The translations under genes and the position numbers were made by a program. Below, one piece after another: positions 1 to 64,000 of a stretch of DNA of 64,000 nt. Origin of the DNA: Porphyrobacter sp. (GTDB lineage Bacteria; Pseudomonadota; Alphaproteobacteria; Sphingomonadales; Sphingomonadaceae); assembly GCA_032116115.1 (NCBI GenBank), contig JAUMAX010000020.1, forward strand, positions 6,220 to 70,219, read 5' to 3'. Every line of letters begins with the position of its first letter. Positions within the stretch are counted from its first letter, which is position 1. A model generated the notes under the pieces. That model had not been told where the DNA came from, ran no database searches, and was given only the letters and a program-made list of their open reading frames with translations.

Positions 1-941
1 ATACGCGGCTTAAAACCATCGGTTTTGGTATGCTTGCTGTCCTGCTGGCATTTTATCTTCTATTCTTTGCCTTCCTCACGCAGAGGGCGCGCCGAATGAG
101 CCGGTTGATCGACGAACCGCTGTCAGAGATCTCGGAGCTTATCGATCATATATCCGATCGCAGCATAGAGCCGAGCTTCAGCGGGTCGAGTGTGCACGAA
201 ATGGACGAACTCGGACATCACCTGATCGCAACGCGCAAGAAGCTGCTCAATGCCGAGGATGAGGCGGGCATCCAGAGCCGTATTGCCCGCACCGCGTTGA
301 TTCAGTTGCGTGAAGCCAACAGCGAGATGTTCAGCTTCACCCAGTTGATGTCACACGAGATCCGCACCCCTCTTTCGATCATCGACGGAAGCGCCCAAAT
401 TATTCAACGAAAGGCAGACACTCTCAGCCCCGAAGACTTGCGCGATCGCGCCGCCCGACTGCGCAAAACGGTTGCAACCGTCGCCGATATGCTGACGAAA
501 TTGCTCACCCGCTTCCACGCAATCGTCATGGAGTCGCCGATCGAAAATGGTGAGATACAGCGAAACCTGTGCACAGAGATTCGCGCTCTTGCCGAAGCGA
601 TGTTCGTAAGCGAACGGCTGCACCTTACGATCCCGAATGAATGCCCTTCGACAATTGGCCAAATAGGCGCTCTCATCATGACTATTCAGGAGGTTTTTGA
701 ATATGTCGCCGAAAATTCACCGCCGGACAGTCCGATAGAGGTCGTCCTTCACTGCGATGCAGACACCATTGTGACAACAATTGCCAGTGAGGCCGCAGCA
801 GATGACGGGTACCGGCTGAAACGCGCACGCAGCTTCGCAGAGCGGCTCGGTGGCACCATCCAGATTGCGCCGCCTTCTTGTGCAAAGGCGATCAAGATTG
901 TGGTTCCAACCTGGGTTAGTTTTGTTAATGGACGCAAATGA
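1..941 (+). CDS. Membrane sensor histidine kinase, 5'-truncated by the window edge; HisKA intact, ATPase domain degenerate
   Basis: Frame is open upstream of the ATG at 30; hydrophobic TM segment, HAMP-like linker, H-box LMSHEIRTPLSIIDG; G1/G2 boxes not recognisable. Confidence 0.8.
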   Translation, partial: TRLKTIGFGMLAVLLAFYLLFFAFLTQRARRMSRLIDEPLSEISELIDHISDRSIEPSFSGSSVHEMDELGHHLIATRKKLLNAEDEAGIQSRIARTALIQLREANSEMFSFTQLMSHEIRTPLSIIDGSAQIIQRKADTLSPEDLRDRAARLRKTVATVADMLTKLLTRFHAIVMESPIENGEIQRNLCTEIRALAEAMFVSERLHLTIPNECPSTIGQIGALIMTIQEVFEYVAENSPPDSPIEVVLHCDADTIVTTIASEAAADDGYRLKRARSFAERLGGTIQIAPPSCAKAIKIVVPTWVSFVNGRK

Positions 942-1336
942 TCGCCGCCTCCCGCATCTTGCTCGTCGAAGATACCCTTGAGCTTAGGGAGGACCTCAAG
1001 TTTGTTCTGGAGGATAGCGGCTATACAGTTGTGGAGGCCGAAAGCGGCCAAGCTGCTTTGTCGGCGTTCAGGGAAGCGCGGCCGGATCTCGTTATCTGCG
1101 ATATCCAGTTGCCGGATACCGATGGTCTCTTTGTCCTAAAATCAATTCGTACATGCCAGAGTGGTTGCGATCAGATGCCGGTGATCGTCGTTTCCGCATT
1201 TTCAGACCCAAAATTGCGCCGCGAAGCAGAGGCTCTCGGTATCGACGGGTTCATACTCAAACCTGTAGATTATTCAGACCTTCTCAAGCTCATCAGCCAA
1301 AGTCTGCCTGACTCCGCTGCGATCTCGGAAACTTAG
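938..1336 (+). CDS. Single-domain response regulator (CheY-like receiver)
   Basis: LLVED, DLVICDIQLPDTDG phospho-Asp, VSA, LKP motifs; ATGA overlap with the kinase. Confidence 0.92.
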   Translation: MIAASRILLVEDTLELREDLKFVLEDSGYTVVEAESGQAALSAFREARPDLVICDIQLPDTDGLFVLKSIRTCQSGCDQMPVIVVSAFSDPKLRREAEALGIDGFILKPVDYSDLLKLISQSLPDSAAISET

Positions 1337-1346
1337 CCAGTCTGGA

Positions 1347-2138
1347 TTATTGCCCGCAAGCGCCGGCAAGCCGCATGTCGAGCAATTCTTCACGCCGATC
1401 CTTGGACAGCTCCGCGCCAAAGGCAACATCGATCTCGCTATAAACGCTGCAGACCTGAGCGGGATCCACATTACCAAGTGCGCGCAACGCCCGGGCCAAA
1501 GCGAACAAATTCTCTGCGCCCATGCCATCAGGTGGGCCGGCCTCGAATAGCTCGATGAAAATGTTGGCCGCCTGCCCTGCCTGGCCCTGCTCCAAGTAAA
1601 CAAGGCCAAGCCGATAGCGGGCTTCCTTGATCCGCTCATCGCCAGGACTGTTGGCGATGAAAGTCGTCAGCGCAAGTTCGGCGTTCGCCCATTCTTTCCG
1701 CTCCAGAAAGGCTCCCGCCTGTTCGAGGCGGTCGACTGGCAAGGGCACAGCTTGCTGCGTCGACGCAGGCGACTCGGCTGTCCCCGTCATGGTAACAGGG
1801 GCAAGCGGAGGCGCGGCGACGATTTCACCCGCCTTCGCATCGCTGCGAAGCCGGGCCAGTTCGTCCGCCAGCAAAGCGAGGCTGCGCTGATCCTCGTCCT
1901 GCCGCGATACCAGTTGCACGATGATGCGTTCCAACGAAGCAAGTCGGTCGTTCAGGCGCAGCATTTCGTCCCCAAGCGCAGTGTACCTAAGGTCTGCAGA
2001 TGCAACTGCCTGTGCCGAGACCCGATCAGTCACAGGATCAGCCGCTGCACCGGTCTGGGCAACCGCAACAATTGGCCAGAAGGTCACTCCCGAAACGGCG
2101 AGGCCAAGCGCCGCGAGGGCGTATCGGAAACCTCCCAT
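1347..2138 (-). CDS. YbgF/CpoB-like protein (signal peptide, coiled coil, TPR)
   Basis: Signal peptide ending AVA-Q, coiled-coil segment, TPR-like ARYRLGLVYLEQG and ENLFALARAL; last gene of a tol-pal-like cluster. Confidence 0.75.
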   Translation of the reverse strand: MGGFRYALAALGLAVSGVTFWPIVAVAQTGAAADPVTDRVSAQAVASADLRYTALGDEMLRLNDRLASLERIIVQLVSRQDEDQRSLALLADELARLRSDAKAGEIVAAPPLAPVTMTGTAESPASTQQAVPLPVDRLEQAGAFLERKEWANAELALTTFIANSPGDERIKEARYRLGLVYLEQGQAGQAANIFIELFEAGPPDGMGAENLFALARALRALGNVDPAQVCSVYSEIDVAFGAELSKDRREELLDMRLAGACGQ

Positions 2139-2140
2139 GA

Positions 2141-2797
2141 TCAGAATCTGAAGCCTACGCCGGCAGCTACGATCAGCGTACCCAGCCGCCGCGAATCGTT
2201 GGTGCGCGCTTCGCGCTCGATCAACACTTCCGTTTTGCGCGAGGTGTATTTAGCGTCGAGGTTCAGATAAATTCTATCATTGATCGCTATATCCGCGCCG
2301 ATCTGGGCCACGGGCGCAAAGCCGCTTGTCAACCGGACGCTGTAAGAAGCAAACGGGTCGGGTGCAGAATTGAGCAGCGCTACATCCGCCCCCTCCCCGT
2401 AGATATTGAGATGCGTGACGCCTGCACCGACGTACGGCCGAAGGACTTTGTCATCGCGGGCAAAGTGGTACTGCACGGTCGCGGTGGACATGAGCATATT
2501 TGCAGAGACAAGCTTTTCACCCGAAGGGGCGCGCAATTGGTAACCGGCGCTTCCGAGCGCAGCCTCAAACGCGAGGCGATTGGTGAGGAACATGGTCAGA
2601 CTGACTTCTGCTCCGACAGTGTCCTCGACGCCGGATTCGACCGCTTCACCCTCGTTGGGAAGTGTTAGCGTCAACCCGTCCAGCCGGTGATGATAGGTTC
2701 CCCTTGCCTTGATGAGAATATCACCAACTTCGGCATTGGCAGGTGCGCTCCCGAGCAGGGCCGCGATGGCGGCTGCAAGCATAGTCATTTCACGCAT
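2141..2797 (-). CDS. ompW: OmpW-family outer membrane beta-barrel
   Basis: SD AAGGAA before ATG 2797, signal ANA-E, RPYVGAG, GFAPVAQIGADI, LNLDAKY, C-terminal GFRF. Confidence 0.85.
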   Translation of the reverse strand: MREMTMLAAAIAALLGSAPANAEVGDILIKARGTYHHRLDGLTLTLPNEGEAVESGVEDTVGAEVSLTMFLTNRLAFEAALGSAGYQLRAPSGEKLVSANMLMSTATVQYHFARDDKVLRPYVGAGVTHLNIYGEGADVALLNSAPDPFASYSVRLTSGFAPVAQIGADIAINDRIYLNLDAKYTSRKTEVLIEREARTNDSRRLGTLIVAAGVGFRF

Positions 2798-2816
2798 TGG
2801 TAATTCCTTTTCTGTC

Positions 2817-3362
2817 TCACTGTCCGGCCACGCCCTTGAAGATCGTCTCTCCACGCCGGTTGCGGCGCTGGCTCTCCTGATCGAGAGCGGTGGCCACCGG
2901 CTTTTCCTTGCCAAACGAGGTTATCTGAATGCGCGCCGAGGCAACGCCGCGCGCTGCCAGATGGCGCCGCATTGCCGCAGCCCGCATTTCGCCTATCGCA
3001 AATTGCCGACCACGGTTGCCCAGCAGGTCTGCATGGCCCCGCAATGTGGCGGTGACGCGTGGATTCTGGAGCAGCCATTCAGCTTGCATGTCGAGCACGC
3101 CGCGCGCCGCGGCATCGAGCGTTACGCTGTCGCGATCAAAATAAATGATGGTCGATCCCGCAAAGGGCTCAGCTACCGGTTCCACGACCACAGGCGCAGG
3201 CTCGACCTGCTGGGCGCGCAGCGGCTCGGCAGGCAACCAGAACATTGGTGCAGGAGGCAGGTCCTGGGCCGGGCGTTGGCAGGAGCTCAGTCCCACACAA
3301 AACGCCATCAGAATGGAAGCCGACCGCCGTCCGAATGGGCGCCACAACCATATACTGTTCAT
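2817..3362 (-). CDS. Pal-like OmpA-domain lipoprotein (island paralog)
   Basis: Lipobox LSSC; IYFDRDS...GHAD...GEMRA...GV...SFGKEKP; ATGA overlap with the tolB-like stop. Confidence 0.85.
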   Translation of the reverse strand: MNSIWLWRPFGRRSASILMAFCVGLSSCQRPAQDLPPAPMFWLPAEPLRAQQVEPAPVVVEPVAEPFAGSTIIYFDRDSVTLDAAARGVLDMQAEWLLQNPRVTATLRGHADLLGNRGRQFAIGEMRAAAMRRHLAARGVASARIQITSFGKEKPVATALDQESQRRNRRGETIFKGVAGQ

Positions 3363-4672
3363 GGCAGAGTCTCCGACCAATGCGGCTCAGATCCGGCCAA
3401 GGGCAGAGCGATGCGGTATTGCACCCGCCCTGCGACATCTGTGACCCAGATCTCTGGCGGACTGCCGTTTTGGCTCACCCTCTGAAAGGAAACTGCCCTC
3501 CCGCTGGGAGCCCAGGACGGGTCTTCGTCATGCCCTCCTTCGGTGAGTATCCGTCTCTTGCTGCCGTCAGGCGCCATTACGCCGATCTGCTGCCCCTCGG
3601 AGGTCTGGGTGACGAAGGCGATCAGCGATCCGTCGGGGCTCCACACCGGAGAACCGTGCACTCCACCAAAACTGATCCGGCGCTGGTCACCGCCATCTAG
3701 CCGCATCACGTACAGCTGCGGTTGTCCGGAACGGTCGGATTCAAACACAATCGATTTTCCGTCAGGAGAATAGGACGGACTTGTGTCAATTCCCGTCATG
3801 TCGGTCAGGCGCTGCGATCGGCCGACAGCGAATTCATATTCGTAAATATCGGTGTTGCCGTCTTGCGACAAAGCCAACACTGCCCGACTTCCATCAGGAG
3901 AAAAGCGGGCCGCCGACGGCAGACCGGCGGGGAGCTGCAGCGATGTCCTGCGTCCGCTTTCCAGATCGAACAGGACAATGCGTGGCATGTCGCTCTGATA
4001 GGCGACGAACAGGGCCGAGCGGTTGTCGGGACTAAACTGCGGCATCGCGACGAGTTCGCCGTTGTTCAGAAGTTCGGTTGGGTTTGCCCCGTCGACATCG
4101 ACAGCGATGAGCCGGGTGGCCGGTTCTTCAGCGGCCGCGCCGGAAGAAACAAGCACGAACCGCGTATCGAAATGGCCTGAATATCCCGTCGCATGAGCAA
4201 AGACGAGATCGGCACACTTGTGAGCCGCCCTGCGCCATTGCCGCTGGGAGACACGAAATTCACGAGCGGTTTCGATGGTGCCGCTGAAAACATCGTAGAG
4301 CGCGCAAGAATAGACCAGCATACCGTCCGCAGCGCGCGCTGGCCGTCCGATGACAAGCGCTTGCGCGCCTTTGGCCGAAAATGCGCTAAGCAAGCTCTTG
4401 TCGTCGGCAACCGCCGCCGAAGGCGCATCGACGACACGGAAGAACGAACTGGTCGTCAGATCCGCGCGAATAACCGATGCAAGGGCGAGGCCAATATCCC
4501 CGCCCGTTCCAGCTTCGACCTGAATGTCGCTGGCAATAGTCGGGATTCCGATGGCAAGCGGAGCCATCACGCCTTCTTTTATGTCGACAAACAGACGATC
4601 CTGCGCAGCTGCCGGCGAGATGCAATTCGCCACAGTCAGCAGGGCAATAGACACGGCAAGATTCAGTCTCAT
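3359..4672 (-). CDS. tolB: TolB paralog (N-terminal domain plus PD40 beta-propeller)
   Basis: WRRAAHKCADLVF, repeated PxFSPDG/PSYSPDG/PSWAPSG, FESDRSG; colinear with the core TolB in this window. Confidence 0.9.
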   Translation of the reverse strand: MRLNLAVSIALLTVANCISPAAAQDRLFVDIKEGVMAPLAIGIPTIASDIQVEAGTGGDIGLALASVIRADLTTSSFFRVVDAPSAAVADDKSLLSAFSAKGAQALVIGRPARAADGMLVYSCALYDVFSGTIETAREFRVSQRQWRRAAHKCADLVFAHATGYSGHFDTRFVLVSSGAAAEEPATRLIAVDVDGANPTELLNNGELVAMPQFSPDNRSALFVAYQSDMPRIVLFDLESGRRTSLQLPAGLPSAARFSPDGSRAVLALSQDGNTDIYEYEFAVGRSQRLTDMTGIDTSPSYSPDGKSIVFESDRSGQPQLYVMRLDGGDQRRISFGGVHGSPVWSPDGSLIAFVTQTSEGQQIGVMAPDGSKRRILTEGGHDEDPSWAPSGRAVSFQRVSQNGSPPEIWVTDVAGRVQYRIALPLAGSEPHWSETLP

Positions 4673-5559
4673 CTCAGATCTCTCGAGTCGAATTCGACTT
4701 CGACGTCGGCCCAGGCCTCATAGAGTTCGGGCGGAAGCCGGAGCGGGGAGCACATCAAAACGGCACGACGTCCGCTGTTCGTGAGCAGATTGATGTATGC
4801 GGTGCTGACTTGGTTCTGGCCGGTTACGCCGCTCCGCACCGGTTGTCCGACGACACGGCCATCCCGATCCAAGCGAAACCTCAACCGCACACTGGTAGAA
4901 GCGAGACCATCAGCCGGTGGCGGGTTCCAGCACGGCATCACCTGTGCGCGAACCTTTTCGGCCAGATCGATCTTTTGCCGGAAAGTAAGCCCTTGAATGC
5001 CCTTGGGCGCCGCTTTGCCGACTGACGAACTGATGGTTGCTGAGTTGAGCCTTGACGGCTTAGCCTCGCTGCTCGCGAGATTGCGCAAGCCTGACAGGGC
5101 GGCCGCATCAAAGCGCGCTACGCGTCCGGCGCCCGGCTGCGGCTGCACGACGGGCGACGCGTTAGCAACTTGGGTAGGTTCTTCGGCCACAGGCGTAGGG
5201 GTCGGCGCAGGCGCAGCCGTAGGCTTCGGTACAGCCAAACGACTTTCGGACTCGGTATCAGATGGAACCGTCTTTGGCGTGACCTCCGGCTCCGGGCGAA
5301 CGGAAGCGGAGCGCATTGAGACAGTTTCGGGCTCCTCGGAGACAACATCGCGAGCCTGCGGCTGCGAGCGTGTAGCTGGCGGAGCATCGGCGATAACCGG
5401 GCGCGAGACGGGCATGGCGTGCGCAAGATCGATGATCTCGATCTCCATGCCTTTCTTCCGCGGTTCAGCCTCCTGGATTGCAAAGGTGACCCTGCCCAGC
5501 AAGAGGACGACGGCAATGTGCAGGATTACCGCTAACGCGTTAGAAACACGGTCGATCAC
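4669..5559 (-). CDS. TolA/TonB-like energy transducer (island paralog)
   Basis: N-terminal TM with His (AVILH), Pro/Thr/Glu-rich linker, C-terminal domain CWNPP...RFRLDRDG...W..VEVEFD. Confidence 0.8.
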   Translation of the reverse strand: MIDRVSNALAVILHIAVVLLLGRVTFAIQEAEPRKKGMEIEIIDLAHAMPVSRPVIADAPPATRSQPQARDVVSEEPETVSMRSASVRPEPEVTPKTVPSDTESESRLAVPKPTAAPAPTPTPVAEEPTQVANASPVVQPQPGAGRVARFDAAALSGLRNLASSEAKPSRLNSATISSSVGKAAPKGIQGLTFRQKIDLAEKVRAQVMPCWNPPPADGLASTSVRLRFRLDRDGRVVGQPVRSGVTGQNQVSTAYINLLTNSGRRAVLMCSPLRLPPELYEAWADVEVEFDSRDLR

Positions 5560-6020
5560 GGCAGGTCCGCGGAAGCCGGTTCGGCCGCCGGAACGGAAAC
5601 GAACGCAACCTTGGTAAAGCCAGCTTGCGCGATTCCTGAGACAACCTCCATCACGCTGCCATAGGCAAGCGACCGATCGGCGCGGACGAAAACCATCTGT
5701 TTGTCCGGGGCCTCGGATGCAAGCGCAAGCTGGGCGATGGCCTCCCCGAAAGCCTCTGGCGCCAAAAGCGTTCCGCCCAAGTATGTTTTCTGCTCGGCAT
5801 CGAGGATGACCTCAATCGGTTCTCCCCCGGCTGCGAGCGGGTTCGCGCGAACGTCGGGAAGGTCCACCTCTGTGCCGGAAACCAGCATTTGCCCGGTGAC
5901 CATGAAGATGATCAGCAACACCAGCATCACATCCACCATCGGGGTGACGTTGATTTCGGACAACAGATGGTCCTGCCGACGATGTCGGCGAGACCCGAGA
6001 AAATGCGATTTACCTGCCAT
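5556..6020 (-). CDS. tolR: TolR/ExbD paralog
   Basis: EINVTPMVDVMLVLLIIFMV with the essential Asp; VRADRSLAYGSVMEVV. Confidence 0.92.
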   Translation of the reverse strand: MAGKSHFLGSRRHRRQDHLLSEINVTPMVDVMLVLLIIFMVTGQMLVSGTEVDLPDVRANPLAAGGEPIEVILDAEQKTYLGGTLLAPEAFGEAIAQLALASEAPDKQMVFVRADRSLAYGSVMEVVSGIAQAGFTKVAFVSVPAAEPASADLP

Positions 6021-6049
6021 TGCCGCGCCCTAAGCCCTTCCCGCCAAGA

Positions 6050-6736
6050 TCAACGGATGATGCCGTACTGACGAGAAATGGCGACTTCGACGCGACCTGC
6101 GGTCGCACGCCACTCCTGATCGGTAGCTGCGAGCGCTTGCACGATCCGGTTGTAACCCATCGATGCCGGGATCGCGCAGAACAAGCCGACTGCGGTGGCA
6201 AACAGTGCTTCCGCCATCCCAGGCGCAACAACTGCAAGCGACGTATCCTGCGCCTGGCTGATGCCAATGAAGCTGTTCATGATACCCCAGACTGTGCCCA
6301 GCAGGCCAAAGAATGGAGCAGTATTGCCAATGGTAGCCAACCAGGTCGAATTGCCGGCAAGTTGCGCATATTCGCGCTCGATTGTTAGTTCCGATGCTGA
6401 CGCAAGACGATCCCGGATGTTCTCGTAGTCGCGGCTGGCGTGTTCAATGGACCACTTCCATTCCTGGGCCAGTGAGTGCAGGATCTCATGGACCCTGCCA
6501 TCGCCTGACACAGCAAGCTCTCGTAATTCTTCAATTGTCTCGACGGAACGAAGAAGCTTGCCGACGGTGCGGATCATTCGCCGCTCAATCGCGATCGCCA
6601 ATGTGCGGGCTATGATAACCGACCATGAATAGGCAGATGCCAGGACGAGGAGAATTATGACCGATTGAACGACCAGATCGGCTTCGAAGAAAATCTGTAA
6701 GGGCGTCATGCCGGATGAAATCCTTCCGATGGTCAT
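6050..6736 (-). CDS. tolQ: TolQ/ExbB paralog
   Basis: LATIGNTAPFFGLLGTVWGIMNSF and VAPGMAEALFATAVGL MotA/TolQ motifs. Confidence 0.93.
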   Translation of the reverse strand: MTIGRISSGMTPLQIFFEADLVVQSVIILLVLASAYSWSVIIARTLAIAIERRMIRTVGKLLRSVETIEELRELAVSGDGRVHEILHSLAQEWKWSIEHASRDYENIRDRLASASELTIEREYAQLAGNSTWLATIGNTAPFFGLLGTVWGIMNSFIGISQAQDTSLAVVAPGMAEALFATAVGLFCAIPASMGYNRIVQALAATDQEWRATAGRVEVAISRQYGIIR

Positions 6737-6782
6737 AGGCGATTACCTTCTGCCTGATGCCGAAGCGCAGAGACCCGAGATT

Positions 6783-7382
6783 TTAAAGAACGAGAGCGCG
6801 GAACAGGGTGGCGAGGTCAGGCACGCCGGTGACGGTGATCTTTTCGCGCTTCTGGAATGTCTCGACCGCCGTAGCGATGGACGTGCCCCATTGACCGTCG
6901 ATCGGTCCGGAATACATTCCGCGTTCCAACAGGCGCGATTGCAAGGCTTTGAGCGCCCCCTCGCGTATCGCCATCGTCCGGCCTTTGTGTTCAATAATGA
7001 CGATGGCCGTCGCGTTGCGCTGATGCATCGGAGAGGTTGCGCGAATGACCTCGTGGGCCGCAGCTTCAACGGTAATGGTCGGCTGATCGGCACAAATTGC
7101 CGACACTGCCTGCAAGAAAACTGCTCCATCAGGGAGCGGAAGGACATCAAAGGTTCCGTTTTCCACACGATTTCGTGCAGTCGCATATCCCATCAGCCAC
7201 GAACCATAATTGGCTGCATGTGTGCTGTCCGGGAATTCCGTGTTGAATGTCTCGCACGTGCGTGAACCGTAGCCTCGCAACGCAAAGCTTCCTTCCACAT
7301 CCGATGCAGCGGCGCCGTTATGAAAAAATGCGCTGGCTGCAAAGACTGCGGAGCCCGCCAGAAACTTTGAAAAGCTGTACAT
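6783..7382 (-). CDS. Secreted protein: HdeA/HdeB-like two-Cys N-terminal domain plus PG_binding_1 domain
   Basis: Signal ending AAA-S; GYGSRTC...YGSWLMGY...N...IC..QP; C-terminal LQSRL..RGMY.GPIDG.WG....AV..FQ.......TG..D. Confidence 0.75.
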   Translation of the reverse strand: MYSFSKFLAGSAVFAASAFFHNGAAASDVEGSFALRGYGSRTCETFNTEFPDSTHAANYGSWLMGYATARNRVENGTFDVLPLPDGAVFLQAVSAICADQPTITVEAAAHEVIRATSPMHQRNATAIVIIEHKGRTMAIREGALKALQSRLLERGMYSGPIDGQWGTSIATAVETFQKREKITVTGVPDLATLFRALVL

Positions 7383-7461
7383 GCTGTGATGCCTTTGCAG
7401 AAAAAGGTGCGAAACCCCGGGTCTGGTGAATGCGCTCACCGCGCCCGAGGTTTCCACTTGA

Positions 7462-7527
7462 GTGGTCCTGACCGGAGTCGCTAGATCAGGACCACATGCA
7501 GCCCACAGGCTCGGGGGGAACCTGTGG
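7462..7527 (-). terminator. Two tandem stem-loops just after the giant gene stop (attenuator or mRNA-stabilising hairpins)
   Basis: CCACAGG(7503-7509)/CCTGTGG(7521-7527) and GTGGTCCTGA(7462-7471)/TCAGGACCAC(7486-7495) are perfect inverted repeats; no strong U-tract. Confidence 0.55.
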
Positions 7528-7537
7528 AAGCAGCAAT

Positions 7538-10500
7538 TTACTTGGCCCCGATGACGGAAACCGAGCTGTTGCCGATAGCCGTCGCCGAGCCAGCGTTGCC
7601 GCTGTTCACGAAGCTGCTGGCACCGAACGTCCCGAACGAACCGACGCTGTAGGTCACATTAGATGCAACCGCAGTCACTGCGCCGGTGTTGGTCTGCTGG
7701 TTACCCAGCGCGACATTGGCCATGCCGGTGTTCAGCGAGCTCAGCATGACAGTGTTGGCTGTCGTGTTTCCGACCGCAAAGGCCGTCGTGCTGTTGTTGC
7801 TGTTGCTGACACTTGCATTCAGCACACCCGCAGTCGTTGCCGCGCTCGTCGCGTTGAGGGCGATCGACGTCCTCCCCGTGGCGATGGCGGACACCGAACC
7901 GGTGTTCGACTGATCGTTGAGCAGCGCCGCATTTGCCTGGGCAAGGTTGGTTCCGCCATTGATCGTCGCGTTGCCATCAGCACCCGTATAGCTGGCGCCT
8001 GCGGTGTAGTTCAGCGTGTTGGAAGCGCTGTTACCGCGAGCAAGTGCCAGGGTGGTGTTACCTTCGACAGATACCGAGCTGGTATCGAGCGAAGGCAACG
8101 GGTTCGGCAGAATTCCTGCGTCGCCGCTGACAGTGAACTGAACGTTGCTGGTCGCATTAGCCACGGTGGTGGTGCTGCTGGACTGCTGGTTCACCAACAT
8201 TGCCGATGAACCAAGGTTCGCATCGGCACCCACGGACATCGTGTTGGCCGAACGGTTGGCAGTCGATTCCGACCGGGTCGCGTTGTTCGACATCGAGACG
8301 CTGCCATCGACGAGACCAGTGGTGGTCGTGTCGTTGGAGCCGATGTTGTAGACGCTCGTGGTGGCCGAAGTATCCAGCGTTCCCGTTGCATTCTGGGCGT
8401 TGACCAGAACGAACGAAGCGTCGCTGTTGGCAGTAGTGCCATTTGCAACATTCGAATTACCGGCTGCCTGAGCCACCGAAGTCGAATTGGTTGACGATGC
8501 AGTCAGCGTGTTGGTCGCGTTATTGACCACACCCAGCGCACTGTTGGCGTTGCGATCCAGTGCCACGTTCGACCCGCTGGAAACGACGTTGGCCGCCACT
8601 TCCATGTCGCTGCTGGCGTTGATGTCAGCCGTTGCACCATCTTGCACACTGGTCAGCACGCCCGACGTTGCCGTTCCGGCCAGATCCGTACCAGCAACCG
8701 TGAGGCTGTTGGTCACGGTGTTACCGATCGCTTCACCGTACGCGCTGTTGCCCGATACGCTGAGGGTCGAGTCGGTGATCGCCGTGTCAAGTGCACCATC
8801 AATTGCGAAGGTGGTGAACACTTCGGTCGTGCTGCTGCTACCTGCCAGCAGCGTCTGGGTGGAAGCCAGGGATGAGTCGGCTGTGCCTTCCGCTTCTGGC
8901 TGACCAGTCCCATTCACCCAAGCTTGGGAGTTACCGATGGCATTGTTACCATCAGCCGAAGTCGATGCGACAGTCACGCTGTTGGCCGCCGAGTTGCCAA
9001 TCGCCGACCCCTGCACCGCGTTGCCTTCAACGGCAATTGTGCTGGAGTCGATGACACCTTCAACGTCCACCAGAACACCGCCGGCGTTGAACGATCCAGT
9101 GGTGCCGGACACTGGCAGAGTTACACCGCCCGTACCGGGGGTGGCGTAGGAGAATACGCGCGTGATGGGGTTATAAGTGACGGCGTATTGGGCGAGGAAT
9201 GCATTCACCTCGTCAGTGCTCAGACCAGCAAGGCTGCCGGTCGCAACACCAGCGGTGATCGTTGCCGAAACGGTGAACGGTGCAACATCGGCGCTGCCAG
9301 CAAAACCGATCAGAGCAGAAACATCCTGCGAGCTGACCTGAGCGTTGCCAAGACCTGCAGTGACCCCGTCCAGCGTGGTTCCGTCGACACTGACCGCGTT
9401 GGTCGCACGGTTGCTGGAGGCAAGTGCCTGCAGCAGGTTACCGTTCGATTCAATCGAGGACGAAGTGACAGTGGAGTTCACGTCGGTGACAACCGCCGAG
9501 CTGTTTCCAAAGGCGCCGCCGGTTGCTTCACGCAGGCTGGCGACCACATTGCCGGCACCCGCCACCTGGGTGTTGGACACCCCGAACTGCGCGTCGACAG
9601 TATTTTGGTCGCTACCCGGATACGCATCCGACTGGGCGGTAAGCGCGCTGCCCGAAAGCGACGTGCCCGAAACCGTCAGGACATTGCTGGCCCGAGCGGA
9701 TTCTGCCGAAGTCATGACCCGGTTGTTCGAGGTTTCCACCGAGCTGCGCAGAATTGCGAGATCGATTTCAGTCTCGGCGACAGCCTGTCCATCGCCATTG
9801 ACGGTGGCAAGAATATTTGCCCCGGCAACGTTCTGGAGGTTGGCAATCGCTGCATCGCCCTGGCTGTTGACCGAAGTCAGCGTGCCGACGTCCAGAGTCA
9901 CAGCATTGGCTGCCACCGTGCCCTGTGCCTGTGCCATCAGCGTGTTGGCATTCACGACGGTGTTCGCGTCGGTCAGCCCACCTTGCACATCCATGCGGAA
10001 CGAGTTCGTGTCATCCGGAATGCTCGTGGCAGTCACACCCGCACGCACCTGCTGCACGTTGACAACGCCAAAAGCGGCGGTGGCAGTTGCATCAAGCGAC
10101 GTCGGGCGGCTGTTGGTTACACCGCCGTTCGCGCCCAGCTCAAGGATCTGCGCGTCAACGGTAAGGGTGTTGGCAGCAACGGTACCGCGTGCAATTGCCG
10201 AAGCATTGTTGCCCGCAATTTCCGCCGAACTTTCAACGACGTTACCGCGGTAGCTTACATCGACCGAAGCATTCTGCGTAGCCGTAACGGTCGAAGTTGC
10301 ATCATTGGTCTGCAAGTTCGCAATGCCAGCTGCCGAACCGACAGTGACACCCGTCAGCGACAGGCTGTTGCCAGCATCGCTGCCGACCGCAAAGGCCTGC
10401 TGGGCATTGTTGGTGACAGCAACCGAAGTGTTGGTGGCATTGCCGCTCTGAGTCTGTCCGATGGTGACATCAATGTCCGATGCACTGTTCTCGGCAGACA

Positions 10501-12196
10501 CGGTCGATGCGGTGTTGATCATTGCACTGGCAATGACGACCGCACCAGAGGCAGAGACAGCCTCGTCACCCAATGCCACCGGTGCCAGATCAACCGTCAG
10601 AGCCGCCGAAGTGGCCGTGCCGGAATTCAGCGAGGTCGCTTCCAGACCGATCGTCTGACGGGCACGGTTGCCCGCTGCGCTGGAAGCCAGAACGTTGGCA
10701 TCCACCGTGATCGTGCTGTCAATGAAGCTGGCAGTGGCACTGCCTGCAACATCAACATTGATATCAGCATTGTCCGAATCTGCCTGAAGATCAACGGTGT
10801 CCAGTTCCTGACGCGAGGCCAGCACGGCCGATGCATCAAACACTGCCGAAGAATCACCGCTGGCAATAACTGCGTTCAGGTTGTTACCCGTTGCCCCGGA
10901 CGTGATGCGGTTGGACGATGCATCAATCGAGCTGCTGTTGGGAGTCTCGACATCAACATCAACCTGGTTGCCGTCGCTCAAGCTGCGCAAAATGCCAGTC
11001 GTCACGACCTGCGTGTTCACGCCGACCAGACCGCCGCTGGCGATGACATCAGCCAGGTTGGCCGGGCCCGCACCAAGTTCGTCGATCGTTGCGCTGGCCG
11101 TATTGGCCGCCCCGGTGTTGTAGGCAAGACCATCAGCCAGTGCGATCTGCGTCGTGGCAGTGTTGCCGTTGGCCGCAGCTGCAATCGTGTTCGAAGCAAC
11201 CGACAGGCTGCTGTCGACGAACGACGTGGTGACGGCACCAGGACCGGAAATGTTGGCCCTTACGGCATTGCTCCGAGCGATAGCAGCATTGTCGGTGGTG
11301 TTCGCATCGAACGACTGCGCATTGCTGATCGCTGCCGTCACCGAGGTGTTGGCATCGTCAGCAGCAAGGCCGATCGAAGCGGTACGTGCGTTTGCAGTGA
11401 AGGTTGCAGTCACGTCATTGCCGTCGAGCGTGGCCGTTCCAGTGACGTCTGCAGTTGCAGTCGTCGAGATCGACACGAAGGTCGTCGAATCAGCCGTTTC
11501 TGCGGTCGAATCGGCGCTTGCATTTGCGATCTGCACCGACGACACCAGCAGCGTGCCCTCAAGGTCGGCAACGTCGGTGGCCGAACCCGAAAGGTCGGCC
11601 GTGACAGTAGCGTTGTTGGTGGCAAGATTGGTGTAACCAACCGGCTCCGAACCAGTGATCGACAGCGCGAAGGTGTTGCTGCCTTCGTTGATCACAACAC
11701 CGGAAGATACCGTGTTGTTCGAAACATCGACCGAACCGGTCGCGAAATCGACCAGAGTGGTGCCGATGTCTGCCGAAGAATTGGTGGCATCCACACTGGC
11801 AGTTACGCCCGTGTTGACCGACACACCCGACAGCGCAATGCCATCGTCAAGCAGGGTTGAGCTGCCGATATTGGCGAGCGAAGCCGAAACGCCGTTGCGG
11901 TTGGCAATGGCGGTCGCATCGGCAGTGTTCGCGTTGTTTTCGAACACGCCGTTGGTGACCGCACCAGTGTTGGCGGTGGTCGCATCGAAATCGACGTTGG
12001 TGGCGAGTACGGCACCAGTGTTGCGCTGGGCAGTGGTGTCACCGCCGGTGACGTGCGCCTGCAGCACCGAATCAAAGTTCGGAGCAGTCACAATGGACTG
12101 CGCTTGTGCCGGACCGGCAATGATCGCGGATGCCAAAATGGCAGTGCTGGCGCCAGCAAATAGCTGTGAGCGTTTTGTGGATATTCTACTATTCAT
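7538..12196 (-). CDS. 1552-aa secreted beta-repeat surface protein (HfaD/curli-like repeats; adhesin, fibre or S-layer candidate)
   Basis: Sec signal ending AQA-Q; about 18 copies of S-x-x-V-x-x-N-x3-A-x-A-x-G-N-x-A-x-N, mostly followed by an N-x-Q segment; rich in Ala/Ser/Thr/Asn/Val/Gly/Asp, no Cys. Confidence 0.85.
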   Translation of the reverse strand: MNSRISTKRSQLFAGASTAILASAIIAGPAQAQSIVTAPNFDSVLQAHVTGGDTTAQRNTGAVLATNVDFDATTANTGAVTNGVFENNANTADATAIANRNGVSASLANIGSSTLLDDGIALSGVSVNTGVTASVDATNSSADIGTTLVDFATGSVDVSNNTVSSGVVINEGSNTFALSITGSEPVGYTNLATNNATVTADLSGSATDVADLEGTLLVSSVQIANASADSTAETADSTTFVSISTTATADVTGTATLDGNDVTATFTANARTASIGLAADDANTSVTAAISNAQSFDANTTDNAAIARSNAVRANISGPGAVTTSFVDSSLSVASNTIAAAANGNTATTQIALADGLAYNTGAANTASATIDELGAGPANLADVIASGGLVGVNTQVVTTGILRSLSDGNQVDVDVETPNSSSIDASSNRITSGATGNNLNAVIASGDSSAVFDASAVLASRQELDTVDLQADSDNADINVDVAGSATASFIDSTITVDANVLASSAAGNRARQTIGLEATSLNSGTATSAALTVDLAPVALGDEAVSASGAVVIASAMINTASTVSAENSASDIDVTIGQTQSGNATNTSVAVTNNAQQAFAVGSDAGNSLSLTGVTVGSAAGIANLQTNDATSTVTATQNASVDVSYRGNVVESSAEIAGNNASAIARGTVAANTLTVDAQILELGANGGVTNSRPTSLDATATAAFGVVNVQQVRAGVTATSIPDDTNSFRMDVQGGLTDANTVVNANTLMAQAQGTVAANAVTLDVGTLTSVNSQGDAAIANLQNVAGANILATVNGDGQAVAETEIDLAILRSSVETSNNRVMTSAESARASNVLTVSGTSLSGSALTAQSDAYPGSDQNTVDAQFGVSNTQVAGAGNVVASLREATGGAFGNSSAVVTDVNSTVTSSSIESNGNLLQALASSNRATNAVSVDGTTLDGVTAGLGNAQVSSQDVSALIGFAGSADVAPFTVSATITAGVATGSLAGLSTDEVNAFLAQYAVTYNPITRVFSYATPGTGGVTLPVSGTTGSFNAGGVLVDVEGVIDSSTIAVEGNAVQGSAIGNSAANSVTVASTSADGNNAIGNSQAWVNGTGQPEAEGTADSSLASTQTLLAGSSSTTEVFTTFAIDGALDTAITDSTLSVSGNSAYGEAIGNTVTNSLTVAGTDLAGTATSGVLTSVQDGATADINASSDMEVAANVVSSGSNVALDRNANSALGVVNNATNTLTASSTNSTSVAQAAGNSNVANGTTANSDASFVLVNAQNATGTLDTSATTSVYNIGSNDTTTTGLVDGSVSMSNNATRSESTANRSANTMSVGADANLGSSAMLVNQQSSSTTTVANATSNVQFTVSGDAGILPNPLPSLDTSSVSVEGNTTLALARGNSASNTLNYTAGASYTGADGNATINGGTNLAQANAALLNDQSNTGSVSAIATGRTSIALNATSAATTAGVLNASVSNSNNSTTAFAVGNTTANTVMLSSLNTGMANVALGNQQTNTGAVTAVASNVTYSVGSFGTFGASSFVNSGNAGSATAIGNSSVSVIGAK

Positions 12197-12251
12197 TAGA
12201 TACAGTTCCCTTTTGGATTTGCGTGCGTTTGATTTTATTTTGCAACCCGAG

Positions 12252-13616
12252 TTACTTTATTTTTATTTGTATTTTTGCGATTTCCTGGAACCCCGGGCCA
12301 TCACGATATATTGCGGAATCGCCCGAAGATGGCCTCCAGTTCACTTGCACCGCTGAAGCAGGTACCCCCCTGTTTGAAAGCGCGGCGACTACCGCCGCAA
12401 TGCGCTGGTCCAGCAGGGCGTCGCGCCGTGCCGGATCCCAGTTCTCAGTGTCCCGCGCGACCAAAGTCACCGAGACAGTGCCCTCGCCCGAAAGCTGGGC
12501 AATCATGTCCAGCACGGATTGTGCGCTCGACATGAGATTGGAATCGCCGAACTCGAAGCCGAGCTGCATCTGGCCGGCAGCGGAAGATGCACCCTTCGCG
12601 TCCAGTTCGTTGAGCGAGCGAGCGGCTGTGGGAGTCGGCATTGCCGGAGCCTGCACAGGCGCGGGGACGTATCCTTCCTGGCTCGAAACCAACAAAGACC
12701 GTCCGCGCAGTTCGTCTGCCGACTTCTCGGGAATGGTATCGAGGCGCTGCGCCATGCAAGTCGCCGGGTCGACGTTCTTGACCGAGGCAACCAGCTTAAG
12801 AACGCCCTCCTCGAGCGCCGTGCGGATCCCAAGCTGCAAGGGCTCCTGGCCCTTCGCACCGATATTGATGTCGAACAGTTCGGTGCCGAAAAAGCGAAAG
12901 ACGCCGGCACCAATCTCGTACCCGCTGAATTGCTTTGTCAGGCTCACCGTTTTCAGCACCAGCAGTGAACGTGTATCGACAATCCGCAGGTCGATAGCGA
13001 CGCTTTGCGTGTACACACGCGCTTCCGGGCCGACATTGTTGACTGTGATTTGCGCACCGCCGGAGCGGATGTTGTAGTTTACTTCCGTGATGCCGCCGAC
13101 AATGTAGTAATCAGACTGCGCAATCGTCCCGCCAAAGTAAGGAAGCCACGGCACGCGATCACCATTTACCTGATGCACTTGGCCGTTGCCAAGCTGACGA
13201 CGATCCGTGTAGCCCAATTCGCGCTCGGCAATTGTCGGGTCAAAGCGCTCAGCTATCCGGAGCGGCCCGCCGATCTTTCCAAGTGCAGAATACACCATCA
13301 GCGATCCGCCCTGCGTGATCGCGTTGCCTTCATTGATGGAATATTTGCCGGTGTAATCGCGAACTTCTCCGACCGCGACGACAACAGGTTGGGAGGTCGT
13401 TGCAGTCAGCTGATCACCGAAGCAAGCGAGCGCCCCCTCCATCGGCGAGCGATTGTCACGAACTGGCGCACCGATTGCGATCGGCACTTCGCCCGGCGCG
13501 ACCCGCTGGCTGTCGAGGCCTACTCCCGTCGCGGCACAGCCTGAAAGGCCGCTGCCGAGCAAGGTAACCATCGCCGCAATTGCAGCGCGCGGAGTTTTGC
13601 GATTTGCGGAATGCAT
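12252..13616 (-). CDS. hfaB: HfaB/CsgG-family outer membrane lipoprotein with C-terminal OmpA-like domain
   Basis: Lipobox LSGC; VGEVRDYTGK, ITQGGSLM, SDYYIVGGITEVNYNIRSG, AIDLRIVDTRSL, EPLQLGIR match HfaB/CsgG as recalled; tail GFEFGDSNL...QRIAAVVAAL..RGVPAS resembles OmpA_C. Confidence 0.85.
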   Translation of the reverse strand: MHSANRKTPRAAIAAMVTLLGSGLSGCAATGVGLDSQRVAPGEVPIAIGAPVRDNRSPMEGALACFGDQLTATTSQPVVVAVGEVRDYTGKYSINEGNAITQGGSLMVYSALGKIGGPLRIAERFDPTIAERELGYTDRRQLGNGQVHQVNGDRVPWLPYFGGTIAQSDYYIVGGITEVNYNIRSGGAQITVNNVGPEARVYTQSVAIDLRIVDTRSLLVLKTVSLTKQFSGYEIGAGVFRFFGTELFDINIGAKGQEPLQLGIRTALEEGVLKLVASVKNVDPATCMAQRLDTIPEKSADELRGRSLLVSSQEGYVPAPVQAPAMPTPTAARSLNELDAKGASSAAGQMQLGFEFGDSNLMSSAQSVLDMIAQLSGEGTVSVTLVARDTENWDPARRDALLDQRIAAVVAALSNRGVPASAVQVNWRPSSGDSAIYRDGPGFQEIAKIQIKIK

Positions 13617-13622
13617 GGGGCT

Positions 13623-14156
13623 CTATCCAGCTGCCGCATACTGGCAAGCCGACGATCCATTGATGGTCGACGTCTGGTTGCCCGAGTTCGTCTGGCGGGT
13701 ATTGAGCGCCTGGAAATTGTCACCTCGGACAGAGGTTGACATCGAACCCGATGATCCAGCGGCGACTGCACCCGAATTGCCCTGCGTCGTTGTATCGGTG
13801 CTGCCGTCACCCGGTCCGCCAGCTGCGTATGTCGTGTCATTCTGGTTACCGGTCGCATCAGTATTGTGCCCTGCCGTGCTGGGCGAGTTGGCGACCGCAT
13901 TTGACGACGACTCATTTCCAGTCGCAGTCGAATTGACCGAGCAATTATACTGATCATCGATGTAGGTATTATATATTGGGGCCGAATAATAACCGTTTAT
14001 TCCGCGCTGACGCACTTCTTCAAGATACATAAGCGCCGCTCTATCGGCTGGTGTGTTGAATTGCCAAGCCGCATTTTCGCCAACGTTATTGGCAAATGAT
14101 GGCTGCGCGACAAGAGATCCAACCATGGATATTGCGAGAAACAACTTCTTGGGCAT
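13623..14156 (-). CDS. Small secreted Asn/Ser/Thr/Gly-rich protein, HfaA/CsgA-like subunit candidate
   Basis: ATG 14156, signal ending SFA-N; STATGN, TDATGN, QTNSGNQ motifs shared with the giant protein; sits directly upstream of hfaB as hfaA does. Confidence 0.7.
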   Translation of the reverse strand: MPKKLFLAISMVGSLVAQPSFANNVGENAAWQFNTPADRAALMYLEEVRQRGINGYYSAPIYNTYIDDQYNCSVNSTATGNESSSNAVANSPSTAGHNTDATGNQNDTTYAAGGPGDGSTDTTTQGNSGAVAAGSSGSMSTSVRGDNFQALNTRQTNSGNQTSTINGSSACQYAAAG

Positions 14157-14212
14157 TTCGTTTAACCTAATGAACTGGGAAATTCGGACGTCGCTTGAAG
14201 ATGCGGGGGCCG

Positions 14213-15541
14213 TCACAATGCAGGCATCGAACAAGCCGACGCCTCGTGCTGCGCATGAGGCGCCGCCACCTTCGCCCAGGATCTGGAAATTCGTTGACCA
14301 CCGCACCACGCGCCCTTTTGCAGCGCAGCGCGACTTTCACGCGCGACAGTAGCCAGGTTGATACAGTCCACACCGTCGACAATGACCTCGGCACCCAAGG
14401 CGTGCGCCAATCCGACAAGGTAAGAAAGTGGATCACCGCCAAATTGGGTGCGCAATGTTTGCGAGAGAAAATGCCTGTCAATCGTCACAAAATCGGGAGT
14501 GAAAGCGACCAGATCGCGCAACGACGTCGAGCCTAGGCCGAAGTTGCCGAAGGATATGCGACAACCTTGCCGCCTGAGCATGGCGAGCGTTTCGCTCATA
14601 CCTGGGGCCGCGCAGGCCACTGCAGATCCTCTGACCTCAACGATCAGGTCACGCGCTACACCGCCGCCGCGCTCGAGCTTTTCGAGAATTCCGCGCCAGA
14701 AATGTTGATCGGAGAGGCTTTCGTGAGAGACTGAGACCAATAATGAGACCGCGCCACGCGCTTCAATCAACTCGTCGGCCGCACGCGAGACGATATAGCT
14801 GTCAAGCAAATGGACGAGGCCAACTCGCTCTGATGCTGCTATTACCTGCTCGCAGGCCGCAGGCTGACCATCCGCTCTGATCAACGCAAGCGTCGCTTCG
14901 TAGAAGGCCGATCCGCCTGGCGCGGCCGCTCTGCCGACGGGCCGCCAGCCAATATCGACATCGACGACATCTCTTGCCAGTCCGACTCGCTCGGCTTCGC
15001 GAAATCCACCAATTGCGGCAAGTACGGGCGACAAGACCGCCATATCAGTACGATACGAGCGCCGAGCAGCCTCGACAGCCGACAGGATGATGACATCTGG
15101 ACCGGCCGCAGCGACGCCATTATTCAGACAGCGCTCTGAACCATCAAGATTGATTACGGAGGCGTGGAGATGAACCGGCCCCGCGGCGGTGAACACTGGT
15201 TCGAGAACAATGTCTCTGATGAGCGCTTCGAGCCAATCGCTTTCGGCATGGTCGAACCGATCAGAGCCGCGCTTGGGCGCGCCCCAGAAGATCACCCCTA
15301 CGCGTGCTGCACCTTCGGGGCTTGCTACGCCGGCCGAACCGAGCCCGGCCTGCACACGCGCCAACAAGGTGGCAAACGCAGCTTGCGCAACTTCGAGGCC
15401 GAACGCCTCGACGATCATTTGATAGTTTTGTATTTCTATTACGAACACTTGCTCCGACCTGACGTCGGATAAACGCTGCCGTAGAGAGGGGTGAATCAGT
15501 ATCTTGTTCGACAATTGCAAATCGCTGAGATCCACGTCCAC
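14213..15541 (-). CDS. Degenerate GGDEF-EAL protein (probably catalytically inactive)
   Basis: EAL-fold landmarks FYEATL, LIVEV, FGNFGLGSTSL, VTIDRHF, VIVDGVD; eroded N-terminal GGDEF-like segment; GTG start. Confidence 0.8.
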   Translation of the reverse strand: MDVDLSDLQLSNKILIHPSLRQRLSDVRSEQVFVIEIQNYQMIVEAFGLEVAQAAFATLLARVQAGLGSAGVASPEGAARVGVIFWGAPKRGSDRFDHAESDWLEALIRDIVLEPVFTAAGPVHLHASVINLDGSERCLNNGVAAAGPDVIILSAVEAARRSYRTDMAVLSPVLAAIGGFREAERVGLARDVVDVDIGWRPVGRAAAPGGSAFYEATLALIRADGQPAACEQVIAASERVGLVHLLDSYIVSRAADELIEARGAVSLLVSVSHESLSDQHFWRGILEKLERGGGVARDLIVEVRGSAVACAAPGMSETLAMLRRQGCRISFGNFGLGSTSLRDLVAFTPDFVTIDRHFLSQTLRTQFGGDPLSYLVGLAHALGAEVIVDGVDCINLATVARESRAALQKGAWCGGQRISRSWAKVAAPHAQHEASACSMPAL

Positions 15542-16376
15542 CCCTCCCCTACTTTTGATCTTTGTTTAAAAGATCTATTTTTGCGACCGAAAGGCCCAGG
15601 TGCCGATCAAACTATTGATCGAGCTCCTCAAAGGTCAGCGGCTTCTGCCGTTTTCTACCTAAGATGAAGCGAGCACTGGTTGCTTTCGTTTATGCAGATA
15701 GTGGACGGCAGGCGGCGGGGCACGTGACATTGCTGCCAATCGGCGCTCGGAATAGGACCGATATGGCGGGAAGGCTGCCGGGGCGTTGTTGAGATGCCTT
15801 TTCAAAAGCGGTTGAGCGGAGAGTAGGGGGCTTTGAAAGACTTTATAAAACAATACTGTGGTGCATCTCATGTCGCAATTTGGCTCGCCTTTGGTCTGGT
15901 TGAAAATGGTGGCAAGATGACTGCAATATCTCGCGCCCCCGCGTTGCTCCGTCAGCGGCACAGCTCAAATGCCCCCGATGCCACTTTGCAGCCTTCTCAC
16001 TTCGGGTTTGCTTTGGGCTGGCTGGCGGCGCACGCATGCACACAGATCGGTTGGTTCAAGCAAGCCCGTTGATCGAGGAAGCAATAAATCGAAGATTTGA
16101 TCCGAAGGCTTCGAGATCAATTTTCCTGCGCGCATTGGCGGATCGTCCAATGCGGCGAAACAACGATCATATTGGTTGTTTTGAGGCGGCGTCCCCCGGC
16201 TCTGGGCACGATACCGGTCTACCGCATATACATGCGGGTGATGAGTGGAGACATTCCCGTGAATGCGCGCCCACTAGCGATCCCGCCGCCCCCTTTGCGA
16301 CAATTTCACCGGGGCTCCCACCGCTGAATTGGGGGTCATGCCATAGCAATCACAACTGCCCAGAGGAAAGGCGCAG

Positions 16377-16709
16377 CTACTCTGGCGCTGGCTGATCAAG
16401 CGCACCCAGCTTTCCCGCCGCGATAATCGCAGTCCGGAGAGCATGCGCGAGCTTGCCGTTCACCACCTCGGCGAACACCTCACGCTTGATTGCAATTAAC
16501 TCGGGTGACTGCGGACCAAGTTCATCCAAAGCGGATTGGACGATGCCCAGGACATCCTTGTGCGTTAGCGCAAGGCATGTCTCCGACTGCGCCAGCCGCG
16601 CCGCTTCGAAGTCAAACCCGATCGCACCAAGTGACGGCTTGCGATATTGTTCAGGCATAGAAACCTCATAGACTTTTGGGCGAACTGTCATTGTTGATAG
16701 CATGTCCAC
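16377..16709 (-). CDS. Small hypothetical protein
   Basis: 110-codon ORF with natural-looking helical sequence downstream of a long AT-rich intergenic region; start uncertain. Confidence 0.5.
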   Translation of the reverse strand: MDMLSTMTVRPKVYEVSMPEQYRKPSLGAIGFDFEAARLAQSETCLALTHKDVLGIVQSALDELGPQSPELIAIKREVFAEVVNGKLAHALRTAIIAAGKLGALDQPAPE

Positions 16710-17928
16710 CTAGGGTGTCCCATTAAAGTGCGCAAACGAAAGATGAGCACCTAGTATCTTGGGAAGCCAAATAAATGACACGTTAGCTGAATATTTTATA
16801 ATTTTCATTCGATTATTAATCGAACTAAGCAATTATTATTAATCAATACGCGTGATTACGCATATTGTGGCAAAATATGCACGACTCATCGCAATCATAT
16901 CGTTATAAAATTTAGCTTAAATGCTAGAAACAAAAATACAGTAAACCCTCAGTATTACACTTTGATTATACTAAAGCGGTCAGTAAAATCCAACAACTTG
17001 ACTACATTTTTTTACATTTACTAAAAAACCTCTAAATACTATCCTGAAATTGATATTTCTAACTTAATCCCGTTGACTTCGTTGGAGGCATTTATCAATT
17101 AGCCGATCCTGATTGCGTAAAGGCCTCCCAATGCGAGTTGGCAGTACGACCTGAATCCCCTGCATTTGCGGTCCCCCAACGCACTGTTTTTGATCCCTAG
17201 GCGAGGATCTGCGCAACAGCATTTCCCCAGCTGACTGTCAAAATTGCAAAAAATACAATAAGTTCAGGGATGATTGTTGCCGCAGGCAGATCGACGAGAA
17301 CAATATCGACGTTTGCGGGGATGGGTGATCTGGCGATGCAATCAGCTCTTGCGCCCATCAAGTGGCGACAGACAAGGTGTTCAGCGTTGGCGTCGAGTTC
17401 CTCGCTGGCGGCGAAATCGGTGCGGCTGTCCGAGGCGACGGGGCAATCATCATCGGCAACCTGAAATGTGCTGCTGATCTCGTGCACTAGGAACTGGGCA
17501 CTCAAACTTTTGCAGTTTTGCATGACTTCCAATTTAACTTTTGCCCACATATTCTTGTCTGTCGCCCCATTTATGCGAGCGGGCGATGGGCTTTTTTTGC
17601 GGCCTCGTCGCGAAGAAGAGTTGCCGTTTTGGTGTCATTTGGCGCGATATTGGCAACAAGTTTGGCGCTATCGACCAAGTGTGGCCCGCTTTTGCGCATA
17701 AAAGCCAGATAGCCGGACAGGCTGCGTTCGGCACAGCTGCATTCCGCGCTCTGAGCCAGTCTGCAATTTCTGGTTGTCAGGTGTTAGCTAAGAGATTGCG
17801 GCACACCTGCCGGCGGGTAACGACGGCATCGCCCCAATGTTGGTTGTTCAGGACAATTCAAACTTCTTCCTCTTTCATGCGTGCAATAGACCGGCCCTGA
17901 TAGTTTAGATCGAGGCCTAAAGCGGATA

Positions 17929-18489
17929 TTACCCCTTGATCACCCACCACTCCGGCCAGTTCACCTTGTGCGGCGTGCGGGTCGAATTCCAAACTTCGCG
18001 CTGCTCTTCCTGGCTAAGCTGCTTGCTGCCGAGCCGCACCAGTGCGGCCTCAACGATCCAGGGATCGAGATCCCAGCGCACGCGGGCTTCATCAGTCGGG
18101 TGCTTGAGCTTGGCCATTCCTAGCAGTTCGAGAATCGCATCAGCTCCAATGCCGACCGAGCGGATCACAATCTTGGAGATACCAGTGGCCTTGTCGTCAC
18201 CTCTTGCCGCCCTCGCGGCTTCGATCGCCTCAAGCGAAGCGCGTGCAGCTGTGCTGTCACCAGCGAGGCCTTTCTGGGTGAGCTGCAGCAGGAACGCCTC
18301 GGCGGCGGTGACTCTGCGCTCGTGCCCATCCTCACGGACGGTCACCATCTGACCCAGCACCGCATCGTAAGGGATCTCGCGGTGACGGTTCTTGGGACGT
18401 CCGCGCGGATTGCCGGACTGCCCCTTGGTGAACTTCGAGGCCTTGGGCGGCTGCCTGTAGCCAACCTGCTCTTGCGCGCCCTCGCTCAT
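17929..18489 (-). CDS. DUF5681-like protein
   Basis: VGYRQPPKASKFTKGQSGNPRGRPK motif; ATGA overlap with the upstream gene. Confidence 0.8.
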   Translation of the reverse strand: MSEGAQEQVGYRQPPKASKFTKGQSGNPRGRPKNRHREIPYDAVLGQMVTVREDGHERRVTAAEAFLLQLTQKGLAGDSTAARASLEAIEAARAARGDDKATGISKIVIRSVGIGADAILELLGMAKLKHPTDEARVRWDLDPWIVEAALVRLGSKQLSQEEQREVWNSTRTPHKVNWPEWWVIKG

Positions 18490-19004
18490 CCGGTGCAACC
18501 TCGAGGCCAGCGCAGCTTGTCGGAATCGAAGGTGAAGAACTCGATGTTCTTTGCATCCTTCTCGGCCAACCTTCGCGTGCCCGGCCTGCTAAGCGCAGCC
18601 TGCGTCGCCCAGGCATGGATTTTCCAGCGATTGGGGAACCCGGGATCGGGTTCTGAAATGCCGAGAACACGCATCGCCTCATTGGCATTGTCGGCATAAT
18701 GATGCCGCTCGACTTTGACCTTCGAGCGTGAGGTCGCACAATTCTTCTTCGCAAGCGTCATTTCGCGCTTCTCGATCATCTTGAGCACTTTGCGGATCGC
18801 CATGCGCTTTCCGGCAAGCGCGTCGCGCAAGGTCTGCTGTTGCAGCACCTCCTCGACCGTCAGCTCGCGCTCCTTCCCGCCGATGGTTGCGGTCATGCGC
18901 TTGTCGAGCACGATCTCGAACGCGGAGACGTTGGGTCGGCGCGGCTTGCGGGGACGCCCGTTGGGATTGCCGGACTGGCCGGGCTTGAAGCGGGTCGTGC
19001 TCAT
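18486..19004 (-). CDS. DUF5681-like protein
   Basis: TRFKPGQSGNPNGRP motif; ATGA overlap with the methyltransferase stop. Confidence 0.8.
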   Translation of the reverse strand: MSTTRFKPGQSGNPNGRPRKPRRPNVSAFEIVLDKRMTATIGGKERELTVEEVLQQQTLRDALAGKRMAIRKVLKMIEKREMTLAKKNCATSRSKVKVERHHYADNANEAMRVLGISEPDPGFPNRWKIHAWATQAALSRPGTRRLAEKDAKNIEFFTFDSDKLRWPRGCTG

Positions 19005-20308
19005 GCGGCAGTCTCGGCGCCAAGCTCGCGGTGAACGAGCTCCGGCTCCTTGCCGGTGAGGTCGGTCCAGCGCTGCATGGCAAGGTTTACATAGGCTGGG
19101 TCGATATCGAGCCCGCGGAACCGGCGGCCGACTCGCTCGGCTGCGATCAGGCTTGTTCCCGAGCCGAGGAAGATATCGAGCACCAGCTCCCCCTGCCGGG
19201 TCACGTCGCAATAGGCGTCCGCCACCATGGCAACCGGCTTGACCGTCGGATGCAGGTCCAGGTCTTCCCGGCGAGACCCGCGCATCGAGTTGACGCTCGC
19301 ATAGTCCCAGACATTGGTGCGGTTGCGTCCGTGCTTGCCGAGTTCGACATTGTTGATGTGAGGGCCGCTGCCGACCCGGTAGACGAACACCATCTCGTGC
19401 TTCGAGCGGTAGAGCGAGCCCATGCCGGCATTGCTCTTGTTCCAGACGCAGATGTTGAGAAGGTCGTCATAGATGCCGGATACCGAGGCAGTAACGTCGT
19501 CCATGTGGCGCCAGTCCATGCAGACAAAATGCACCGCGCCATCGCGTGATACCTTGGCGCAGGCGCCGAGCGTGTCAGTAAGGAAGGTCCGGAACTCGGT
19601 ATCGGTCATCTCGCCCGATGCCATCGCGAACTCGCGGTGACGGCCCTTGGCATTGGCATGGCCATTGATCTTCACGTTGTAAGGCGGGTCGAGGAACGCG
19701 CAGTCGATCACACTGCCCTCCCCGACGATCGCATGGAGGAACGCGGCATCGCGGCCATCCCCGCAGCCGATGCGGTGCTCGCCCAGCTGCCAGATGTCGC
19801 CGGGCATGACGCGCGGGTTCTCGGGCACAGCGGGGATGACCTCGTCGTCCGGATCCTCGGTCTCGGACAGAACCACGTCGATCTCGCCGGGGCTGAACCC
19901 GGTGAGCCCCAGGTCGATATCGATGTCGGGCATCGACAGGTCAGCAAGTTCCAGCTTGAGGATCTCGGTATCCCAGCCTGCGTTGAGCGCGATCTTGTTG
20001 TCTGCAAGGCGCAGCGCCCGCTTCTGAGGCTCGGTCAGACCATCCAAAGTGATCACCGGAACCTTTTCGAGCCCAATTTCCTTGGCAGCCCGCAATCGGC
20101 CGTGCCCGGCGATAAGGTTGCCCTCGGGATCGGCGAGGATCGGGTTGGTGAACCCGAACGCCGTGATCGATTGCACGATCTGCGTAACCTGCTTCCTGGA
20201 ATGGGTACGCGCATTGCGCGGGTCAGGCGTCAGATCGCCGGGGGCCTTGTAGACCACCTGAAGCGTCCGGTCGGCGGGTAGTCCCGCCTTTGAGGGAGGG
20301 TTGGACAT
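19001..20308 (-). CDS. ParB-like domain plus N4/N6 DNA methyltransferase (beta class)
   Basis: N-terminal RNARTH...FGFTNPIL...IAGHGRL; motif IV DPPY precedes motif I LDIFLGSGT. Confidence 0.9.
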   Translation of the reverse strand: MSNPPSKAGLPADRTLQVVYKAPGDLTPDPRNARTHSRKQVTQIVQSITAFGFTNPILADPEGNLIAGHGRLRAAKEIGLEKVPVITLDGLTEPQKRALRLADNKIALNAGWDTEILKLELADLSMPDIDIDLGLTGFSPGEIDVVLSETEDPDDEVIPAVPENPRVMPGDIWQLGEHRIGCGDGRDAAFLHAIVGEGSVIDCAFLDPPYNVKINGHANAKGRHREFAMASGEMTDTEFRTFLTDTLGACAKVSRDGAVHFVCMDWRHMDDVTASVSGIYDDLLNICVWNKSNAGMGSLYRSKHEMVFVYRVGSGPHINNVELGKHGRNRTNVWDYASVNSMRGSRREDLDLHPTVKPVAMVADAYCDVTRQGELVLDIFLGSGTSLIAAERVGRRFRGLDIDPAYVNLAMQRWTDLTGKEPELVHRELGAETAA

Positions 20309-20488
20309 AAGTGGAACATACCACGCAAGCCCCTCTTTCAAAAGCAACAAGACTCAACTTTATTCACAGCTGTGGAAACGACTGGACTACGGCGGCACGG
20401 CAAGCATTACTGTTCCTGCGCCCGGCGAACCGGGCTCGTCCCGGTAGCGGCGGCCATTCCGGCCCCGCCGCGCAAACCGGAGACGAAC

Positions 20489-20731
20489 ATGGCTGCTACC
20501 AACGCCGCAACCAGCCCCAGCGCCGCAAAGCCCGCGAGCAAGCTCGATACACTCGAGAAGCTGCTCACGCGCAAGAACGGCGCCGCCATTGCCGAGATGA
20601 CCAAAGCCACCGGATGGCAACAGCACTCGGTGCGCGGCGCGCTTGCAGGCGCCATGAGGAAGCGCGGGCACACGATCACCTCGGACAAGGTGGATGGCAC
20701 GCGCCGCTACAAGATCGAGGTCGCCCAATGA
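20489..20731 (+). CDS. DUF3489-like small winged-helix protein
   Basis: SD GGAG; GAAIAEMTKATGWQQHSVRGALAG motif. Confidence 0.8.
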   Translation: MAATNAATSPSAAKPASKLDTLEKLLTRKNGAAIAEMTKATGWQQHSVRGALAGAMRKRGHTITSDKVDGTRRYKIEVAQ

Positions 20732-21135
20732 TCGCCGAGGTTGAGCGGCTCGTTGCCGAGATCGAGACCCTCGATCTCGAAGGCCTGCGCGATGTTTGGA
20801 GGGAGCGCTACGGCGCCCCTCCCCCGCTGCGCTCGGCGCCGATCATGCGCCAGCTGCTGGCATGGCGCGTGCAGGCACAGGCGCTGGGCGGGCTGGATGC
20901 CGAGACCCGCAAGGTATTGGCACGCTCCGGTCCCGTGCAGGCCGACGGCAAGCACCTCGGGGTTGGCGCGCAGCTGACGCGCATCTGGAAAGGCCGCGAG
21001 ATCACGGTGATCGTCGAGGAACAGGGGTTCCGCTGGGAGGACGAGCTGTTCCCCAGCCTCTCGGCCGCGGCCACCGCAATCGCAGGCACGCGCTGGAACG
21101 GGCCGCGCTTCTTCGGCTTGCGAGATGCTGCATGA
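20728..21135 (+). CDS. DUF2924-like protein
   Basis: LRDVWRERYG.PPP...LLAWRVQ...GGLD; LTRIWKG...SLSAAATAIAGTRWNGPRFFGL; ATGA overlaps at both ends. Confidence 0.82.
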   Translation: MIAEVERLVAEIETLDLEGLRDVWRERYGAPPPLRSAPIMRQLLAWRVQAQALGGLDAETRKVLARSGPVQADGKHLGVGAQLTRIWKGREITVIVEEQGFRWEDELFPSLSAAATAIAGTRWNGPRFFGLRDAA

Positions 21136-22712
21136 GCAAGATCGCCAAGATTATCCGCTGCGCGATCTATACCCGCAAGTCGTCGGACGAAGGACTTGAT
21201 CAGGCGTTTAACAGCCTCGATGCACAGCGCGCTGCGGGCGAGGCGTACATCACCAGTCAGGCCAGCGAGGGCTGGACCATCATCCCGACCCTGTATGATG
21301 ATGGTGGGTACTCGGGCGGTACGATGGAGCGGCCCGGCCTGAAGGCTCTGCTCGCCGATATCGAGGGCGGGCACATTGACTTGGTTGTAGTCTACAAGAT
21401 CGACCGCCTGACCCGCTCGCTGACCGACTTCTCGCGCATCATCGAGACCTTCGACAAGGCAGGTACCAGCTTCGTCTCGGTGACCCAGTCGTTCAACACC
21501 ACCGATTCCATGGGACGATTGATGCTCAATGTGCTGCTCTCCTTTGCGCAGTTCGAGCGCGAGGTGACCGGCGAGCGCATCCGCGACAAGATTGCCGCCT
21601 CCAAAGCCAAGGGGATGTGGATGGGCGGCAACCTGCCGCTGGGCTATGATCTGCCTGCAGTGGGAACCCGAACCTTGCTGGTCAACGAGGGCGAAGCCGG
21701 AACTGTGCGGCACATCTTCAATCGCTACCTCGAGATCGGCTCGGTTCATGCGCTCCAGCGCGAACTCACCAGCCAAGGGATCAACTCCAAGCTTCGCACC
21801 TTCTCGACCGGTCGGACCTCGAGCGGGCAAGCATTCAGCCGCGGGGCGCTATTTCACCTGCTTCGCAACCAGATCTATCTGGGCAAGATTGTGCATAGGG
21901 GCCGGGTGTTCGAAGGTGCGCACGACGGGATTGTGGAGCCTGATCTGTTCGAGCGTGTGCAGAAGCGTCTTGATGCGCAAGCTCGGAGGCACAGCGCGAA
22001 CGCCGAGCATCGCAGTCAAAAGGCTCCGCTAACCGGCAAGCTGTTCGATGCCGTCGGAGAGCCGATGAGCCCTGCCGCCTCGCGCGGCAGATCGGGCCGC
22101 GCCTATCGCTACTACGTCTCTGCCTCGCTGCAGCAGGGCTTGCGGCCTTCAGATGCGAATCTGGTTCAGCGGCTGTCGGCGCCCGAGATCGAGCGGATCA
22201 TCGCCGAAGCAATCCGGCGCTGGTATTTGCGCGCCGAAGATCCTTTTGCGGTCGTAAAGTCTGTCCACCTGAGCGAGCGCGGGCTGCAGCTCACCCTCGA
22301 AGCTACCCACTGCACCAACCTGATGACGCGGCTTGCTGACAATGAGGTCATCCTTGATCGCACCCCCGACCGCGTGACCATCCTCTTGCCCATTATTTTC
22401 CCGACCCGTGGAGGGCGTCATCTTGTGGTCCCGGCACAGGCACGCCCGCCGCAGCCGGATCGGGTTCTGATTGGGGCGCTGCGCAAGGCGCATGCGATGC
22501 TCAGCACTGAGCGCGGACTACCGACAATTGAGGCAGCGCCAACCTCGCCTTACGATCGCAGCATCCTGCGGCTCGCATTTCTCGCGCCCGACATCCAGCA
22601 AGCTATCCTAGAAGGTCGCCAGCCGCACCGCCTCAACCTGGAGACGTTCAAGAGCATCGAGCTGCCCCTGAACTGGTCGCGACAGCGCGATTTGCTGGGA
22701 ATCAGGCAATAG
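21132..22712 (+). CDS. Large serine recombinase (resolvase plus recombinase domains)
   Basis: RCAIYTRKS catalytic Ser, SLDAQR, DDGGYSGG..ERPGL, KIDRLTRS, FAQFEREVTGERIRDKIAASKAKGMWMGG..PLGYD. Confidence 0.93.
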   Translation: MSKIAKIIRCAIYTRKSSDEGLDQAFNSLDAQRAAGEAYITSQASEGWTIIPTLYDDGGYSGGTMERPGLKALLADIEGGHIDLVVVYKIDRLTRSLTDFSRIIETFDKAGTSFVSVTQSFNTTDSMGRLMLNVLLSFAQFEREVTGERIRDKIAASKAKGMWMGGNLPLGYDLPAVGTRTLLVNEGEAGTVRHIFNRYLEIGSVHALQRELTSQGINSKLRTFSTGRTSSGQAFSRGALFHLLRNQIYLGKIVHRGRVFEGAHDGIVEPDLFERVQKRLDAQARRHSANAEHRSQKAPLTGKLFDAVGEPMSPAASRGRSGRAYRYYVSASLQQGLRPSDANLVQRLSAPEIERIIAEAIRRWYLRAEDPFAVVKSVHLSERGLQLTLEATHCTNLMTRLADNEVILDRTPDRVTILLPIIFPTRGGRHLVVPAQARPPQPDRVLIGALRKAHAMLSTERGLPTIEAAPTSPYDRSILRLAFLAPDIQQAILEGRQPHRLNLETFKSIELPLNWSRQRDLLGIRQ

Positions 22713-22719
22713 CGCGATC

Positions 22720-22939
22720 ATCTGATATTCCGATCAATCACCCTGATACGGTCGATTGAAGTCCCTGTTACGGGGCCTTAAATCCCCTGTTCGTGCGAAT
22801 AACAGGAATCCGCCTTTTCCGTCGCACAGCCTATTGAAACGGCGTGATTTTTTCAGGCCGCATCGCGCGCGAGCGGCTCGGAATGGCCTGTTTTGGCGTT
22901 CAAATGAACGTTTTTCCCTGTTCTTCCCTGTTTAACAGG
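22720..22939. repeat. Cluster of CCTG(T/A)T boxes, three at an exact 22-bp period, plus inverted AACAGG copies
   Basis: ccctgat 22741, ccctgtt 22763 and 22785, aacagg 22801, cctgtt 22887, ccctgtt 22916 and 22926, palindrome cctgtttaacagg 22927-22939. Confidence 0.7.
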
Positions 22940-23109
22940 CAAACCGAACCGATGCAGGATCGGCAAGAGACGGGCCGCGCAAATGCCGCCTGATATCGCC
23001 GATGAGACAGCCACAATGATGCGGCCGTTACGGTTTGGCGCGCGCAAACCGGCCTGTTCCGCGGACTTGCGGTAGGTACCCGAATCCAGAGACGAGTGCT
23101 GGGGGTCGG

Positions 23110-23200
23110 TGGCGGAGCAGGTGGGATTCGAACCCACGATACGCTTTTGACGTATACACACTTTCCAGGCGTGCGCCTTCGACCACTCGGCCACTGCTCC
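23110..23200 (-). tRNA. tRNA-Ser (anticodon GGA), 91 nt with encoded CCA
   Basis: Acceptor stem GGAGCAG/CTGCTCC, D loop GAGTGGTC, anticodon loop CTGGAAA, long variable arm, GGTTCGAATCC, G-CCA end. Confidence 0.97.
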
Positions 23201-23324
23201 GTGCACCTTTGTGCGCTACCGCTTTGCTGCCTGAGCGCAAGGAGGTGGCGCCCGTGAGGGCAAGAACGCGCCACTAGCCGCGAATGGATTGCTTCGCAAG
23301 GCGCGTGGTGGCACCAATTGGCGC

Positions 23325-24419
23325 ATGAGAACGATGCTTCTGTCGGCTTCGGCCGCGCTCGCCCTTGCCCTGCCGCTGGCTGCTCAGGAAGCTGCCAAGC
23401 CGGTGGCCTTGGCACCCTCGGAAATTGTCGCCGCTGCGCCCAGGGCGGACTGGGTGGCGATCCCGGCGGAGGATCTGCTGGTGATGACCCTTGCGCCGGA
23501 TGCGGATGGCAAGCCGCGGCAGGTGGTGATCCAGCTGATGCCTGCCCCCTTCTCGCAAGGCTGGGTGCACAACATCCGCCTGTTCGCGCGCGCCGGGTGG
23601 TATGACGGGATTTCGGTGAACCGGGTGCAGGACAATTACGTCACCCAGTGGGGCGATCCCAATTACGACAACCCCGAAGCGACGGGGAAGCCGAAGCCCT
23701 TGCCCGAGGGGCTGAAGGTGATGGGAGAGAGCGAGTATGTTACTTCGGGTCTCGAAAAGCGGCTTGAATACATCGAACCCCTCGTCATGAGTCTTTTTTC
23801 GAGCATGGTGGCAGGTGGCTACCAAGCTGGCACAGTCGAGCCTCCCGCCCCATCAGACGAAACTGACAACGCTGATGCGACTTACGCGAAGTTCGCCCGC
23901 GACCGCTATGCACCCTACAATCTGTTCCTTGCCGGATGGCCGATTGCAGGTAGCACGACCGTCGAACGTGGAACCCCCAGTGGGCAGTATTGGCCCACCC
24001 ACTGCTACGGCATGGTCGGCGTGGGACGGAACTATTCGCCGGACACCGGTTCGGGCGCGGAGCTCTATACCGTGATCGGCCATGCGCCGCGCCACCTTGA
24101 TCGCAATATCGCGCTGGTGGGGCGGGTGATCGAGGGGATGCAGCACCTTTCCAGCCTGCCACGTGGGTCGGGCGATCTGGGGTTCTACACCGCCGAGGAA
24201 GCCGCCAAGCGCACGCCGATCCTGTCGGTGCGGGTGGCGAGCGATCTGCCCGCTGGGGAGCAACAGCAGTTCGAATACCTCTCGACCGAAAGCACCACCT
24301 TCGCGACCTACGCCGAAGCCATCGCCAACCGCCGCGATCCGTTCTTTATCGTCCCCGCTGGCGGCGCAGACATCTGCAACATCCGCGTGCCGGTGCGGCG
24401 CGTGGCTGAGGGGGGCTAG
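23325..24419 (+). CDS. Periplasmic cyclophilin-type peptidyl-prolyl isomerase
   Basis: Signal peptide; YDGISVNRVQDNYVTQWGDP, GMVGVGR, GAELYTVIGHAPRHLDRNIALVGRVIEGM. Confidence 0.8.
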   Translation: MRTMLLSASAALALALPLAAQEAAKPVALAPSEIVAAAPRADWVAIPAEDLLVMTLAPDADGKPRQVVIQLMPAPFSQGWVHNIRLFARAGWYDGISVNRVQDNYVTQWGDPNYDNPEATGKPKPLPEGLKVMGESEYVTSGLEKRLEYIEPLVMSLFSSMVAGGYQAGTVEPPAPSDETDNADATYAKFARDRYAPYNLFLAGWPIAGSTTVERGTPSGQYWPTHCYGMVGVGRNYSPDTGSGAELYTVIGHAPRHLDRNIALVGRVIEGMQHLSSLPRGSGDLGFYTAEEAAKRTPILSVRVASDLPAGEQQQFEYLSTESTTFATYAEAIANRRDPFFIVPAGGADICNIRVPVRRVAEGG

Positions 24420-24422
24420 GGC

Positions 24423-26519
24423 CTACTGCCGCTCCGCCTGCGCGACCGCATCGCTTGCGCGCAGGGCCGATACGATGCGGTTGAGATGCGCCACATCCTC
24501 GACCTCGACCTCGACGTCGTAGGTCACGAAAGGATGGTCGATCTGCGCCTGCATCAGCGTGATGATGTTGGCCTTGTTCTGCGCGAATATGCCCGCCATT
24601 TCCGCCAGCGTCCCCAACCGGTCGTAGATGGTCACCGACAATTGCCCGGTCGCGCCTGACGACTGGTTGCCCCAGGCCAGATCGATCCAGTCGCTGTCCA
24701 CCCCGCTTGCCAGTTCCATGCAGTCGATCGCGTGGACCAGCACCGTTTCCCCCTTGCGGCGAATGCCGACGATGCGGTCGCCGGGGACAGGGTGGCAGCA
24801 GGGGGCAAGTTCAAACGCCACGCCGGGGGTCAGGCCCCGGATCGAGATGGCGCGTTCGCGCCGCTCCCAGTGTTCATCCTCGGCGATCCCGGCAGTGCAT
24901 CCGGGGACGAGCGCCTCCATCACCTCGCGGTCGGCGATCTTGGCCGCGCCGATGGCGTACATCAGGTCGTCCGGCTCATCGAGGCCGAGCCGTTCGACGG
25001 CGGCACGGATCGCCTTCTTGCCGATGCGGGCCGGCACGCGGGCGGCGATTTCATCGAACAGTTTGGAGCCGATAGTGGCGACCTCGGCGCGCTCCTTCAT
25101 CCGCACCGCGCGGCGCACGGCAGCGCGCGCCTTGCCGGTGACGACAAAGCTCAGCCAGGACAATTGCGGCGAGGCGTGGGGGTTCTTGATGATCTCGCAC
25201 ACATCGCCATTCGCCAGCGGGGTGCGCAGCGGCATGTGCCGCCCGTTGATCTTCACCCCCGCCGTCTGCAGCCCGAGATTGGTGTGGACGGCAAAGGCAA
25301 AATCCACCGCCGTCGCGCCCTTGGGCAGCTGGAACAGCGCGCCTTTGGGGGTGAAGGCGAAGATGCGATCCTGATAGATCGCCATCCGCGTGTGTTCGAG
25401 CAGTTCCTCGGCATCGTGGCTTGCATCGACAATCTCGATCAGGTCACGCAGCCAGCCCACTGCTCCGTCGGGCTTGTCGCCCTGCTTGTAGGCCCAGTGC
25501 GCCGCGAGGCCGAATTCATTGGTGCGGTGCATATCCCGCGTGCGGATCTGCACTTCGACCCGCATCGAGTTTTCGTACATCAACGATGTGTGAAGGCTGC
25601 GGTAGCCGTTCGATTTGGGCGTGGAGATGTAGTCCTTGAACTTGCCGGGCAGGAATTGCCACGTGGTGTGCAGGATACCCAGCGCGCGGTAGCAGTCCTC
25701 CTCGCTATCGGTCAGCACGCGGAAGGCCATGATGTCGGTGACCTGTTCAAAGCTGACATGGCGTTCGGCCATCTTGTGCCAGATCGAAAAGGGGTGCTTT
25801 TCGCGGCCGTAAACCTCGACCTTCAGGCCGGCTTCGGCGAGGCGCTGCTTGATCGTGAGCGCGATGGCATCGACCTGGCCGCCGTCCTGACTGCGCAGGG
25901 CATCAAGGCGGGTCGTGATGGTGGCGTGGGCTTCGGGCTCCAGCTCGCGGAAGGCCAGCGCCTGCATTTCGTGCATATATTCATACATGCCGACCCGTTC
26001 GGCCAGCGGGGCGTAGATATCCATCGTTTCGCGCGCGATCCGCTGGCGCTTTTCGGGCGACTTGATGAAATGCAGCGTGCGCATGTTGTGGAGGCGGTCG
26101 GCCAGCTTCACCAGCAGCACGCGGATGTCTTCGGACATGGCGAGCAGGAACTTGCGCAGGTTTTCTGCCGCGCGTTCATTCTCGGGCATCGCCTCGATCT
26201 TGGAAAGCTTGGTCACGCCGTCCACCAGCCGCGCGACCTCGGGGCCGAAATGCAGCTCGACGTCCTCGATCGTGGCGAGGGTGTCTTCGACCGTATCATG
26301 CAGCAGCGCGGTAATGATCGTCGCCACATCGAGCTTCAGGTCGGTCATCAACCCGGCAACCTCGACCGGGTGGCTGAAATAGGGATCGCCCGACGCGCGC
26401 TTCTGGGTGCCGTGCTTCTGCACCGTGTAGACATAGGCGCGGTTGAGCATCGCCTCGTCAGCGGAGGGATCGTAATCGAGCACTTTCTCGACGAGTTCGT
26501 ATTGGCGCAGCATCATCAA
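24423..26519 (-). CDS. spoT: Bifunctional (p)ppGpp synthetase/hydrolase RelA/SpoT
   Basis: HD domain HPVEVA...LLHDTVED, KLADRLHNMRTL, KDYISTPKSNGYRSLHT, TGS domain FTPKG, ACT domain. Confidence 0.96.
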   Translation of the reverse strand: MMMLRQYELVEKVLDYDPSADEAMLNRAYVYTVQKHGTQKRASGDPYFSHPVEVAGLMTDLKLDVATIITALLHDTVEDTLATIEDVELHFGPEVARLVDGVTKLSKIEAMPENERAAENLRKFLLAMSEDIRVLLVKLADRLHNMRTLHFIKSPEKRQRIARETMDIYAPLAERVGMYEYMHEMQALAFRELEPEAHATITTRLDALRSQDGGQVDAIALTIKQRLAEAGLKVEVYGREKHPFSIWHKMAERHVSFEQVTDIMAFRVLTDSEEDCYRALGILHTTWQFLPGKFKDYISTPKSNGYRSLHTSLMYENSMRVEVQIRTRDMHRTNEFGLAAHWAYKQGDKPDGAVGWLRDLIEIVDASHDAEELLEHTRMAIYQDRIFAFTPKGALFQLPKGATAVDFAFAVHTNLGLQTAGVKINGRHMPLRTPLANGDVCEIIKNPHASPQLSWLSFVVTGKARAAVRRAVRMKERAEVATIGSKLFDEIAARVPARIGKKAIRAAVERLGLDEPDDLMYAIGAAKIADREVMEALVPGCTAGIAEDEHWERRERAISIRGLTPGVAFELAPCCHPVPGDRIVGIRRKGETVLVHAIDCMELASGVDSDWIDLAWGNQSSGATGQLSVTIYDRLGTLAEMAGIFAQNKANIITLMQAQIDHPFVTYDVEVEVEDVAHLNRIVSALRASDAVAQAERQ

Positions 26520-26672
26520 CTATGTGCTGCTCCTCAGACGGTATTGCAATGCACAACTGCACCGAAGCGCCGGGCAATTCTGTGATGGTGACGCAAGCGG
26601 GGCATGGACAAGACCGGCGCTGTCTTGTTAACGTTCTCAAGAGTGGGAGAGAGGAAAGAGAGGGCAATCGCC

Positions 26673-27608
26673 ATGCGCATCCGACGTTGGCTGCTGGCTG
26701 GCGCAGCCATTGTGCTGCTTGCAGGATGCGGGGGCGAGGATGCCTCTCCCGCGCCGCCCGGCCCGATCGGCGGGGGGCCATCCCCCACGCCGTCCCCTTC
26801 GCCCTCCCCATCGCCGTCGCCGTCGCCCACCACGGTTGCCTTTGCGGACGAATTCAACGGCGCCGCGCTCAACACCGCGATCTGGAAGGCGGAGGGGCCG
26901 AATTTCTGGGTCAACAACGAACTTCAGGCCTATGTAAACAGCCCCGATACGATTGCGCTGCGCAGCAATGTCGCAGGCGCCGATGGCGGGGTGCTGGTGC
27001 TCAAGCCCAAATGGGCGCCGGGTCAGGACCCGCGCAGCGACCGGCGGGCCGATTTCCAATCGGGGCGCATCGACACGCGCGGCACCTATGATTTCACCTA
27101 TGGCCGGGCCGAAGCGCGGATCAGGATGTCCGAATTCACCGGCGTCTGGCCGGCGTTCTGGCTGCTCGGCAACGGCACCTGGCCGGCAACGGGCGAGATC
27201 GACATGATGGAATTCGTCGGCGAGCCCGGCTGGATCTCCGCAGCCCTGCACGGCACGGGCTATTCCGGCGCGAATGCCCTGTCCCGGCGCTACAACTTCC
27301 CCGCCGGGGTGCGGGTCAGCGACTGGAACATCTACGCTGTGGAGTGGAGCCGCACGGCAATCGCCTTTTCGGTCAACGGCAATGAATATTACCGCGTCAC
27401 GCGCAGCGACGTCGAGCGCGCCGGACCATGGGCCTTCGACACGCCCAAGCACATCATCCTGAACTTCGCACTGGGCGGGGATTATCCCTTTGGCGTGAAC
27501 AGCGTGGCCGTGCCCTACCGCGGCCTGCCGCAGTCCACCGTGGATGCGATCAAGGCCGGGCAGGCGGAAATGCTGGTCGACTGGGTCAGGGTCACGCCGC
27601 CGCAATAG
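26673..27608 (+). CDS. GH16 beta-glucanase/laminarinase lipoprotein with Pro-Ser linker
   Basis: Lipobox LLAGC, PSPTPSPSPSPSPSPT linker, WPAFWLL, catalytic EIDMME. Confidence 0.9.
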   Translation: MRIRRWLLAGAAIVLLAGCGGEDASPAPPGPIGGGPSPTPSPSPSPSPSPSPTTVAFADEFNGAALNTAIWKAEGPNFWVNNELQAYVNSPDTIALRSNVAGADGGVLVLKPKWAPGQDPRSDRRADFQSGRIDTRGTYDFTYGRAEARIRMSEFTGVWPAFWLLGNGTWPATGEIDMMEFVGEPGWISAALHGTGYSGANALSRRYNFPAGVRVSDWNIYAVEWSRTAIAFSVNGNEYYRVTRSDVERAGPWAFDTPKHIILNFALGGDYPFGVNSVAVPYRGLPQSTVDAIKAGQAEMLVDWVRVTPPQ

Positions 27609-27632
27609 GGCGCGTCAGAGCCACGTCGCGCC

Positions 27633-28490
27633 TCAGCTCCAAGTCGCCCTTGGCGGCAGGCTCATCAGGATCGCGTCGATATTGCCGCCGGTCTTCAGCC
27701 CGAAGATCGTGCCGCGGTCATAGACGAGGTTGAACTCGGCATAGCGCCCCCGGTATTCGAACATCTGCGCTTCGTCCTCGGGGGTGAAGGGCATGTTCAT
27801 CCGCCGCCGCACGATCGCGGGGAAGGCGATCAGGAACTGCTTGCCGATATCCTTGATGAATTCGAAATTGCGCGCCCATGCGGCATCATCCGCGCATTCG
27901 AGATGGTCGGCGAAGATCCCGCCAACGCCCCGGCCCACTTGCCGGTGGGGGATGTAGAAATATTCCTCAGCCCACTTGCTGTAACGTTCATAATAGGTTT
28001 CGTTGTGCGGATCGCAGGCGGCCTGCATCGCGGCGTGAAACTCCGCTGTGTCTTCCGCGTAGGGGATCGGCGGGTTCAAATCCGCTCCGCCGCCGAACCA
28101 CGCCTTGGTGGTGGTGAGGAAGCGGGTGTTCATGTGGACCGCGGGTACATGCGGGTTGGTCATGTGCGCGACAAGGCTGATGCCGGTGGCGACAAAGCCG
28201 GGCGCATCCGCGCTCGCGCCATTGATGCTGCCTGCAAATTCCTTGGCAAAACTGCCGCGAACGGTCGAGACATTGACGCCGACCTTCTCGAACACCTTGC
28301 CCTTCATCAACCCTTGGACCCCGCCGCCGGGATCGGAATTGCCCTCCTCCTCGCGCTGCCAGGGGGTGTATTGGAAGCTGGCGTCCGATCCCGCCTCACG
28401 CTCGATCGCCTCGAACTCCGCGCAAATCTGGTTGCGCAAATCTTCAAACCACGTGCGCGCGCGCTCCGTGTATGGTGTCCAGTCCGTCAT
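27633..28490 (-). CDS. hemF: Oxygen-dependent coproporphyrinogen III oxidase
   Basis: VFEKVGVNVS, NPHVPAVHMNTR, WFGGGADL, RGRYAEFNLVYDRGTIFGL. Confidence 0.96.
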   Translation of the reverse strand: MTDWTPYTERARTWFEDLRNQICAEFEAIEREAGSDASFQYTPWQREEEGNSDPGGGVQGLMKGKVFEKVGVNVSTVRGSFAKEFAGSINGASADAPGFVATGISLVAHMTNPHVPAVHMNTRFLTTTKAWFGGGADLNPPIPYAEDTAEFHAAMQAACDPHNETYYERYSKWAEEYFYIPHRQVGRGVGGIFADHLECADDAAWARNFEFIKDIGKQFLIAFPAIVRRRMNMPFTPEDEAQMFEYRGRYAEFNLVYDRGTIFGLKTGGNIDAILMSLPPRATWS

Positions 28491-28626
28491 ACATCCCCGT
28501 CCGTCATTCAAACCGCACCATAGGCGATGAAGCGCACTGCACAAGCCCTGCTTTGGCGCTGCTTTGGCCCTGCCTTTACCCCGCGGGACAGTTGCAAAGC
28601 CGAATGATTGCAGGCAGAGCCGGGGG

Positions 28627-29331
28627 ATGGTTCCCGCTATGTTCGCCCCGTTTGAATTCGCCGCGCAGGAGATGCTGCTGGGGCCGGGGCGTGCGTTGTT
28701 CTGGCCTGCCGAACGCGCGCTGCTGGTGGCGGATCTCCATCTGGAAAAGGCGAGCTGGTTTGCGAAAGCCGGCCAGATGCTCCCTCCCTATGACAGCCGC
28801 GACACGCTGGAACGGCTGGCCGATGCGGTAAAGGCCACCGGCGCACGCCGGGTGATCACGCTGGGCGACAATTTCCACGATGATGCAGGCGCGCTGCGGC
28901 TCGATGCGCATTGCACCGGGATGCTGGAGGCGCTGACCCGGTCGCTCGACTGGGTGTGGATCACCGGCAACCATGACGAGGCGCTACCCAAAGGTTTTGG
29001 CGGGGCAATTGTGCCGGAGCTCGAACTGGGCGGCATCATCCTGCGCCATGAAGCCCGCGCAGGCGAGACAAAGCCGGAAATGTCGGGCCATTATCACCCG
29101 AAGCTGCGGGTCAACATCCGCAACCGCCACATCGCCCGGCCCTGCGCTGTGCTGGGGCGCGCAGGCGACGGAGCCGAGCGCATGATCCTCCCCGCCTTCG
29201 GCACGCTGACCGGAGGGATGGATGCAGGCGCACCCGAGATTTTGGCCGCGCTCAGTCCAGCACAATCCATCGAAGCGCTGATACAGGCCAAAAACCGCAT
29301 CGCCCGCTTCCCGCTGTGGCGGGCAGCCTAG
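28627..29331 (+). CDS. pdeM: Ligase-associated DNA damage response endonuclease (metallophosphoesterase)
   Basis: VADLHLEK, LPPYDSRDTL, TLGDNFHD, ITGNHD, SGHYHPK, ILPAFG.LTGG. Confidence 0.88.
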   Translation: MVPAMFAPFEFAAQEMLLGPGRALFWPAERALLVADLHLEKASWFAKAGQMLPPYDSRDTLERLADAVKATGARRVITLGDNFHDDAGALRLDAHCTGMLEALTRSLDWVWITGNHDEALPKGFGGAIVPELELGGIILRHEARAGETKPEMSGHYHPKLRVNIRNRHIARPCAVLGRAGDGAERMILPAFGTLTGGMDAGAPEILAALSPAQSIEALIQAKNRIARFPLWRAA

Positions 29332-30134
29332 CGTTCGGCTTCGAGCAAGATCGAGCCCACCGCAACCACGCCCTGCCGAGTCAGGCTCACCAGCGTGACC
29401 CGCCGATCAAGCGGTGAGGGCGACCGTTCGACCAGACAGGCGTCTTCAAGGCGGTCAATCATGCGCAGTGCGGTCGTATCCGGCACGCCCGATGCAATGC
29501 AAAGGCTCTTGGTCGACACTTTCGCGCCGCCTGCAAACTGGATGAACAGCTCCACAAGCATTTCCCAATGGGGCTCCCCAAGGAATTCGGGCGAAATGTG
29601 CCGTGTGCGTTGCTGGGCAACCCTGCGCATCCGCATGGCGGTCTGGGCGAGACCAAGGGCCTGACGCTCGATCCGCCCGGCCGAGGTGATCCAGTGATAG
29701 GATGAACGCACCTCATCGGGGCGCCACATCTGATCAAGCGAGTCAGCCAGCTTGATCAGGCTCTCGCCAAGTTGACGCATTTGCGAAGGCGAAAAATCCT
29801 CGGCGATGTCCCCTACCAGCCGGAGGACCACATCATTCGTAGTTGCGAGCGGCCTTTTTGGAGACGGATTATCGACGGAGGAAAACAGGTTATGCCCGGT
29901 AGCGGCCTCCCATCCTTCCACCAGATCGAGAAAATCGTCGACCGGCCCATCATTGGCCCCAAGCCCCAACGCAGGCTGCCCTGCCTGCGGCGATCGCGGC
30001 GGGATGACGGGTTGGCCCCCATCCTGCAAGGACGGCGACGAAATCGGCGCATCAGGTGTCGATGGCTGATGATCTCTATTCGCTTCCGGTTCAGTCGCCC
30101 TGTGTATCGGACTAGGCATGCGCGTCCCCCTCAA
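29328..30134 (-). CDS. Protein with C-terminal MarR-like winged helix
   Basis: GEPHWEMLVELF...SLCIASGVPDTTALRMIDRLE...DRRVTLVSLT; start uncertain. Confidence 0.75.
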   Translation of the reverse strand: MRGTRMPSPIHRATEPEANRDHQPSTPDAPISSPSLQDGGQPVIPPRSPQAGQPALGLGANDGPVDDFLDLVEGWEAATGHNLFSSVDNPSPKRPLATTNDVVLRLVGDIAEDFSPSQMRQLGESLIKLADSLDQMWRPDEVRSSYHWITSAGRIERQALGLAQTAMRMRRVAQQRTRHISPEFLGEPHWEMLVELFIQFAGGAKVSTKSLCIASGVPDTTALRMIDRLEDACLVERSPSPLDRRVTLVSLTRQGVVAVGSILLEAER

Positions 30135-30390
30135 AAAAAGGCCAGCAATCGGGCCGGGGGTTCAAGCGATCCCTGACTTAAACCGTAGGATATCAATGAC
30201 GTTAGCCAGGATTAGTTCCAAAGCCCAGTCAATTGTTACAGTGATGGCAGAAGCCTGCTTTGCGGCCCTTGCATATGGCGGATAACGCGCTTGTCCCCGC
30301 GAATGGCAGCGAAACAAGACTCACCTAGCGTTGCGGCGCGTTTCGCACTAAGGAGCGCGCAGCACGTAAGTCACCACAGGAGAACACCCC

Positions 30391-30933
30391 ATATCACGTC
30401 CACCCCGGCGCTCGATGGCCCCGCCCGTAAAAAGCGGCCCTCGTTTTGATAACATGATCAATGTCCCCAAGGTCCGCGTCATCGATGACGAAGGCGAAAA
30501 CCTTGGCGTGATGTTCACCCGCGAAGCGATTGAGCAGGCCAACGAGAAAGGCCTGAACCTCGTCGAAGTGTCCCCCAATGCGGACCCGCCGGTGTGCAAG
30601 TACCTTGATGTCGGCAAATTCCGCTACGAAGCGCAGAAGAAGGCCAACCTGGCGCGCAAGACGCAGAAGACCCAGGACATCAAGGAAGTGAAGATGCGCC
30701 CGAACATCGACACGCATGATTATGACGTGAAGATGCGCAACGTGACCAAGTTCATCGAACACGGCGACAAGGTGAAGATCACCCTGCGTTTCCGTGGCCG
30801 CGAAATGGCGCACCAGCATCTCGGCATGGACCTGCTGAAGAAGGTGCAGGACGATGTGGCCGAAGTCGCCAAGGTCGAAGCCTTCCCGCGGCTGGAAGGC
30901 CGCCAGATGCTGATGGTGCTCGCGCCCAAGTAA
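30391..30933 (+). CDS. infC: Translation initiation factor IF-3, probable AUA start (first AUG at 30415)
   Basis: [52 protein letters not shown]; SD AGGAG 8 nt before an in-frame ATA. Confidence 0.95.
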
Positions 30934-30955
30934 TCAGCCTGCCTGACCGGCATGA

Positions 30956-30990
30956 AAAGGGAGCGGACCGCCATGGTTCGCTCCCTTTAT
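30956..30990 (+). terminator. Intrinsic terminator after infC
   Basis: AAAGGGAGCGGACC / GGTTCGCTCCCTTT stem-loop. Confidence 0.75.
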
Positions 30991-31224
30991 CGTTGTGCCA
31001 TGCGCAGGGTGGACGACAAACGCCTTGGCGGGTCGACAAAGGGCTGACGGAAACCGATTGCGGGCAACATCGTTTGGTCAGTTCATGCTATTGATTTCAG
31101 ACAGGGGACAGGCAGGCACAAGCCAGGCCTTGATCCCCGTCCAGACCCTGACTTGCTGCCTTTAGACCCCCTCCAGACGTCACCACGCCCGCTTGCCGGG
31201 ATTGTTTCACAGGAAACATCAGCC

Positions 31225-32346
31225 ATGCCGTTCTTGCCCCTTCTTCGCCCCGCATTGCTGGCGGCCGCTATGGTTGCCGCCGCGCCAGCGCTCGCCAACC
31301 AGCCGCTGGCTGACGTTGATCTGGCGACCTTCGTCCCTTCGCAAACGCCGAACAACGACAAGATCGACTATTCGATCTGGGACGAGGCGATGAAGAATAT
31401 CGTCATCTCGATGGGCCCGTCCTTGCGCGAAGGTGCAGGCCGGCCTGACCCGAGCTTCGGCACCCGCCGCCAATATGGCCACGTTTCGCGCTACCGGCTT
31501 GAAGGCACGCGCGTGATGTTCAGCTTCCTTGATGCCGACATCATCGCCAGCTTCACCGAGTATCGCAAGGATCTGGAAAACACGGCGAACCTCGTCGACA
31601 TCCAGTCGCTGTCCCGCAACGAACAGCTGGCCTACTGGATCAACCTCCACAATGTCGCGATGGTCGAACAGATCGCCAATGCTTGGCCGGTCCGCCAGCC
31701 GCGCGAGATTAAGCTGGATGGCGTCCCGCTCGATGATGCGCGCTTCATCACGGTTGAAGGCATCAAGCTGAGCCCGCGCGATATCCGCGAGAAGATCGTC
31801 TATCGCAACTGGAAGGACCCGGTGGTGATGTACGGCTTCTGGCGCGGTGAGATCGGCGGACCCTCGCTCCAGCGCGAAGCGTTCAATGCCGACAATGTCG
31901 CGCGCCTGCTGGTTCGCAGCGCGGCCGATTTCGTCAATTCGCTGCGCGGCACGCAGGAAGACGGTGGCAGGTTGCAGGTTTCCGAACATTACCGCGAGGC
32001 CGCGCCGTTCTTCTTCCCCGATTTCGAGAACGATCTGCGCGCCCACCTCACCCGCTTTGCCGACGAGAAGACCACCGCGCTGCTTGCCAGTGCCAGCGGT
32101 GCCGATCCGGTCGTCAACGAACGGGACATCGCCGATCTGGAAGGCGGCGTGCGCGAGCCGACCTATTCGAACATCACCTCCAACGGCCAGTCCGTCAGCT
32201 TCCGCATCCCGCAGAGCATGACCGCCCTGCTCAAGGAGCGCGAGACCAAGTTCCAGGAGATCATCCGTCAGGGCCGCACCGGAACTGTCACCTTCAGCAA
32301 TGTCGAGCTGCCCGGTGAGGCAGGCGAGGCAGCCGAGGTAAAGTAG
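31225..32346 (+). CDS. Secreted DUF547-like protein, paralog 1
   Basis: Signal ALA-N; LSRNEQLAYWINLHN..M, LSPRDIRE, YGFWRGEIGGPSL. Confidence 0.85.
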   Translation: MPFLPLLRPALLAAAMVAAAPALANQPLADVDLATFVPSQTPNNDKIDYSIWDEAMKNIVISMGPSLREGAGRPDPSFGTRRQYGHVSRYRLEGTRVMFSFLDADIIASFTEYRKDLENTANLVDIQSLSRNEQLAYWINLHNVAMVEQIANAWPVRQPREIKLDGVPLDDARFITVEGIKLSPRDIREKIVYRNWKDPVVMYGFWRGEIGGPSLQREAFNADNVARLLVRSAADFVNSLRGTQEDGGRLQVSEHYREAAPFFFPDFENDLRAHLTRFADEKTTALLASASGADPVVNERDIADLEGGVREPTYSNITSNGQSVSFRIPQSMTALLKERETKFQEIIRQGRTGTVTFSNVELPGEAGEAAEVK

Positions 32347-32365
32347 GCGCGCGTAGCGCCGGGCC

Positions 32366-32440
32366 TTCGTTCATCCCACGTTTATACGATTGAGATAGCT
32401 TGTGTTTCGGACGGGCTAAATCGATCTTGTGGGAGCGTAT
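32366..32440 (+). promoter_or_regulatory. Conserved upstream element copy (before paralog 2)
   Basis: Aligns essentially without gaps to 33571-33645 and 34855-34930. Confidence 0.6.
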
Positions 32441-32442
32441 CG

Positions 32443-33555
32443 CTGGTTCGCAACGTCACCCTTGCTGCTTTGGCGAGCTTGGCCGCCATGCTGCCGCTGG
32501 CAGCGGCGGCGCAGGACGGGTCGGGGCAGGCCATCCCCGCCGCGCCACCCCGTGAGCCGTTGGCTGTTTTCGCCCCGCGACCGGACGGACGCGACCATCG
32601 CCTCGATTACAGCGTCTGGACCGAAGCGCTGCGGGCCTATGTCGTTTCCATGGGCCCGCCGCTGCGCAAGATGCCGCCCGGCGGGCCAGCAGGGAGAAGA
32701 AAAGACGGGCACAATTCGCTCTATCGCCTCGACGGGGCGATGGTCGGGTTTGACGTCATGAACGCCGAGATCATCGCCAACATCGCGCGCTACCGGCGAG
32801 AACTGGAAGCGGTGGCGGATACGCTCGACATTCAGGCCCTGCCTCGCAACGAACAGCTCGCGTTCTGGTTCAACCTCCACAATGTCGCCTTGGTCGAGAA
32901 GATCGCGGCGGAATGGCCGGTCTATATCCCGCGCGACATTCTGGTGGACGGCGTGCCGCTCGATGAAGCACGCTTCATCACGGTCAGGGGCATTGCCCTG
33001 TCCCCGCGCGACATCCGCGAACAGATCGTCTTTCGCCACTGGAAAAACCCCAAGGCGATTTACGGCTTCTGGCGCGGCGAGATCGGCGGCCCGGCCATGC
33101 AGCGAGAGGCCTTCGACGGGCGCGATATCGGGGAGCAGCTTGACCGGACCGCCCGAGAATTCACCAATTCGCGGCGCGGGGTGGAGCGGCGCGGTGACAC
33201 ACTCCACGTCTCGCAGTTCTATGCCGAGGTCGCCCCCTTCTACTTCCCCCAGTTCGAACAGGACCTGCGCGCCCATCTCGCCAACTATGTCGAGGGCAAG
33301 GTTGCCAATATGCTGGTGGAAACCGAGATGGTGAAGGCCAGCATCTACGAGCACGATATCGCCGATCTGTCCGGCGGGCGGCCGCCCTCGCTGTTCTATC
33401 GTGGCGGCCAATTGAGCCCGCAGGTGTTGAAACTGCTGGGCGAACGTGCCCAAAAGTTCGAGTATATGCGGCGCAAGGATATCCCCATCTATACCGTCAC
33501 CTTCAGCAACATCATCCTGCCCGGCGATCCCCCTGGCAATAGCGAGGTGGAGTGA
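32443..33555 (+). CDS. Secreted DUF547-like protein, paralog 2; probable CTG start
   Basis: LPRNEQLAFWFNLHN, YGFWRGEIGGP; GGGAG + 7 nt + CTG aligns with the ATG of paralogs 3 and 4. Confidence 0.8.
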   Translation: MVRNVTLAALASLAAMLPLAAAAQDGSGQAIPAAPPREPLAVFAPRPDGRDHRLDYSVWTEALRAYVVSMGPPLRKMPPGGPAGRRKDGHNSLYRLDGAMVGFDVMNAEIIANIARYRRELEAVADTLDIQALPRNEQLAFWFNLHNVALVEKIAAEWPVYIPRDILVDGVPLDEARFITVRGIALSPRDIREQIVFRHWKNPKAIYGFWRGEIGGPAMQREAFDGRDIGEQLDRTAREFTNSRRGVERRGDTLHVSQFYAEVAPFYFPQFEQDLRAHLANYVEGKVANMLVETEMVKASIYEHDIADLSGGRPPSLFYRGGQLSPQVLKLLGERAQKFEYMRRKDIPIYTVTFSNIILPGDPPGNSEVE

Positions 33556-33570
33556 CGGACCTGCGAAAAT

Positions 33571-33645
33571 TTGCATTCATCCCTGATTTATCAGTATGAT
33601 ATATCTTGGATTTTAGACGGACCCGATTCATCTGGCGGAAGGGAT
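33571..33645 (+). promoter_or_regulatory. Sigma70-like promoter/leader copy (before paralog 3)
   Basis: TTGCAT-N18-TATGAT followed by a conserved gacgg..gattcatctgg leader. Confidence 0.6.
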
Positions 33646-33648
33646 GAC

Positions 33649-34839
33649 ATGCTGCCGAGACACATGATCGCGCTGCTGGCGGGCGCTGCTCTGGCACTGC
33701 CGGCAATGGCCGCCGCCGAAACCGGTGCTGCCCAGGGGCAGTCTGACCGGGCCGCCCCGCACCTTGTCCCCGCCACTGCCGCGCCCGAGGTTCGCGCATC
33801 GCCGTTTGACAATCGGCTGGCGATCTTCACGCCCTCCACCGACCCCGTCCGCCACACGATCGATTACGAAATCTGGGATTTCGCGCTCAAGAATATCCTG
33901 ATCTCGATGGGGCCGTCAGACCGGCAGGGCGCCCCTCGGCCTGAAAAACTGACCACCACCCGGATCGCGCACGGGCCGCAATCGCGTTACCGGCTCGAAG
34001 GGTCGATGGTGCTGTTCCGGTTCTTCGACGCCGATGTGATTGCGAGCTTCGCCGAATACCGGCAGGATCTCGAACGCGTTGCCGAAACGCTCGATATTGC
34101 CGCGCTCCCGCGCAACGAACAGCTCGCCTACTGGATCAATCTCCACAACGTGGCGCTGATGGAGCAGATCGCCAAGGAATGGCCCGTGCGCCAGCCGCGC
34201 GATATCGAGCTGGACGGGGTGCCGCTGGACGAGGCGAAGTTCATCACCTTGCGCGGAATGCCTGTGTCGCTGCGCGATATCCGCGAGAATATCGTCTTTC
34301 GTCACTGGAAGGATCCCAAGGTCATTTACGGCTTCTGGCGCGGTGAGATCGGCGGACCGCAGCTGCAAGCCTATGCCTTCACCGGTGCCAATGTCGGATC
34401 ATTGCTGGAAGTGGCGGCGGCGGATTTCGTCAACTCCCTGCGCGGCACGCAGAAGCGGGGCAGCAGGCTGGACGTCTCGCGGCTCTATGCCGAGGTCGCG
34501 CCGTTCTACTTCCGCGATTTCCAGACCGATCTGCGCGCGCATCTGGCGCAATATGCCGACGAGCCCGTGGCCGAGCTGCTGGCCGAAACAAGCGAGGTCC
34601 GCGCTGCGATCAGCGAAGCCGACATCGCCGATCTGCACGGCGGCGCGCGTCCGCCGAGCTACCTTGGGGTCCAGACCCCCGAATGCCCCACTTCGTGGCA
34701 TGACGCGGCTTGCGGACTGATGATTGCGCGCAGGGAGAAGTTCAGGGCCATGGAACGCAACGGCCAGGCGACCGGGCGGGTGTTCTTTTCCAACATCGAT
34801 CTGCCCGATGATCCGCCGAACAAGAACGCGGTGGAATGA
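33649..34839 (+). CDS. Secreted DUF547-like protein, paralog 3
   Basis: Signal peptide; LPRNEQLAYWINLHN, YGFWRGEIGGPQL. Confidence 0.85.
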   Translation: MLPRHMIALLAGAALALPAMAAAETGAAQGQSDRAAPHLVPATAAPEVRASPFDNRLAIFTPSTDPVRHTIDYEIWDFALKNILISMGPSDRQGAPRPEKLTTTRIAHGPQSRYRLEGSMVLFRFFDADVIASFAEYRQDLERVAETLDIAALPRNEQLAYWINLHNVALMEQIAKEWPVRQPRDIELDGVPLDEAKFITLRGMPVSLRDIRENIVFRHWKDPKVIYGFWRGEIGGPQLQAYAFTGANVGSLLEVAAADFVNSLRGTQKRGSRLDVSRLYAEVAPFYFRDFQTDLRAHLAQYADEPVAELLAETSEVRAAISEADIADLHGGARPPSYLGVQTPECPTSWHDAACGLMIARREKFRAMERNGQATGRVFFSNIDLPDDPPNKNAVE

Positions 34840-34854
34840 GATATCTGCATGAAC

Positions 34855-34930
34855 TTGCGTTCATTCTGCGTTTATCTATCTGATATAGATTAATTTTCGG
34901 ACGGGCTCGATTCATCTGGTGGGAGAGATG
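34855..34930 (+). promoter_or_regulatory. Conserved upstream element copy (before paralog 4)
   Basis: TTGCGT-N18-TCTGAT and the same leader as the copy at 33571. Confidence 0.6.
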
Positions 34931-34932
34931 AG

Positions 34933-36150
34933 ATGTTGCCGAAATTCGTGATCGCGCTGTTGGCCGGGTCATTCCTGACTGTGCCTGCCATCGCTGCTGC
35001 CGAAACGCCCGAGGCGCACCAGCAGGCCGAGAAAAAGGATCTTCACTTCATCCCCGGCCTCGCCCCGGCCGATGCCAGACCCTCGTTCTCGGACGAGCGG
35101 CTGGGGATCTTCACTCCGACCACCGATCCCATCCGCCACAAGATCGATTACGAAATCTGGGACTATGCGCTCAAGAACATCGTGATTTCGATGGGTCCGT
35201 CGAACCGCAAGATCGCGCGCCGCCCCGATCCGGCGAGTGGCTCCCGCATCAACTCGCGGCCAAGTTCGCGTTACCGGCTGGAAGGGTCGCTGGCGCTGTT
35301 CCGCTTCTTCGACAAGGAAATCGTCGCCAGCTTTACCGAATACCGGCAGGATCTGGAGCGGGTGGCCGAGACCCTCGACATTGCCGCCCTGCCGCGCAAC
35401 GAACAGCTCGCCTTCTGGCTCAACCTCCACAATGTCGCGATGATGGAGCAGATCGGGAAGGAATGGCCGGTGCGCGAGCCGCGCAAGATCAAGCTGGACG
35501 GGGTGCCGCTGGATGATGCGAAGTTCATCACCTTGCGCGGCATCCCGGTATCCCTGCGCGATATCCGCGAGGGGATCGTGTTCCGCCACTGGAAGAACCC
35601 CAAGGTGATCTACGGCTTCTGGCGCGGCGAGATTGGCGGGCCGGAATTGCAGCGCCACGCGTTCACCGGGGAAAATGTCAGCTCGCTGCTCGATGTCGCA
35701 GCGGCGGACTTCGTCAACTCGCTGCGCGGCACGCAGATGGACGGCGAGCGGCTTGAGGTCGCCACCCTCTATGCCGAGGTGGCCCCGTTCTATTTCCGCG
35801 ATTTCGAGGGCGATCTGCGCCGCCATCTCGCCGCCTTTGCCGAAGAGCCGACCGCTCAGATTCTGGCCAACACCCGGGCGGTGAGCGCAACCATCAGCGA
35901 ACATGGCATCGCCGATCTGCACGGCGGGGCGCGGCCTCCCAACTATCAGTTCGTGGCCTCTGCTCCAGGTGCGATGGACGATCCGCTGATCGGCTGTTCG
36001 GAAGATGTCGGGTTTGCGGCCTGCGACTTGATCCAGGCGCGGGAAATGAAGCTGCGCAACATGGATCGCCGCGGCCAGGCGACTGCCCGCGTGTTCTTCT
36101 CGAACATCGACCTTCCCGGCGATCCGCCAAACAAGAACGCGGTGGAATAA
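34933..36150 (+). CDS. Secreted DUF547-like protein, paralog 4
   Basis: Signal peptide; very similar to paralog 3, including the C-terminal FFSNIDLP.DPPNKNAVE. Confidence 0.85.
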   Translation: MLPKFVIALLAGSFLTVPAIAAAETPEAHQQAEKKDLHFIPGLAPADARPSFSDERLGIFTPTTDPIRHKIDYEIWDYALKNIVISMGPSNRKIARRPDPASGSRINSRPSSRYRLEGSLALFRFFDKEIVASFTEYRQDLERVAETLDIAALPRNEQLAFWLNLHNVAMMEQIGKEWPVREPRKIKLDGVPLDDAKFITLRGIPVSLRDIREGIVFRHWKNPKVIYGFWRGEIGGPELQRHAFTGENVSSLLDVAAADFVNSLRGTQMDGERLEVATLYAEVAPFYFRDFEGDLRRHLAAFAEEPTAQILANTRAVSATISEHGIADLHGGARPPNYQFVASAPGAMDDPLIGCSEDVGFAACDLIQAREMKLRNMDRRGQATARVFFSNIDLPGDPPNKNAVE

Positions 36151-36239
36151 ACAGGGCCGCTGAAGCGCAAGCTTGCTTGCCGTGCGGGCGCGCGTGCTGA
36201 TAGGCCTGTTCCGGCAATGACCGGGGGAGGCTACAGCGC

Positions 36240-37703
36240 ATGACAGCACGCCGGATCGGCCTCATCCTCGGTCCGCTGGCGCTCGTTCTGACCGCTGTGC
36301 TGGAGCCGCCGGGCGGTATGCCATCCGGTGCATGGCTGGTGGCAGGCCTTGTCGGATGGATGGCCGCCTGGTGGATGACCGAGGCGGTGCCGCTCAGCGT
36401 GACGGCGCTGCTGCCCTTTGTTGTCCTGCCGCTTGCAGGCGTCGCGAATGCCGAGAAAGTGGCGGGCACCTATTACTCACCGATCCTGTTTCTGCTGCTG
36501 GGCGGAGCCTTCATCGCCCTCGCCATCGAGCGCACGGGGCTGCACCGCCGCCTGAGCCTCGCGATCCTGCGGGTGGTGGGCGCAGGGGGCGGGCCGGAGC
36601 GGTTGCTGTTCGCGTTCATGATCGCGGCCGCGCTATTGTCGATGTTCATCTCCAACACCTCGACCGCGCTGATCATGATGCCGATGGCGCTGGCGGTGCT
36701 GGAGGGGGGATCTCCCGCTTGCCATGACACTGCGCCCCCCCTGCCCTCAAGTAGCACAGCGGAAGGGCAACAAGGACTTCCCCAAGACGGCATTTTCGGC
36801 GCGCTGCCGATGGGGATAGCTTTTGCCGCGAGCATCGGCGGGCTTGGCACCATCGTCGGCTCACCCACCAACGCCATAGCGGTCGGGCTGCTGGACGAGA
36901 TCGCCGGCGTGCGGATCACCTTTGCCGAATGGGCGCTGTATGGTGTGCCGCTGGTGCTGCTCAGCATCCCGCTGGCCGCATGGATCGTGGGCCGGGTCTT
37001 GCGAGTGGCCGACCACCCCTTCGATCTGGATGCCGCACGCGCCGCGATTGACAGCCACGCCCCTTGGACCACGCCCGAGAAACGGCTGGTGCCGCTGTTT
37101 GCGCTCACCTTCCTCGCCTGGGTCAGCCAGCCGCTGATCGCGCCGCTGCTGCCGCCCGGATCGTGGACCGATGGCACCATCGCGGTGATCGCGGCGCTCG
37201 CACTGTTCCTGCTCCCCGATGGCACGGGCCGGACGCTGCTGGTGTGGAAGGAGGCCGAGCGTGCGCCGTGGAGCGTGATCTTCATGTTCGGCGGCGGGCT
37301 GGCGCTGGCGGGCGGGATGCAGGCTTCGGGCCTTGCCGGCTGGATCGGACAGTCGCTGCTCCCGCTGGCGGACTGGCCGCTGGTGCTGGTCGCGCTGGCG
37401 GTGGTGGCGCTGGTGATCGTGGTGACCGAGTTTGCGAGCAATGTCGCGACCGCCACCGGCATCATCCCGGTGGTTGCCGCGCTGGTGGTGGCCCTGGGCG
37501 CAGACCCGGTGCTGCTCGCCCTGCCCGCCGCGCTGGCGGCCAGCTGGGGCTTCATGCTGCCCGCAGGCACCGGGCCGAACGCGATCGCCTGGGCGACGGG
37601 CCGCATCAGGATCGGGGCGATGGTCAAGGCCGGTGCCCTGCTGGATGTGGCAGGCGTGGTCCTGATCGTGGGCGTGGTATGGGGCATCGCAGGCCTGACC
37701 TGA
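36240..37703 (+). CDS. SLC13/DASS family anion transporter
   Basis: WWMTEAVP, LSMFISNTSTALIMMP, SIGGLGTIVGSPTNA, TEFASNVATA, FMLPAGTGPNAI. Confidence 0.92.
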   Translation: MTARRIGLILGPLALVLTAVLEPPGGMPSGAWLVAGLVGWMAAWWMTEAVPLSVTALLPFVVLPLAGVANAEKVAGTYYSPILFLLLGGAFIALAIERTGLHRRLSLAILRVVGAGGGPERLLFAFMIAAALLSMFISNTSTALIMMPMALAVLEGGSPACHDTAPPLPSSSTAEGQQGLPQDGIFGALPMGIAFAASIGGLGTIVGSPTNAIAVGLLDEIAGVRITFAEWALYGVPLVLLSIPLAAWIVGRVLRVADHPFDLDAARAAIDSHAPWTTPEKRLVPLFALTFLAWVSQPLIAPLLPPGSWTDGTIAVIAALALFLLPDGTGRTLLVWKEAERAPWSVIFMFGGGLALAGGMQASGLAGWIGQSLLPLADWPLVLVALAVVALVIVVTEFASNVATATGIIPVVAALVVALGADPVLLALPAALAASWGFMLPAGTGPNAIAWATGRIRIGAMVKAGALLDVAGVVLIVGVVWGIAGLT

Positions 37704-37713
37704 TGGGAGAGAG

Positions 37714-38571
37714 TTGATGACTGACAGCCGCAAGCCGGTGTTCCTCGTGATCGGGGCGGGTGCCGGTATCGGCGGGAACGCCGCGGCGCGCTTTGCCGCT
37801 GGCGGCTATCACGCGGTGATGGCGCGCCGCAGCGACGCGGATGGCCTTGCCCGTATGGTCAGCCAGATCGAGGCTGCGGGCGGCTCTGCCAGCGGCACCC
37901 TGCTCAACGCCGCAGAGGATGGCGCGATCGAGGAGCTGGTCGAACGCACGGAAGCCGACATCGGCCCGATCCACGCTGCGCTCTACAACCTCGGCGCGCA
38001 GATCGGGAACCGCGCGCTTGACCAGACCCCGCACCGCATCTTCGAGCTGGGCTGGCGGCTCGGCACCTATGGCGTGTTCCGGCTGGCCCATGCGCTGTTC
38101 CCGGCGATGGTGGAGCGCGCCAAGACCGGTGCGCATGGCACCCTGCTGGTCACGTCCGCCACGGCAGCGGTGCGCGGCAATGCCGGGCAGCACAGCCATG
38201 CCGCGGCGATGGGCGGGCGGCGGATGCTGTGCCAGACCCTCAACGCCGAATTCGCGCCCAAGGGCATCCACGTCGCGCACGTCGTGGTCGACGGCGCAGT
38301 GGACGCGCCCGACACGCTCGGCAAGCTGCTGGGCGACCGGTACGAAGCGTTCAAGACCCAGAAGGGCCGCGAAGGCATCATCGACCCGGCCGCGCTGGCC
38401 GAGACCTACTGGCACCTCGCCCACCAGCCGCGCAATTGCTGGACCCACGAAGTCGATGTGCGCCCGTGGACCGATGTGCCGTGGTGGAACGACAACCCCG
38501 ATCCGCAGATCGACTCGAAGGGCAAGGGCTTTGCCGGGCCGCCCGCAGCCGCGCCTGTTGGAGACACATGA
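37714..38571 (+). CDS. Short-chain dehydrogenase/reductase
   Basis: VIGAGAGIG Rossmann motif, YNLGA, GIHVAHVVVDG. Confidence 0.88.
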   Translation: MMTDSRKPVFLVIGAGAGIGGNAAARFAAGGYHAVMARRSDADGLARMVSQIEAAGGSASGTLLNAAEDGAIEELVERTEADIGPIHAALYNLGAQIGNRALDQTPHRIFELGWRLGTYGVFRLAHALFPAMVERAKTGAHGTLLVTSATAAVRGNAGQHSHAAAMGGRRMLCQTLNAEFAPKGIHVAHVVVDGAVDAPDTLGKLLGDRYEAFKTQKGREGIIDPAALAETYWHLAHQPRNCWTHEVDVRPWTDVPWWNDNPDPQIDSKGKGFAGPPAAAPVGDT

Positions 38572-38702
38572 GACACTGCCCAGGAACAGAAAAATCCGCT
38601 CCGTTCAGGCCCGCACAGGTCAGGGATGAAAGGGAAGCGCCGCGAGCCATCCGCGCAAGCTGTCACGCGGGCGGCAAGTAGGAAAGCGGCCTACCCCTCC
38701 CC

Positions 38703-39236
38703 CTACCCCCGCCACTCGCGCCGTTCTTCGGCAGCGCGCAGGACTTCGTAGCTGGTCTGGATCAGCTGGAATTGCTTGGCCGCGTCGGCATCGCCGGGCT
38801 TTACGTCCGGGTGCACTTCCTTGGCGCGGTTGCGATAGGCCTTCTTCACCGCGTTGAAATCGGCGTCGGCTTCCAGCCCCAGCACTTCCAATGCGCGCAT
38901 TTCATCCGCCGAGCGCGATCCGTCACCCGATCCCGCCCAGCCGTAATGCGCGCTTTCGGCATAGCCCGAGGTTTCCTGCCGTTCGGCATTGGCGCGCTCT
39001 TCCTTCTCGGCCTTGTCTAGGCCTTCGAAGTAATCCCACTTGGAATTGTATTCCGCCGCGTGCTTCTGGCAGAAATACCACCGGTCGCGGCTGTTGGGGG
39101 CCTTGGGCGCGGGGCAATTGCCCGGTTCGTCACATCCGTGGCGGTCACAGATGCGCACATTGGTCGCCTCCTGCGAGGAACCATAGGGCCGCCAGCGCGG
39201 GAAGCCCCAATCCATGGAACGCCGCGCGCGGGTCAT
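38703..39236 (-). CDS. J-domain protein (Cys/His-rich N-terminus, C-terminal DnaJ domain)
   Basis: CDRHGC..PGNCPAP...FCQKHA; AKEVHPD HPD motif. Confidence 0.88.
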   Translation of the reverse strand: MTRARRSMDWGFPRWRPYGSSQEATNVRICDRHGCDEPGNCPAPKAPNSRDRWYFCQKHAAEYNSKWDYFEGLDKAEKEERANAERQETSGYAESAHYGWAGSGDGSRSADEMRALEVLGLEADADFNAVKKAYRNRAKEVHPDVKPGDADAAKQFQLIQTSYEVLRAAEERREWRG

Positions 39237-39389
39237 GCGCGAATCCGGCGGGGCCGGAGCAGAATGTCGTTGGTCGATTGTCTCACGCGGTCAATCTAGG
39301 CGCAGTGGCCGGTAATGGGAAGGCGTGAGAATACGGGAACCAGTTGCAATGTGAAATGTTGCATTGCAATAGTACCCCAAGCGGCGGGC

Positions 39390-39566
39390 ATGTCGTCGCA
39401 CCTGAAAGACCGCATGATGAGCCAGCAATTGACCCTTTCCAGCCTGTTCTGCGTGCTTGCGCTGGCGGGGCTGTGCGTGGTCACGTCGGCGCGCGATCTC
39501 AGTGGTATGGACGCGCCTGCATACGAACAGCAGGCCGAACTTGCGCCCGGCCTGCTGCAAGGCTGA
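39390..39566 (+). CDS. Small hypothetical membrane/secreted protein
   Basis: Short ORF with one hydrophobic segment; start uncertain. Confidence 0.45.
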   Translation: MSSHLKDRMMSQQLTLSSLFCVLALAGLCVVTSARDLSGMDAPAYEQQAELAPGLLQG

Positions 39567-39569
39567 TGA

Positions 39570-40091
39570 TCAGTTGATGATGACGGAGGCGGCGCGGCGG
39601 TTCTGAGCCCACGCGCCTTCGTTCGATGCCAGCGCCACCGGACGCTCCTTGCCGAAGCTCACCACCGAAATGCGGTTCGCATCGACGCCAAGGCTGACGA
39701 GATAGGCCTTGGCCGCGTTGGCGCGGCGCTCACCCAGCGCAAGGTTGTATTCGCGCGTGCCGCGTTCGTCGGCATGGCCTTCGATGGTGAAGGTGATCTG
39801 CGGATAGCGCGCGAAATACTGCGCCTGCGCCTGAAGCGCGGCGGCATCCTGCGTGTCGACGTTGTAGCGATCGGTCTCGAAATAGATCGTGGTCGAGGAA
39901 CCGACGGCAGCGGCGAAATGCCCCTGCGTGCCGACAGCGGGGCCGGTGGGCTGCACCTGCGGGGTCGGCTGGGTGTTCGGACGCGGGGTGCTGACCGGCT
40001 CGGGCGGCAGGGTATCGGGCGCCTTCTTGGCGCAGGCGGCAAGGCCGGTGGCCGAAGCCAGCAGCAGGATCGTCGCAAGCTTGGTGTTCAT
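39570..40091 (-). CDS. pal: Peptidoglycan-associated lipoprotein Pal
   Basis: Lipobox LAAC; IEGHADERGTREYNLALGERRANA; QNRRA. Confidence 0.96.
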   Translation of the reverse strand: MNTKLATILLLASATGLAACAKKAPDTLPPEPVSTPRPNTQPTPQVQPTGPAVGTQGHFAAAVGSSTTIYFETDRYNVDTQDAAALQAQAQYFARYPQITFTIEGHADERGTREYNLALGERRANAAKAYLVSLGVDANRISVVSFGKERPVALASNEGAWAQNRRAASVIIN

Positions 40092-40124
40092 CGCTCGTGT
40101 TCCTTTCACTCGTAACGGGGAAAA

Positions 40125-41522
40125 TCAGGGGCGGATCGGCCCCCACGCAGGGTCGGAGGCGTCAACAGGCGTGGGCAGGCGGCGTTCGTTCTGGCCGGTC
40201 AGATCGACCTGCCAGATGCCCGAACGGCCGGTGTCTTTTTCGGTGCGGAAGAACTGGATGATGCGGCCATTGGGCGCCCATGTGGGGGCCTCGTCCTGCC
40301 AGCCGCGGGTCAGCACGCGCATGTTGCCGCCGCCGGTGTTCATCACCGCCACATTGAAATCGCCCGCGATCCGCGTGAAGGCGATCTGGTCGCCGCGCGG
40401 GCTCCATTCCGGCGTGGCGCAGCGTCCGCCGGAAAAGCTGATGCGCTTCTGGTTCTTGCCGTCCGCATCCATGATGTAGCATTGCTGGCTGCCCGAACGG
40501 TCGCTTTCGAACACGATCTTGCTGCCATCGGGCGAGTAGCTGCCGCCCACGTCGATGCCCGGATTGTCGGTCAGCTTGACGCTCGCCCCGCCCGTGGCCG
40601 GCACGCGGTAGATGTCGGTGTTGCCTGCGACCGCCATCGAATAGAGGATCGACTTGCCATCGGGTGACCAGCGCGGGGCAATGGTGGGGTTGCGGTTTTC
40701 GGTCACCAGCGTCTGCTTGCCCGTGCCGATGTCATAGACATAGATGCGCGGGTTGCCGTCGACGTAGCTGAGATACAGGATCTTGGAATAGTCGGGCGAA
40801 TAACGCGGGGTGAGCGCGGTGGCGCTGCCCAAGGTAAGAAAGCGGTGGTTCGCCCCGTCGCTGTCCATCACCGCCAGCCGCTTCACACGGGCGTTCTTGG
40901 GGCCGGTTTCAGCGATATAGGCGATGCGGCTGTCAAAGAACGGGCTTTCGCCGGTGAGGCGGCTGAAGATGAGGTCGCTGCACTTGTGCGCCGCGCGCCG
41001 CCAGTCGCCCGGAGCGACGACCCAGCCTTCACGCACCAGCTGCTGTTGCAGCGCGACATCATAGAGGTAGCACCCGACCACCAGCCGCCCATCGTCGCGG
41101 GCGGTGACATAGCCCTGCACCAGCATCTCGGCGCTGCGCCCGCTCCACGTGCCGTAGGCGGGAGCGCGGACCTGCGCGAAGGCTGGCTGCGGCAGGCTGT
41201 CGGGGCCGACCGGCTTGAACAGCCCGTTGTTGCGCAGGTTGGCGGTAATGACGCGCGCAACCTCGCGGCCCAAGGCGCCGGTGCCGGCCTCGTTTGCTGG
41301 GGTAGCGCGGTCACGGTCGGTGGCGAAGGCGGGGATGGCGATGCCGATGTCGGACCATGCGGCCTCGTCGGTGACGGTGCCGCGCAGCGGGCCATCATCC
41401 TCACCTTCGACTGCCACGGTTTCCACCGGCTGGTCATCGCCAATCGGCGCGCCCAGATCCTGTGCGGCAGCAGGGGCCGCAATCAGTGCGGCGGTAAGGA
41501 GCAAGTTGAACGTCTTGATCAT
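40125..41522 (-). CDS. tolB: TolB (housekeeping)
   Basis: ATG at 41522, signal AAA-Q; WRRAAHKCSD, FDSRIAYIAETGPK, PD40 repeats. Confidence 0.95.
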   Translation of the reverse strand: MIKTFNLLLTAALIAAPAAAQDLGAPIGDDQPVETVAVEGEDDGPLRGTVTDEAAWSDIGIAIPAFATDRDRATPANEAGTGALGREVARVITANLRNNGLFKPVGPDSLPQPAFAQVRAPAYGTWSGRSAEMLVQGYVTARDDGRLVVGCYLYDVALQQQLVREGWVVAPGDWRRAAHKCSDLIFSRLTGESPFFDSRIAYIAETGPKNARVKRLAVMDSDGANHRFLTLGSATALTPRYSPDYSKILYLSYVDGNPRIYVYDIGTGKQTLVTENRNPTIAPRWSPDGKSILYSMAVAGNTDIYRVPATGGASVKLTDNPGIDVGGSYSPDGSKIVFESDRSGSQQCYIMDADGKNQKRISFSGGRCATPEWSPRGDQIAFTRIAGDFNVAVMNTGGGNMRVLTRGWQDEAPTWAPNGRIIQFFRTEKDTGRSGIWQVDLTGQNERRLPTPVDASDPAWGPIRP

Positions 41523-41523
41523 G

Positions 41524-42345
41524 TCAGAGCCTTCGGTCGAATTGCCATTCGAGATCGTCCCAGCGACTATAGAACTGCTCGGGTAGCTTGAAAGGGGTTG
41601 CAAGCTGGACCGCGCGGATGGCGCGTTCGCAGTGCAAGGCCGCCTGCGGGCGGTTGCTTTCGGTGATGCTGCTGGGCGTGGTGCGGCAGGTCGGGCGGCT
41701 CTTGAGCGTCCCGTCGGAATTGAGCTTCCAGCTGACGACCGACACCAGCAATTCGGCATCGACGCCATTGGGGGCAGACCAGTTTTTCTTGATCTGGCGC
41801 GAAATGGCCGAGCGCAGATCGGCAGCCTCGGTTGCCCCGAACTTGGCGGCAGGCGCACGGGTTTCGTTCGTCGTGTTGGACGATCCCGCCCCGTCGCGGA
41901 ACGCATCGTCAAACGCGCTGCCCCCGCCCTTCTTGGCGGCAGTTTTGGCGGGGGTGGCGGCGGCCTGCTTGGGCGCGGTGCGATCGGGGCGCGATCGGTC
42001 GCGGGTGGGCGCGGGCTGCTGGGTCGGGGGTTTGGCGGCAGGCTTGGGCTTTTGCGGGGTCGGCACCGGGCGCGCCGCAGGCTCGGGCTTGGCAGGCTCG
42101 GGCGCAGGCGCAGGCTCGTCCGACAGCGTCGGCGCGGTCGATGCCCGGCTTTCGGACACGAGTTCGGGCGCGGCAGCCTCAAGCCCAACTTCGGTCGCAA
42201 GGCTCACCGTCATCGCCTCCGGGAAGACCGAAACCTCGCTGCGCACCGTTTGCATCAGCAGCACAGCCACCAGCGCGCCGTGCAGCACGACGGCGGCGGC
42301 AAGGCCGACCTTTTCGTCATTCCGGAGCGCCGTCTCACCCATCAC
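41524..42345 (-). CDS. tolA: TolA (housekeeping)
   Basis: TM with His (AVVLH), Pro/Lys/Ala linker, C-terminal domain; lies between tolR and tolB. Confidence 0.85.
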   Translation of the reverse strand: MMGETALRNDEKVGLAAAVVLHGALVAVLLMQTVRSEVSVFPEAMTVSLATEVGLEAAAPELVSESRASTAPTLSDEPAPAPEPAKPEPAARPVPTPQKPKPAAKPPTQQPAPTRDRSRPDRTAPKQAAATPAKTAAKKGGGSAFDDAFRDGAGSSNTTNETRAPAAKFGATEAADLRSAISRQIKKNWSAPNGVDAELLVSVVSWKLNSDGTLKSRPTCRTTPSSITESNRPQAALHCERAIRAVQLATPFKLPEQFYSRWDDLEWQFDRRL

Positions 42346-42355
42346 CGCATCCCGA

Positions 42356-42793
42356 CTATGGGGCCGAAACTGAACCGTCGGTGACCAGCGAGATCGAAGT
42401 GAAGCCTGCCCGGCCCAGCTCGCCCATCACCTGCATCACCCGGCCATAGTCCAGACCGCGGTCGCCGCGCAGCACGATCAGCGGCTGTTCGCCGCCGCGG
42501 TCCAGCGCCTCCAGCGCAGCGGGAAGCCCGCCAGCGGCCACGGGCTCGTCCTCGATATAGATGACGCCCGCCCGGTCGATCGAGACGGTGATCTGGTCAG
42601 GCTTTTCCTCGACCGGCGCGGCGCGGCTTTCCGGCAGTTCCACCGGGACGCCCACGGCAGGCAGCGTCACTGTCACCATGAAGATGATCAGCAGCACCAG
42701 CATCACATCGACCAGCGGCGTGACGTTGATCTCGGCCATCGCCGCGCGGCGCGTGCGCTTGCTGCGGCGGCGGGAGGATACACCCATCCCCAT
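42356..42793 (-). CDS. tolR: TolR
   Basis: AEINVTPLVDVMLVLLIIFMV; LRGDRGLDYGRVMQVM. Confidence 0.93.
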   Translation of the reverse strand: MGMGVSSRRRSKRTRRAAMAEINVTPLVDVMLVLLIIFMVTVTLPAVGVPVELPESRAAPVEEKPDQITVSIDRAGVIYIEDEPVAAGGLPAALEALDRGGEQPLIVLRGDRGLDYGRVMQVMGELGRAGFTSISLVTDGSVSAP

Positions 42794-43500
42794 TACGCGC
42801 GGTCCAACTCGCGGCTGAGGCCGGTGTGGAGCTTGTCGGCGAAGCGCTGGAGTGTCGCCTCGTAACGGTCCACCGCCCCGCCGAAGCGGTTATAGGCGAT
42901 CACCGCCGGGATGGCGGCGAACAGGCCGATGGCGGTGGCAAACAGCGCCTCGGCGATGCCGGGGGCGACCACGGCGAGGCTGGCGCTCTGCTGCGCGCCG
43001 ATCTGGAAGAAGCTGTTCATGATCCCCCACACCGTTCCGAACAGGCCCACAAACGGCGCGACCGATCCGACCGTGGCGAGGAAATTCAGCCGTCCGGCCA
43101 GTTCATCGGCTTCCTCGGCGATCTGGCTGTCCATCGCGGCGGCGATCCGCTGGCGGGTGGCGTCGCGGTCGACCGGCTGCTTGGCGGTGGACTTGCGCCA
43201 TTCATCGAGCCCGGCGGCAGCGACCCGCGCGGCGGGGACTTCCTTCCTCACCTGCTTGGTCAGCAGCGCCTCACGGTCGCGCTGCTCCCAGAATTCCGCC
43301 TCGTATTCGCGCGATTTCTTGCCGAGGCCGCCGATCCGCAGGGAGAAGGAGACGATGATCGTCCACACCCAGATGCTGGCAAGGATCAGGCCGACCATCA
43401 CAGCCTGCACGATGATATCGGCCATCAGGAACAGTTCGACCGGATCGAGCCGGGTCGGGGCGGGAGCGGCAGCGGCGGCGCTGAGCAGGGCGAGCGTCAC
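42793..43500 (-). CDS. tolQ: TolQ
   Basis: GTG start overlapping the ybgC stop; FLATVGSVAPFVGLFGTVWGIMNSF; VAPGIAEALFATAIGL. Confidence 0.94.
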   Translation of the reverse strand: MTLALLSAAAAAPAPTRLDPVELFLMADIIVQAVMVGLILASIWVWTIIVSFSLRIGGLGKKSREYEAEFWEQRDREALLTKQVRKEVPAARVAAAGLDEWRKSTAKQPVDRDATRQRIAAAMDSQIAEEADELAGRLNFLATVGSVAPFVGLFGTVWGIMNSFFQIGAQQSASLAVVAPGIAEALFATAIGLFAAIPAVIAYNRFGGAVDRYEATLQRFADKLHTGLSRELDRA

Positions 43501-43955
43501 GGGTTCGGGTTTCCTTGGGTCATGAAATTGTGAAAAGCAGCGCGCCATTCGGCAGGCTGGCGGCGCGGGCGGCCGTCAAGGGTGATGAAGCCGACGCGCA
43601 GATGCGCCTCGCACAACAGCTCGTCACCCCGGCGCGCGGTCTGGTGCATCCGGCAGGACGCCGCGCCCAGGTCCGTGCAGCGGGTTTCGATCACCACGTC
43701 GTCATCAAGCTTCGCCGGGCGCAGGTATCTGAGGTTGACCTCGGACAGGGCATAGGCGCCCTCGCCCCCTTCAATCGCTGCGCGCTGGTCAATCCCCAGC
43801 AGCCGCAGCAGATCGGACCGCGCCCGTTCGAACCAGCGCAGGTAATTGGCGTGGTAGGTGATCCCCGACAGATCGGTGTCCTCGTAATACACGCGCACCG
43901 CATAAAGGTGCCGCGCTCCATCAAGGATGCCGCCGGGGGGATTGGGAGAGGTCAT
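43497..43955 (-). CDS. ybgC: Tol-Pal-associated acyl-CoA thioesterase
   Basis: VRVYYEDTDLSGITYHANYLRWFERAR. Confidence 0.93.
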   Translation of the reverse strand: MTSPNPPGGILDGARHLYAVRVYYEDTDLSGITYHANYLRWFERARSDLLRLLGIDQRAAIEGGEGAYALSEVNLRYLRPAKLDDDVVIETRCTDLGAASCRMHQTARRGDELLCEAHLRVGFITLDGRPRRQPAEWRAAFHNFMTQGNPNP

Positions 43956-44045
43956 GGCTGCCACCTAGCCGAGCGGGGAATCACTGCAAAGGCCGCTGTT
44001 TGCCTTTTGTCGATGAACGGCAGTGGAACGCGGGTTAACCCGTAG

Positions 44046-44426
44046 CTATCGCCGCGCGATCATCGGCCCCAATGGCTGTCCGCCGAAGATGTGGACGTGC
44101 AAGTGCGGCACTTCCTGCCCGCCATGCGCGCCGATATTGGCCATCATGCGGTAGCCGGGTTCGACCAGCCCCTTCATTCGCGCCACCTCGCCCACCGCGC
44201 GGACGAAGCCGCCGATTTCGGCGTCGCTGGCCTTGGCGCTGAAATCGTCCCAGCTGACATAGCGGCCCTTGGGGATCACCAGGGTGTGCACTTCGGCCTG
44301 CGGATTGATGTCCTCGAAGGCGAAGGCCCAGTCATCCTCGTAGACTGTCTTCGAGGGGATTTCCCCGCGCAGGATCTTCGCGAAGATGTTGTTGTCGTCA
44401 TACGGCAGGGTCGGGTCGATCGGCAT
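44046..44426 (-). CDS. HIT family nucleotide-binding protein
   Basis: NIFAKILRGEIP; QEVPHLHVH histidine triad. Confidence 0.93.
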   Translation of the reverse strand: MPIDPTLPYDDNNIFAKILRGEIPSKTVYEDDWAFAFEDINPQAEVHTLVIPKGRYVSWDDFSAKASDAEIGGFVRAVGEVARMKGLVEPGYRMMANIGAHGGQEVPHLHVHIFGGQPLGPMIARR

Positions 44427-44740
44427 TATTCGCTCCGGCTGGCTTTTTCAGTGATGCCCGACACGCCCTCGCGCCGGTCGAGTTCGGCGAGCACCTGTTC
44501 AAGCTTCACGCCTTTTTCGGCGAGCAGCACCATCAGGTGGAACAGCACGTCCGCCGCTTCGCCGACCAACTCGGCCTCGTCGCCGGCCAGCGCGGCGATC
44601 ACCGCCTCGGTCGCTTCCTCGCCGAGCTTCTGGGCGATGGTCTTCAGCCCCTTGGCATGGAGCTTCGCCACATAGCTTTGCTCCGGCGGAGCGGTGAGGC
44701 GCTGGGCGATGGTGGCTTCGAGGCGGGTAAGGGTGTCCAT
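44426..44740 (-). CDS. hisE: Phosphoribosyl-ATP pyrophosphohydrolase
   Basis: SYVAKL, KLGEEATE, EAADVLFH, REGVSGITEKA. Confidence 0.95.
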   Translation of the reverse strand: MDTLTRLEATIAQRLTAPPEQSYVAKLHAKGLKTIAQKLGEEATEAVIAALAGDEAELVGEAADVLFHLMVLLAEKGVKLEQVLAELDRREGVSGITEKASRSE

Positions 44741-44754
44741 AGGGCTACTTTCGA

Positions 44755-45519
44755 TCAAACCCCGCGCGCGGGCAAGCCCGCTGCCCGCAGCGCGGCGTGT
44801 GCCTCTGCGATGGTGTGGTGGCCGAAGTGGAAAATCGAGGCGGCGAGCACCGCGCTGGCGTGGCCCTTGGTCACGCCTTCGACGAGGTGTTCAAGGCTGC
44901 CCACCCCGCCGCTGGCGATCACCGGCACGCTGACGGCATCGGCGATTTCACGGGTGAGGGCGAGGTCATAGCCACGCTGCGTCCCGTCGCCGTCCATGCT
45001 GGTGACAAGCAATTCGCCGGCGCCCAGATCGGCAACCTTCAACGCATATTCGACCGCGTCGATCCCGGTCGGCTTGCGCCCGCCGTGGGTGAAGATTTCC
45101 CAGTTCCCCCGCGGCGTGCGGCGCGCATCGACGCTGGCGACGACGCACTGGCTGCCGAAGCGCGCCGCGATCTCGCCCACCAGTTCGGGCCGGGCGACAG
45201 CCGCGCTGTTCACCGCGACCTTGTCCGCCCCTGCCAAAAGCAGCGCCCGCGCATCCTCGGCGCTGCGCACCCCGCCGCCCACGGTCAGCGGCATGAAACA
45301 CACCTCCGCCGTGCGCCGCACCATATCGAGCAGCGTCCCGCGCCCTTCGTGGCTGGCGGAAATGTCGAGGAAGCACAGTTCATCCGCGCCCGCCGCATCA
45401 TAGGCGCGCGCCTGCTCCACCGGATCGCCCGCGTCCTTGAGGTCGACGAAATTGACGCCCTTGACCACGCGGCCATCGGCCACGTCGAGGCAGGGTATCA
45501 CGCGGATGCGGACGGTCAT
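44755..45519 (-). CDS. hisF: Imidazole glycerol phosphate synthase cyclase subunit
   Basis: [35 protein letters not shown]. Confidence 0.97.
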
Positions 45520-45863
45520 GGATGAGCCTCCGGCAGCGGCTCACGTGGCGGCTCCACGATCATCACGCAGCCACTCTCTGGACAAACAAGCTCCTCCGGC
45601 GAGGGCGGCAGGCAATTGTCACCCTGGCACCCTGCATCATCCCGCATCAGCATCACCGGGGCGGGCCACAGGCAGCTGAGGAAGAACGCCCCGGCCATGC
45701 CATAGACCAGCCCGTTCTTGCCAAAGCGCGGGGCCAGGAAACGCTCCGCCGCCAGCGCGAGGCCGAGGAACATGACGATGTTGATCAGCGCGATCTCGAC
45801 CGTGCCCACGGTCACGCCGGCAAGGAAGGTGAGGCACAGGAACAGGAAGCCCATCAGGCGCAT
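45516..45863 (-). CDS. Hypothetical membrane protein with Cys/Pro-rich tail
   Basis: About 3 hydrophobic segments then CQGDNC...CPESGC; ATGA-coupled to hisF. Confidence 0.65.
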
Positions 45864-45867
45864 CGGA

Positions 45868-46596
45868 TCAGACCCGCGCCCCCATCGCAATGGCCGCCGC
45901 AAGGTCAAGCCGCCCCTCATAGAGCGCCCGTCCCGTAATCACGCCTTCGATCCCTTCATGCGCGTGGAGCGAGAGAATGTGGATGTCATCCAGCCCCTTC
46001 ACGCCGCCGCTGGCGATCACCGGGATATCGACCCGGCGGGCGAGATCGACCGTGGCTTCGATGTTCACGCCCTTCAGCAGCCCATCGCGGCCGATATCAG
46101 TGAACAGCAGCGAGGCCACGCCTGCATCCTCGAACCGGCGGGCCAGATCGGTGACGGGAACATCGGAGACTTCGGCCCAGCCCTCAGTCGCGACCATCCC
46201 GTCTTTCGCGTCCACCGCGACAACGATGCCGCCTTCCCATTCGCGCGCCATGTCCTTGACGAACTCGGGGTTCTTGAGAGCCGCCGAGCCCATCACCACC
46301 CGCGCCACGCCGAGGTTGAACCACCCTTCAACCGCTGCCGCATCGCGGATGCCGCCGCCCAGCTGCACATAACCGGGAAAGGCGGCGACGATCGCCTCGA
46401 CCGCGGCACGGTTGCGGCTTTCGCCGGCAAAGCTGCCGTCAAGATCGACGACATGGAGATGCTCCGCGCCCGCATCGGCGAAGATCAGCGCCTGCGCGGC
46501 GGGATCATCGCCGTAGATCGTGGCGCGGTCCATGTCGCCTTCGGACAGGCGGACGACCTGACCGCCCTTCAAATCGATGGCAGGAAATACAATCAA
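45868..46596 (-). CDS. hisA: HisA isomerase
   Basis: [40 protein letters not shown]; TTG start overlapping the hisH stop. Confidence 0.96.
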   Translation of the reverse strand: MIVFPAIDLKGGQVVRLSEGDMDRATIYGDDPAAQALIFADAGAEHLHVVDLDGSFAGESRNRAAVEAIVAAFPGYVQLGGGIRDAAAVEGWFNLGVARVVMGSAALKNPEFVKDMAREWEGGIVVAVDAKDGMVATEGWAEVSDVPVTDLARRFEDAGVASLLFTDIGRDGLLKGVNIEATVDLARRVDIPVIASGGVKGLDDIHILSLHAHEGIEGVITGRALYEGRLDLAAAIAMGARV

Positions 46597-47219
46597 GGAT
46601 ACCACTCCAGAAAGCGCCGGAGCGTGGCGAGGCCGTAAGCCTGGCTCTTTTCCGGGTGAAACTGCACACCGATGATATTGTCGCGCGCGACCGCGGCGAC
46701 CAGACCCTCGCCGTGGTCGGTCATGGCGGCGACATGGTGCGGGTCTTCCGCCGCGAAGTGATAGGAGTGGAGGAAATAGGCCTCCCCTTCATCAATCACC
46801 GCATGATCACGCGCATGGGGGAGCATCGCCACATCGTTCCAGCCCATGTGCGGCACCTTGATCGCGGGGTCGCTAGGCTGGATCAGCCGCACCTCGCCCG
46901 GCACCCAGCCGAGGCCGGGCGTTTCGCCATGTTCAAGCCCGCGATCCGCCAGCAGTTGCATCCCGACGCAAATGCCAAGGAACGGCGCACCGCCGATATG
47001 GACGCGCTCCTTCATTGCCTCGACCATGCCGGAAATGGCGTTCAGTCCCTCGGCGCAGGCCTTGAAGCTGCCGACACCGGGCAGCACAATCCGGTCCGCC
47101 GCGCGCACGACAAAGGGATCGGCGGTGACGGTGACACTCGCCCCTGCCGCCTTCAGGGCATTGTGAACCGAATGGAGGTTGCCCGCGCCGTAATCAATCA
47201 GCGCGATAACCTCAGCCAC
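46593..47219 (-). CDS. hisH: IGP synthase glutamine amidotransferase subunit
   Basis: [31 protein letters not shown]. Confidence 0.96.
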
Positions 47220-47820
47220 CGAGCTGCCCCTTGGTGCTGGGCACGCTCTCACCCTTGCGCGGGTCGCGTTCCACCGCCTGCCGCATGGCGCGGGCGAAGC
47301 CCTTGTAGAGGCTTTCGCAGATGTGGTGGTTGTTGCTGCCGTAGAGCAGTTCCATGTGCAGGGTGATCCCGGCGCTTTGCGAGACGGAATGGAACCAGTG
47401 CTCGATCAGCTCGGTGTCCCATTCGCCCAGACGTTCCTGCGTGAACTTGGCCTTCCAGACGAGATAAGGCCGCCCGGAGATATCCAGAGCAACCCGGCTC
47501 AGCGTCTCGTCCATCGGCGAATAGGCCGCGCCGTACCGCCCGATCCCGGCCTTGTCGCCCAGCGCGTTGCTGATCGCCTGCCCCAGCGCAATCGCCGAAT
47601 CCTCGGTGGTGTGGTGCTGGTCGACATGCAGGTCGCCCTCCACCTTCATCGTCACATCGATCAGCGAATGGCGGCTGAACTGTTCGACCATGTGGTCGAG
47701 AAAGCCGATGCCGGTCGACACGTCATAGGCGCCCGTGCCGTCAAGATTGACGGCGATGGCGATCTTGGTCTCGGTGGTGTTGCGTGTCACCGAGCCGGTG
47801 CGGGCAGGGATGCTGGACAT
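47212..47820 (-). CDS. hisB: Imidazoleglycerol-phosphate dehydratase
   Basis: [29 protein letters not shown]. Confidence 0.97.
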
Positions 47821-47978
47821 GGCCCCGCGCTATAGTCGGCTGGCGGCGCATGACAAGCATCGCGCGCATCTGCTTGCGATCCGGTTACAAAGCTGTGTGG
47901 AGATGCGGGGCCAAACCGGCATCGAAGCGGCATGGGGGCTTGACCAAGCCCGCGCGCAGCGTCACCAATCGCCGAGTC

Positions 47979-48458
47979 ATGACCAGCGACGCACCCGATA
48001 GCCTGATCCCCTACGACGAGATCGTCCAGGAAGCCCTGCGTGCGGTCGTCGGCCGGGTGCTCGGCTCGATTGTCAGCGGCGGCAGCACCCTGCCCGGCGC
48101 GCACCATTTCTACATCACCTTCAAGACCGCCGCCCCCGGCGTGTCGATCCCCCCGCACTTGCGCGAACGCTTCCCGGACGAGATGACCATCGTGCTCCAG
48201 AACAAGTTCTGGGATCTCGAAGTCCTCCCGCACAGCTTTTCGGTCAGCCTCACCTTCAATCAGGTGCCGGCCAAGCTGACGATTCCCTTCGCCGCGATCA
48301 CCGCCTTCGTCGATCCGGCGGTGGATTTCGGCCTCCAGTTCCAGGCTGCGGCCGAAGAGCTTGAGCCTGAACCCCATGAAGACGCCGAAAATGACGGGCC
48401 GGACACCGACCCGGATGGCTCGAACGTGGTGAGCATCGATTTCGGGCGCAAGAAATAG
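47979..48458 (+). CDS. sspB: Alphaproteobacterial SspB ClpXP adaptor
   Basis: HHFYITFKT..PGV.IP..L..RFPDEMTIVLQNKFWDL, AFVDPAVDFGLQF, C-terminal NVVSIDFGRKK. Confidence 0.9.
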   Translation: MTSDAPDSLIPYDEIVQEALRAVVGRVLGSIVSGGSTLPGAHHFYITFKTAAPGVSIPPHLRERFPDEMTIVLQNKFWDLEVLPHSFSVSLTFNQVPAKLTIPFAAITAFVDPAVDFGLQFQAAAEELEPEPHEDAENDGPDTDPDGSNVVSIDFGRKK

Positions 48459-48463
48459 GCCCG

Positions 48464-48877
48464 ATGGCGCGGGGCAAGCGGGCAGGCACAGGCAAAGCTG
48501 GCAAGGCTGACGCCGCGCCTGCTGCCTCTGACCAATCGCCAACCGGCCCCGGCGGCCTTCCCCTGCCCAGTCCGGTCGCTGCGACCAATCTTGTCATTGC
48601 CGACATCGTCCTGCGCGCCGCAGGCGGCCTGCTGCGCGACCGGATGGAAAAAGGCCTGCTGGTCAAAAGCTACGATCAGGCCAAGGCTGACAAGCTGGTC
48701 GACGGGCGCGGGGTGGCAACCACGCTGGCGCTGTGGGGTGCCAGCCGCCTTGCGCGCCGTTCGCCCATCGGTCTTGCGGTCGTTGCGGGCGGGCTTGCGG
48801 CCAAGGTATTCTATGATCGCGGCAAGCGGCTGGAGACCAAACGCCGTGCGCGAAAGGCCGCCAAGCCGGATTCCTGA
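48464..48877 (+). CDS. Hypothetical protein
   Basis: 137-aa ORF in typical codon usage between sspB and gmk. Confidence 0.7.
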   Translation: MARGKRAGTGKAGKADAAPAASDQSPTGPGGLPLPSPVAATNLVIADIVLRAAGGLLRDRMEKGLLVKSYDQAKADKLVDGRGVATTLALWGASRLARRSPIGLAVVAGGLAAKVFYDRGKRLETKRRARKAAKPDS

Positions 48878-48935
48878 GCACCGCTGGATATGCGGGCCTC
48901 TTGATTAAGAGGGGCGTGTTGGTGCAACGGGGCCT

Positions 48936-49586
48936 ATGGGCGACACTCCACACCATTCCGACGACACGCTCCACCGCCGGGGCCTGATGTTCATCCTGTC
49001 TTCGCCATCGGGCGCGGGCAAGACCACCTTGTCGCGGATGCTGCTGGCCAAGGATGCCGAGATCAAGCTTTCCGTCTCGGCCACCACCCGCCCGCCGCGA
49101 CCGGGCGAAATCGACGGGGTGCATTACCACTTCGTCTCGCCCGAGACCTTCGACCGTATGATCGAAGAGGACGATTTCTACGAATGGGCGCATGTCTTCG
49201 GCCACCGTTACGGCACGCCCAAGGGGATCATCCGCGCCGCTCTGAAGCAGGGGCAGGACTTTCTGTTCGATATCGACTGGCAGGGCACCCAGCAGCTTTA
49301 CCAGAAAGACCAGCAGGATGTGGTGCGGGTGTTCATTCTCCCCCCCTCTATCGAGGAATTGCACCGCCGCCTTCAGGGCCGCGCGACCGACAGTGCCGAG
49401 GTGATCGCCGCCCGCATGGAACGCGCCCACGCCGAGATCAGCCACTGGGACGGCTATGATTATGTCATCATCAATGATGATGTGAACGTGTGCTTCGACA
49501 AGGTGCACGCGATTCTGGAAGCCGAACGGATGAAGCGTGCCCGCCAGACCGGCCTCATTCCCTTCGTGCGCGGATTGATGGGCTGA
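48936..49586 (+). CDS. gmk: Guanylate kinase
   Basis: ILSSPSGAGKTT, SVSATTRPPRPGE.DG.HYHF, YGTP, FDIDWQG. Confidence 0.97.
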   Translation: MGDTPHHSDDTLHRRGLMFILSSPSGAGKTTLSRMLLAKDAEIKLSVSATTRPPRPGEIDGVHYHFVSPETFDRMIEEDDFYEWAHVFGHRYGTPKGIIRAALKQGQDFLFDIDWQGTQQLYQKDQQDVVRVFILPPSIEELHRRLQGRATDSAEVIAARMERAHAEISHWDGYDYVIINDDVNVCFDKVHAILEAERMKRARQTGLIPFVRGLMG

Positions 49587-49641
49587 CCGCCTGCCGCGCG
49601 CGCCGACACCGCTTGTCGCATTTGTGATAATCCGGTCGCAA

Positions 49642-49659
49642 ATGTCATATATCTGACAC
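49642..49659 (+). promoter_or_regulatory. Pho box (PhoB site)
   Basis: ATGTCAT-ATAT-CTGACAC resembles CTGTCAT-N4-CTGTCA(C/T), directly upstream of a phosphate-porin-like gene. Confidence 0.7.
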
Positions 49660-49725
49660 GCAAACGCCATATCGGCCCGCCAAGCCGGTTCATCCTGAGC
49701 GGGCATGTTGCGAAAGCGGTTGTCC

Positions 49726-51207
49726 ATGCCCCGCCCATCCGATGCCTTTCTGAACGGCCATGCCGTCCGCCTGATCGCTGCTGCCCTGCTGGCCAGCACG
49801 AGCGTTCCTGCACTCGCACAGGCCTCCGCGCCCGAAGCGCCGGATCAGGCCGCCACCATTGCCGATCTCCAGCGCCAGATCGACGAGCTGAAAGCCATGA
49901 TCGGCGCATTGCAGGCACCGCAGCCCGCGCCTGCGCCCGTAGCCGCGTCTCCGGTTCCGGCCATCGCGCAAGCCGCACCGCCGGCGCTGCCCGCCCCCGC
50001 AGCGGGCAACCCGGCAGCGCAGCCCCCGATCCAGGTCGCCGCCGCACCGGCCCCCAAGCCCAAGGCATGGTATGAAAAGCTGCGCCTGCGCGGTTACACC
50101 CAGATGCGGGTCAACCAGATCATCTCGGGCGATGCCGATGCGCCCGCTGGCGTTTCACGCCTGCGCACGATCCACGACAGCGGGTTGAACGGCGACAGCA
50201 ATTTCACCTTCCGCCGGATGCGGCTGATCCTGCAGGGCGACCTCAACGAGCATGTCTCGCTCTACTTCCAGCCCGATTTCGCCGCCGCGATTGCCAACCA
50301 GTCGGTCGGCGAGCGGCGTGAGAACAGCGTTTCCCTGCGCGACATGTATGCCGATGTCTTCCCCACCGGCGACAAGTCGTTCCGCATCCGGCTCGGCCAG
50401 TCCAAGGTGCCCTATGGCTGGGAAAACATGCAGTCCTCGTCCAACCGTCTTGCGCTGGATCGTACCGACGCGATCAACACCGCCGCTGCCGGCGAGCGCG
50501 ATATGGGGATCGTCGCCTATTACACCCCGCCCCGCGTTCAGGCGATCTGGGACCGCCTGACAGCTGACGGCCAGAAGCTTTTCGGCAATTACGGCGCCTT
50601 CGGTGTCGGCGTGTTCAACGGACAGGGCCTCAACCGCTCGGAAGTCGACAATGACCTGATGACTGTGGCGCTGGCGACATGGCCGTTCGAACTGGACGGT
50701 CTGGGACTGGGCAATCAGGTGTTCGAGATCGGCGGGTCGGTCATGCGCAACACCATCCGCCCGGAAGTGCGCACTGGCGGAGTCAGCGCGGTCGGGTTCA
50801 AGGACAACCGCGTCAACGTCCATGCGATCCTCTATCCGCAGCCCTTCGGCATTCAGGCCGAATGGAACTGGGGAACGGGGCCGGAATTCGTCCCCGCCAC
50901 CGGCCGGATCGAGGAACGCCCGGTCGATGGCGGCTATGTGCAGGCCATGGCCAAGATCGACAATTCGCCGATCGGGCCGTTCTATCCTTTCGCCCGCTGG
51001 CAATATTATCGCGGCGGCTTCAAGGCGGCGATCAACGCGCCCCGGCTTGAGACCGAGGAGCTGGAACTGGGCTTCGAATTCCAGCTCGATCCGGCGCTGG
51101 AACTGACCGCAACCTATGGCTGGGCCTCACGCAAGGAAGCCGACGAGCGCCGCTTCGGTCAGGCCGAAGGGCAGATCCTGCGCATTCAGGCGCAGTGGAA
51201 CTATTGA
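49726..51207 (+). CDS. Phosphate-selective porin (OprO/OprP-like) with N-terminal coiled coil
   Basis: Signal peptide, coiled coil and Pro/Ala linker, RGYTQMR, FRRMRL, RLGQSKVPYGWE..QSS, C-terminal QWNY; start approximate. Confidence 0.8.
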   Translation: MPRPSDAFLNGHAVRLIAAALLASTSVPALAQASAPEAPDQAATIADLQRQIDELKAMIGALQAPQPAPAPVAASPVPAIAQAAPPALPAPAAGNPAAQPPIQVAAAPAPKPKAWYEKLRLRGYTQMRVNQIISGDADAPAGVSRLRTIHDSGLNGDSNFTFRRMRLILQGDLNEHVSLYFQPDFAAAIANQSVGERRENSVSLRDMYADVFPTGDKSFRIRLGQSKVPYGWENMQSSSNRLALDRTDAINTAAAGERDMGIVAYYTPPRVQAIWDRLTADGQKLFGNYGAFGVGVFNGQGLNRSEVDNDLMTVALATWPFELDGLGLGNQVFEIGGSVMRNTIRPEVRTGGVSAVGFKDNRVNVHAILYPQPFGIQAEWNWGTGPEFVPATGRIEERPVDGGYVQAMAKIDNSPIGPFYPFARWQYYRGGFKAAINAPRLETEELELGFEFQLDPALELTATYGWASRKEADERRFGQAEGQILRIQAQWNY

Positions 51208-51220
51208 GGCCGCTGCCGGA

Positions 51221-51382
51221 TCATTCCCGCGGCACTTCATCCGGCCCGGGCGGGTCGAAATCGGGCGGGGTCGGCTCGGTTTCGGGCGGCGATGGTTCGC
51301 CCGGTTCGAAGGTCGGCGGCGGGGTTTCGACCGGCGCGCCCGGCTCGATCGTGTCCGGCGTGGTCGGTGGGATGCTGGCCAT
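51221..51382 (-). CDS. 53-aa Pro/Glu/Thr-rich small protein (below the ORF-track cut-off)
   Basis: SD AAGGAG 7 nt before ATG; MASIPPTTPDTIEPGAPVETPPPTFEPGEPSPPETEPTPPDFDPPGPDEVPRE. Confidence 0.7.
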   Translation of the reverse strand: MASIPPTTPDTIEPGAPVETPPPTFEPGEPSPPETEPTPPDFDPPGPDEVPRE

Positions 51383-51500
51383 TGGCTGTCTCCTTGGGGT
51401 GCGCGACGCTCAGCCAGCATAGCCTATTCGCGGGACTTGTGATGCCGCTTCGTTGTGCTGCTCGTCCCATCCCCATGCCGGTCTGGCCGCTGGCGCACCA

Positions 51501-51531
51501 AAAAGGCCGCCGGATCGCTCCGACGGCCTTT
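51501..51531 (-). terminator. Intrinsic terminator downstream of the SDR gene
   Basis: AAAGGCCG.CGGA / TCCG.CGGCCTTT stem with A/T tracts on both sides. Confidence 0.7.
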
Positions 51532-51554
51532 CTGGAATTGCTTGGCGTGAAGCC

Positions 51555-52364
51555 TCAGTGGCCGCCGCCCGGATCGGCGAAGTGGCTCGGCAGGTGGGCG
51601 TTGACCACGCCGCCATCGACGGTCAGCGTCTCGCCCACCACGTAATCGCCCGCGCGGCTGCACAGGTAGATTGCGGCGGCTGCCATGTCTTCGGCGGTGC
51701 CGATGCGCTTGGCCGGGATGCCCGAAGCCGAAGCGTCGGGCGCGTCCTTGGCGGCCTTGTTCATCTCGGACGGGAAAGCCCCCGGCGCGATCGACGTGAC
51801 GACGATGTTGTCCTGGATCAGCCGCGCGGCCATGCGCCGGGTCAGCTGGATCACCGCCGCCTTCGACGCCTGATAGGCATAGGTTTCCCACGGGTTGATG
51901 CGCTGGCCATCAATCGACGAGACGTGGATCACCTTCGCCGGATGCCCGTTCTGCCCGCCCGCGACCAGCAGATCGTGGAGCTTCTGCGTCAGGAAGAACG
52001 GCGTCTTGACGTTGAGGTCCATCGTCCGGTGCCAGCCGGCTTCCGAGAATTCGAGGTAAGGCTGGCCCCATGCGGCGCCTGCATTGTTGATGAGGATATC
52101 GAGGTGCCTCTCGCGCGCCTTAAGCTCATTGGCGAGGCTGACCATGCCGTCCATCTGGGACAAGTCGGCGGGAATGCCGATGACGCGATCAGCGCCGAAT
52201 TCGTCGATGGTCGCCTGCATCTGGTCGGCCTTGCGGGCCGAGATATAGACCTTGGCACAGCCCGCAGCGAGCAGGCCTTCGACGAACATCTTGCCGATCC
52301 CGCGGCTGCCGCCGGTGACCAGCGCAATGCGGCCTTCGAGGCTGAAAAGTGATTGAATGTCCAT
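51555..52364 (-). CDS. Short-chain dehydrogenase/reductase
   Basis: LVTGGSRGIG, ILINNAG, YQASK catalytic motif. Confidence 0.93.
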   Translation of the reverse strand: MDIQSLFSLEGRIALVTGGSRGIGKMFVEGLLAAGCAKVYISARKADQMQATIDEFGADRVIGIPADLSQMDGMVSLANELKARERHLDILINNAGAAWGQPYLEFSEAGWHRTMDLNVKTPFFLTQKLHDLLVAGGQNGHPAKVIHVSSIDGQRINPWETYAYQASKAAVIQLTRRMAARLIQDNIVVTSIAPGAFPSEMNKAAKDAPDASASGIPAKRIGTAEDMAAAAIYLCSRAGDYVVGETLTVDGGVVNAHLPSHFADPGGGH

Positions 52365-52368
52365 GTGA

Positions 52369-53508
52369 TCAATATCCGCTCAGGGTGGCCACGCGGTTCG
52401 CGTGGAAATAGGCATCGCCCAGAAATTCGGCCAAGGCGCGGTCGCGCTTCATGTAGAGGCCGATGTCGTATTCGTCGGTCATGCCGATGCCGCCGTGCAT
52501 CTGCACGCCTTCCTGCACCGCGAGGCGCGCGGTCTTGGCGACCTTGGCCTTGGCGACGCTGGCCATCAGATCGGCGCTCGGAGCCCCTGCATCGAGCAGC
52601 TGCTGCGCCTTGATCGTCACCGCGCGGGCGATTTCGACTTCGGAATAGAGGTGGCTGGCGCGGTGCTGGAGGGCCTGGAACTCGCCGATCAGCTTGCCGA
52701 ACTGCTTGCGCTGCTTGAGGTAATCGACGGTCATGTCCATCGCGCCGCGGGCAACGCCCACGCCCTCGGCCGCCGCGCCGACGCGGCCCGCCAGCAGCAT
52801 GGCATCGAGCACGGCGCGCCCACCGTCGATCTCGCCGATCACGGCATCGCCGTCCAATTCGACGCTGTCGAATCGGGTGTGGGTGGCCATCGAGGAATCG
52901 ACCAACCGGACGCTGTCATGGCTCATGCCGCTTGCGTCCTTGGGGACAGCGAACAGCGTGATGCCGTCGGCATCCTCGTCCGCGCCGGAGGTGCGGGCAG
53001 CGACCACGATCATGTCGGCGCTGGCACCCTGAATGACGAAGCTCTTGGCGCCGCTCAGCTTGAAGCCGTTGCCCGACTTTTCGGCGCGGGTGGTGATGCG
53101 GCTGGGGCGGTGCTTGGCCGTCTCGTCAATGGCGACGGCAAAGACGCTGTCGCCCGCGATCAGGCCGGGCAGATAGCGGCCCTTGAGGTCTGCCGACCCG
53201 TGCTTGAGCGCAGTCGCGGCCAGCACGGACGATGTCAGGAACGGCGAGGGCGTCAGATTGCGGCCGATCTCTTCCAGCACGATACCCGCCTCGACATGGC
53301 CCATGCCGAGCCCGCCATCGGCTTCCTCCACCAGCATCCCGGTGAAGCCCATTTCGGCCATCTGCTTCCACAGCCCGTGGCCGAAACCGTCCTTGCAATT
53401 GCGGTCGCGCCAGTGGCGCAGCTGCTTGGCGATATTGCCTTCCTCGGCGATGAAACCGCGCGCGGTGTCGGCCAGCATCGCCTGATCGTCGTTATGATAC
53501 AGGGGCAT
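52369..53508 (-). CDS. Acyl-CoA dehydrogenase family protein
   Basis: DYLKQRKQFGKLIGEFQALQH, VQMHGGIGMTDE. Confidence 0.93.
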   Translation of the reverse strand: MPLYHNDDQAMLADTARGFIAEEGNIAKQLRHWRDRNCKDGFGHGLWKQMAEMGFTGMLVEEADGGLGMGHVEAGIVLEEIGRNLTPSPFLTSSVLAATALKHGSADLKGRYLPGLIAGDSVFAVAIDETAKHRPSRITTRAEKSGNGFKLSGAKSFVIQGASADMIVVAARTSGADEDADGITLFAVPKDASGMSHDSVRLVDSSMATHTRFDSVELDGDAVIGEIDGGRAVLDAMLLAGRVGAAAEGVGVARGAMDMTVDYLKQRKQFGKLIGEFQALQHRASHLYSEVEIARAVTIKAQQLLDAGAPSADLMASVAKAKVAKTARLAVQEGVQMHGGIGMTDEYDIGLYMKRDRALAEFLGDAYFHANRVATLSGY

Positions 53509-53537
53509 TGTTTTTCCCTCTCCCGGAAATTTCTGAA

Positions 53538-53618
53538 CGTCATCCCGGGCTTGACCCGGGACCGCTGTGATCTTGGTGCCAAGGGCGATAGCGGCCCCGG
53601 GTCAAGCCCGGGGCGACG
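53538..53618. repeat. REPIN-like element: two inverted copies of a GTCATCCCGGGCTTGACCCGGG palindrome
   Basis: 53538-53566 and 53590-53618 are reverse complements with 3 mismatches; each arm is itself a hairpin. Confidence 0.8.
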
Positions 53619-53624
53619 CTATTT

Positions 53625-54818
53625 TCAAGCGCCCGGCAGATCGAGAATGCGCTTGGAAATCACGTTGAGCATGACTTCGCTGGTGCCGCCCTCGATCGAG
53701 TTCGCCTTCGTCCGCAGCCAGCTGCGTGACGGCTTGCCGCCTTCGGTTTCCTCGCTCTCCCATTCAAGGGAGCGCGAGCCGCCGACCGCCATCATCAACT
53801 CGTGGCGGCGCTTGTTCAGTTCCGTTCCGGCATATTTCATCATGTTCGGCTGCGCGGGGTGCGCCTTGCCGACCTTGATTTCATCGAGGAACTTCTCGCC
53901 CATCGCGGTGTAGGCCAGCGCGTCGACATCGAACATCGCCAGTTCCGCGCGCAGCACCGGGTCGAGCTCGTCGCCCAGCTTGGCCGAATGGCGCTTCATC
54001 GCCGCGCCAATCCCGGCGGTGCGATCCCCGCCATCTGCGCCGGAAATCATCTCGCGTTCGTGGCCGAGCAGATACTTGGCCACGTCCCAGCCGCGATTGA
54101 CGGTGCCGACCTGCGCCGGGCAATCCTCGCCATAGGACTTGGGCACTTCGACATTGTCGAAGAAGGTCTCGCAGAAGGGCGAGTTGCCGCTGATCAGCAG
54201 GATCGGCTTGGTGGTGACGCCTTCGCTGGCCATATCGAACAGCATGAAGGTGATGCCGGAATACTTGTCGGCCTTGTCGGTGCGGACGAGGCAGAATATC
54301 CAGTCGGCGTGATCGGCGTAAGACGTCCAGATTTTCTGGCCGTTCACCACCCAGCTATCGCCCTTGTCCTCGCCAAAGGTCTGCAGGCTGACAAGGTCGG
54401 AGCCCGAGCCCGGCTCCGAGTAGCCCTGGCACCAGCGGATCTCGCCGCGCGCGATTTCGTTGAGGAAACGCTGCTTCTGCCCCTCGGTGCCGAAATGCAG
54501 CAGCGCCGGGCCGAGCATCCAGATGCCGAAGCTGCTCAAGGGCGGGCGGGCGTTGATGCGGCCCATTTCCTCGCGCAGCACCTTGGCTTCGGCAGGCGAA
54601 AGACCCGCGCCGCCATAGGCCTTGGGCCAGCTCGGCACGGTGTAACCCTTGGCCACACAGGCTTCGAGCCATGCTTTTTGTGCGTCATTCTTGAAGGTTG
54701 CGCGGCGGCCACCCCAATAGATGTCGCTTTCGTCACGCGCGGGCTCGCGCATTTCGGCAGGGCAATTGGCCTCCAGCCAGGCACGCGTTTCGCTGCGGAA
54801 TGTGTCCAGATCGGCCAT
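53625..54818 (-). CDS. Acyl-CoA dehydrogenase family protein
   Basis: WCQGYSEPGSGSDL, VNGQKIWTS, SIEGGTSEV; ATG 54818 with SD. Confidence 0.94.
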   Translation of the reverse strand: MADLDTFRSETRAWLEANCPAEMREPARDESDIYWGGRRATFKNDAQKAWLEACVAKGYTVPSWPKAYGGAGLSPAEAKVLREEMGRINARPPLSSFGIWMLGPALLHFGTEGQKQRFLNEIARGEIRWCQGYSEPGSGSDLVSLQTFGEDKGDSWVVNGQKIWTSYADHADWIFCLVRTDKADKYSGITFMLFDMASEGVTTKPILLISGNSPFCETFFDNVEVPKSYGEDCPAQVGTVNRGWDVAKYLLGHEREMISGADGGDRTAGIGAAMKRHSAKLGDELDPVLRAELAMFDVDALAYTAMGEKFLDEIKVGKAHPAQPNMMKYAGTELNKRRHELMMAVGGSRSLEWESEETEGGKPSRSWLRTKANSIEGGTSEVMLNVISKRILDLPGA

Positions 54819-54846
54819 GCCGATTCTCCTCTCTTGAAGCTCCCAC

Positions 54847-54862
54847 TTGACGCTTACGTTAG
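54847..54862. promoter_or_regulatory. LiuR-like operator candidate
   Basis: TTGACGCTTACGTTAG, an imperfect ACGT-N2-ACGT palindrome upstream of an acyl-CoA dehydrogenase. Confidence 0.45.
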
Positions 54863-55042
54863 AGGCATTTGCACAGGCCCTGCAAGGGCTGTTCGCGGGG
54901 GCCTTGTCACGGCCAAGATGCCGTAGCGTCAGCGCTAGCGCGATTGCCAGCGCGATTGACGGCGCGCGCAATCCGCCTAGGTTCGCCGCAAAATTGGGAG
55001 AGAGACATTGGCTTCACACCTCAGGATCGGGGGCAGCCTCGC

Positions 55043-56527
55043 ATGGGCGTGATTGCCGGAAAGCTGCCGATGCGGCTGAAACTGATTCAGGGTTTCGGCG
55101 CTGTCGCGTTCGGCGTGAAGGATAATGGTTTTTCGTTCTTCCTGCTGATCTTCTACAATCAGGTGCTGGGCATGGATGCCCGCCTTGTCAGTCTGGCGCT
55201 GCTGATCGCGCTGCTGGTGGATGCCGTGGTCGATCCGATCCTCGGCAACTTGTCGGACCGCACCTATACGCGTTGGGGCCGCCGCCTGCCGTGGCTCTAT
55301 GCCGCGCCCATCCCGCTGGCCTTTGCCTGGGTGATCATGTGGAGCCCGCCCGCAGGCGAAGCGCCGAGTTTTGCCGGACTGGTGGTGATTGCCATCGCCG
55401 TGCGTGTGCTGCTGTCGGCCTGCGAGGTGCCGTCGATCAGCCTCGTACCGGAAATCACTGATGATTATGACGAGCGCACCACGCTGTTCCGTTACCGCGC
55501 GCTGGGGGGCTGGATCGGGGGCCTCAGCATGATGGTGCTGGCCTACACCGTGTTCATGGCGGGGCCGGAAGGCCTGCTCCAGCGTGAGGGCTATTATGCC
55601 TTTGGCGTTTTCGGCGCTGTGCTGATGGCCGTTTCGGTGATCGGTTCGGCGGCCGGCCAGCACAGTCTGGTGGCCAGGCTGCCGGACACCAGACCGCCCC
55701 CGTTCTCGATCAAGGGCGCCTTTGCCGAAATCCACGAGGCCTTTTCCGAGCGCGCCTTCCTGATCTTCGCTGCGGGCGGCCTTGCCGCCTACATCCATCA
55801 GGGGCTGAATTTCTCGATCACCAATTACATCAACCTGTTTGTGCTACAGCTGACCAGCAGCCAGTTGATGTTCTTCCCGCTGGTGCTGCTGGGCGCGGTG
55901 GTGCTGATGTTTGTGACCATCGGCCCGCTGCACCAGCGGTTCGGCAAGGCGAAGTCGGCAGGGCTCGGCATGATTATCGGCACGGTTCTGGGCATTGTCC
56001 CCTATTCGCTGCTGCTGCTGGGGTTCTGGCCCACACCCGGGACGATGATGTCGGCTGCGCTGTTCTTCGGCTTTGCGTTGATTGCGACAGGTCTGGGCAT
56101 CATCTCGCTGGTATCAGCCACGTCCATGATCGCAGAGATTGTCGAGGCGTTTGAAGAGCGCACCGGCAGGCGTGCGGAAGGATCGTTCTATTCGGGCAAC
56201 TGGCTGGTGCAGAAATGCGCGACCGGCGCGGGGATTTTCCTGTCGGGCCAGATCATCGCCTTTTCGCAGCTTGCCCCCGATGCCGTCCCCGGCAGCGTGC
56301 CACAGGATGTGCTGACCACCTTGCTGCTGTCCTATGGCAGCACGATGCTGCTGCTGGCGATCATCGCCTCATGGTGGCTGGCCCGTTTTCCGATCAGCCG
56401 CGAAGAACACGAGGCGCGGATCAATCGCCTCGCCGAACGCCGGTTGCGGGACAATCGGGATGCCGTAACGACAGACGCCGCCATGTCATTTGCGGCAGCC
56501 GACGGAGCGCCCGCGCCCCACAAATGA
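55043..56527 (+). CDS. MFS transporter, GPH (MFS_2) family
   Basis: [36 protein letters not shown], multiple TM segments; start uncertain. Confidence 0.88.
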
Positions 56528-56606
56528 GAGCTTGGCGGGCGGACAAGGCTCTGCCACGGTCAGACCCAGATTCGGTTTTCAATCAGGACGAGAGAGGAAC
56601 TACCCC

Positions 56607-57941
56607 ATGGATTTCGAACCCACCGAACGCCAGCTTTACTGGCGCAATCGCGTGCGCGATTTCATCGAGGCGCACGTCCGCCCCAACATGGCGGTCTATG
56701 ACAAGCAGGAGCACGAGGGCGAGCGCTGGAAGGTTCTCCCCATCGTCGAGGAAACCAAGGCCAAGGCCAAGGAAGCCGGCATCTGGAACCTGTTCATGCC
56801 GCCGCGCAATGACAGCCACCACCATGTCGATGATACCTTCGAATTCGAAGGTCCGGGCCTCACCAACCTCGAATATGCCATGTGTGCCGAGGAAATGGGC
56901 CGCATCGGCTGGGCGAGCGAAGTGTTCAACTGCTCGGCGCCCGATACCGGCAACATGGAAGTGTTCCACCGCTATGGCACGCGCGAACAGAAGGAAGCCT
57001 GGCTGCGGCCGCTGATGAACGGCGAGGTCCGTTCGGCCTTCCTGATGACCGAGCCCTTCACCGCTTCGTCCGACGCCACCAACATCGAAACCCGCATCGA
57101 GCGCGACGGCGATCACTATGTGATCAACGGGCGCAAGTGGTGGTCTTCGGGCCTTGGCGATCCGCGTTGCAAGATCGCGATCCTTATGGGCAAGACCAAC
57201 CCCGATGCGCAGCGCCATTCGCAGCAGTCGCAGATCCTGATGCCGATCGACACCCCCGGCGTGAACATCCTGCGCCACCTGCCGGTGTTCGGTTACGATG
57301 ATGCACCGCACGGCCACATGGAAGTGGAAATGGTCAACGTCCGCGTCCCCGCAGAGAACATCCTGCTGGGCGAAGGCCGCGGGTTCGAGATCGCGCAGGG
57401 CCGCCTCGGGCCGGGCCGTATCCACCACTGCATGCGCACCATCGGTGCCGCTGAAGAGGCGCTGGAGAAGATGTGCCGCCGCCTGCAGGAACGTGAAGCC
57501 TTCGGCAAGCCGGTCTACAAGCACTCGGTCTGGGAAGAGCGCGTAGCGCGCGCCCGCATTGATATCGACATGACCCGCCTGCTCTGCCTCAAGGCGGCCG
57601 ACATGATGGACAAGGTCGGCAACAAGGCGGCGAAGCAGGAAATCGCGATGATCAAGGTGCAGGCCCCCAACATGGCGCTGCGGATCATCGACGATGCGAT
57701 CCAGGCCCATGGCGGCGGCGGCGTGTCGGACGATTACGGCCTCGCCCGCAGCTACGCCAACCAGCGCACCCTGCGTCTTGCCGACGGTCCGGACGAAGTC
57801 CACGCCCGCTCGATCGCGCACATGGAGTTCGCCAAGCACGCCCCGCGTCCCGGCCCCACGGCCAACGCTCTGCGCGGCGATCACGGGCGCGCTGTCGAAC
57901 CGCAGAGCTTCAGCTCGGGCGACATGGGCGTCGCCAGGTGA
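56607..57941 (+). CDS. Acyl-CoA dehydrogenase (ACAD10/11, LvaC-like subfamily)
   Basis: [55 protein letters not shown]. Confidence 0.93.
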
Positions 57942-57960
57942 TCTGAGCGCGGTAAGTATT

Positions 57961-57988
57961 GTCCCCCTCCTCCCCGGAGGAGGGGGAC
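57961..57988. repeat. REP-like perfect hairpin
   Basis: GTCCCCCTCCTCC-CC-GGAGGAGGGGGAC in an intra-operon gap. Confidence 0.65.
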
Positions 57989-58003
57989 CAAGGGAGATGA
58001 CAA

Positions 58004-59092
58004 TTGGCAAAAGCCGCCATTCTCGAAGCACCCGGCGAAGGCCTTCGGATCGCCGAGGTCACCTTTGCCGATCCCGGCCCGCATGAAGTCCTGATCGACA
58101 CCAAAGCGTGTGGTCTGTGCCATTCGGACCTGCACTTCATAGACGGGCATTACCCCCACGCCCTGCCCTGCATTCCGGGGCATGAGGCGGCAGGCATCGT
58201 CCGCGCGGTCGGCAGCGAGGTGCGCACGGTGAAGCCGGGCGATCACGTCGTCTCCTGCCTTTCGGCCTTCTGCGGCCACTGCGAATTCTGCGTGACCGGC
58301 CGCATGGCGCTGTGCCTTGGCGGGGACACCCGCCGCGCCAAGGGCGATTCCTCGCGCATCGCCTTTGCCGATGGTTCGCCGGTCAACCAGATGCTCAACC
58401 TGTCGGCCCTGTCCGAACAGATGCTGATCCACGAACATGCCTGCGTTTCGATCGACAAGGACATGCCGTTCGACCGCGCCGCCCTGCTCGGCTGCGCGGT
58501 GACGACCGGCGCGGGGACGATCTTCAACGCCTGCAAGGTAACGCCGGGCGAAACCGTGCTGGTGGTCGGCTGCGGCGGGGTGGGCCTTGCGGTCATCAAC
58601 GCCGCCAAAATCGCCGGCGCGGCCAAGATCATCGCTGCCGATCCGCTCCCCGAAAAGCGCGCCCTTGCCGAAGTGCTGGGCGCAACGCACACGGTCGATG
58701 CGCTCGCGCCCGATGCCGCCAAGCAGATCATCGCGATTTCGGGCGGCGGGGTCGATTGGGGGATTGAAGCGGTGGGCCGTCAGGCCTCCGCTGACCTTGC
58801 CGTTGCCAGCCTCAAGCGCGGTGGCACCGCTGTGATCCTCGGCATGATGCCGCTGGACTGCAAGGTCGGGCTGTCGGCCTTTGACCTGCTCGGCGGCAAG
58901 AAGCTGATGGGCGCATTGATGGGGATGAACCACTTCCCCGTCGATCTGCCGCGCCTCGTTGATTTCTACCTGCGCGGGCTGCTCGATCTCGACACGATCA
59001 TCGCCGAGCGCATCCCGCTCGAAGCAGTGAACGAAGGCTTCAATACCATGCGCGCCGGCCACTCCGCGCGCACCGTGGTGGTGTTCGACTGA
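58004..59092 (+). CDS. Zn-dependent alcohol dehydrogenase
   Basis: CGLCHSD, GHEAAG, C..C..C structural Zn site, LLGCAVTTG, GCGGVG; TTG start. Confidence 0.93.
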   Translation: MAKAAILEAPGEGLRIAEVTFADPGPHEVLIDTKACGLCHSDLHFIDGHYPHALPCIPGHEAAGIVRAVGSEVRTVKPGDHVVSCLSAFCGHCEFCVTGRMALCLGGDTRRAKGDSSRIAFADGSPVNQMLNLSALSEQMLIHEHACVSIDKDMPFDRAALLGCAVTTGAGTIFNACKVTPGETVLVVGCGGVGLAVINAAKIAGAAKIIAADPLPEKRALAEVLGATHTVDALAPDAAKQIIAISGGGVDWGIEAVGRQASADLAVASLKRGGTAVILGMMPLDCKVGLSAFDLLGGKKLMGALMGMNHFPVDLPRLVDFYLRGLLDLDTIIAERIPLEAVNEGFNTMRAGHSARTVVVFD

Positions 59093-60162
59093 TGGATATT
59101 GATTACGACAAGGAAATGGTCGGCACGGTCGAAGTGACCGAGAAGGACGCGCTTGATCTTGCTGCCCTGACCCGCTGGTTCGAAGCCAATGTCGATGGCT
59201 ACGAAGGCCCGATCAGCTACACCAAGTTCAAGGGCGGCCAGTCGAACCCCACCTACCGGATCGACACGCCCGGCGCGAGCTATGTGCTGCGCCGCCAGCC
59301 CTTCGGCAAGCTGCTGCCATCCGCTCACGCAGTCGACCGCGAATATGCCGCGATGACCGGCCTGTTCCCGACCGGCTTCCCCGTGCCGCGCACCTATGGC
59401 CTCTGCGAAGACCCCGAGGTGATCGGGTCGAAGTTCTTCGTCATGTCCATGGCTGACGGGCGGAGCCTGTGGAACGGCGCGCTTCCCGGCATGGAGCCGG
59501 AGGAACGCCGCGCGCTTTATCACGCGCTGATCGACACCATGGCCGATCTGCACCTCAACCAGCCCGACCGCATCGGCATGGGCGATTATGGCAAGCCGAC
59601 CGACTACTGCGCGCGCCAGATCGCCCGCTGGTCGAAGCAGTACAAGCTGTCCGAAACCGAACATATGCCGGAAATGGAGCGGCTGATCGAATGGCTGCCG
59701 CAGACCATTCCGCCGCAGCACGGCTCCAGCGTGGTGCATGGCGACTACCGGCTCGACAATGTGATCTTCCACAAGGACGAAGCCCGCATCATCGCGGTGC
59801 TCGACTGGGAGTTGTCGACGCTGGGCGATCCGATTGCCGATTTCAGCTACCTGATGCTCAACTGGTTCCAGCCCGCTGACGGGCGTGCGGGGCTGTCCGG
59901 CCTCGATCTTGAGGCTCTGGGCATCCCGACGGTCGAGGAAGCGGTGGAACGCTATGTCGCGCGCACCGGATACCCCGTGCCGCCGATGGACTGGTATTTC
60001 GCCTATAACCTGTTCCGGCTCGCAGGGATCATGCAGGGCATCAAGAAGCGGGTGATCGACGGCACCGCCTCGTCCGCCCACGCACAAAGCATGAGCGAGC
60101 GGGTGCGGCCATTGGCGGAGCGGGCCTATCAGTTCGCGCTGGCGGCGGGGATGGAGTCCTAG
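59092..60162 (+). CDS. APH-family phosphotransferase (LvaA/ACAD10-kinase-like)
   Basis: GGQSNPTY, AHAVDREY, VVHGDYRLDN, AVLDWELSTLGDP. Confidence 0.92.
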   Translation: MDIDYDKEMVGTVEVTEKDALDLAALTRWFEANVDGYEGPISYTKFKGGQSNPTYRIDTPGASYVLRRQPFGKLLPSAHAVDREYAAMTGLFPTGFPVPRTYGLCEDPEVIGSKFFVMSMADGRSLWNGALPGMEPEERRALYHALIDTMADLHLNQPDRIGMGDYGKPTDYCARQIARWSKQYKLSETEHMPEMERLIEWLPQTIPPQHGSSVVHGDYRLDNVIFHKDEARIIAVLDWELSTLGDPIADFSYLMLNWFQPADGRAGLSGLDLEALGIPTVEEAVERYVARTGYPVPPMDWYFAYNLFRLAGIMQGIKKRVIDGTASSAHAQSMSERVRPLAERAYQFALAAGMES

Positions 60163-60332
60163 TTTTCGCACGCCCCTCCGGGCGTGCGTCCTCGCCGCGC
60201 TTCGCGCTTTGCGCGAGCGGCTGCGGGCGCGCGGTCGCGCTTGCGGCCCTGACGGGCCGATTGGTTACGCTTGCCGCTCGCAGCAAGGGCCGCTAGGCGC
60301 GCTGGCGGATATCTGACCGCTGGAGAACACCC

Positions 60333-61169
60333 ATGCATGACGCCCTGATCACCGCCATCGAAGCCGCTTGGGACGACCGCGCCTCTGTCACTCCCGGCCA
60401 TCCGGTGGGCGAAGCGGTGGAACAGGCGCTCGCCCTGCTCGATAGCGGCGCGGCGCGGGTGGCTGCGCCTGACGGCAATGGCGGCTGGCAGGTCAACCAG
60501 TGGCTCAAGAAGGCGGTGCTTTTGAGCTTCCGCCTCAACGACAACGCGGTCGTCGATGGCGGCGCGGCCAGCGCGCCTGCCTATGACAAGGTGCCGCTGA
60601 AGTTCGCCACCTGGGGCGAAGACGAGTTCCGCGCGGGCGGCTTCCGCGTGGTGCCGGGCGCAGTGGTGCGGCGCGGGGCGCATATCTCCAAGGGCGCGGT
60701 GCTGATGCCGAGCTTCGTCAACATCGGCGCTTACGTGGGCGAGAACACCATGATCGACACATGGGCGACCGTGGGCTCGTGCGCGCAGATCGGCGCGAAC
60801 GTCCATATCTCGGGCGGCGCAGGCATCGGCGGGGTGCTCGAACCGCTTCAGGCCGAACCCGTCATCATCGGCGACGGTGCCTTCATCGGCGCACGCGCGG
60901 AAGTGGCCGAAGGCGTGCGCGTGGGCGAAGGCGCGGTGCTTTCGATGGGCGTCTATCTCGGTGCCTCCACCAAGATCGTCGACCGCGCCACGGGCGAAGT
61001 CCACATGGGCGAAGTGCCGCCCTATGCCGTGGTCGTCCCCGGCTCGATGCCCGGCAAGCCCCTGCCCGATGGCACCATGGGGCCGAGCCTCTATTGCGCG
61101 GTGATCGTCAAGACGGTGGACGCGCAGACCCGTTCGAAGACCGGAATCAACGAGCTGCTGCGCGACTGA
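60333..61169 (+). CDS. dapD: Tetrahydrodipicolinate N-succinyltransferase
   Basis: [57 protein letters not shown]. Confidence 0.97.
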
Positions 61170-61277
61170 GGCGGCGGGGTCACCCTGCCCCGTTTCCGCC
61201 CCGCTCTGACCGTTTGTTACGAAACGCCCGCGCCATTGCGCGCATGGTCTCCCGCCCCATCCCGCAGGAGACCCCCT

Positions 61278-61535
61278 ATGCCGCACACCAACCGCGAAAC
61301 CCGTATCGATGAGACTGACGCAAAGGCCGGCAGCAACGAAGGCGTGGTGCGCTGGGTGCTGCTGTTCAGCCTCGGCCTCGCCATCATCGCCATGACCGTG
61401 ATCTGGGTGACCGGCGCCCTGACGCAGGACAAGGTCGAGAGCCAAGGCACAGCCACGGGCCGGATCGAGGCCGAGGCCGAACAGCGCGATGCCCCTGCCA
61501 CAACCAGCAGCACGGTTGCCCCCGCTGCCGACTGA
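61278..61535 (+). CDS. Small single-TM membrane protein, paralog A
   Basis: SD AGGAG; RIDETDAKAG...VVRWVLLFSLGLAIIAMTVIWV. Confidence 0.7.
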   Translation: MPHTNRETRIDETDAKAGSNEGVVRWVLLFSLGLAIIAMTVIWVTGALTQDKVESQGTATGRIEAEAEQRDAPATTSSTVAPAAD

Positions 61536-61565
61536 GCGGGAACCATTTGCCCCCGCTTGACTTGA

Positions 61566-61598
61566 TTGACGTTACGGAAGATGTTTCCGTAACGTCAA
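61566..61598. promoter_or_regulatory. Perfect 14-bp inverted repeat with 5-nt spacer
   Basis: TTGACGTTACGGAA-GATGT-TTCCGTAACGTCAA. Confidence 0.6.
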
Positions 61599-61618
61599 CA
61601 ACAACGGGGAGAGCCGCA

Positions 61619-61780
61619 ATGGCCGATCAGAACGAAGCCATCCGTATCAGTGACGAAGACGCGCGCGGAGCGGTCAGCAATACCGGATTGCGCTATGTTC
61701 TGGCGTTCAGCCTCGGCTTTGCGGTGGTCGCGATGAGCCTCGTCTGGATTATCCCCGCGCTCTACAACGCGAGCCACTGA
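61619..61780 (+). CDS. Small single-TM membrane protein, paralog B
   Basis: SD GGGAGAG; RISDEDARGA...LRYVLAFSLGFAVVAMSLVWI. Confidence 0.7.
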   Translation: MADQNEAIRISDEDARGAVSNTGLRYVLAFSLGFAVVAMSLVWIIPALYNASH

Positions 61781-63079
61781 TCACTCCGCCTTGGCGGGCG
61801 GGTTGATCAGCGTTTCGATCGGCGGTTCGTCGGCGCGGCTGGCGGCCTGAGCCTCGGCGGCGCGCATCACCCGCAGGATGTTGCGGCTGGCGATCATCTC
61901 CAGTTCCGCCTGCGAATAGCCGCGCCGCGCGAGTTCGGTGAACAGCGCAGGGTAGCCGCTGACATCCTCCATGCCTTCCGGCCCGATCGGCATGCCGTCA
62001 TAATCGCCGCCGATGCCGATATGCTCCACGCCCGCCACTTCGCGGACATGGTCGATATGGTCGGCGACATCGCCGATCACGCTCTTGGGCTCGGGATTGG
62101 CGGCGACCCACGCGGCCACCGCCTTGGCCGCCGCATCGGGATTGCCGAGATGCTCGACCCGCGCCTGAGCGATCACGCCCGCGCGCCGGGCGTCCCACTG
62201 GCGCACCTTTTCATTGATGAAGCGCGGCAGGGCGACCACCATCACCACCCCGCCGTTCTCCGGCAGGCGCTTCAGCACGCTATCGGGCACATTGCGCGGA
62301 TGCGCCGTCACGCCGCGCGCACCGGAATGGCTGAAGATCACAGGCGCGGTGGCGACATCAAGCGCATCCATCATGGTCGCTTCGCTGACGTGGCTGAGAT
62401 CGACCAGCATCCCCAGCCGGTTCATCTCGCGCACCACATCCTTGCCGAAGTCGGTCAGCCCGCCATGCAGCGGTGCATCGGTCGCGGCATCGGCCCAGGG
62501 GATGTTCGAATTGTGGGTCAGCGTCATGTAACGCGCGCCCATCGCGTGGAACTGGCGCAGCACGCCGAGGTTCGATCCGATCGAATAGCCGCCCTCCATC
62601 CCCAGCAGGGAGGCGATCTTGCCATCACGCATCGCGGTTTCGACCTGATCGGCGGTCAGGGCATAGCGCATGGTTTCCGGGTTCCGGGCGATCAGGCGCT
62701 TGGTGACGTCGATCTGCTCGATGGTCTGCTGCACCGCCGCCGCCTCGTTGGCGTTGTGCGGTACATAGACCGACCAGAACTGCGCGCCCACCTTGCCCTT
62801 CTTCAGCCGGACCAGATCGGTGTGCATCGCCCCGTCATCACCGCCGACGTGGTCGTGCTCGTCCATGGTGTCGGTGAAATCGAAGGTGTTGATCTGGTTG
62901 TTCTCGCGCGAGCGCAGCTGGCCGGGGGCATCATTGTGGCCGTCAAACACCGGCGCAGCCTCCAGCGCAGCGGCGGCGGTGGCGGCGGCCTGTTCCTCGC
63001 TGACCTTCTGCGCAGTGGCAGGCGCCGCCAGCAACAGCGCGGCGGCAAGGGCAAGGCGCGAGACGGTGAAACGTTGCAT
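61781..63079 (-). CDS. Membrane dipeptidase (peptidase M19)
   Basis: VFDGHND, GAQFWSVY, LLGMEGG, YMTLTH, LVDLSH, IFSHSG, HIGIGGDYDG. Confidence 0.93.
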   Translation of the reverse strand: MQRFTVSRLALAAALLLAAPATAQKVSEEQAAATAAAALEAAPVFDGHNDAPGQLRSRENNQINTFDFTDTMDEHDHVGGDDGAMHTDLVRLKKGKVGAQFWSVYVPHNANEAAAVQQTIEQIDVTKRLIARNPETMRYALTADQVETAMRDGKIASLLGMEGGYSIGSNLGVLRQFHAMGARYMTLTHNSNIPWADAATDAPLHGGLTDFGKDVVREMNRLGMLVDLSHVSEATMMDALDVATAPVIFSHSGARGVTAHPRNVPDSVLKRLPENGGVVMVVALPRFINEKVRQWDARRAGVIAQARVEHLGNPDAAAKAVAAWVAANPEPKSVIGDVADHIDHVREVAGVEHIGIGGDYDGMPIGPEGMEDVSGYPALFTELARRGYSQAELEMIASRNILRVMRAAEAQAASRADEPPIETLINPPAKAE

Positions 63080-63131
63080 GGGGGTGGCTCCCGAAGCTAG
63101 AGCGCCTGCGACAGCAGACAAGGACGTGAGC

Positions 63132-63587
63132 ATGGGTGATAGCGCGGCAGCACTGATCGAACAATTGGGCCTGACCGCTCATCCCGAAGGCGGGTGGTAT
63201 CGCGAGACATGGAGGGGCGATTCCGGTGCGGACGGACGCGCCAGCGGCACGGCGATCATCTTCCTGCTGCGCGCCGGGGAAGCCTCGCACTGGCACACGG
63301 TCGATGCGGCCGAGATGTGGCTGTGGCAGGCAGGCGATCCGGTCGAACTGCGCCTCGCCGCCGATGATGCGGGGCCGGCGCGCTCGGTCATACTCGGTGC
63401 GGATGTGGGCGCAGGCCAGCACTTGCAGGGCCATGTGGCCCCGGGCGAGTGGCAGGCGGCACGGCCCTATGGCGATGCGGTCCACGGCTACAGCCTTGTC
63501 TCCTGCGTGGTGGTGCCGGGGTTCGATTTTGCCGGCTTCACCCTCGCACCGCCGGGCTGGGAGCCGGGACAGGGCGAGGCGGCATGA
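63132..63587 (+). CDS. Cupin_5 (DUF985) protein
   Basis: LGLTAHPEGGWYRETWR, SHWHTVDAAEMW, SLVSCVVVPGFDF. Confidence 0.92.
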   Translation: MGDSAAALIEQLGLTAHPEGGWYRETWRGDSGADGRASGTAIIFLLRAGEASHWHTVDAAEMWLWQAGDPVELRLAADDAGPARSVILGADVGAGQHLQGHVAPGEWQAARPYGDAVHGYSLVSCVVVPGFDFAGFTLAPPGWEPGQGEAA

Positions 63588-63982
63588 TCAAGGCTGCACT
63601 GCGCTGGCTGCTGGCCGCGTTCTATGCCTTTGCGGGCGTGATTCACCTGATCAATCCCGCACCGTTCCTCACCATCACCCCGGCATGGGTGCCAGCGCCG
63701 GAGGCCGTGGTGCTTTTGACCGGCGTTGCCGAAATTCTCGGCGCGATCGGGCTGGTGCAGCCGTTTTCGCGTCCCTTGCGGCAAGCAGCGGGATGGGGGC
63801 TGGCGCTCTATGCGCTGTGCGTGTGGCCGGCCAACATCAACCATTTTGCCATGGACATGGCGCGCGCCGACGGCGGGTTGGGCCTTGGCTATCACATCCC
63901 GCGCATGGTCGCGCAGCCGGTGATCATTGGGCTGGCCCTGTGGCTGGGTGAATGCTGGCCGCTGCGCCGCCGCGCTGCGTGA
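63584..63982 (+). CDS. DoxX-like membrane protein
   Basis: AGVIHL..PAPFL..TP.WVP, TGVAEILG, VWPANINH, HIPRM..QPVII. Confidence 0.85.
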   Translation: MIKAALRWLLAAFYAFAGVIHLINPAPFLTITPAWVPAPEAVVLLTGVAEILGAIGLVQPFSRPLRQAAGWGLALYALCVWPANINHFAMDMARADGGLGLGYHIPRMVAQPVIIGLALWLGECWPLRRRAA

Positions 63983-64000
63983 CCGCCACTCCAAGCACTC

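What the first reader, a model, noticed from the sequence alone, without database searches (positions are those of the whole stretch)
12252..13616. CsgG/HfaB pore fused to a C-terminal OmpA-like domain
Seen: after the HfaB-like core and a Pro/Ala linker there is a roughly 100-aa domain with OmpA_C landmarks (F.F.DS.L....QSVLD....QR..AV..AL..RGV....V.V.W) but a non-canonical ARDTENW in place of GHTD. Established: E. coli CsgG has no such domain and forms an oligomeric outer membrane pore. Inference: an oligomeric ring carrying cell-wall grips or a Tol-interaction domain, suited to bearing mechanical load.
Basis: partly seen in the sequence, partly recalled or inferred. Interest (0 to 1): 0.65.

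Follow-up and report, generated by a model that had tools for sequence, protein, structure and literature searches.

The report
CsgG/HfaB pore with divergent OmpA-like tail
This gene encodes a curli/holdfast-type outer-membrane channel lipoprotein that carries, on a flexible linker, a conserved but unusual Pal/OmpA-like domain. That domain probably ties the channel, and the giant surface protein encoded next to it, to the cell wall.

Summary
Window 12252-13616 (-) is a 454-aa lipoprotein. It has a lipobox (LSGC), a CsgG/HfaB core (residues 42-288), a variable Pro/Ala linker (289-346) and a conserved 108-aa C-terminal domain (347-454).

The C-domain is a remote but real homologue of OmpA/Pal domains:
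- hhalign gives 97% probability.
- A family profile finds only OmpA-like chains in the PDB.
- The same profile reaches canonical PF00691 proteins at library-wide significance.
- AlphaFold gives pLDDT 92 with a beta-alpha-beta-alpha-beta-beta fold, and Pal is the top Foldseek match (TM up to 0.59, though no match reaches E 0.001).

The domain is divergent. The canonical diaminopimelate-binding Arg is invariant (R405). The canonical Asp position is Thr, followed by an invariant Glu (E391). The NRRVE end motif is replaced.

Canonical Caulobacteraceae HfaB proteins lack the domain. The fused type is a separate, horizontally spread subfamily found in Sphingomonadales, Comamonadaceae and other groups. 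It always sits in a cassette of hfaA-like gene, pore gene and giant repeat protein gene.

Binding to peptidoglycan is plausible but unproven. A role in binding Tol proteins is not supported by gene order outside a small sublineage. This is a new variant of a known kind, of moderate interest.

The parts
12252..13616 (-). Whole gene: 454-aa CsgG/HfaB-family lipoprotein with C-terminal OmpA-like domain (stop codon at 12252-12254)
   Evidence: ORF list; Pfam and NCBIfam; 1036 relatives at E<=1e-3 among the 8000 candidates scored
13536..13616 (-). Signal peptide and lipobox L-S-G-C (residues 1-27). Cys27 is the predicted lipidated N-terminus; the residues after it are Ala-Ala, with no Asp at +2
   Evidence: Read from the sequence; C27 is invariant in 32 relatives. 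Outer-membrane sorting is inferred from the E. coli +2 rule
12753..13493 (-). CsgG/HfaB core (residues 42-288), including the stretches that align to the two transmembrane hairpins of E. coli CsgG, and an altered constriction loop (Y92-S-I-N95-E96-G-N)
   Evidence: Pfam CsgG E 1.7e-17; NF037935 203.7 bits; PDB CsgG chains E 4.6e-12, residues 78-276; mean pairwise identity 74%
12579..12752 (-). Linker (residues 289-346). It starts with a conserved segment holding invariant Cys287/Arg304, continues as a Pro/Ala-rich stretch of variable length, and ends with a conserved L-N motif
   Evidence: Alignment A1; 25% mean identity; length 37-242 residues, median 53, in 72 loci
12255..12578 (-). Divergent OmpA/Pal-like domain (residues 347-454), beta-alpha-beta-alpha-beta-beta
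   Evidence: hhalign 96-97% against the genome's own OmpA domains; BLASTP 37% identity over 71 aa, E 2e-10; PDB profile hits all OmpA-like, best 7.9e-4; canonical PF00691 proteins hit at 2e-9 to 1e-4 in 1.84 billion representatives; AlphaFold pLDDT 92.4; Foldseek top hit Pal, TM 0.53-0.59
12438..12458 (-). A387-R-D-T-E-N-W393 loop, in the place of the canonical G-H-T-D-x-x-G. The canonical Asp position is T390; E391 is invariant
   Evidence: hhalign and BLASTP registers; conservation in A4
12402..12404 (-). Arg405, invariant. It is the equivalent of the diaminopimelate-binding Arg of OmpA-like domains (AbOmpA Arg286), 15 residues after the canonical Asp position
   Evidence: Alignments; the role of Asp271/Arg286 as reported in PMC12108004
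13623..14156 (-). hfaA-like small secreted Q/N/S/T/G-rich protein, first gene of the conserved cassette
   Evidence: Found immediately upstream of the pore gene in all 80 related loci; no Pfam or NCBIfam match
7538..12196 (-). 1552-aa repeat protein, the likely cargo or fibre of the pore
   Evidence: Found downstream of the pore gene in most loci long enough to show it; annotated 'S-layer family protein' on a Variovorax plasmid
6783..7457 (-). Small protein with a C-terminal PG_binding_1 domain, an accessory cassette gene in alphaproteobacterial loci
   Evidence: Pfam PG_binding_1 E 7e-13; homologues follow the cassette in L001, L002, L004, L031, L046, L047, L049, L059, L063 and L064
14213..15541 (-). 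EAL-domain protein upstream of the cassette (likely c-di-GMP-linked regulator)
   Evidence: Pfam EAL E 1.5e-25; homologues upstream in several Sphingomonadales and Variovorax loci

Best explanation
The gene encodes an outer-membrane lipoprotein of the CsgG/HfaB family. By homology with CsgG it assembles into a ring-shaped secretion channel, and its cargo is probably the products of the two flanking genes (the HfaA-like subunit and the 1552-aa repeat protein). Unlike CsgG and true Caulobacter HfaB, each subunit continues into the periplasm as a flexible Pro/Ala linker of about 55 residues. The linker ends in a 108-residue, strongly diverged Pal/OmpA-like domain. The most likely role of this domain is a non-covalent grip on the peptidoglycan, through a modified pocket built around invariant Arg405 and invariant Glu391. 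Pulling forces on the surface fibre would then pass to the cell wall rather than to the outer membrane alone. Shown here: the architecture, the homology, the fold, the conservation, and membership of a distinct, horizontally mobile subfamily. Inferred: the ring assembly, the periplasmic location of the tail, and peptidoglycan binding.
For: Core and lipoprotein signal.

C-domain homology to OmpA-like domains:
- Pfam OmpA E 0.044 and NCBIfam PA1041 peptidoglycan-anchor lipoprotein E 0.0039, both below threshold.
- PDB profile hits were 15 of 16 and then 43 of 43 OmpA-like chains. Best were PorE at 7.9e-4 and Pal at 3.7e-3.
- hhalign against 7 canonical OmpA domains of the same genome gave 96% and 97% probability.
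- BLASTP against one of those domains gave 37% identity over 71 aa, E 2e-10.
- A profile search of 1.84 billion representatives gave 127 hits. All 8 sampled proteins (318-634 aa) among those matching the whole domain are CsgG fusions. All 10 sampled weak hits are canonical PF00691 proteins.
- Relative P0147 passes Pfam's OmpA threshold with the same domain (31.3 bits).

Fold: AlphaFold pLDDT 92.4, pTM 0.84, beta-alpha-beta-alpha-beta-beta. The Foldseek top hit is Pal 4b5c (probability 0.98), and Pal, OprF and YfiB reach TM 0.58-0.59.

Pocket: R405 and E391 are the only invariant charged residues in 44 diverse sequences. R405 sits exactly at the canonical Arg position and E391 one residue from the canonical Asp position. 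The role of the Asp/Arg pair is reported in PMC12108004.

Selection: 59% identity in the domain against 25% in the linker.

A cell-wall theme recurs in the cassette. There is a PG_binding_1 gene in alphaproteobacterial loci, and one lineage has a canonical OmpA domain inserted (P0151).
Against: - This protein's own Pfam OmpA score (14.6 bits) is below the gathering score of 27.2.
- No Foldseek match reaches E 0.001, and IF3 C-terminal domains, which share the simple topology, appear among the hits.
- The canonical Asp is replaced (T390; Thr, Ser, Val, Asn, Ile, Ala or Leu in relatives).
- The Asn of the N-x-x-L-S-x-x-R-A motif is Arg398.
- The NRRVE end motif is replaced by Q-E-I-A-K-I. The last ~27 residues do not align with canonical domains.
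- P0151 keeps the divergent domain and also carries a canonical OmpA domain. That may mean the divergent domain does something other than bind peptidoglycan.
- No binding, localisation or expression data are available.
Confidence: 0.6

Rival explanations
1. The OmpA-like domain has been re-purposed to bind a protein partner rather than peptidoglycan. Candidates are TolB of the adjacent second Tol-Pal set (as Pal binds TolB), the neighbouring PG_binding_1 protein, or the HfaA-like or giant cargo.
For: The canonical Asp and the NRR motif are lost, while a new set of invariant residues (W427, P429, D433, G442, Q444, A447) appears in the last third of the domain. Pal is among the best sequence and fold matches. 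Pal's peptidoglycan face is also its TolB face; that point is established knowledge, recalled and not tested here. A complete Tol-Pal set lies 4.8 kb downstream in this window. P0151 adds a canonical OmpA domain while keeping the divergent one.
Against: Tol genes follow the cassette only in this window and in L001, L002 and L004. The Variovorax, Acidiphilium, Allopusillimonas and Rhodospirillaceae loci and the Variovorax plasmid have none within the 2-3 kb downstream, yet all keep the domain. The PG_binding_1 gene is absent from the betaproteobacterial loci. The invariant Arg sits exactly at the diaminopimelate-binding position.
Confidence: 0.25
2. The tethered C-domains, one per subunit of the ring, act as a built-in periplasmic gate or cargo receptor for the channel. 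They would replace the separate CsgE-type cap of curli systems.
For: No CsgE or CsgF homologue was seen in the cassette. The domain is tethered directly under the periplasmic vestibule, and the constriction loop of the core is altered.
Against: There is no similarity to CsgE, and homology points to cell-wall-binding domains. Linkers of up to 242 residues suit a reach to the wall better than a cap held tightly on the ring.
Confidence: 0.08
3. The tail is a decaying remnant of an old fusion, with no present function.
For: Canonical motifs are degraded. In the closest relative (L031) an insertion sequence separates the core from the tail.
Against: The domain shows 59% mean identity against 25% in the linker. 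It has invariant residues across alpha- and betaproteobacterial copies and is present in 72 of 72 complete loci. The AlphaFold model is confident.
Confidence: 0.03

Closest known systems
Caulobacter crescentus HfaB (holdfast anchor translocon; NCBIfam NF037935)
   Same: Both are lipoproteins with a CsgG-like core. This is the best-scoring named family (E 2.8e-60). In both, the gene sits between a small Q/N-rich secreted protein gene and a larger surface protein gene. HfaB is needed for surface display of HfaA and HfaD (PMC6707917).
   Different: This protein scores 203.7 bits against a cut-off of 300, whereas true HfaB proteins score 340-455 bits. It lies on the other side of a long, fully supported branch. 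The ten canonical HfaB proteins examined end 20-45 residues after the core and lack the C-domain. The neighbouring genes do not match any NCBIfam family, HfaA and HfaD included if such models are in the library. The carriers are mostly Sphingomonadales and Comamonadaceae, not stalked Caulobacterales.
E. coli CsgG curli secretion channel (PDB 4uv3, 4q79, 3x2r)
   Same: Pfam CsgG match above threshold. Residues 78-276 align to chain residues 34-228, which include both transmembrane hairpin segments and the helices of the periplasmic domain. Both are N-terminal lipoproteins.
   Different: CsgG stops after the core (262-285 aa). Here a linker and an OmpA-like domain follow. The constriction loop is 4 residues shorter: Y51 falls in the gap, N55 is kept (N95) and F56 is an invariant Glu (E96). 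No csgE or csgF genes are present.
Pal / OmpA C-terminal peptidoglycan-binding domains (Pfam PF00691; PDB 4b5c, 4pwt, 1oap, 5u1h, 3td3)
   Same: Same beta-alpha-beta-alpha-beta-beta fold. Profile-level homology over beta1 to beta3. The Arg of the L-S-x-x-R-A motif is invariant (R405). Like Pal, it is attached to a lipoprotein anchored in the outer membrane.
   Different: GHTD is replaced by ARDTE. The motif Asn is Arg and the motif Ser and Ala are Leu and Ile. The final G-x-G...NRRVE segment is replaced by W-R-P...D-G-P-G-x-Q-E-I-A. This protein is below Pfam's threshold.
OmpA-like modules inside other envelope machines (PorE of the type IX system, PDB 6top; DotK/LphA of the Dot/Icm core, 6x62; MotY and MotB of flagellar stators)
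   Same: These are OmpA-like domains used to fix a trans-envelope machine to the cell wall. PorE is the best PDB sequence hit (7.9e-4) and superposes at 2.5 A over 70 columns.
   Different: In those systems the wall-binding module is a separate protein, or part of a non-channel component. Here it is fused to the channel-forming subunit itself, so a CsgG-like nonamer (recalled stoichiometry) would carry nine copies.

Membership tests
CsgG family (Pfam PF03783) | Match to the family profile above the curated threshold | tested here: met
   63.9 bits against a cut-off of 20.8, residues 71-285; E 4.6e-12 to solved CsgG chains
CsgG family (Pfam PF03783) | N-terminal lipoprotein signal with a lipidated Cys | tested here: met
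   L-S-G-C27 after a basic and then hydrophobic leader; C27 invariant in 32 relatives
CsgG family (Pfam PF03783) | Constriction loop Y51/N55/F56 (residue roles recalled from Goyal et al. 2014) | tested here: not met
   In the HMMER alignment Y51 falls in a 4-residue gap, N55 aligns with N95, and F56 aligns with E96, which is invariant
CsgG family (Pfam PF03783) | Oligomeric (nonameric) beta-barrel pore in the outer membrane | not testable with these tools
   Only monomer prediction was on hand. The hairpin-forming segments do align
HfaB holdfast anchor protein (NCBIfam NF037935, equivalog) | Score above the curated equivalog cut-off of 300 bits | tested here: not met
   203.7 bits, and 205.3 bits in the genome search. 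True HfaB scored 340-455 bits in 53 of 61 Caulobacteraceae genomes
HfaB holdfast anchor protein (NCBIfam NF037935, equivalog) | Groups with Caulobacterales HfaB in a tree of the core domain | tested here: not met
   The fused type and canonical HfaB are separated by one branch with 100% SH-aLRT support and length 4.28
HfaB holdfast anchor protein (NCBIfam NF037935, equivalog) | Flanked by hfaA and hfaD | tested here: inconclusive
   The positions match (small Q/N-rich gene upstream, large surface protein downstream). Neither neighbour matches any NCBIfam or Pfam family
OmpA-like domain (Pfam PF00691) | Match above Pfam's gathering score | tested here: not met
   14.6 bits against 27.2, E 0.044. 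Relative P0147 reaches 31.3 bits with the same domain
OmpA-like domain (Pfam PF00691) | Homology at profile level | tested here: met
   hhalign 96-97%; PDB hits 43 of 43 OmpA-like, best 7.9e-4; canonical PF00691 proteins found at 2e-9 to 1e-4 library-wide
OmpA-like domain (Pfam PF00691) | Beta-alpha-beta-alpha-beta-beta sandwich fold | tested here: met
   AlphaFold pLDDT 92.4 with that element order. Pal, OprF and YfiB reach TM 0.53-0.59 at probability up to 0.98, although no Foldseek E-value is at or below 0.001
OmpA-like domain (Pfam PF00691) | Diaminopimelate-binding Asp (AbOmpA Asp271, in G-H-T-D) | tested here: not met
   The aligned position is T390 (Thr, Ser, Val, Asn, Ile, Ala or Leu in relatives). 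An invariant Glu follows at 391 (PMC12108004)
OmpA-like domain (Pfam PF00691) | Diaminopimelate-binding Arg (AbOmpA Arg286, in L-S-x-x-R-A) | tested here: met
   R405 is invariant in 44 sequences, 15 residues after the canonical Asp position
OmpA-like domain (Pfam PF00691) | C-terminal N-R-R-V-E strand motif | tested here: not met
   It is replaced by Q444-E-I-A447-K-I. N110-R-R are invariant in the genome's own 7 canonical domains, but the last ~27 residues of this domain do not align with them
OmpA-like domain (Pfam PF00691) | Non-covalent binding to peptidoglycan | not testable with these tools
   Needs a sacculus pull-down or muropeptide binding assay

The most novel reading that the evidence does not exclude
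The divergent domain is a Pal mimic, not a wall anchor. The C-domains of the ring dock on TolB of the dedicated second Tol-Pal set encoded a few kb downstream. Proton-motive force would then be coupled to export, tensioning or polar placement of a 1552-residue fibre through a CsgG-type channel, which is otherwise thought to work without an energy source.
Probability: 0.06. Interest if true: 0.85.

Novelty: new variant of a known kind. Interest (0 to 1): 0.5.

Why it matters
CsgG-type channels are described as free-standing outer-membrane pores, and how curli- or holdfast-type fibres pass load into the cell is an open question. HfaB loss causes holdfast shedding, but no wall link is known (PMC6707917). 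This subfamily is found in at least 587 stretches of species-representative genomes and more than 1000 protein clusters. It is spread by horizontal transfer between Alpha- and Betaproteobacteria and sits on at least one plasmid. In it, the channel subunit itself carries a wall-binding-type domain. If that domain binds peptidoglycan, the channel is a trans-envelope anchor with one grip per subunit. The E391/R405 pocket would also be a natural variant of the Asp/Arg diaminopimelate pocket, useful for defining what OmpA-like domains need in order to bind. The system is testable in culturable Variovorax and Novosphingobium strains.

Tried and rejected
- First AlphaFold run, with 26 fairly close sequences and the disordered lead-in included. 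It gave pLDDT 75.5, and Foldseek ranked IF3 C-terminal domains first with nothing significant. I redid it with 44 more diverse sequences trimmed to the domain, which gave pLDDT 92.4 and Pal on top. I treat the IF3-C resemblance as shared simple topology: its TM-scores are lower (0.39-0.48) and no sequence signal supports it.
- Single-sequence PDB search. It found only CsgG for the core and nothing for the tail.
- Literature searches for HfaB plus OmpA, for CsgG plus OmpA-like plus peptidoglycan-binding, and for HfaB plus the carrier genera. None described this fusion.
- Idea that the adjacent Tol-Pal set is an obligatory partner. I rejected it as a general rule, because most related loci have no Tol genes next to the cassette.
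- Idea that true HfaB proteins also carry the domain. I rejected it.
- One genome search failed on a parameter, and one Pfam call failed on a coordinate.
The distance between E391 and R405 in the model could therefore not be measured.
Full report
**1. What is at the coordinates**

The minus strand of 12252-13616 holds one open frame of 454 codons. It starts 6 nt after the stop of a small upstream gene (13623-14156) and ends 55 nt before the start of a 1552-codon gene (7538-12196).

The product begins with a basic and then hydrophobic leader and the lipobox L-S-G-C27. Cys27 is invariant in 32 relatives.

Residues 42-288 are a CsgG/HfaB core:
- Pfam CsgG scores 63.9 bits against a cut-off of 20.8.
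- NCBIfam HfaB gives E 2.8e-60, but 203.7 bits against a cut-off of 300.
- Solved E. coli CsgG chains match at E 4.6e-12 over residues 78-276, which includes the hairpin-forming segments.

**2. Is the tail a real, conserved domain?**

In 32 full-length relatives, mean pairwise identity differs sharply by region:

| Region | Mean pairwise identity |
|---|---|
| Core | 74% |
| C-domain | 59% |
| Linker | 25% |
| Signal region | 25% |

Linker length ranges from 37 to 242 residues (median 53) in 72 loci, while the C-domain keeps its length.

In 44 sequences chosen for diversity (33-77% identical to the query), five columns are invariant: E391, R405, L413, W427 and A447. Seven more are nearly so: F354, R398, G417, P429, D433, G442 and Q444. 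This pattern is that of a folded domain under purifying selection joined by a spacer. It is not that of a decaying tail.

**3. Is it OmpA-like?**

Single-sequence evidence is weak. Pfam OmpA gives E 0.044, below threshold. NCBIfam's PA1041 peptidoglycan-anchor lipoprotein gives E 0.0039.

Family-level evidence is consistent and significant:
- A 26-sequence profile found 16 PDB sequences, 15 of them OmpA-like (Pal, OmpA, RmpM, MotB, YiaD), at E 0.06-1.2.
- A more diverse 44-sequence profile found 43 PDB sequences, all OmpA-like. The best were PorE at 7.9e-4 and Pal at 3.7e-3.
- hhalign against an alignment of the seven canonical OmpA domains encoded in this same genome gave 96% and then 97% probability over 78-79 columns.
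- One of those canonical domains aligns directly by BLASTP, with 37% identity over 71 residues and E 2e-10.
- An exhaustive profile search of 1.84 billion cluster representatives gave 127 hits. Of ten sampled from the upper part of the list, the eight that match the whole domain are CsgG-domain proteins. One multi-stretch 1981-aa hit was unrelated, and one had no full-domain match.
- All ten sampled weak hits (2e-9 to 1.2e-4, library-wide) are canonical PF00691 proteins.
- In relative P0147 the same domain passes Pfam's own OmpA threshold (31.3 bits).

**4. Fold**

The second model (44 sequences, residues 347-454) has pLDDT 92.4 and pTM 0.84. Its element order is beta-alpha-beta-alpha-beta-beta.

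The Foldseek top hit is Pal of Burkholderia pseudomallei (probability 0.98). Pal, OprF and YfiB give the highest TM-scores (0.58-0.59). PorE superposes at 2.5 A over 70 columns. No match reaches E 0.001. IF3 C-terminal domains, which share this simple topology, also appear, with lower TM (0.39-0.48).

Taken with the sequence evidence, I accept the assignment to the OmpA/Pal fold.

**5. How it departs from the canonical domain**

All alignments agree on the register:

| Canonical feature | This protein |
|---|---|
| G-H-T-D | A387-R-D-T390 |
| Y-N | R397-R398 |
| L-S-x-x-R-A-x-x-V | L401-L-D-Q-R405-I-A-A-V409 |

OmpA-like domains bind diaminopimelate through an Asp (in GHTD) and an Arg 15 residues later. 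These are Asp271 and Arg286 of A. baumannii OmpA, as reported in PMC12108004.

Here the Arg is invariant. The Asp position is Thr, or Ser, Val, Asn, Ile, Ala or Leu in relatives. The next residue, E391, is invariant. The genome's canonical domains show no conservation at that +1 position.

The last third of the domain does not align. The canonical F-G...P...N-R-R-V-E is replaced by W427-R-P...D433...D-G-P-G442-x-Q444-E-I-A447.

So a pocket of the OmpA type, with an acid and an Arg, seems to be retained in altered form. Whether it still takes diaminopimelate cannot be decided from sequence.

**6. Family context**

- A genome scan found at least 587 confirmed stretches. The best 80 loci come from these groups:
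  - Sphingomonadales (Novosphingobium, Sphingomonas, Croceicoccus, Erythrobacter, Sphingosinicella);
  - Comamonadaceae (many Variovorax, Ramlibacter, Polaromonas, Xenophilus, Limnohabitans);
  - Alcaligenaceae;
  - Acetobacteraceae and Acidiphilium;
  - a Rhodospirillaceae genome and two Caulobacteraceae genomes assembled from metagenomes.
- In all 80 loci the pore gene is preceded by the hfaA-like gene. Wherever the contig is long enough, it is followed by a giant repeat protein.
- True HfaB is a different protein. In 53 of 61 Caulobacteraceae genomes NF037935 scores 340-455 bits in open frames of mostly 320-420 codons.
- The ten true HfaB proteins I examined end 20-45 residues after the core and have no C-domain.
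- On a tree of the core domain, the fused type and canonical HfaB are separated by one fully supported long branch. Variovorax sequences nest inside Sphingomonadales sequences.
- Only 2 of 151 sampled genomes of the host's own order carry the C-domain, and none of three sampled genomes of the same genus does.
- One full copy lies on a 293-kb Variovorax paradoxus plasmid, where it is annotated 'hypothetical protein'.
- In this window the cassette sits in a stretch of lower G+C (0.56-0.60 against 0.63-0.68 elsewhere), next to a serine-recombinase element.

The cassette is therefore a mobile accessory module.

**7. Function**

By homology with CsgG the core should form an oligomeric outer-membrane channel with its C-terminus in the periplasm. 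This is established for CsgG and inferred here.

A linker of about 55 residues can span well over 10 nm if extended (roughly 0.3 nm or more per residue). That is enough to reach the wall from the base of a CsgG-like ring. The HfaB density in Caulobacter is centred about 66 A below the outer membrane (PMC6707917).

The simplest reading is that each subunit carries a wall grip, so the ring and its fibre are fixed to the sacculus. Three other devices in the cassette point the same way:
- a PG_binding_1 protein encoded after the giant gene in alphaproteobacterial loci;
- a canonical OmpA domain inserted between the core and the divergent domain in P0151;
- in a small Sphingomonadales sublineage that includes this window, a complete second Tol-Pal set.

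P0151 cuts both ways. Adding a canonical domain could mean that the divergent one does not bind the wall.

It cannot explain the domain in general, because most carriers have no Tol genes beside the cassette. My survey of 80 loci contradicts that.

**8. Novelty and verdict**

I found no paper describing a CsgG/HfaB channel fused to an OmpA-like domain. Automated annotation has noticed the architecture in a few relatives. JGI names two of them 'CsgG / outer membrane protein OmpA-like...', while NCBI calls others only 'CsgG/HfaB family protein'.

It is a new variant of known kinds: a distinct, widespread subfamily of the CsgG/HfaB family with a divergent Pal-like module. Interest is moderate. 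It is higher as part of the whole cassette (hfaA-like gene, pore, giant fibre) than on its own.

My confidence is about 0.9 in the architecture and the fold. It is about 0.5-0.6 that the domain binds peptidoglycan.

**Limits**

- Oligomer modelling was not available.
- Model coordinates could not be inspected.

Noticed in passing
L031:8001-10688 (Erythrobacter sp. metagenome-assembled chromosome CP121323.1): In the closest relative (88-93% identical) a 359-aa transposase gene on the opposite strand is inserted just after the core. It splits the pore gene into a 288-aa core ORF and a 174-aa linker-plus-C-domain ORF. Both ORFs are still intact, so this is a recent natural 'domain removal'.
   Followed up: partly
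P0151 (625 aa, from the representative library): One lineage has the CsgG/HfaB core, then a fully canonical OmpA domain (74.9 bits, with GYTD...LSMRRA...NRRVE), then the divergent C-domain. The canonical domain was either added or retained next to the divergent one.
   Followed up: partly
window 13329-13349 (-), residues 90-96: The loop that aligns with the CsgG constriction is 4 residues shorter. The aromatic F56 is replaced by an invariant Glu (E96), within a nearly invariant Y-S-I-N-E-G-N run. The channel's narrowest point may therefore be acidic, which could relate to the almost Lys-free cargo noted by others.
   Followed up: no
window 12756-12758 and 13422-13424 (-), Cys287 and Cys65: Besides the lipobox Cys there are two further invariant cysteines. 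One is near the start of the core and one just after it. They may form a disulfide that pins the start of the linker to the core.
   Followed up: no
L108 (Variovorax paradoxus VAI-C plasmid CP063168.1, 223417-234809): A plasmid-borne copy of the cassette is flanked by two EAL-domain genes and a Crp/Fnr regulator. The giant gene is annotated 'S-layer family protein' and the pore 'hypothetical protein'. Several Variovorax genomes carry two copies of the cassette (for example L020 and L036; L015 and L022; L024 and L038).
   Followed up: partly
window 39597-39884 (-) versus 2817-3380 (-): The window holds two Pal-type genes. One, with TolB beside it, lies at about 39.6 kb and has the genome's best OmpA score (75.8 bits). 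The other is in the Tol-Pal set next to the cassette (58.6 bits; it has the Asp and Arg but RQ in place of YN).
   Followed up: partly
L070 and L055: Contigs binned as Mycobacterium sp. and Prosthecochloris vibrioformis carry the cassette. The sequences nest among proteobacterial ones on the tree. Binning contamination is more likely than real carriage.
   Followed up: no
L104, + strand ORF of 400 aa beside a canonical Caulobacteraceae hfaB: An ORF on the strand opposite hfaB matches positions 52-106 of the C-domain profile (E 8.8e-6). It may be a neighbouring OmpA-like gene or an antisense artefact.
   Followed up: no
window 1-17000 and 17929-22712: The cassette and the second Tol-Pal set lie in a region of lower G+C (0.50-0.61, against 0.63-0.68 elsewhere). 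The region is bordered by a serine recombinase, a ParB-methyltransferase and two DUF5681 genes, which fits a genomic island.
   Followed up: partly
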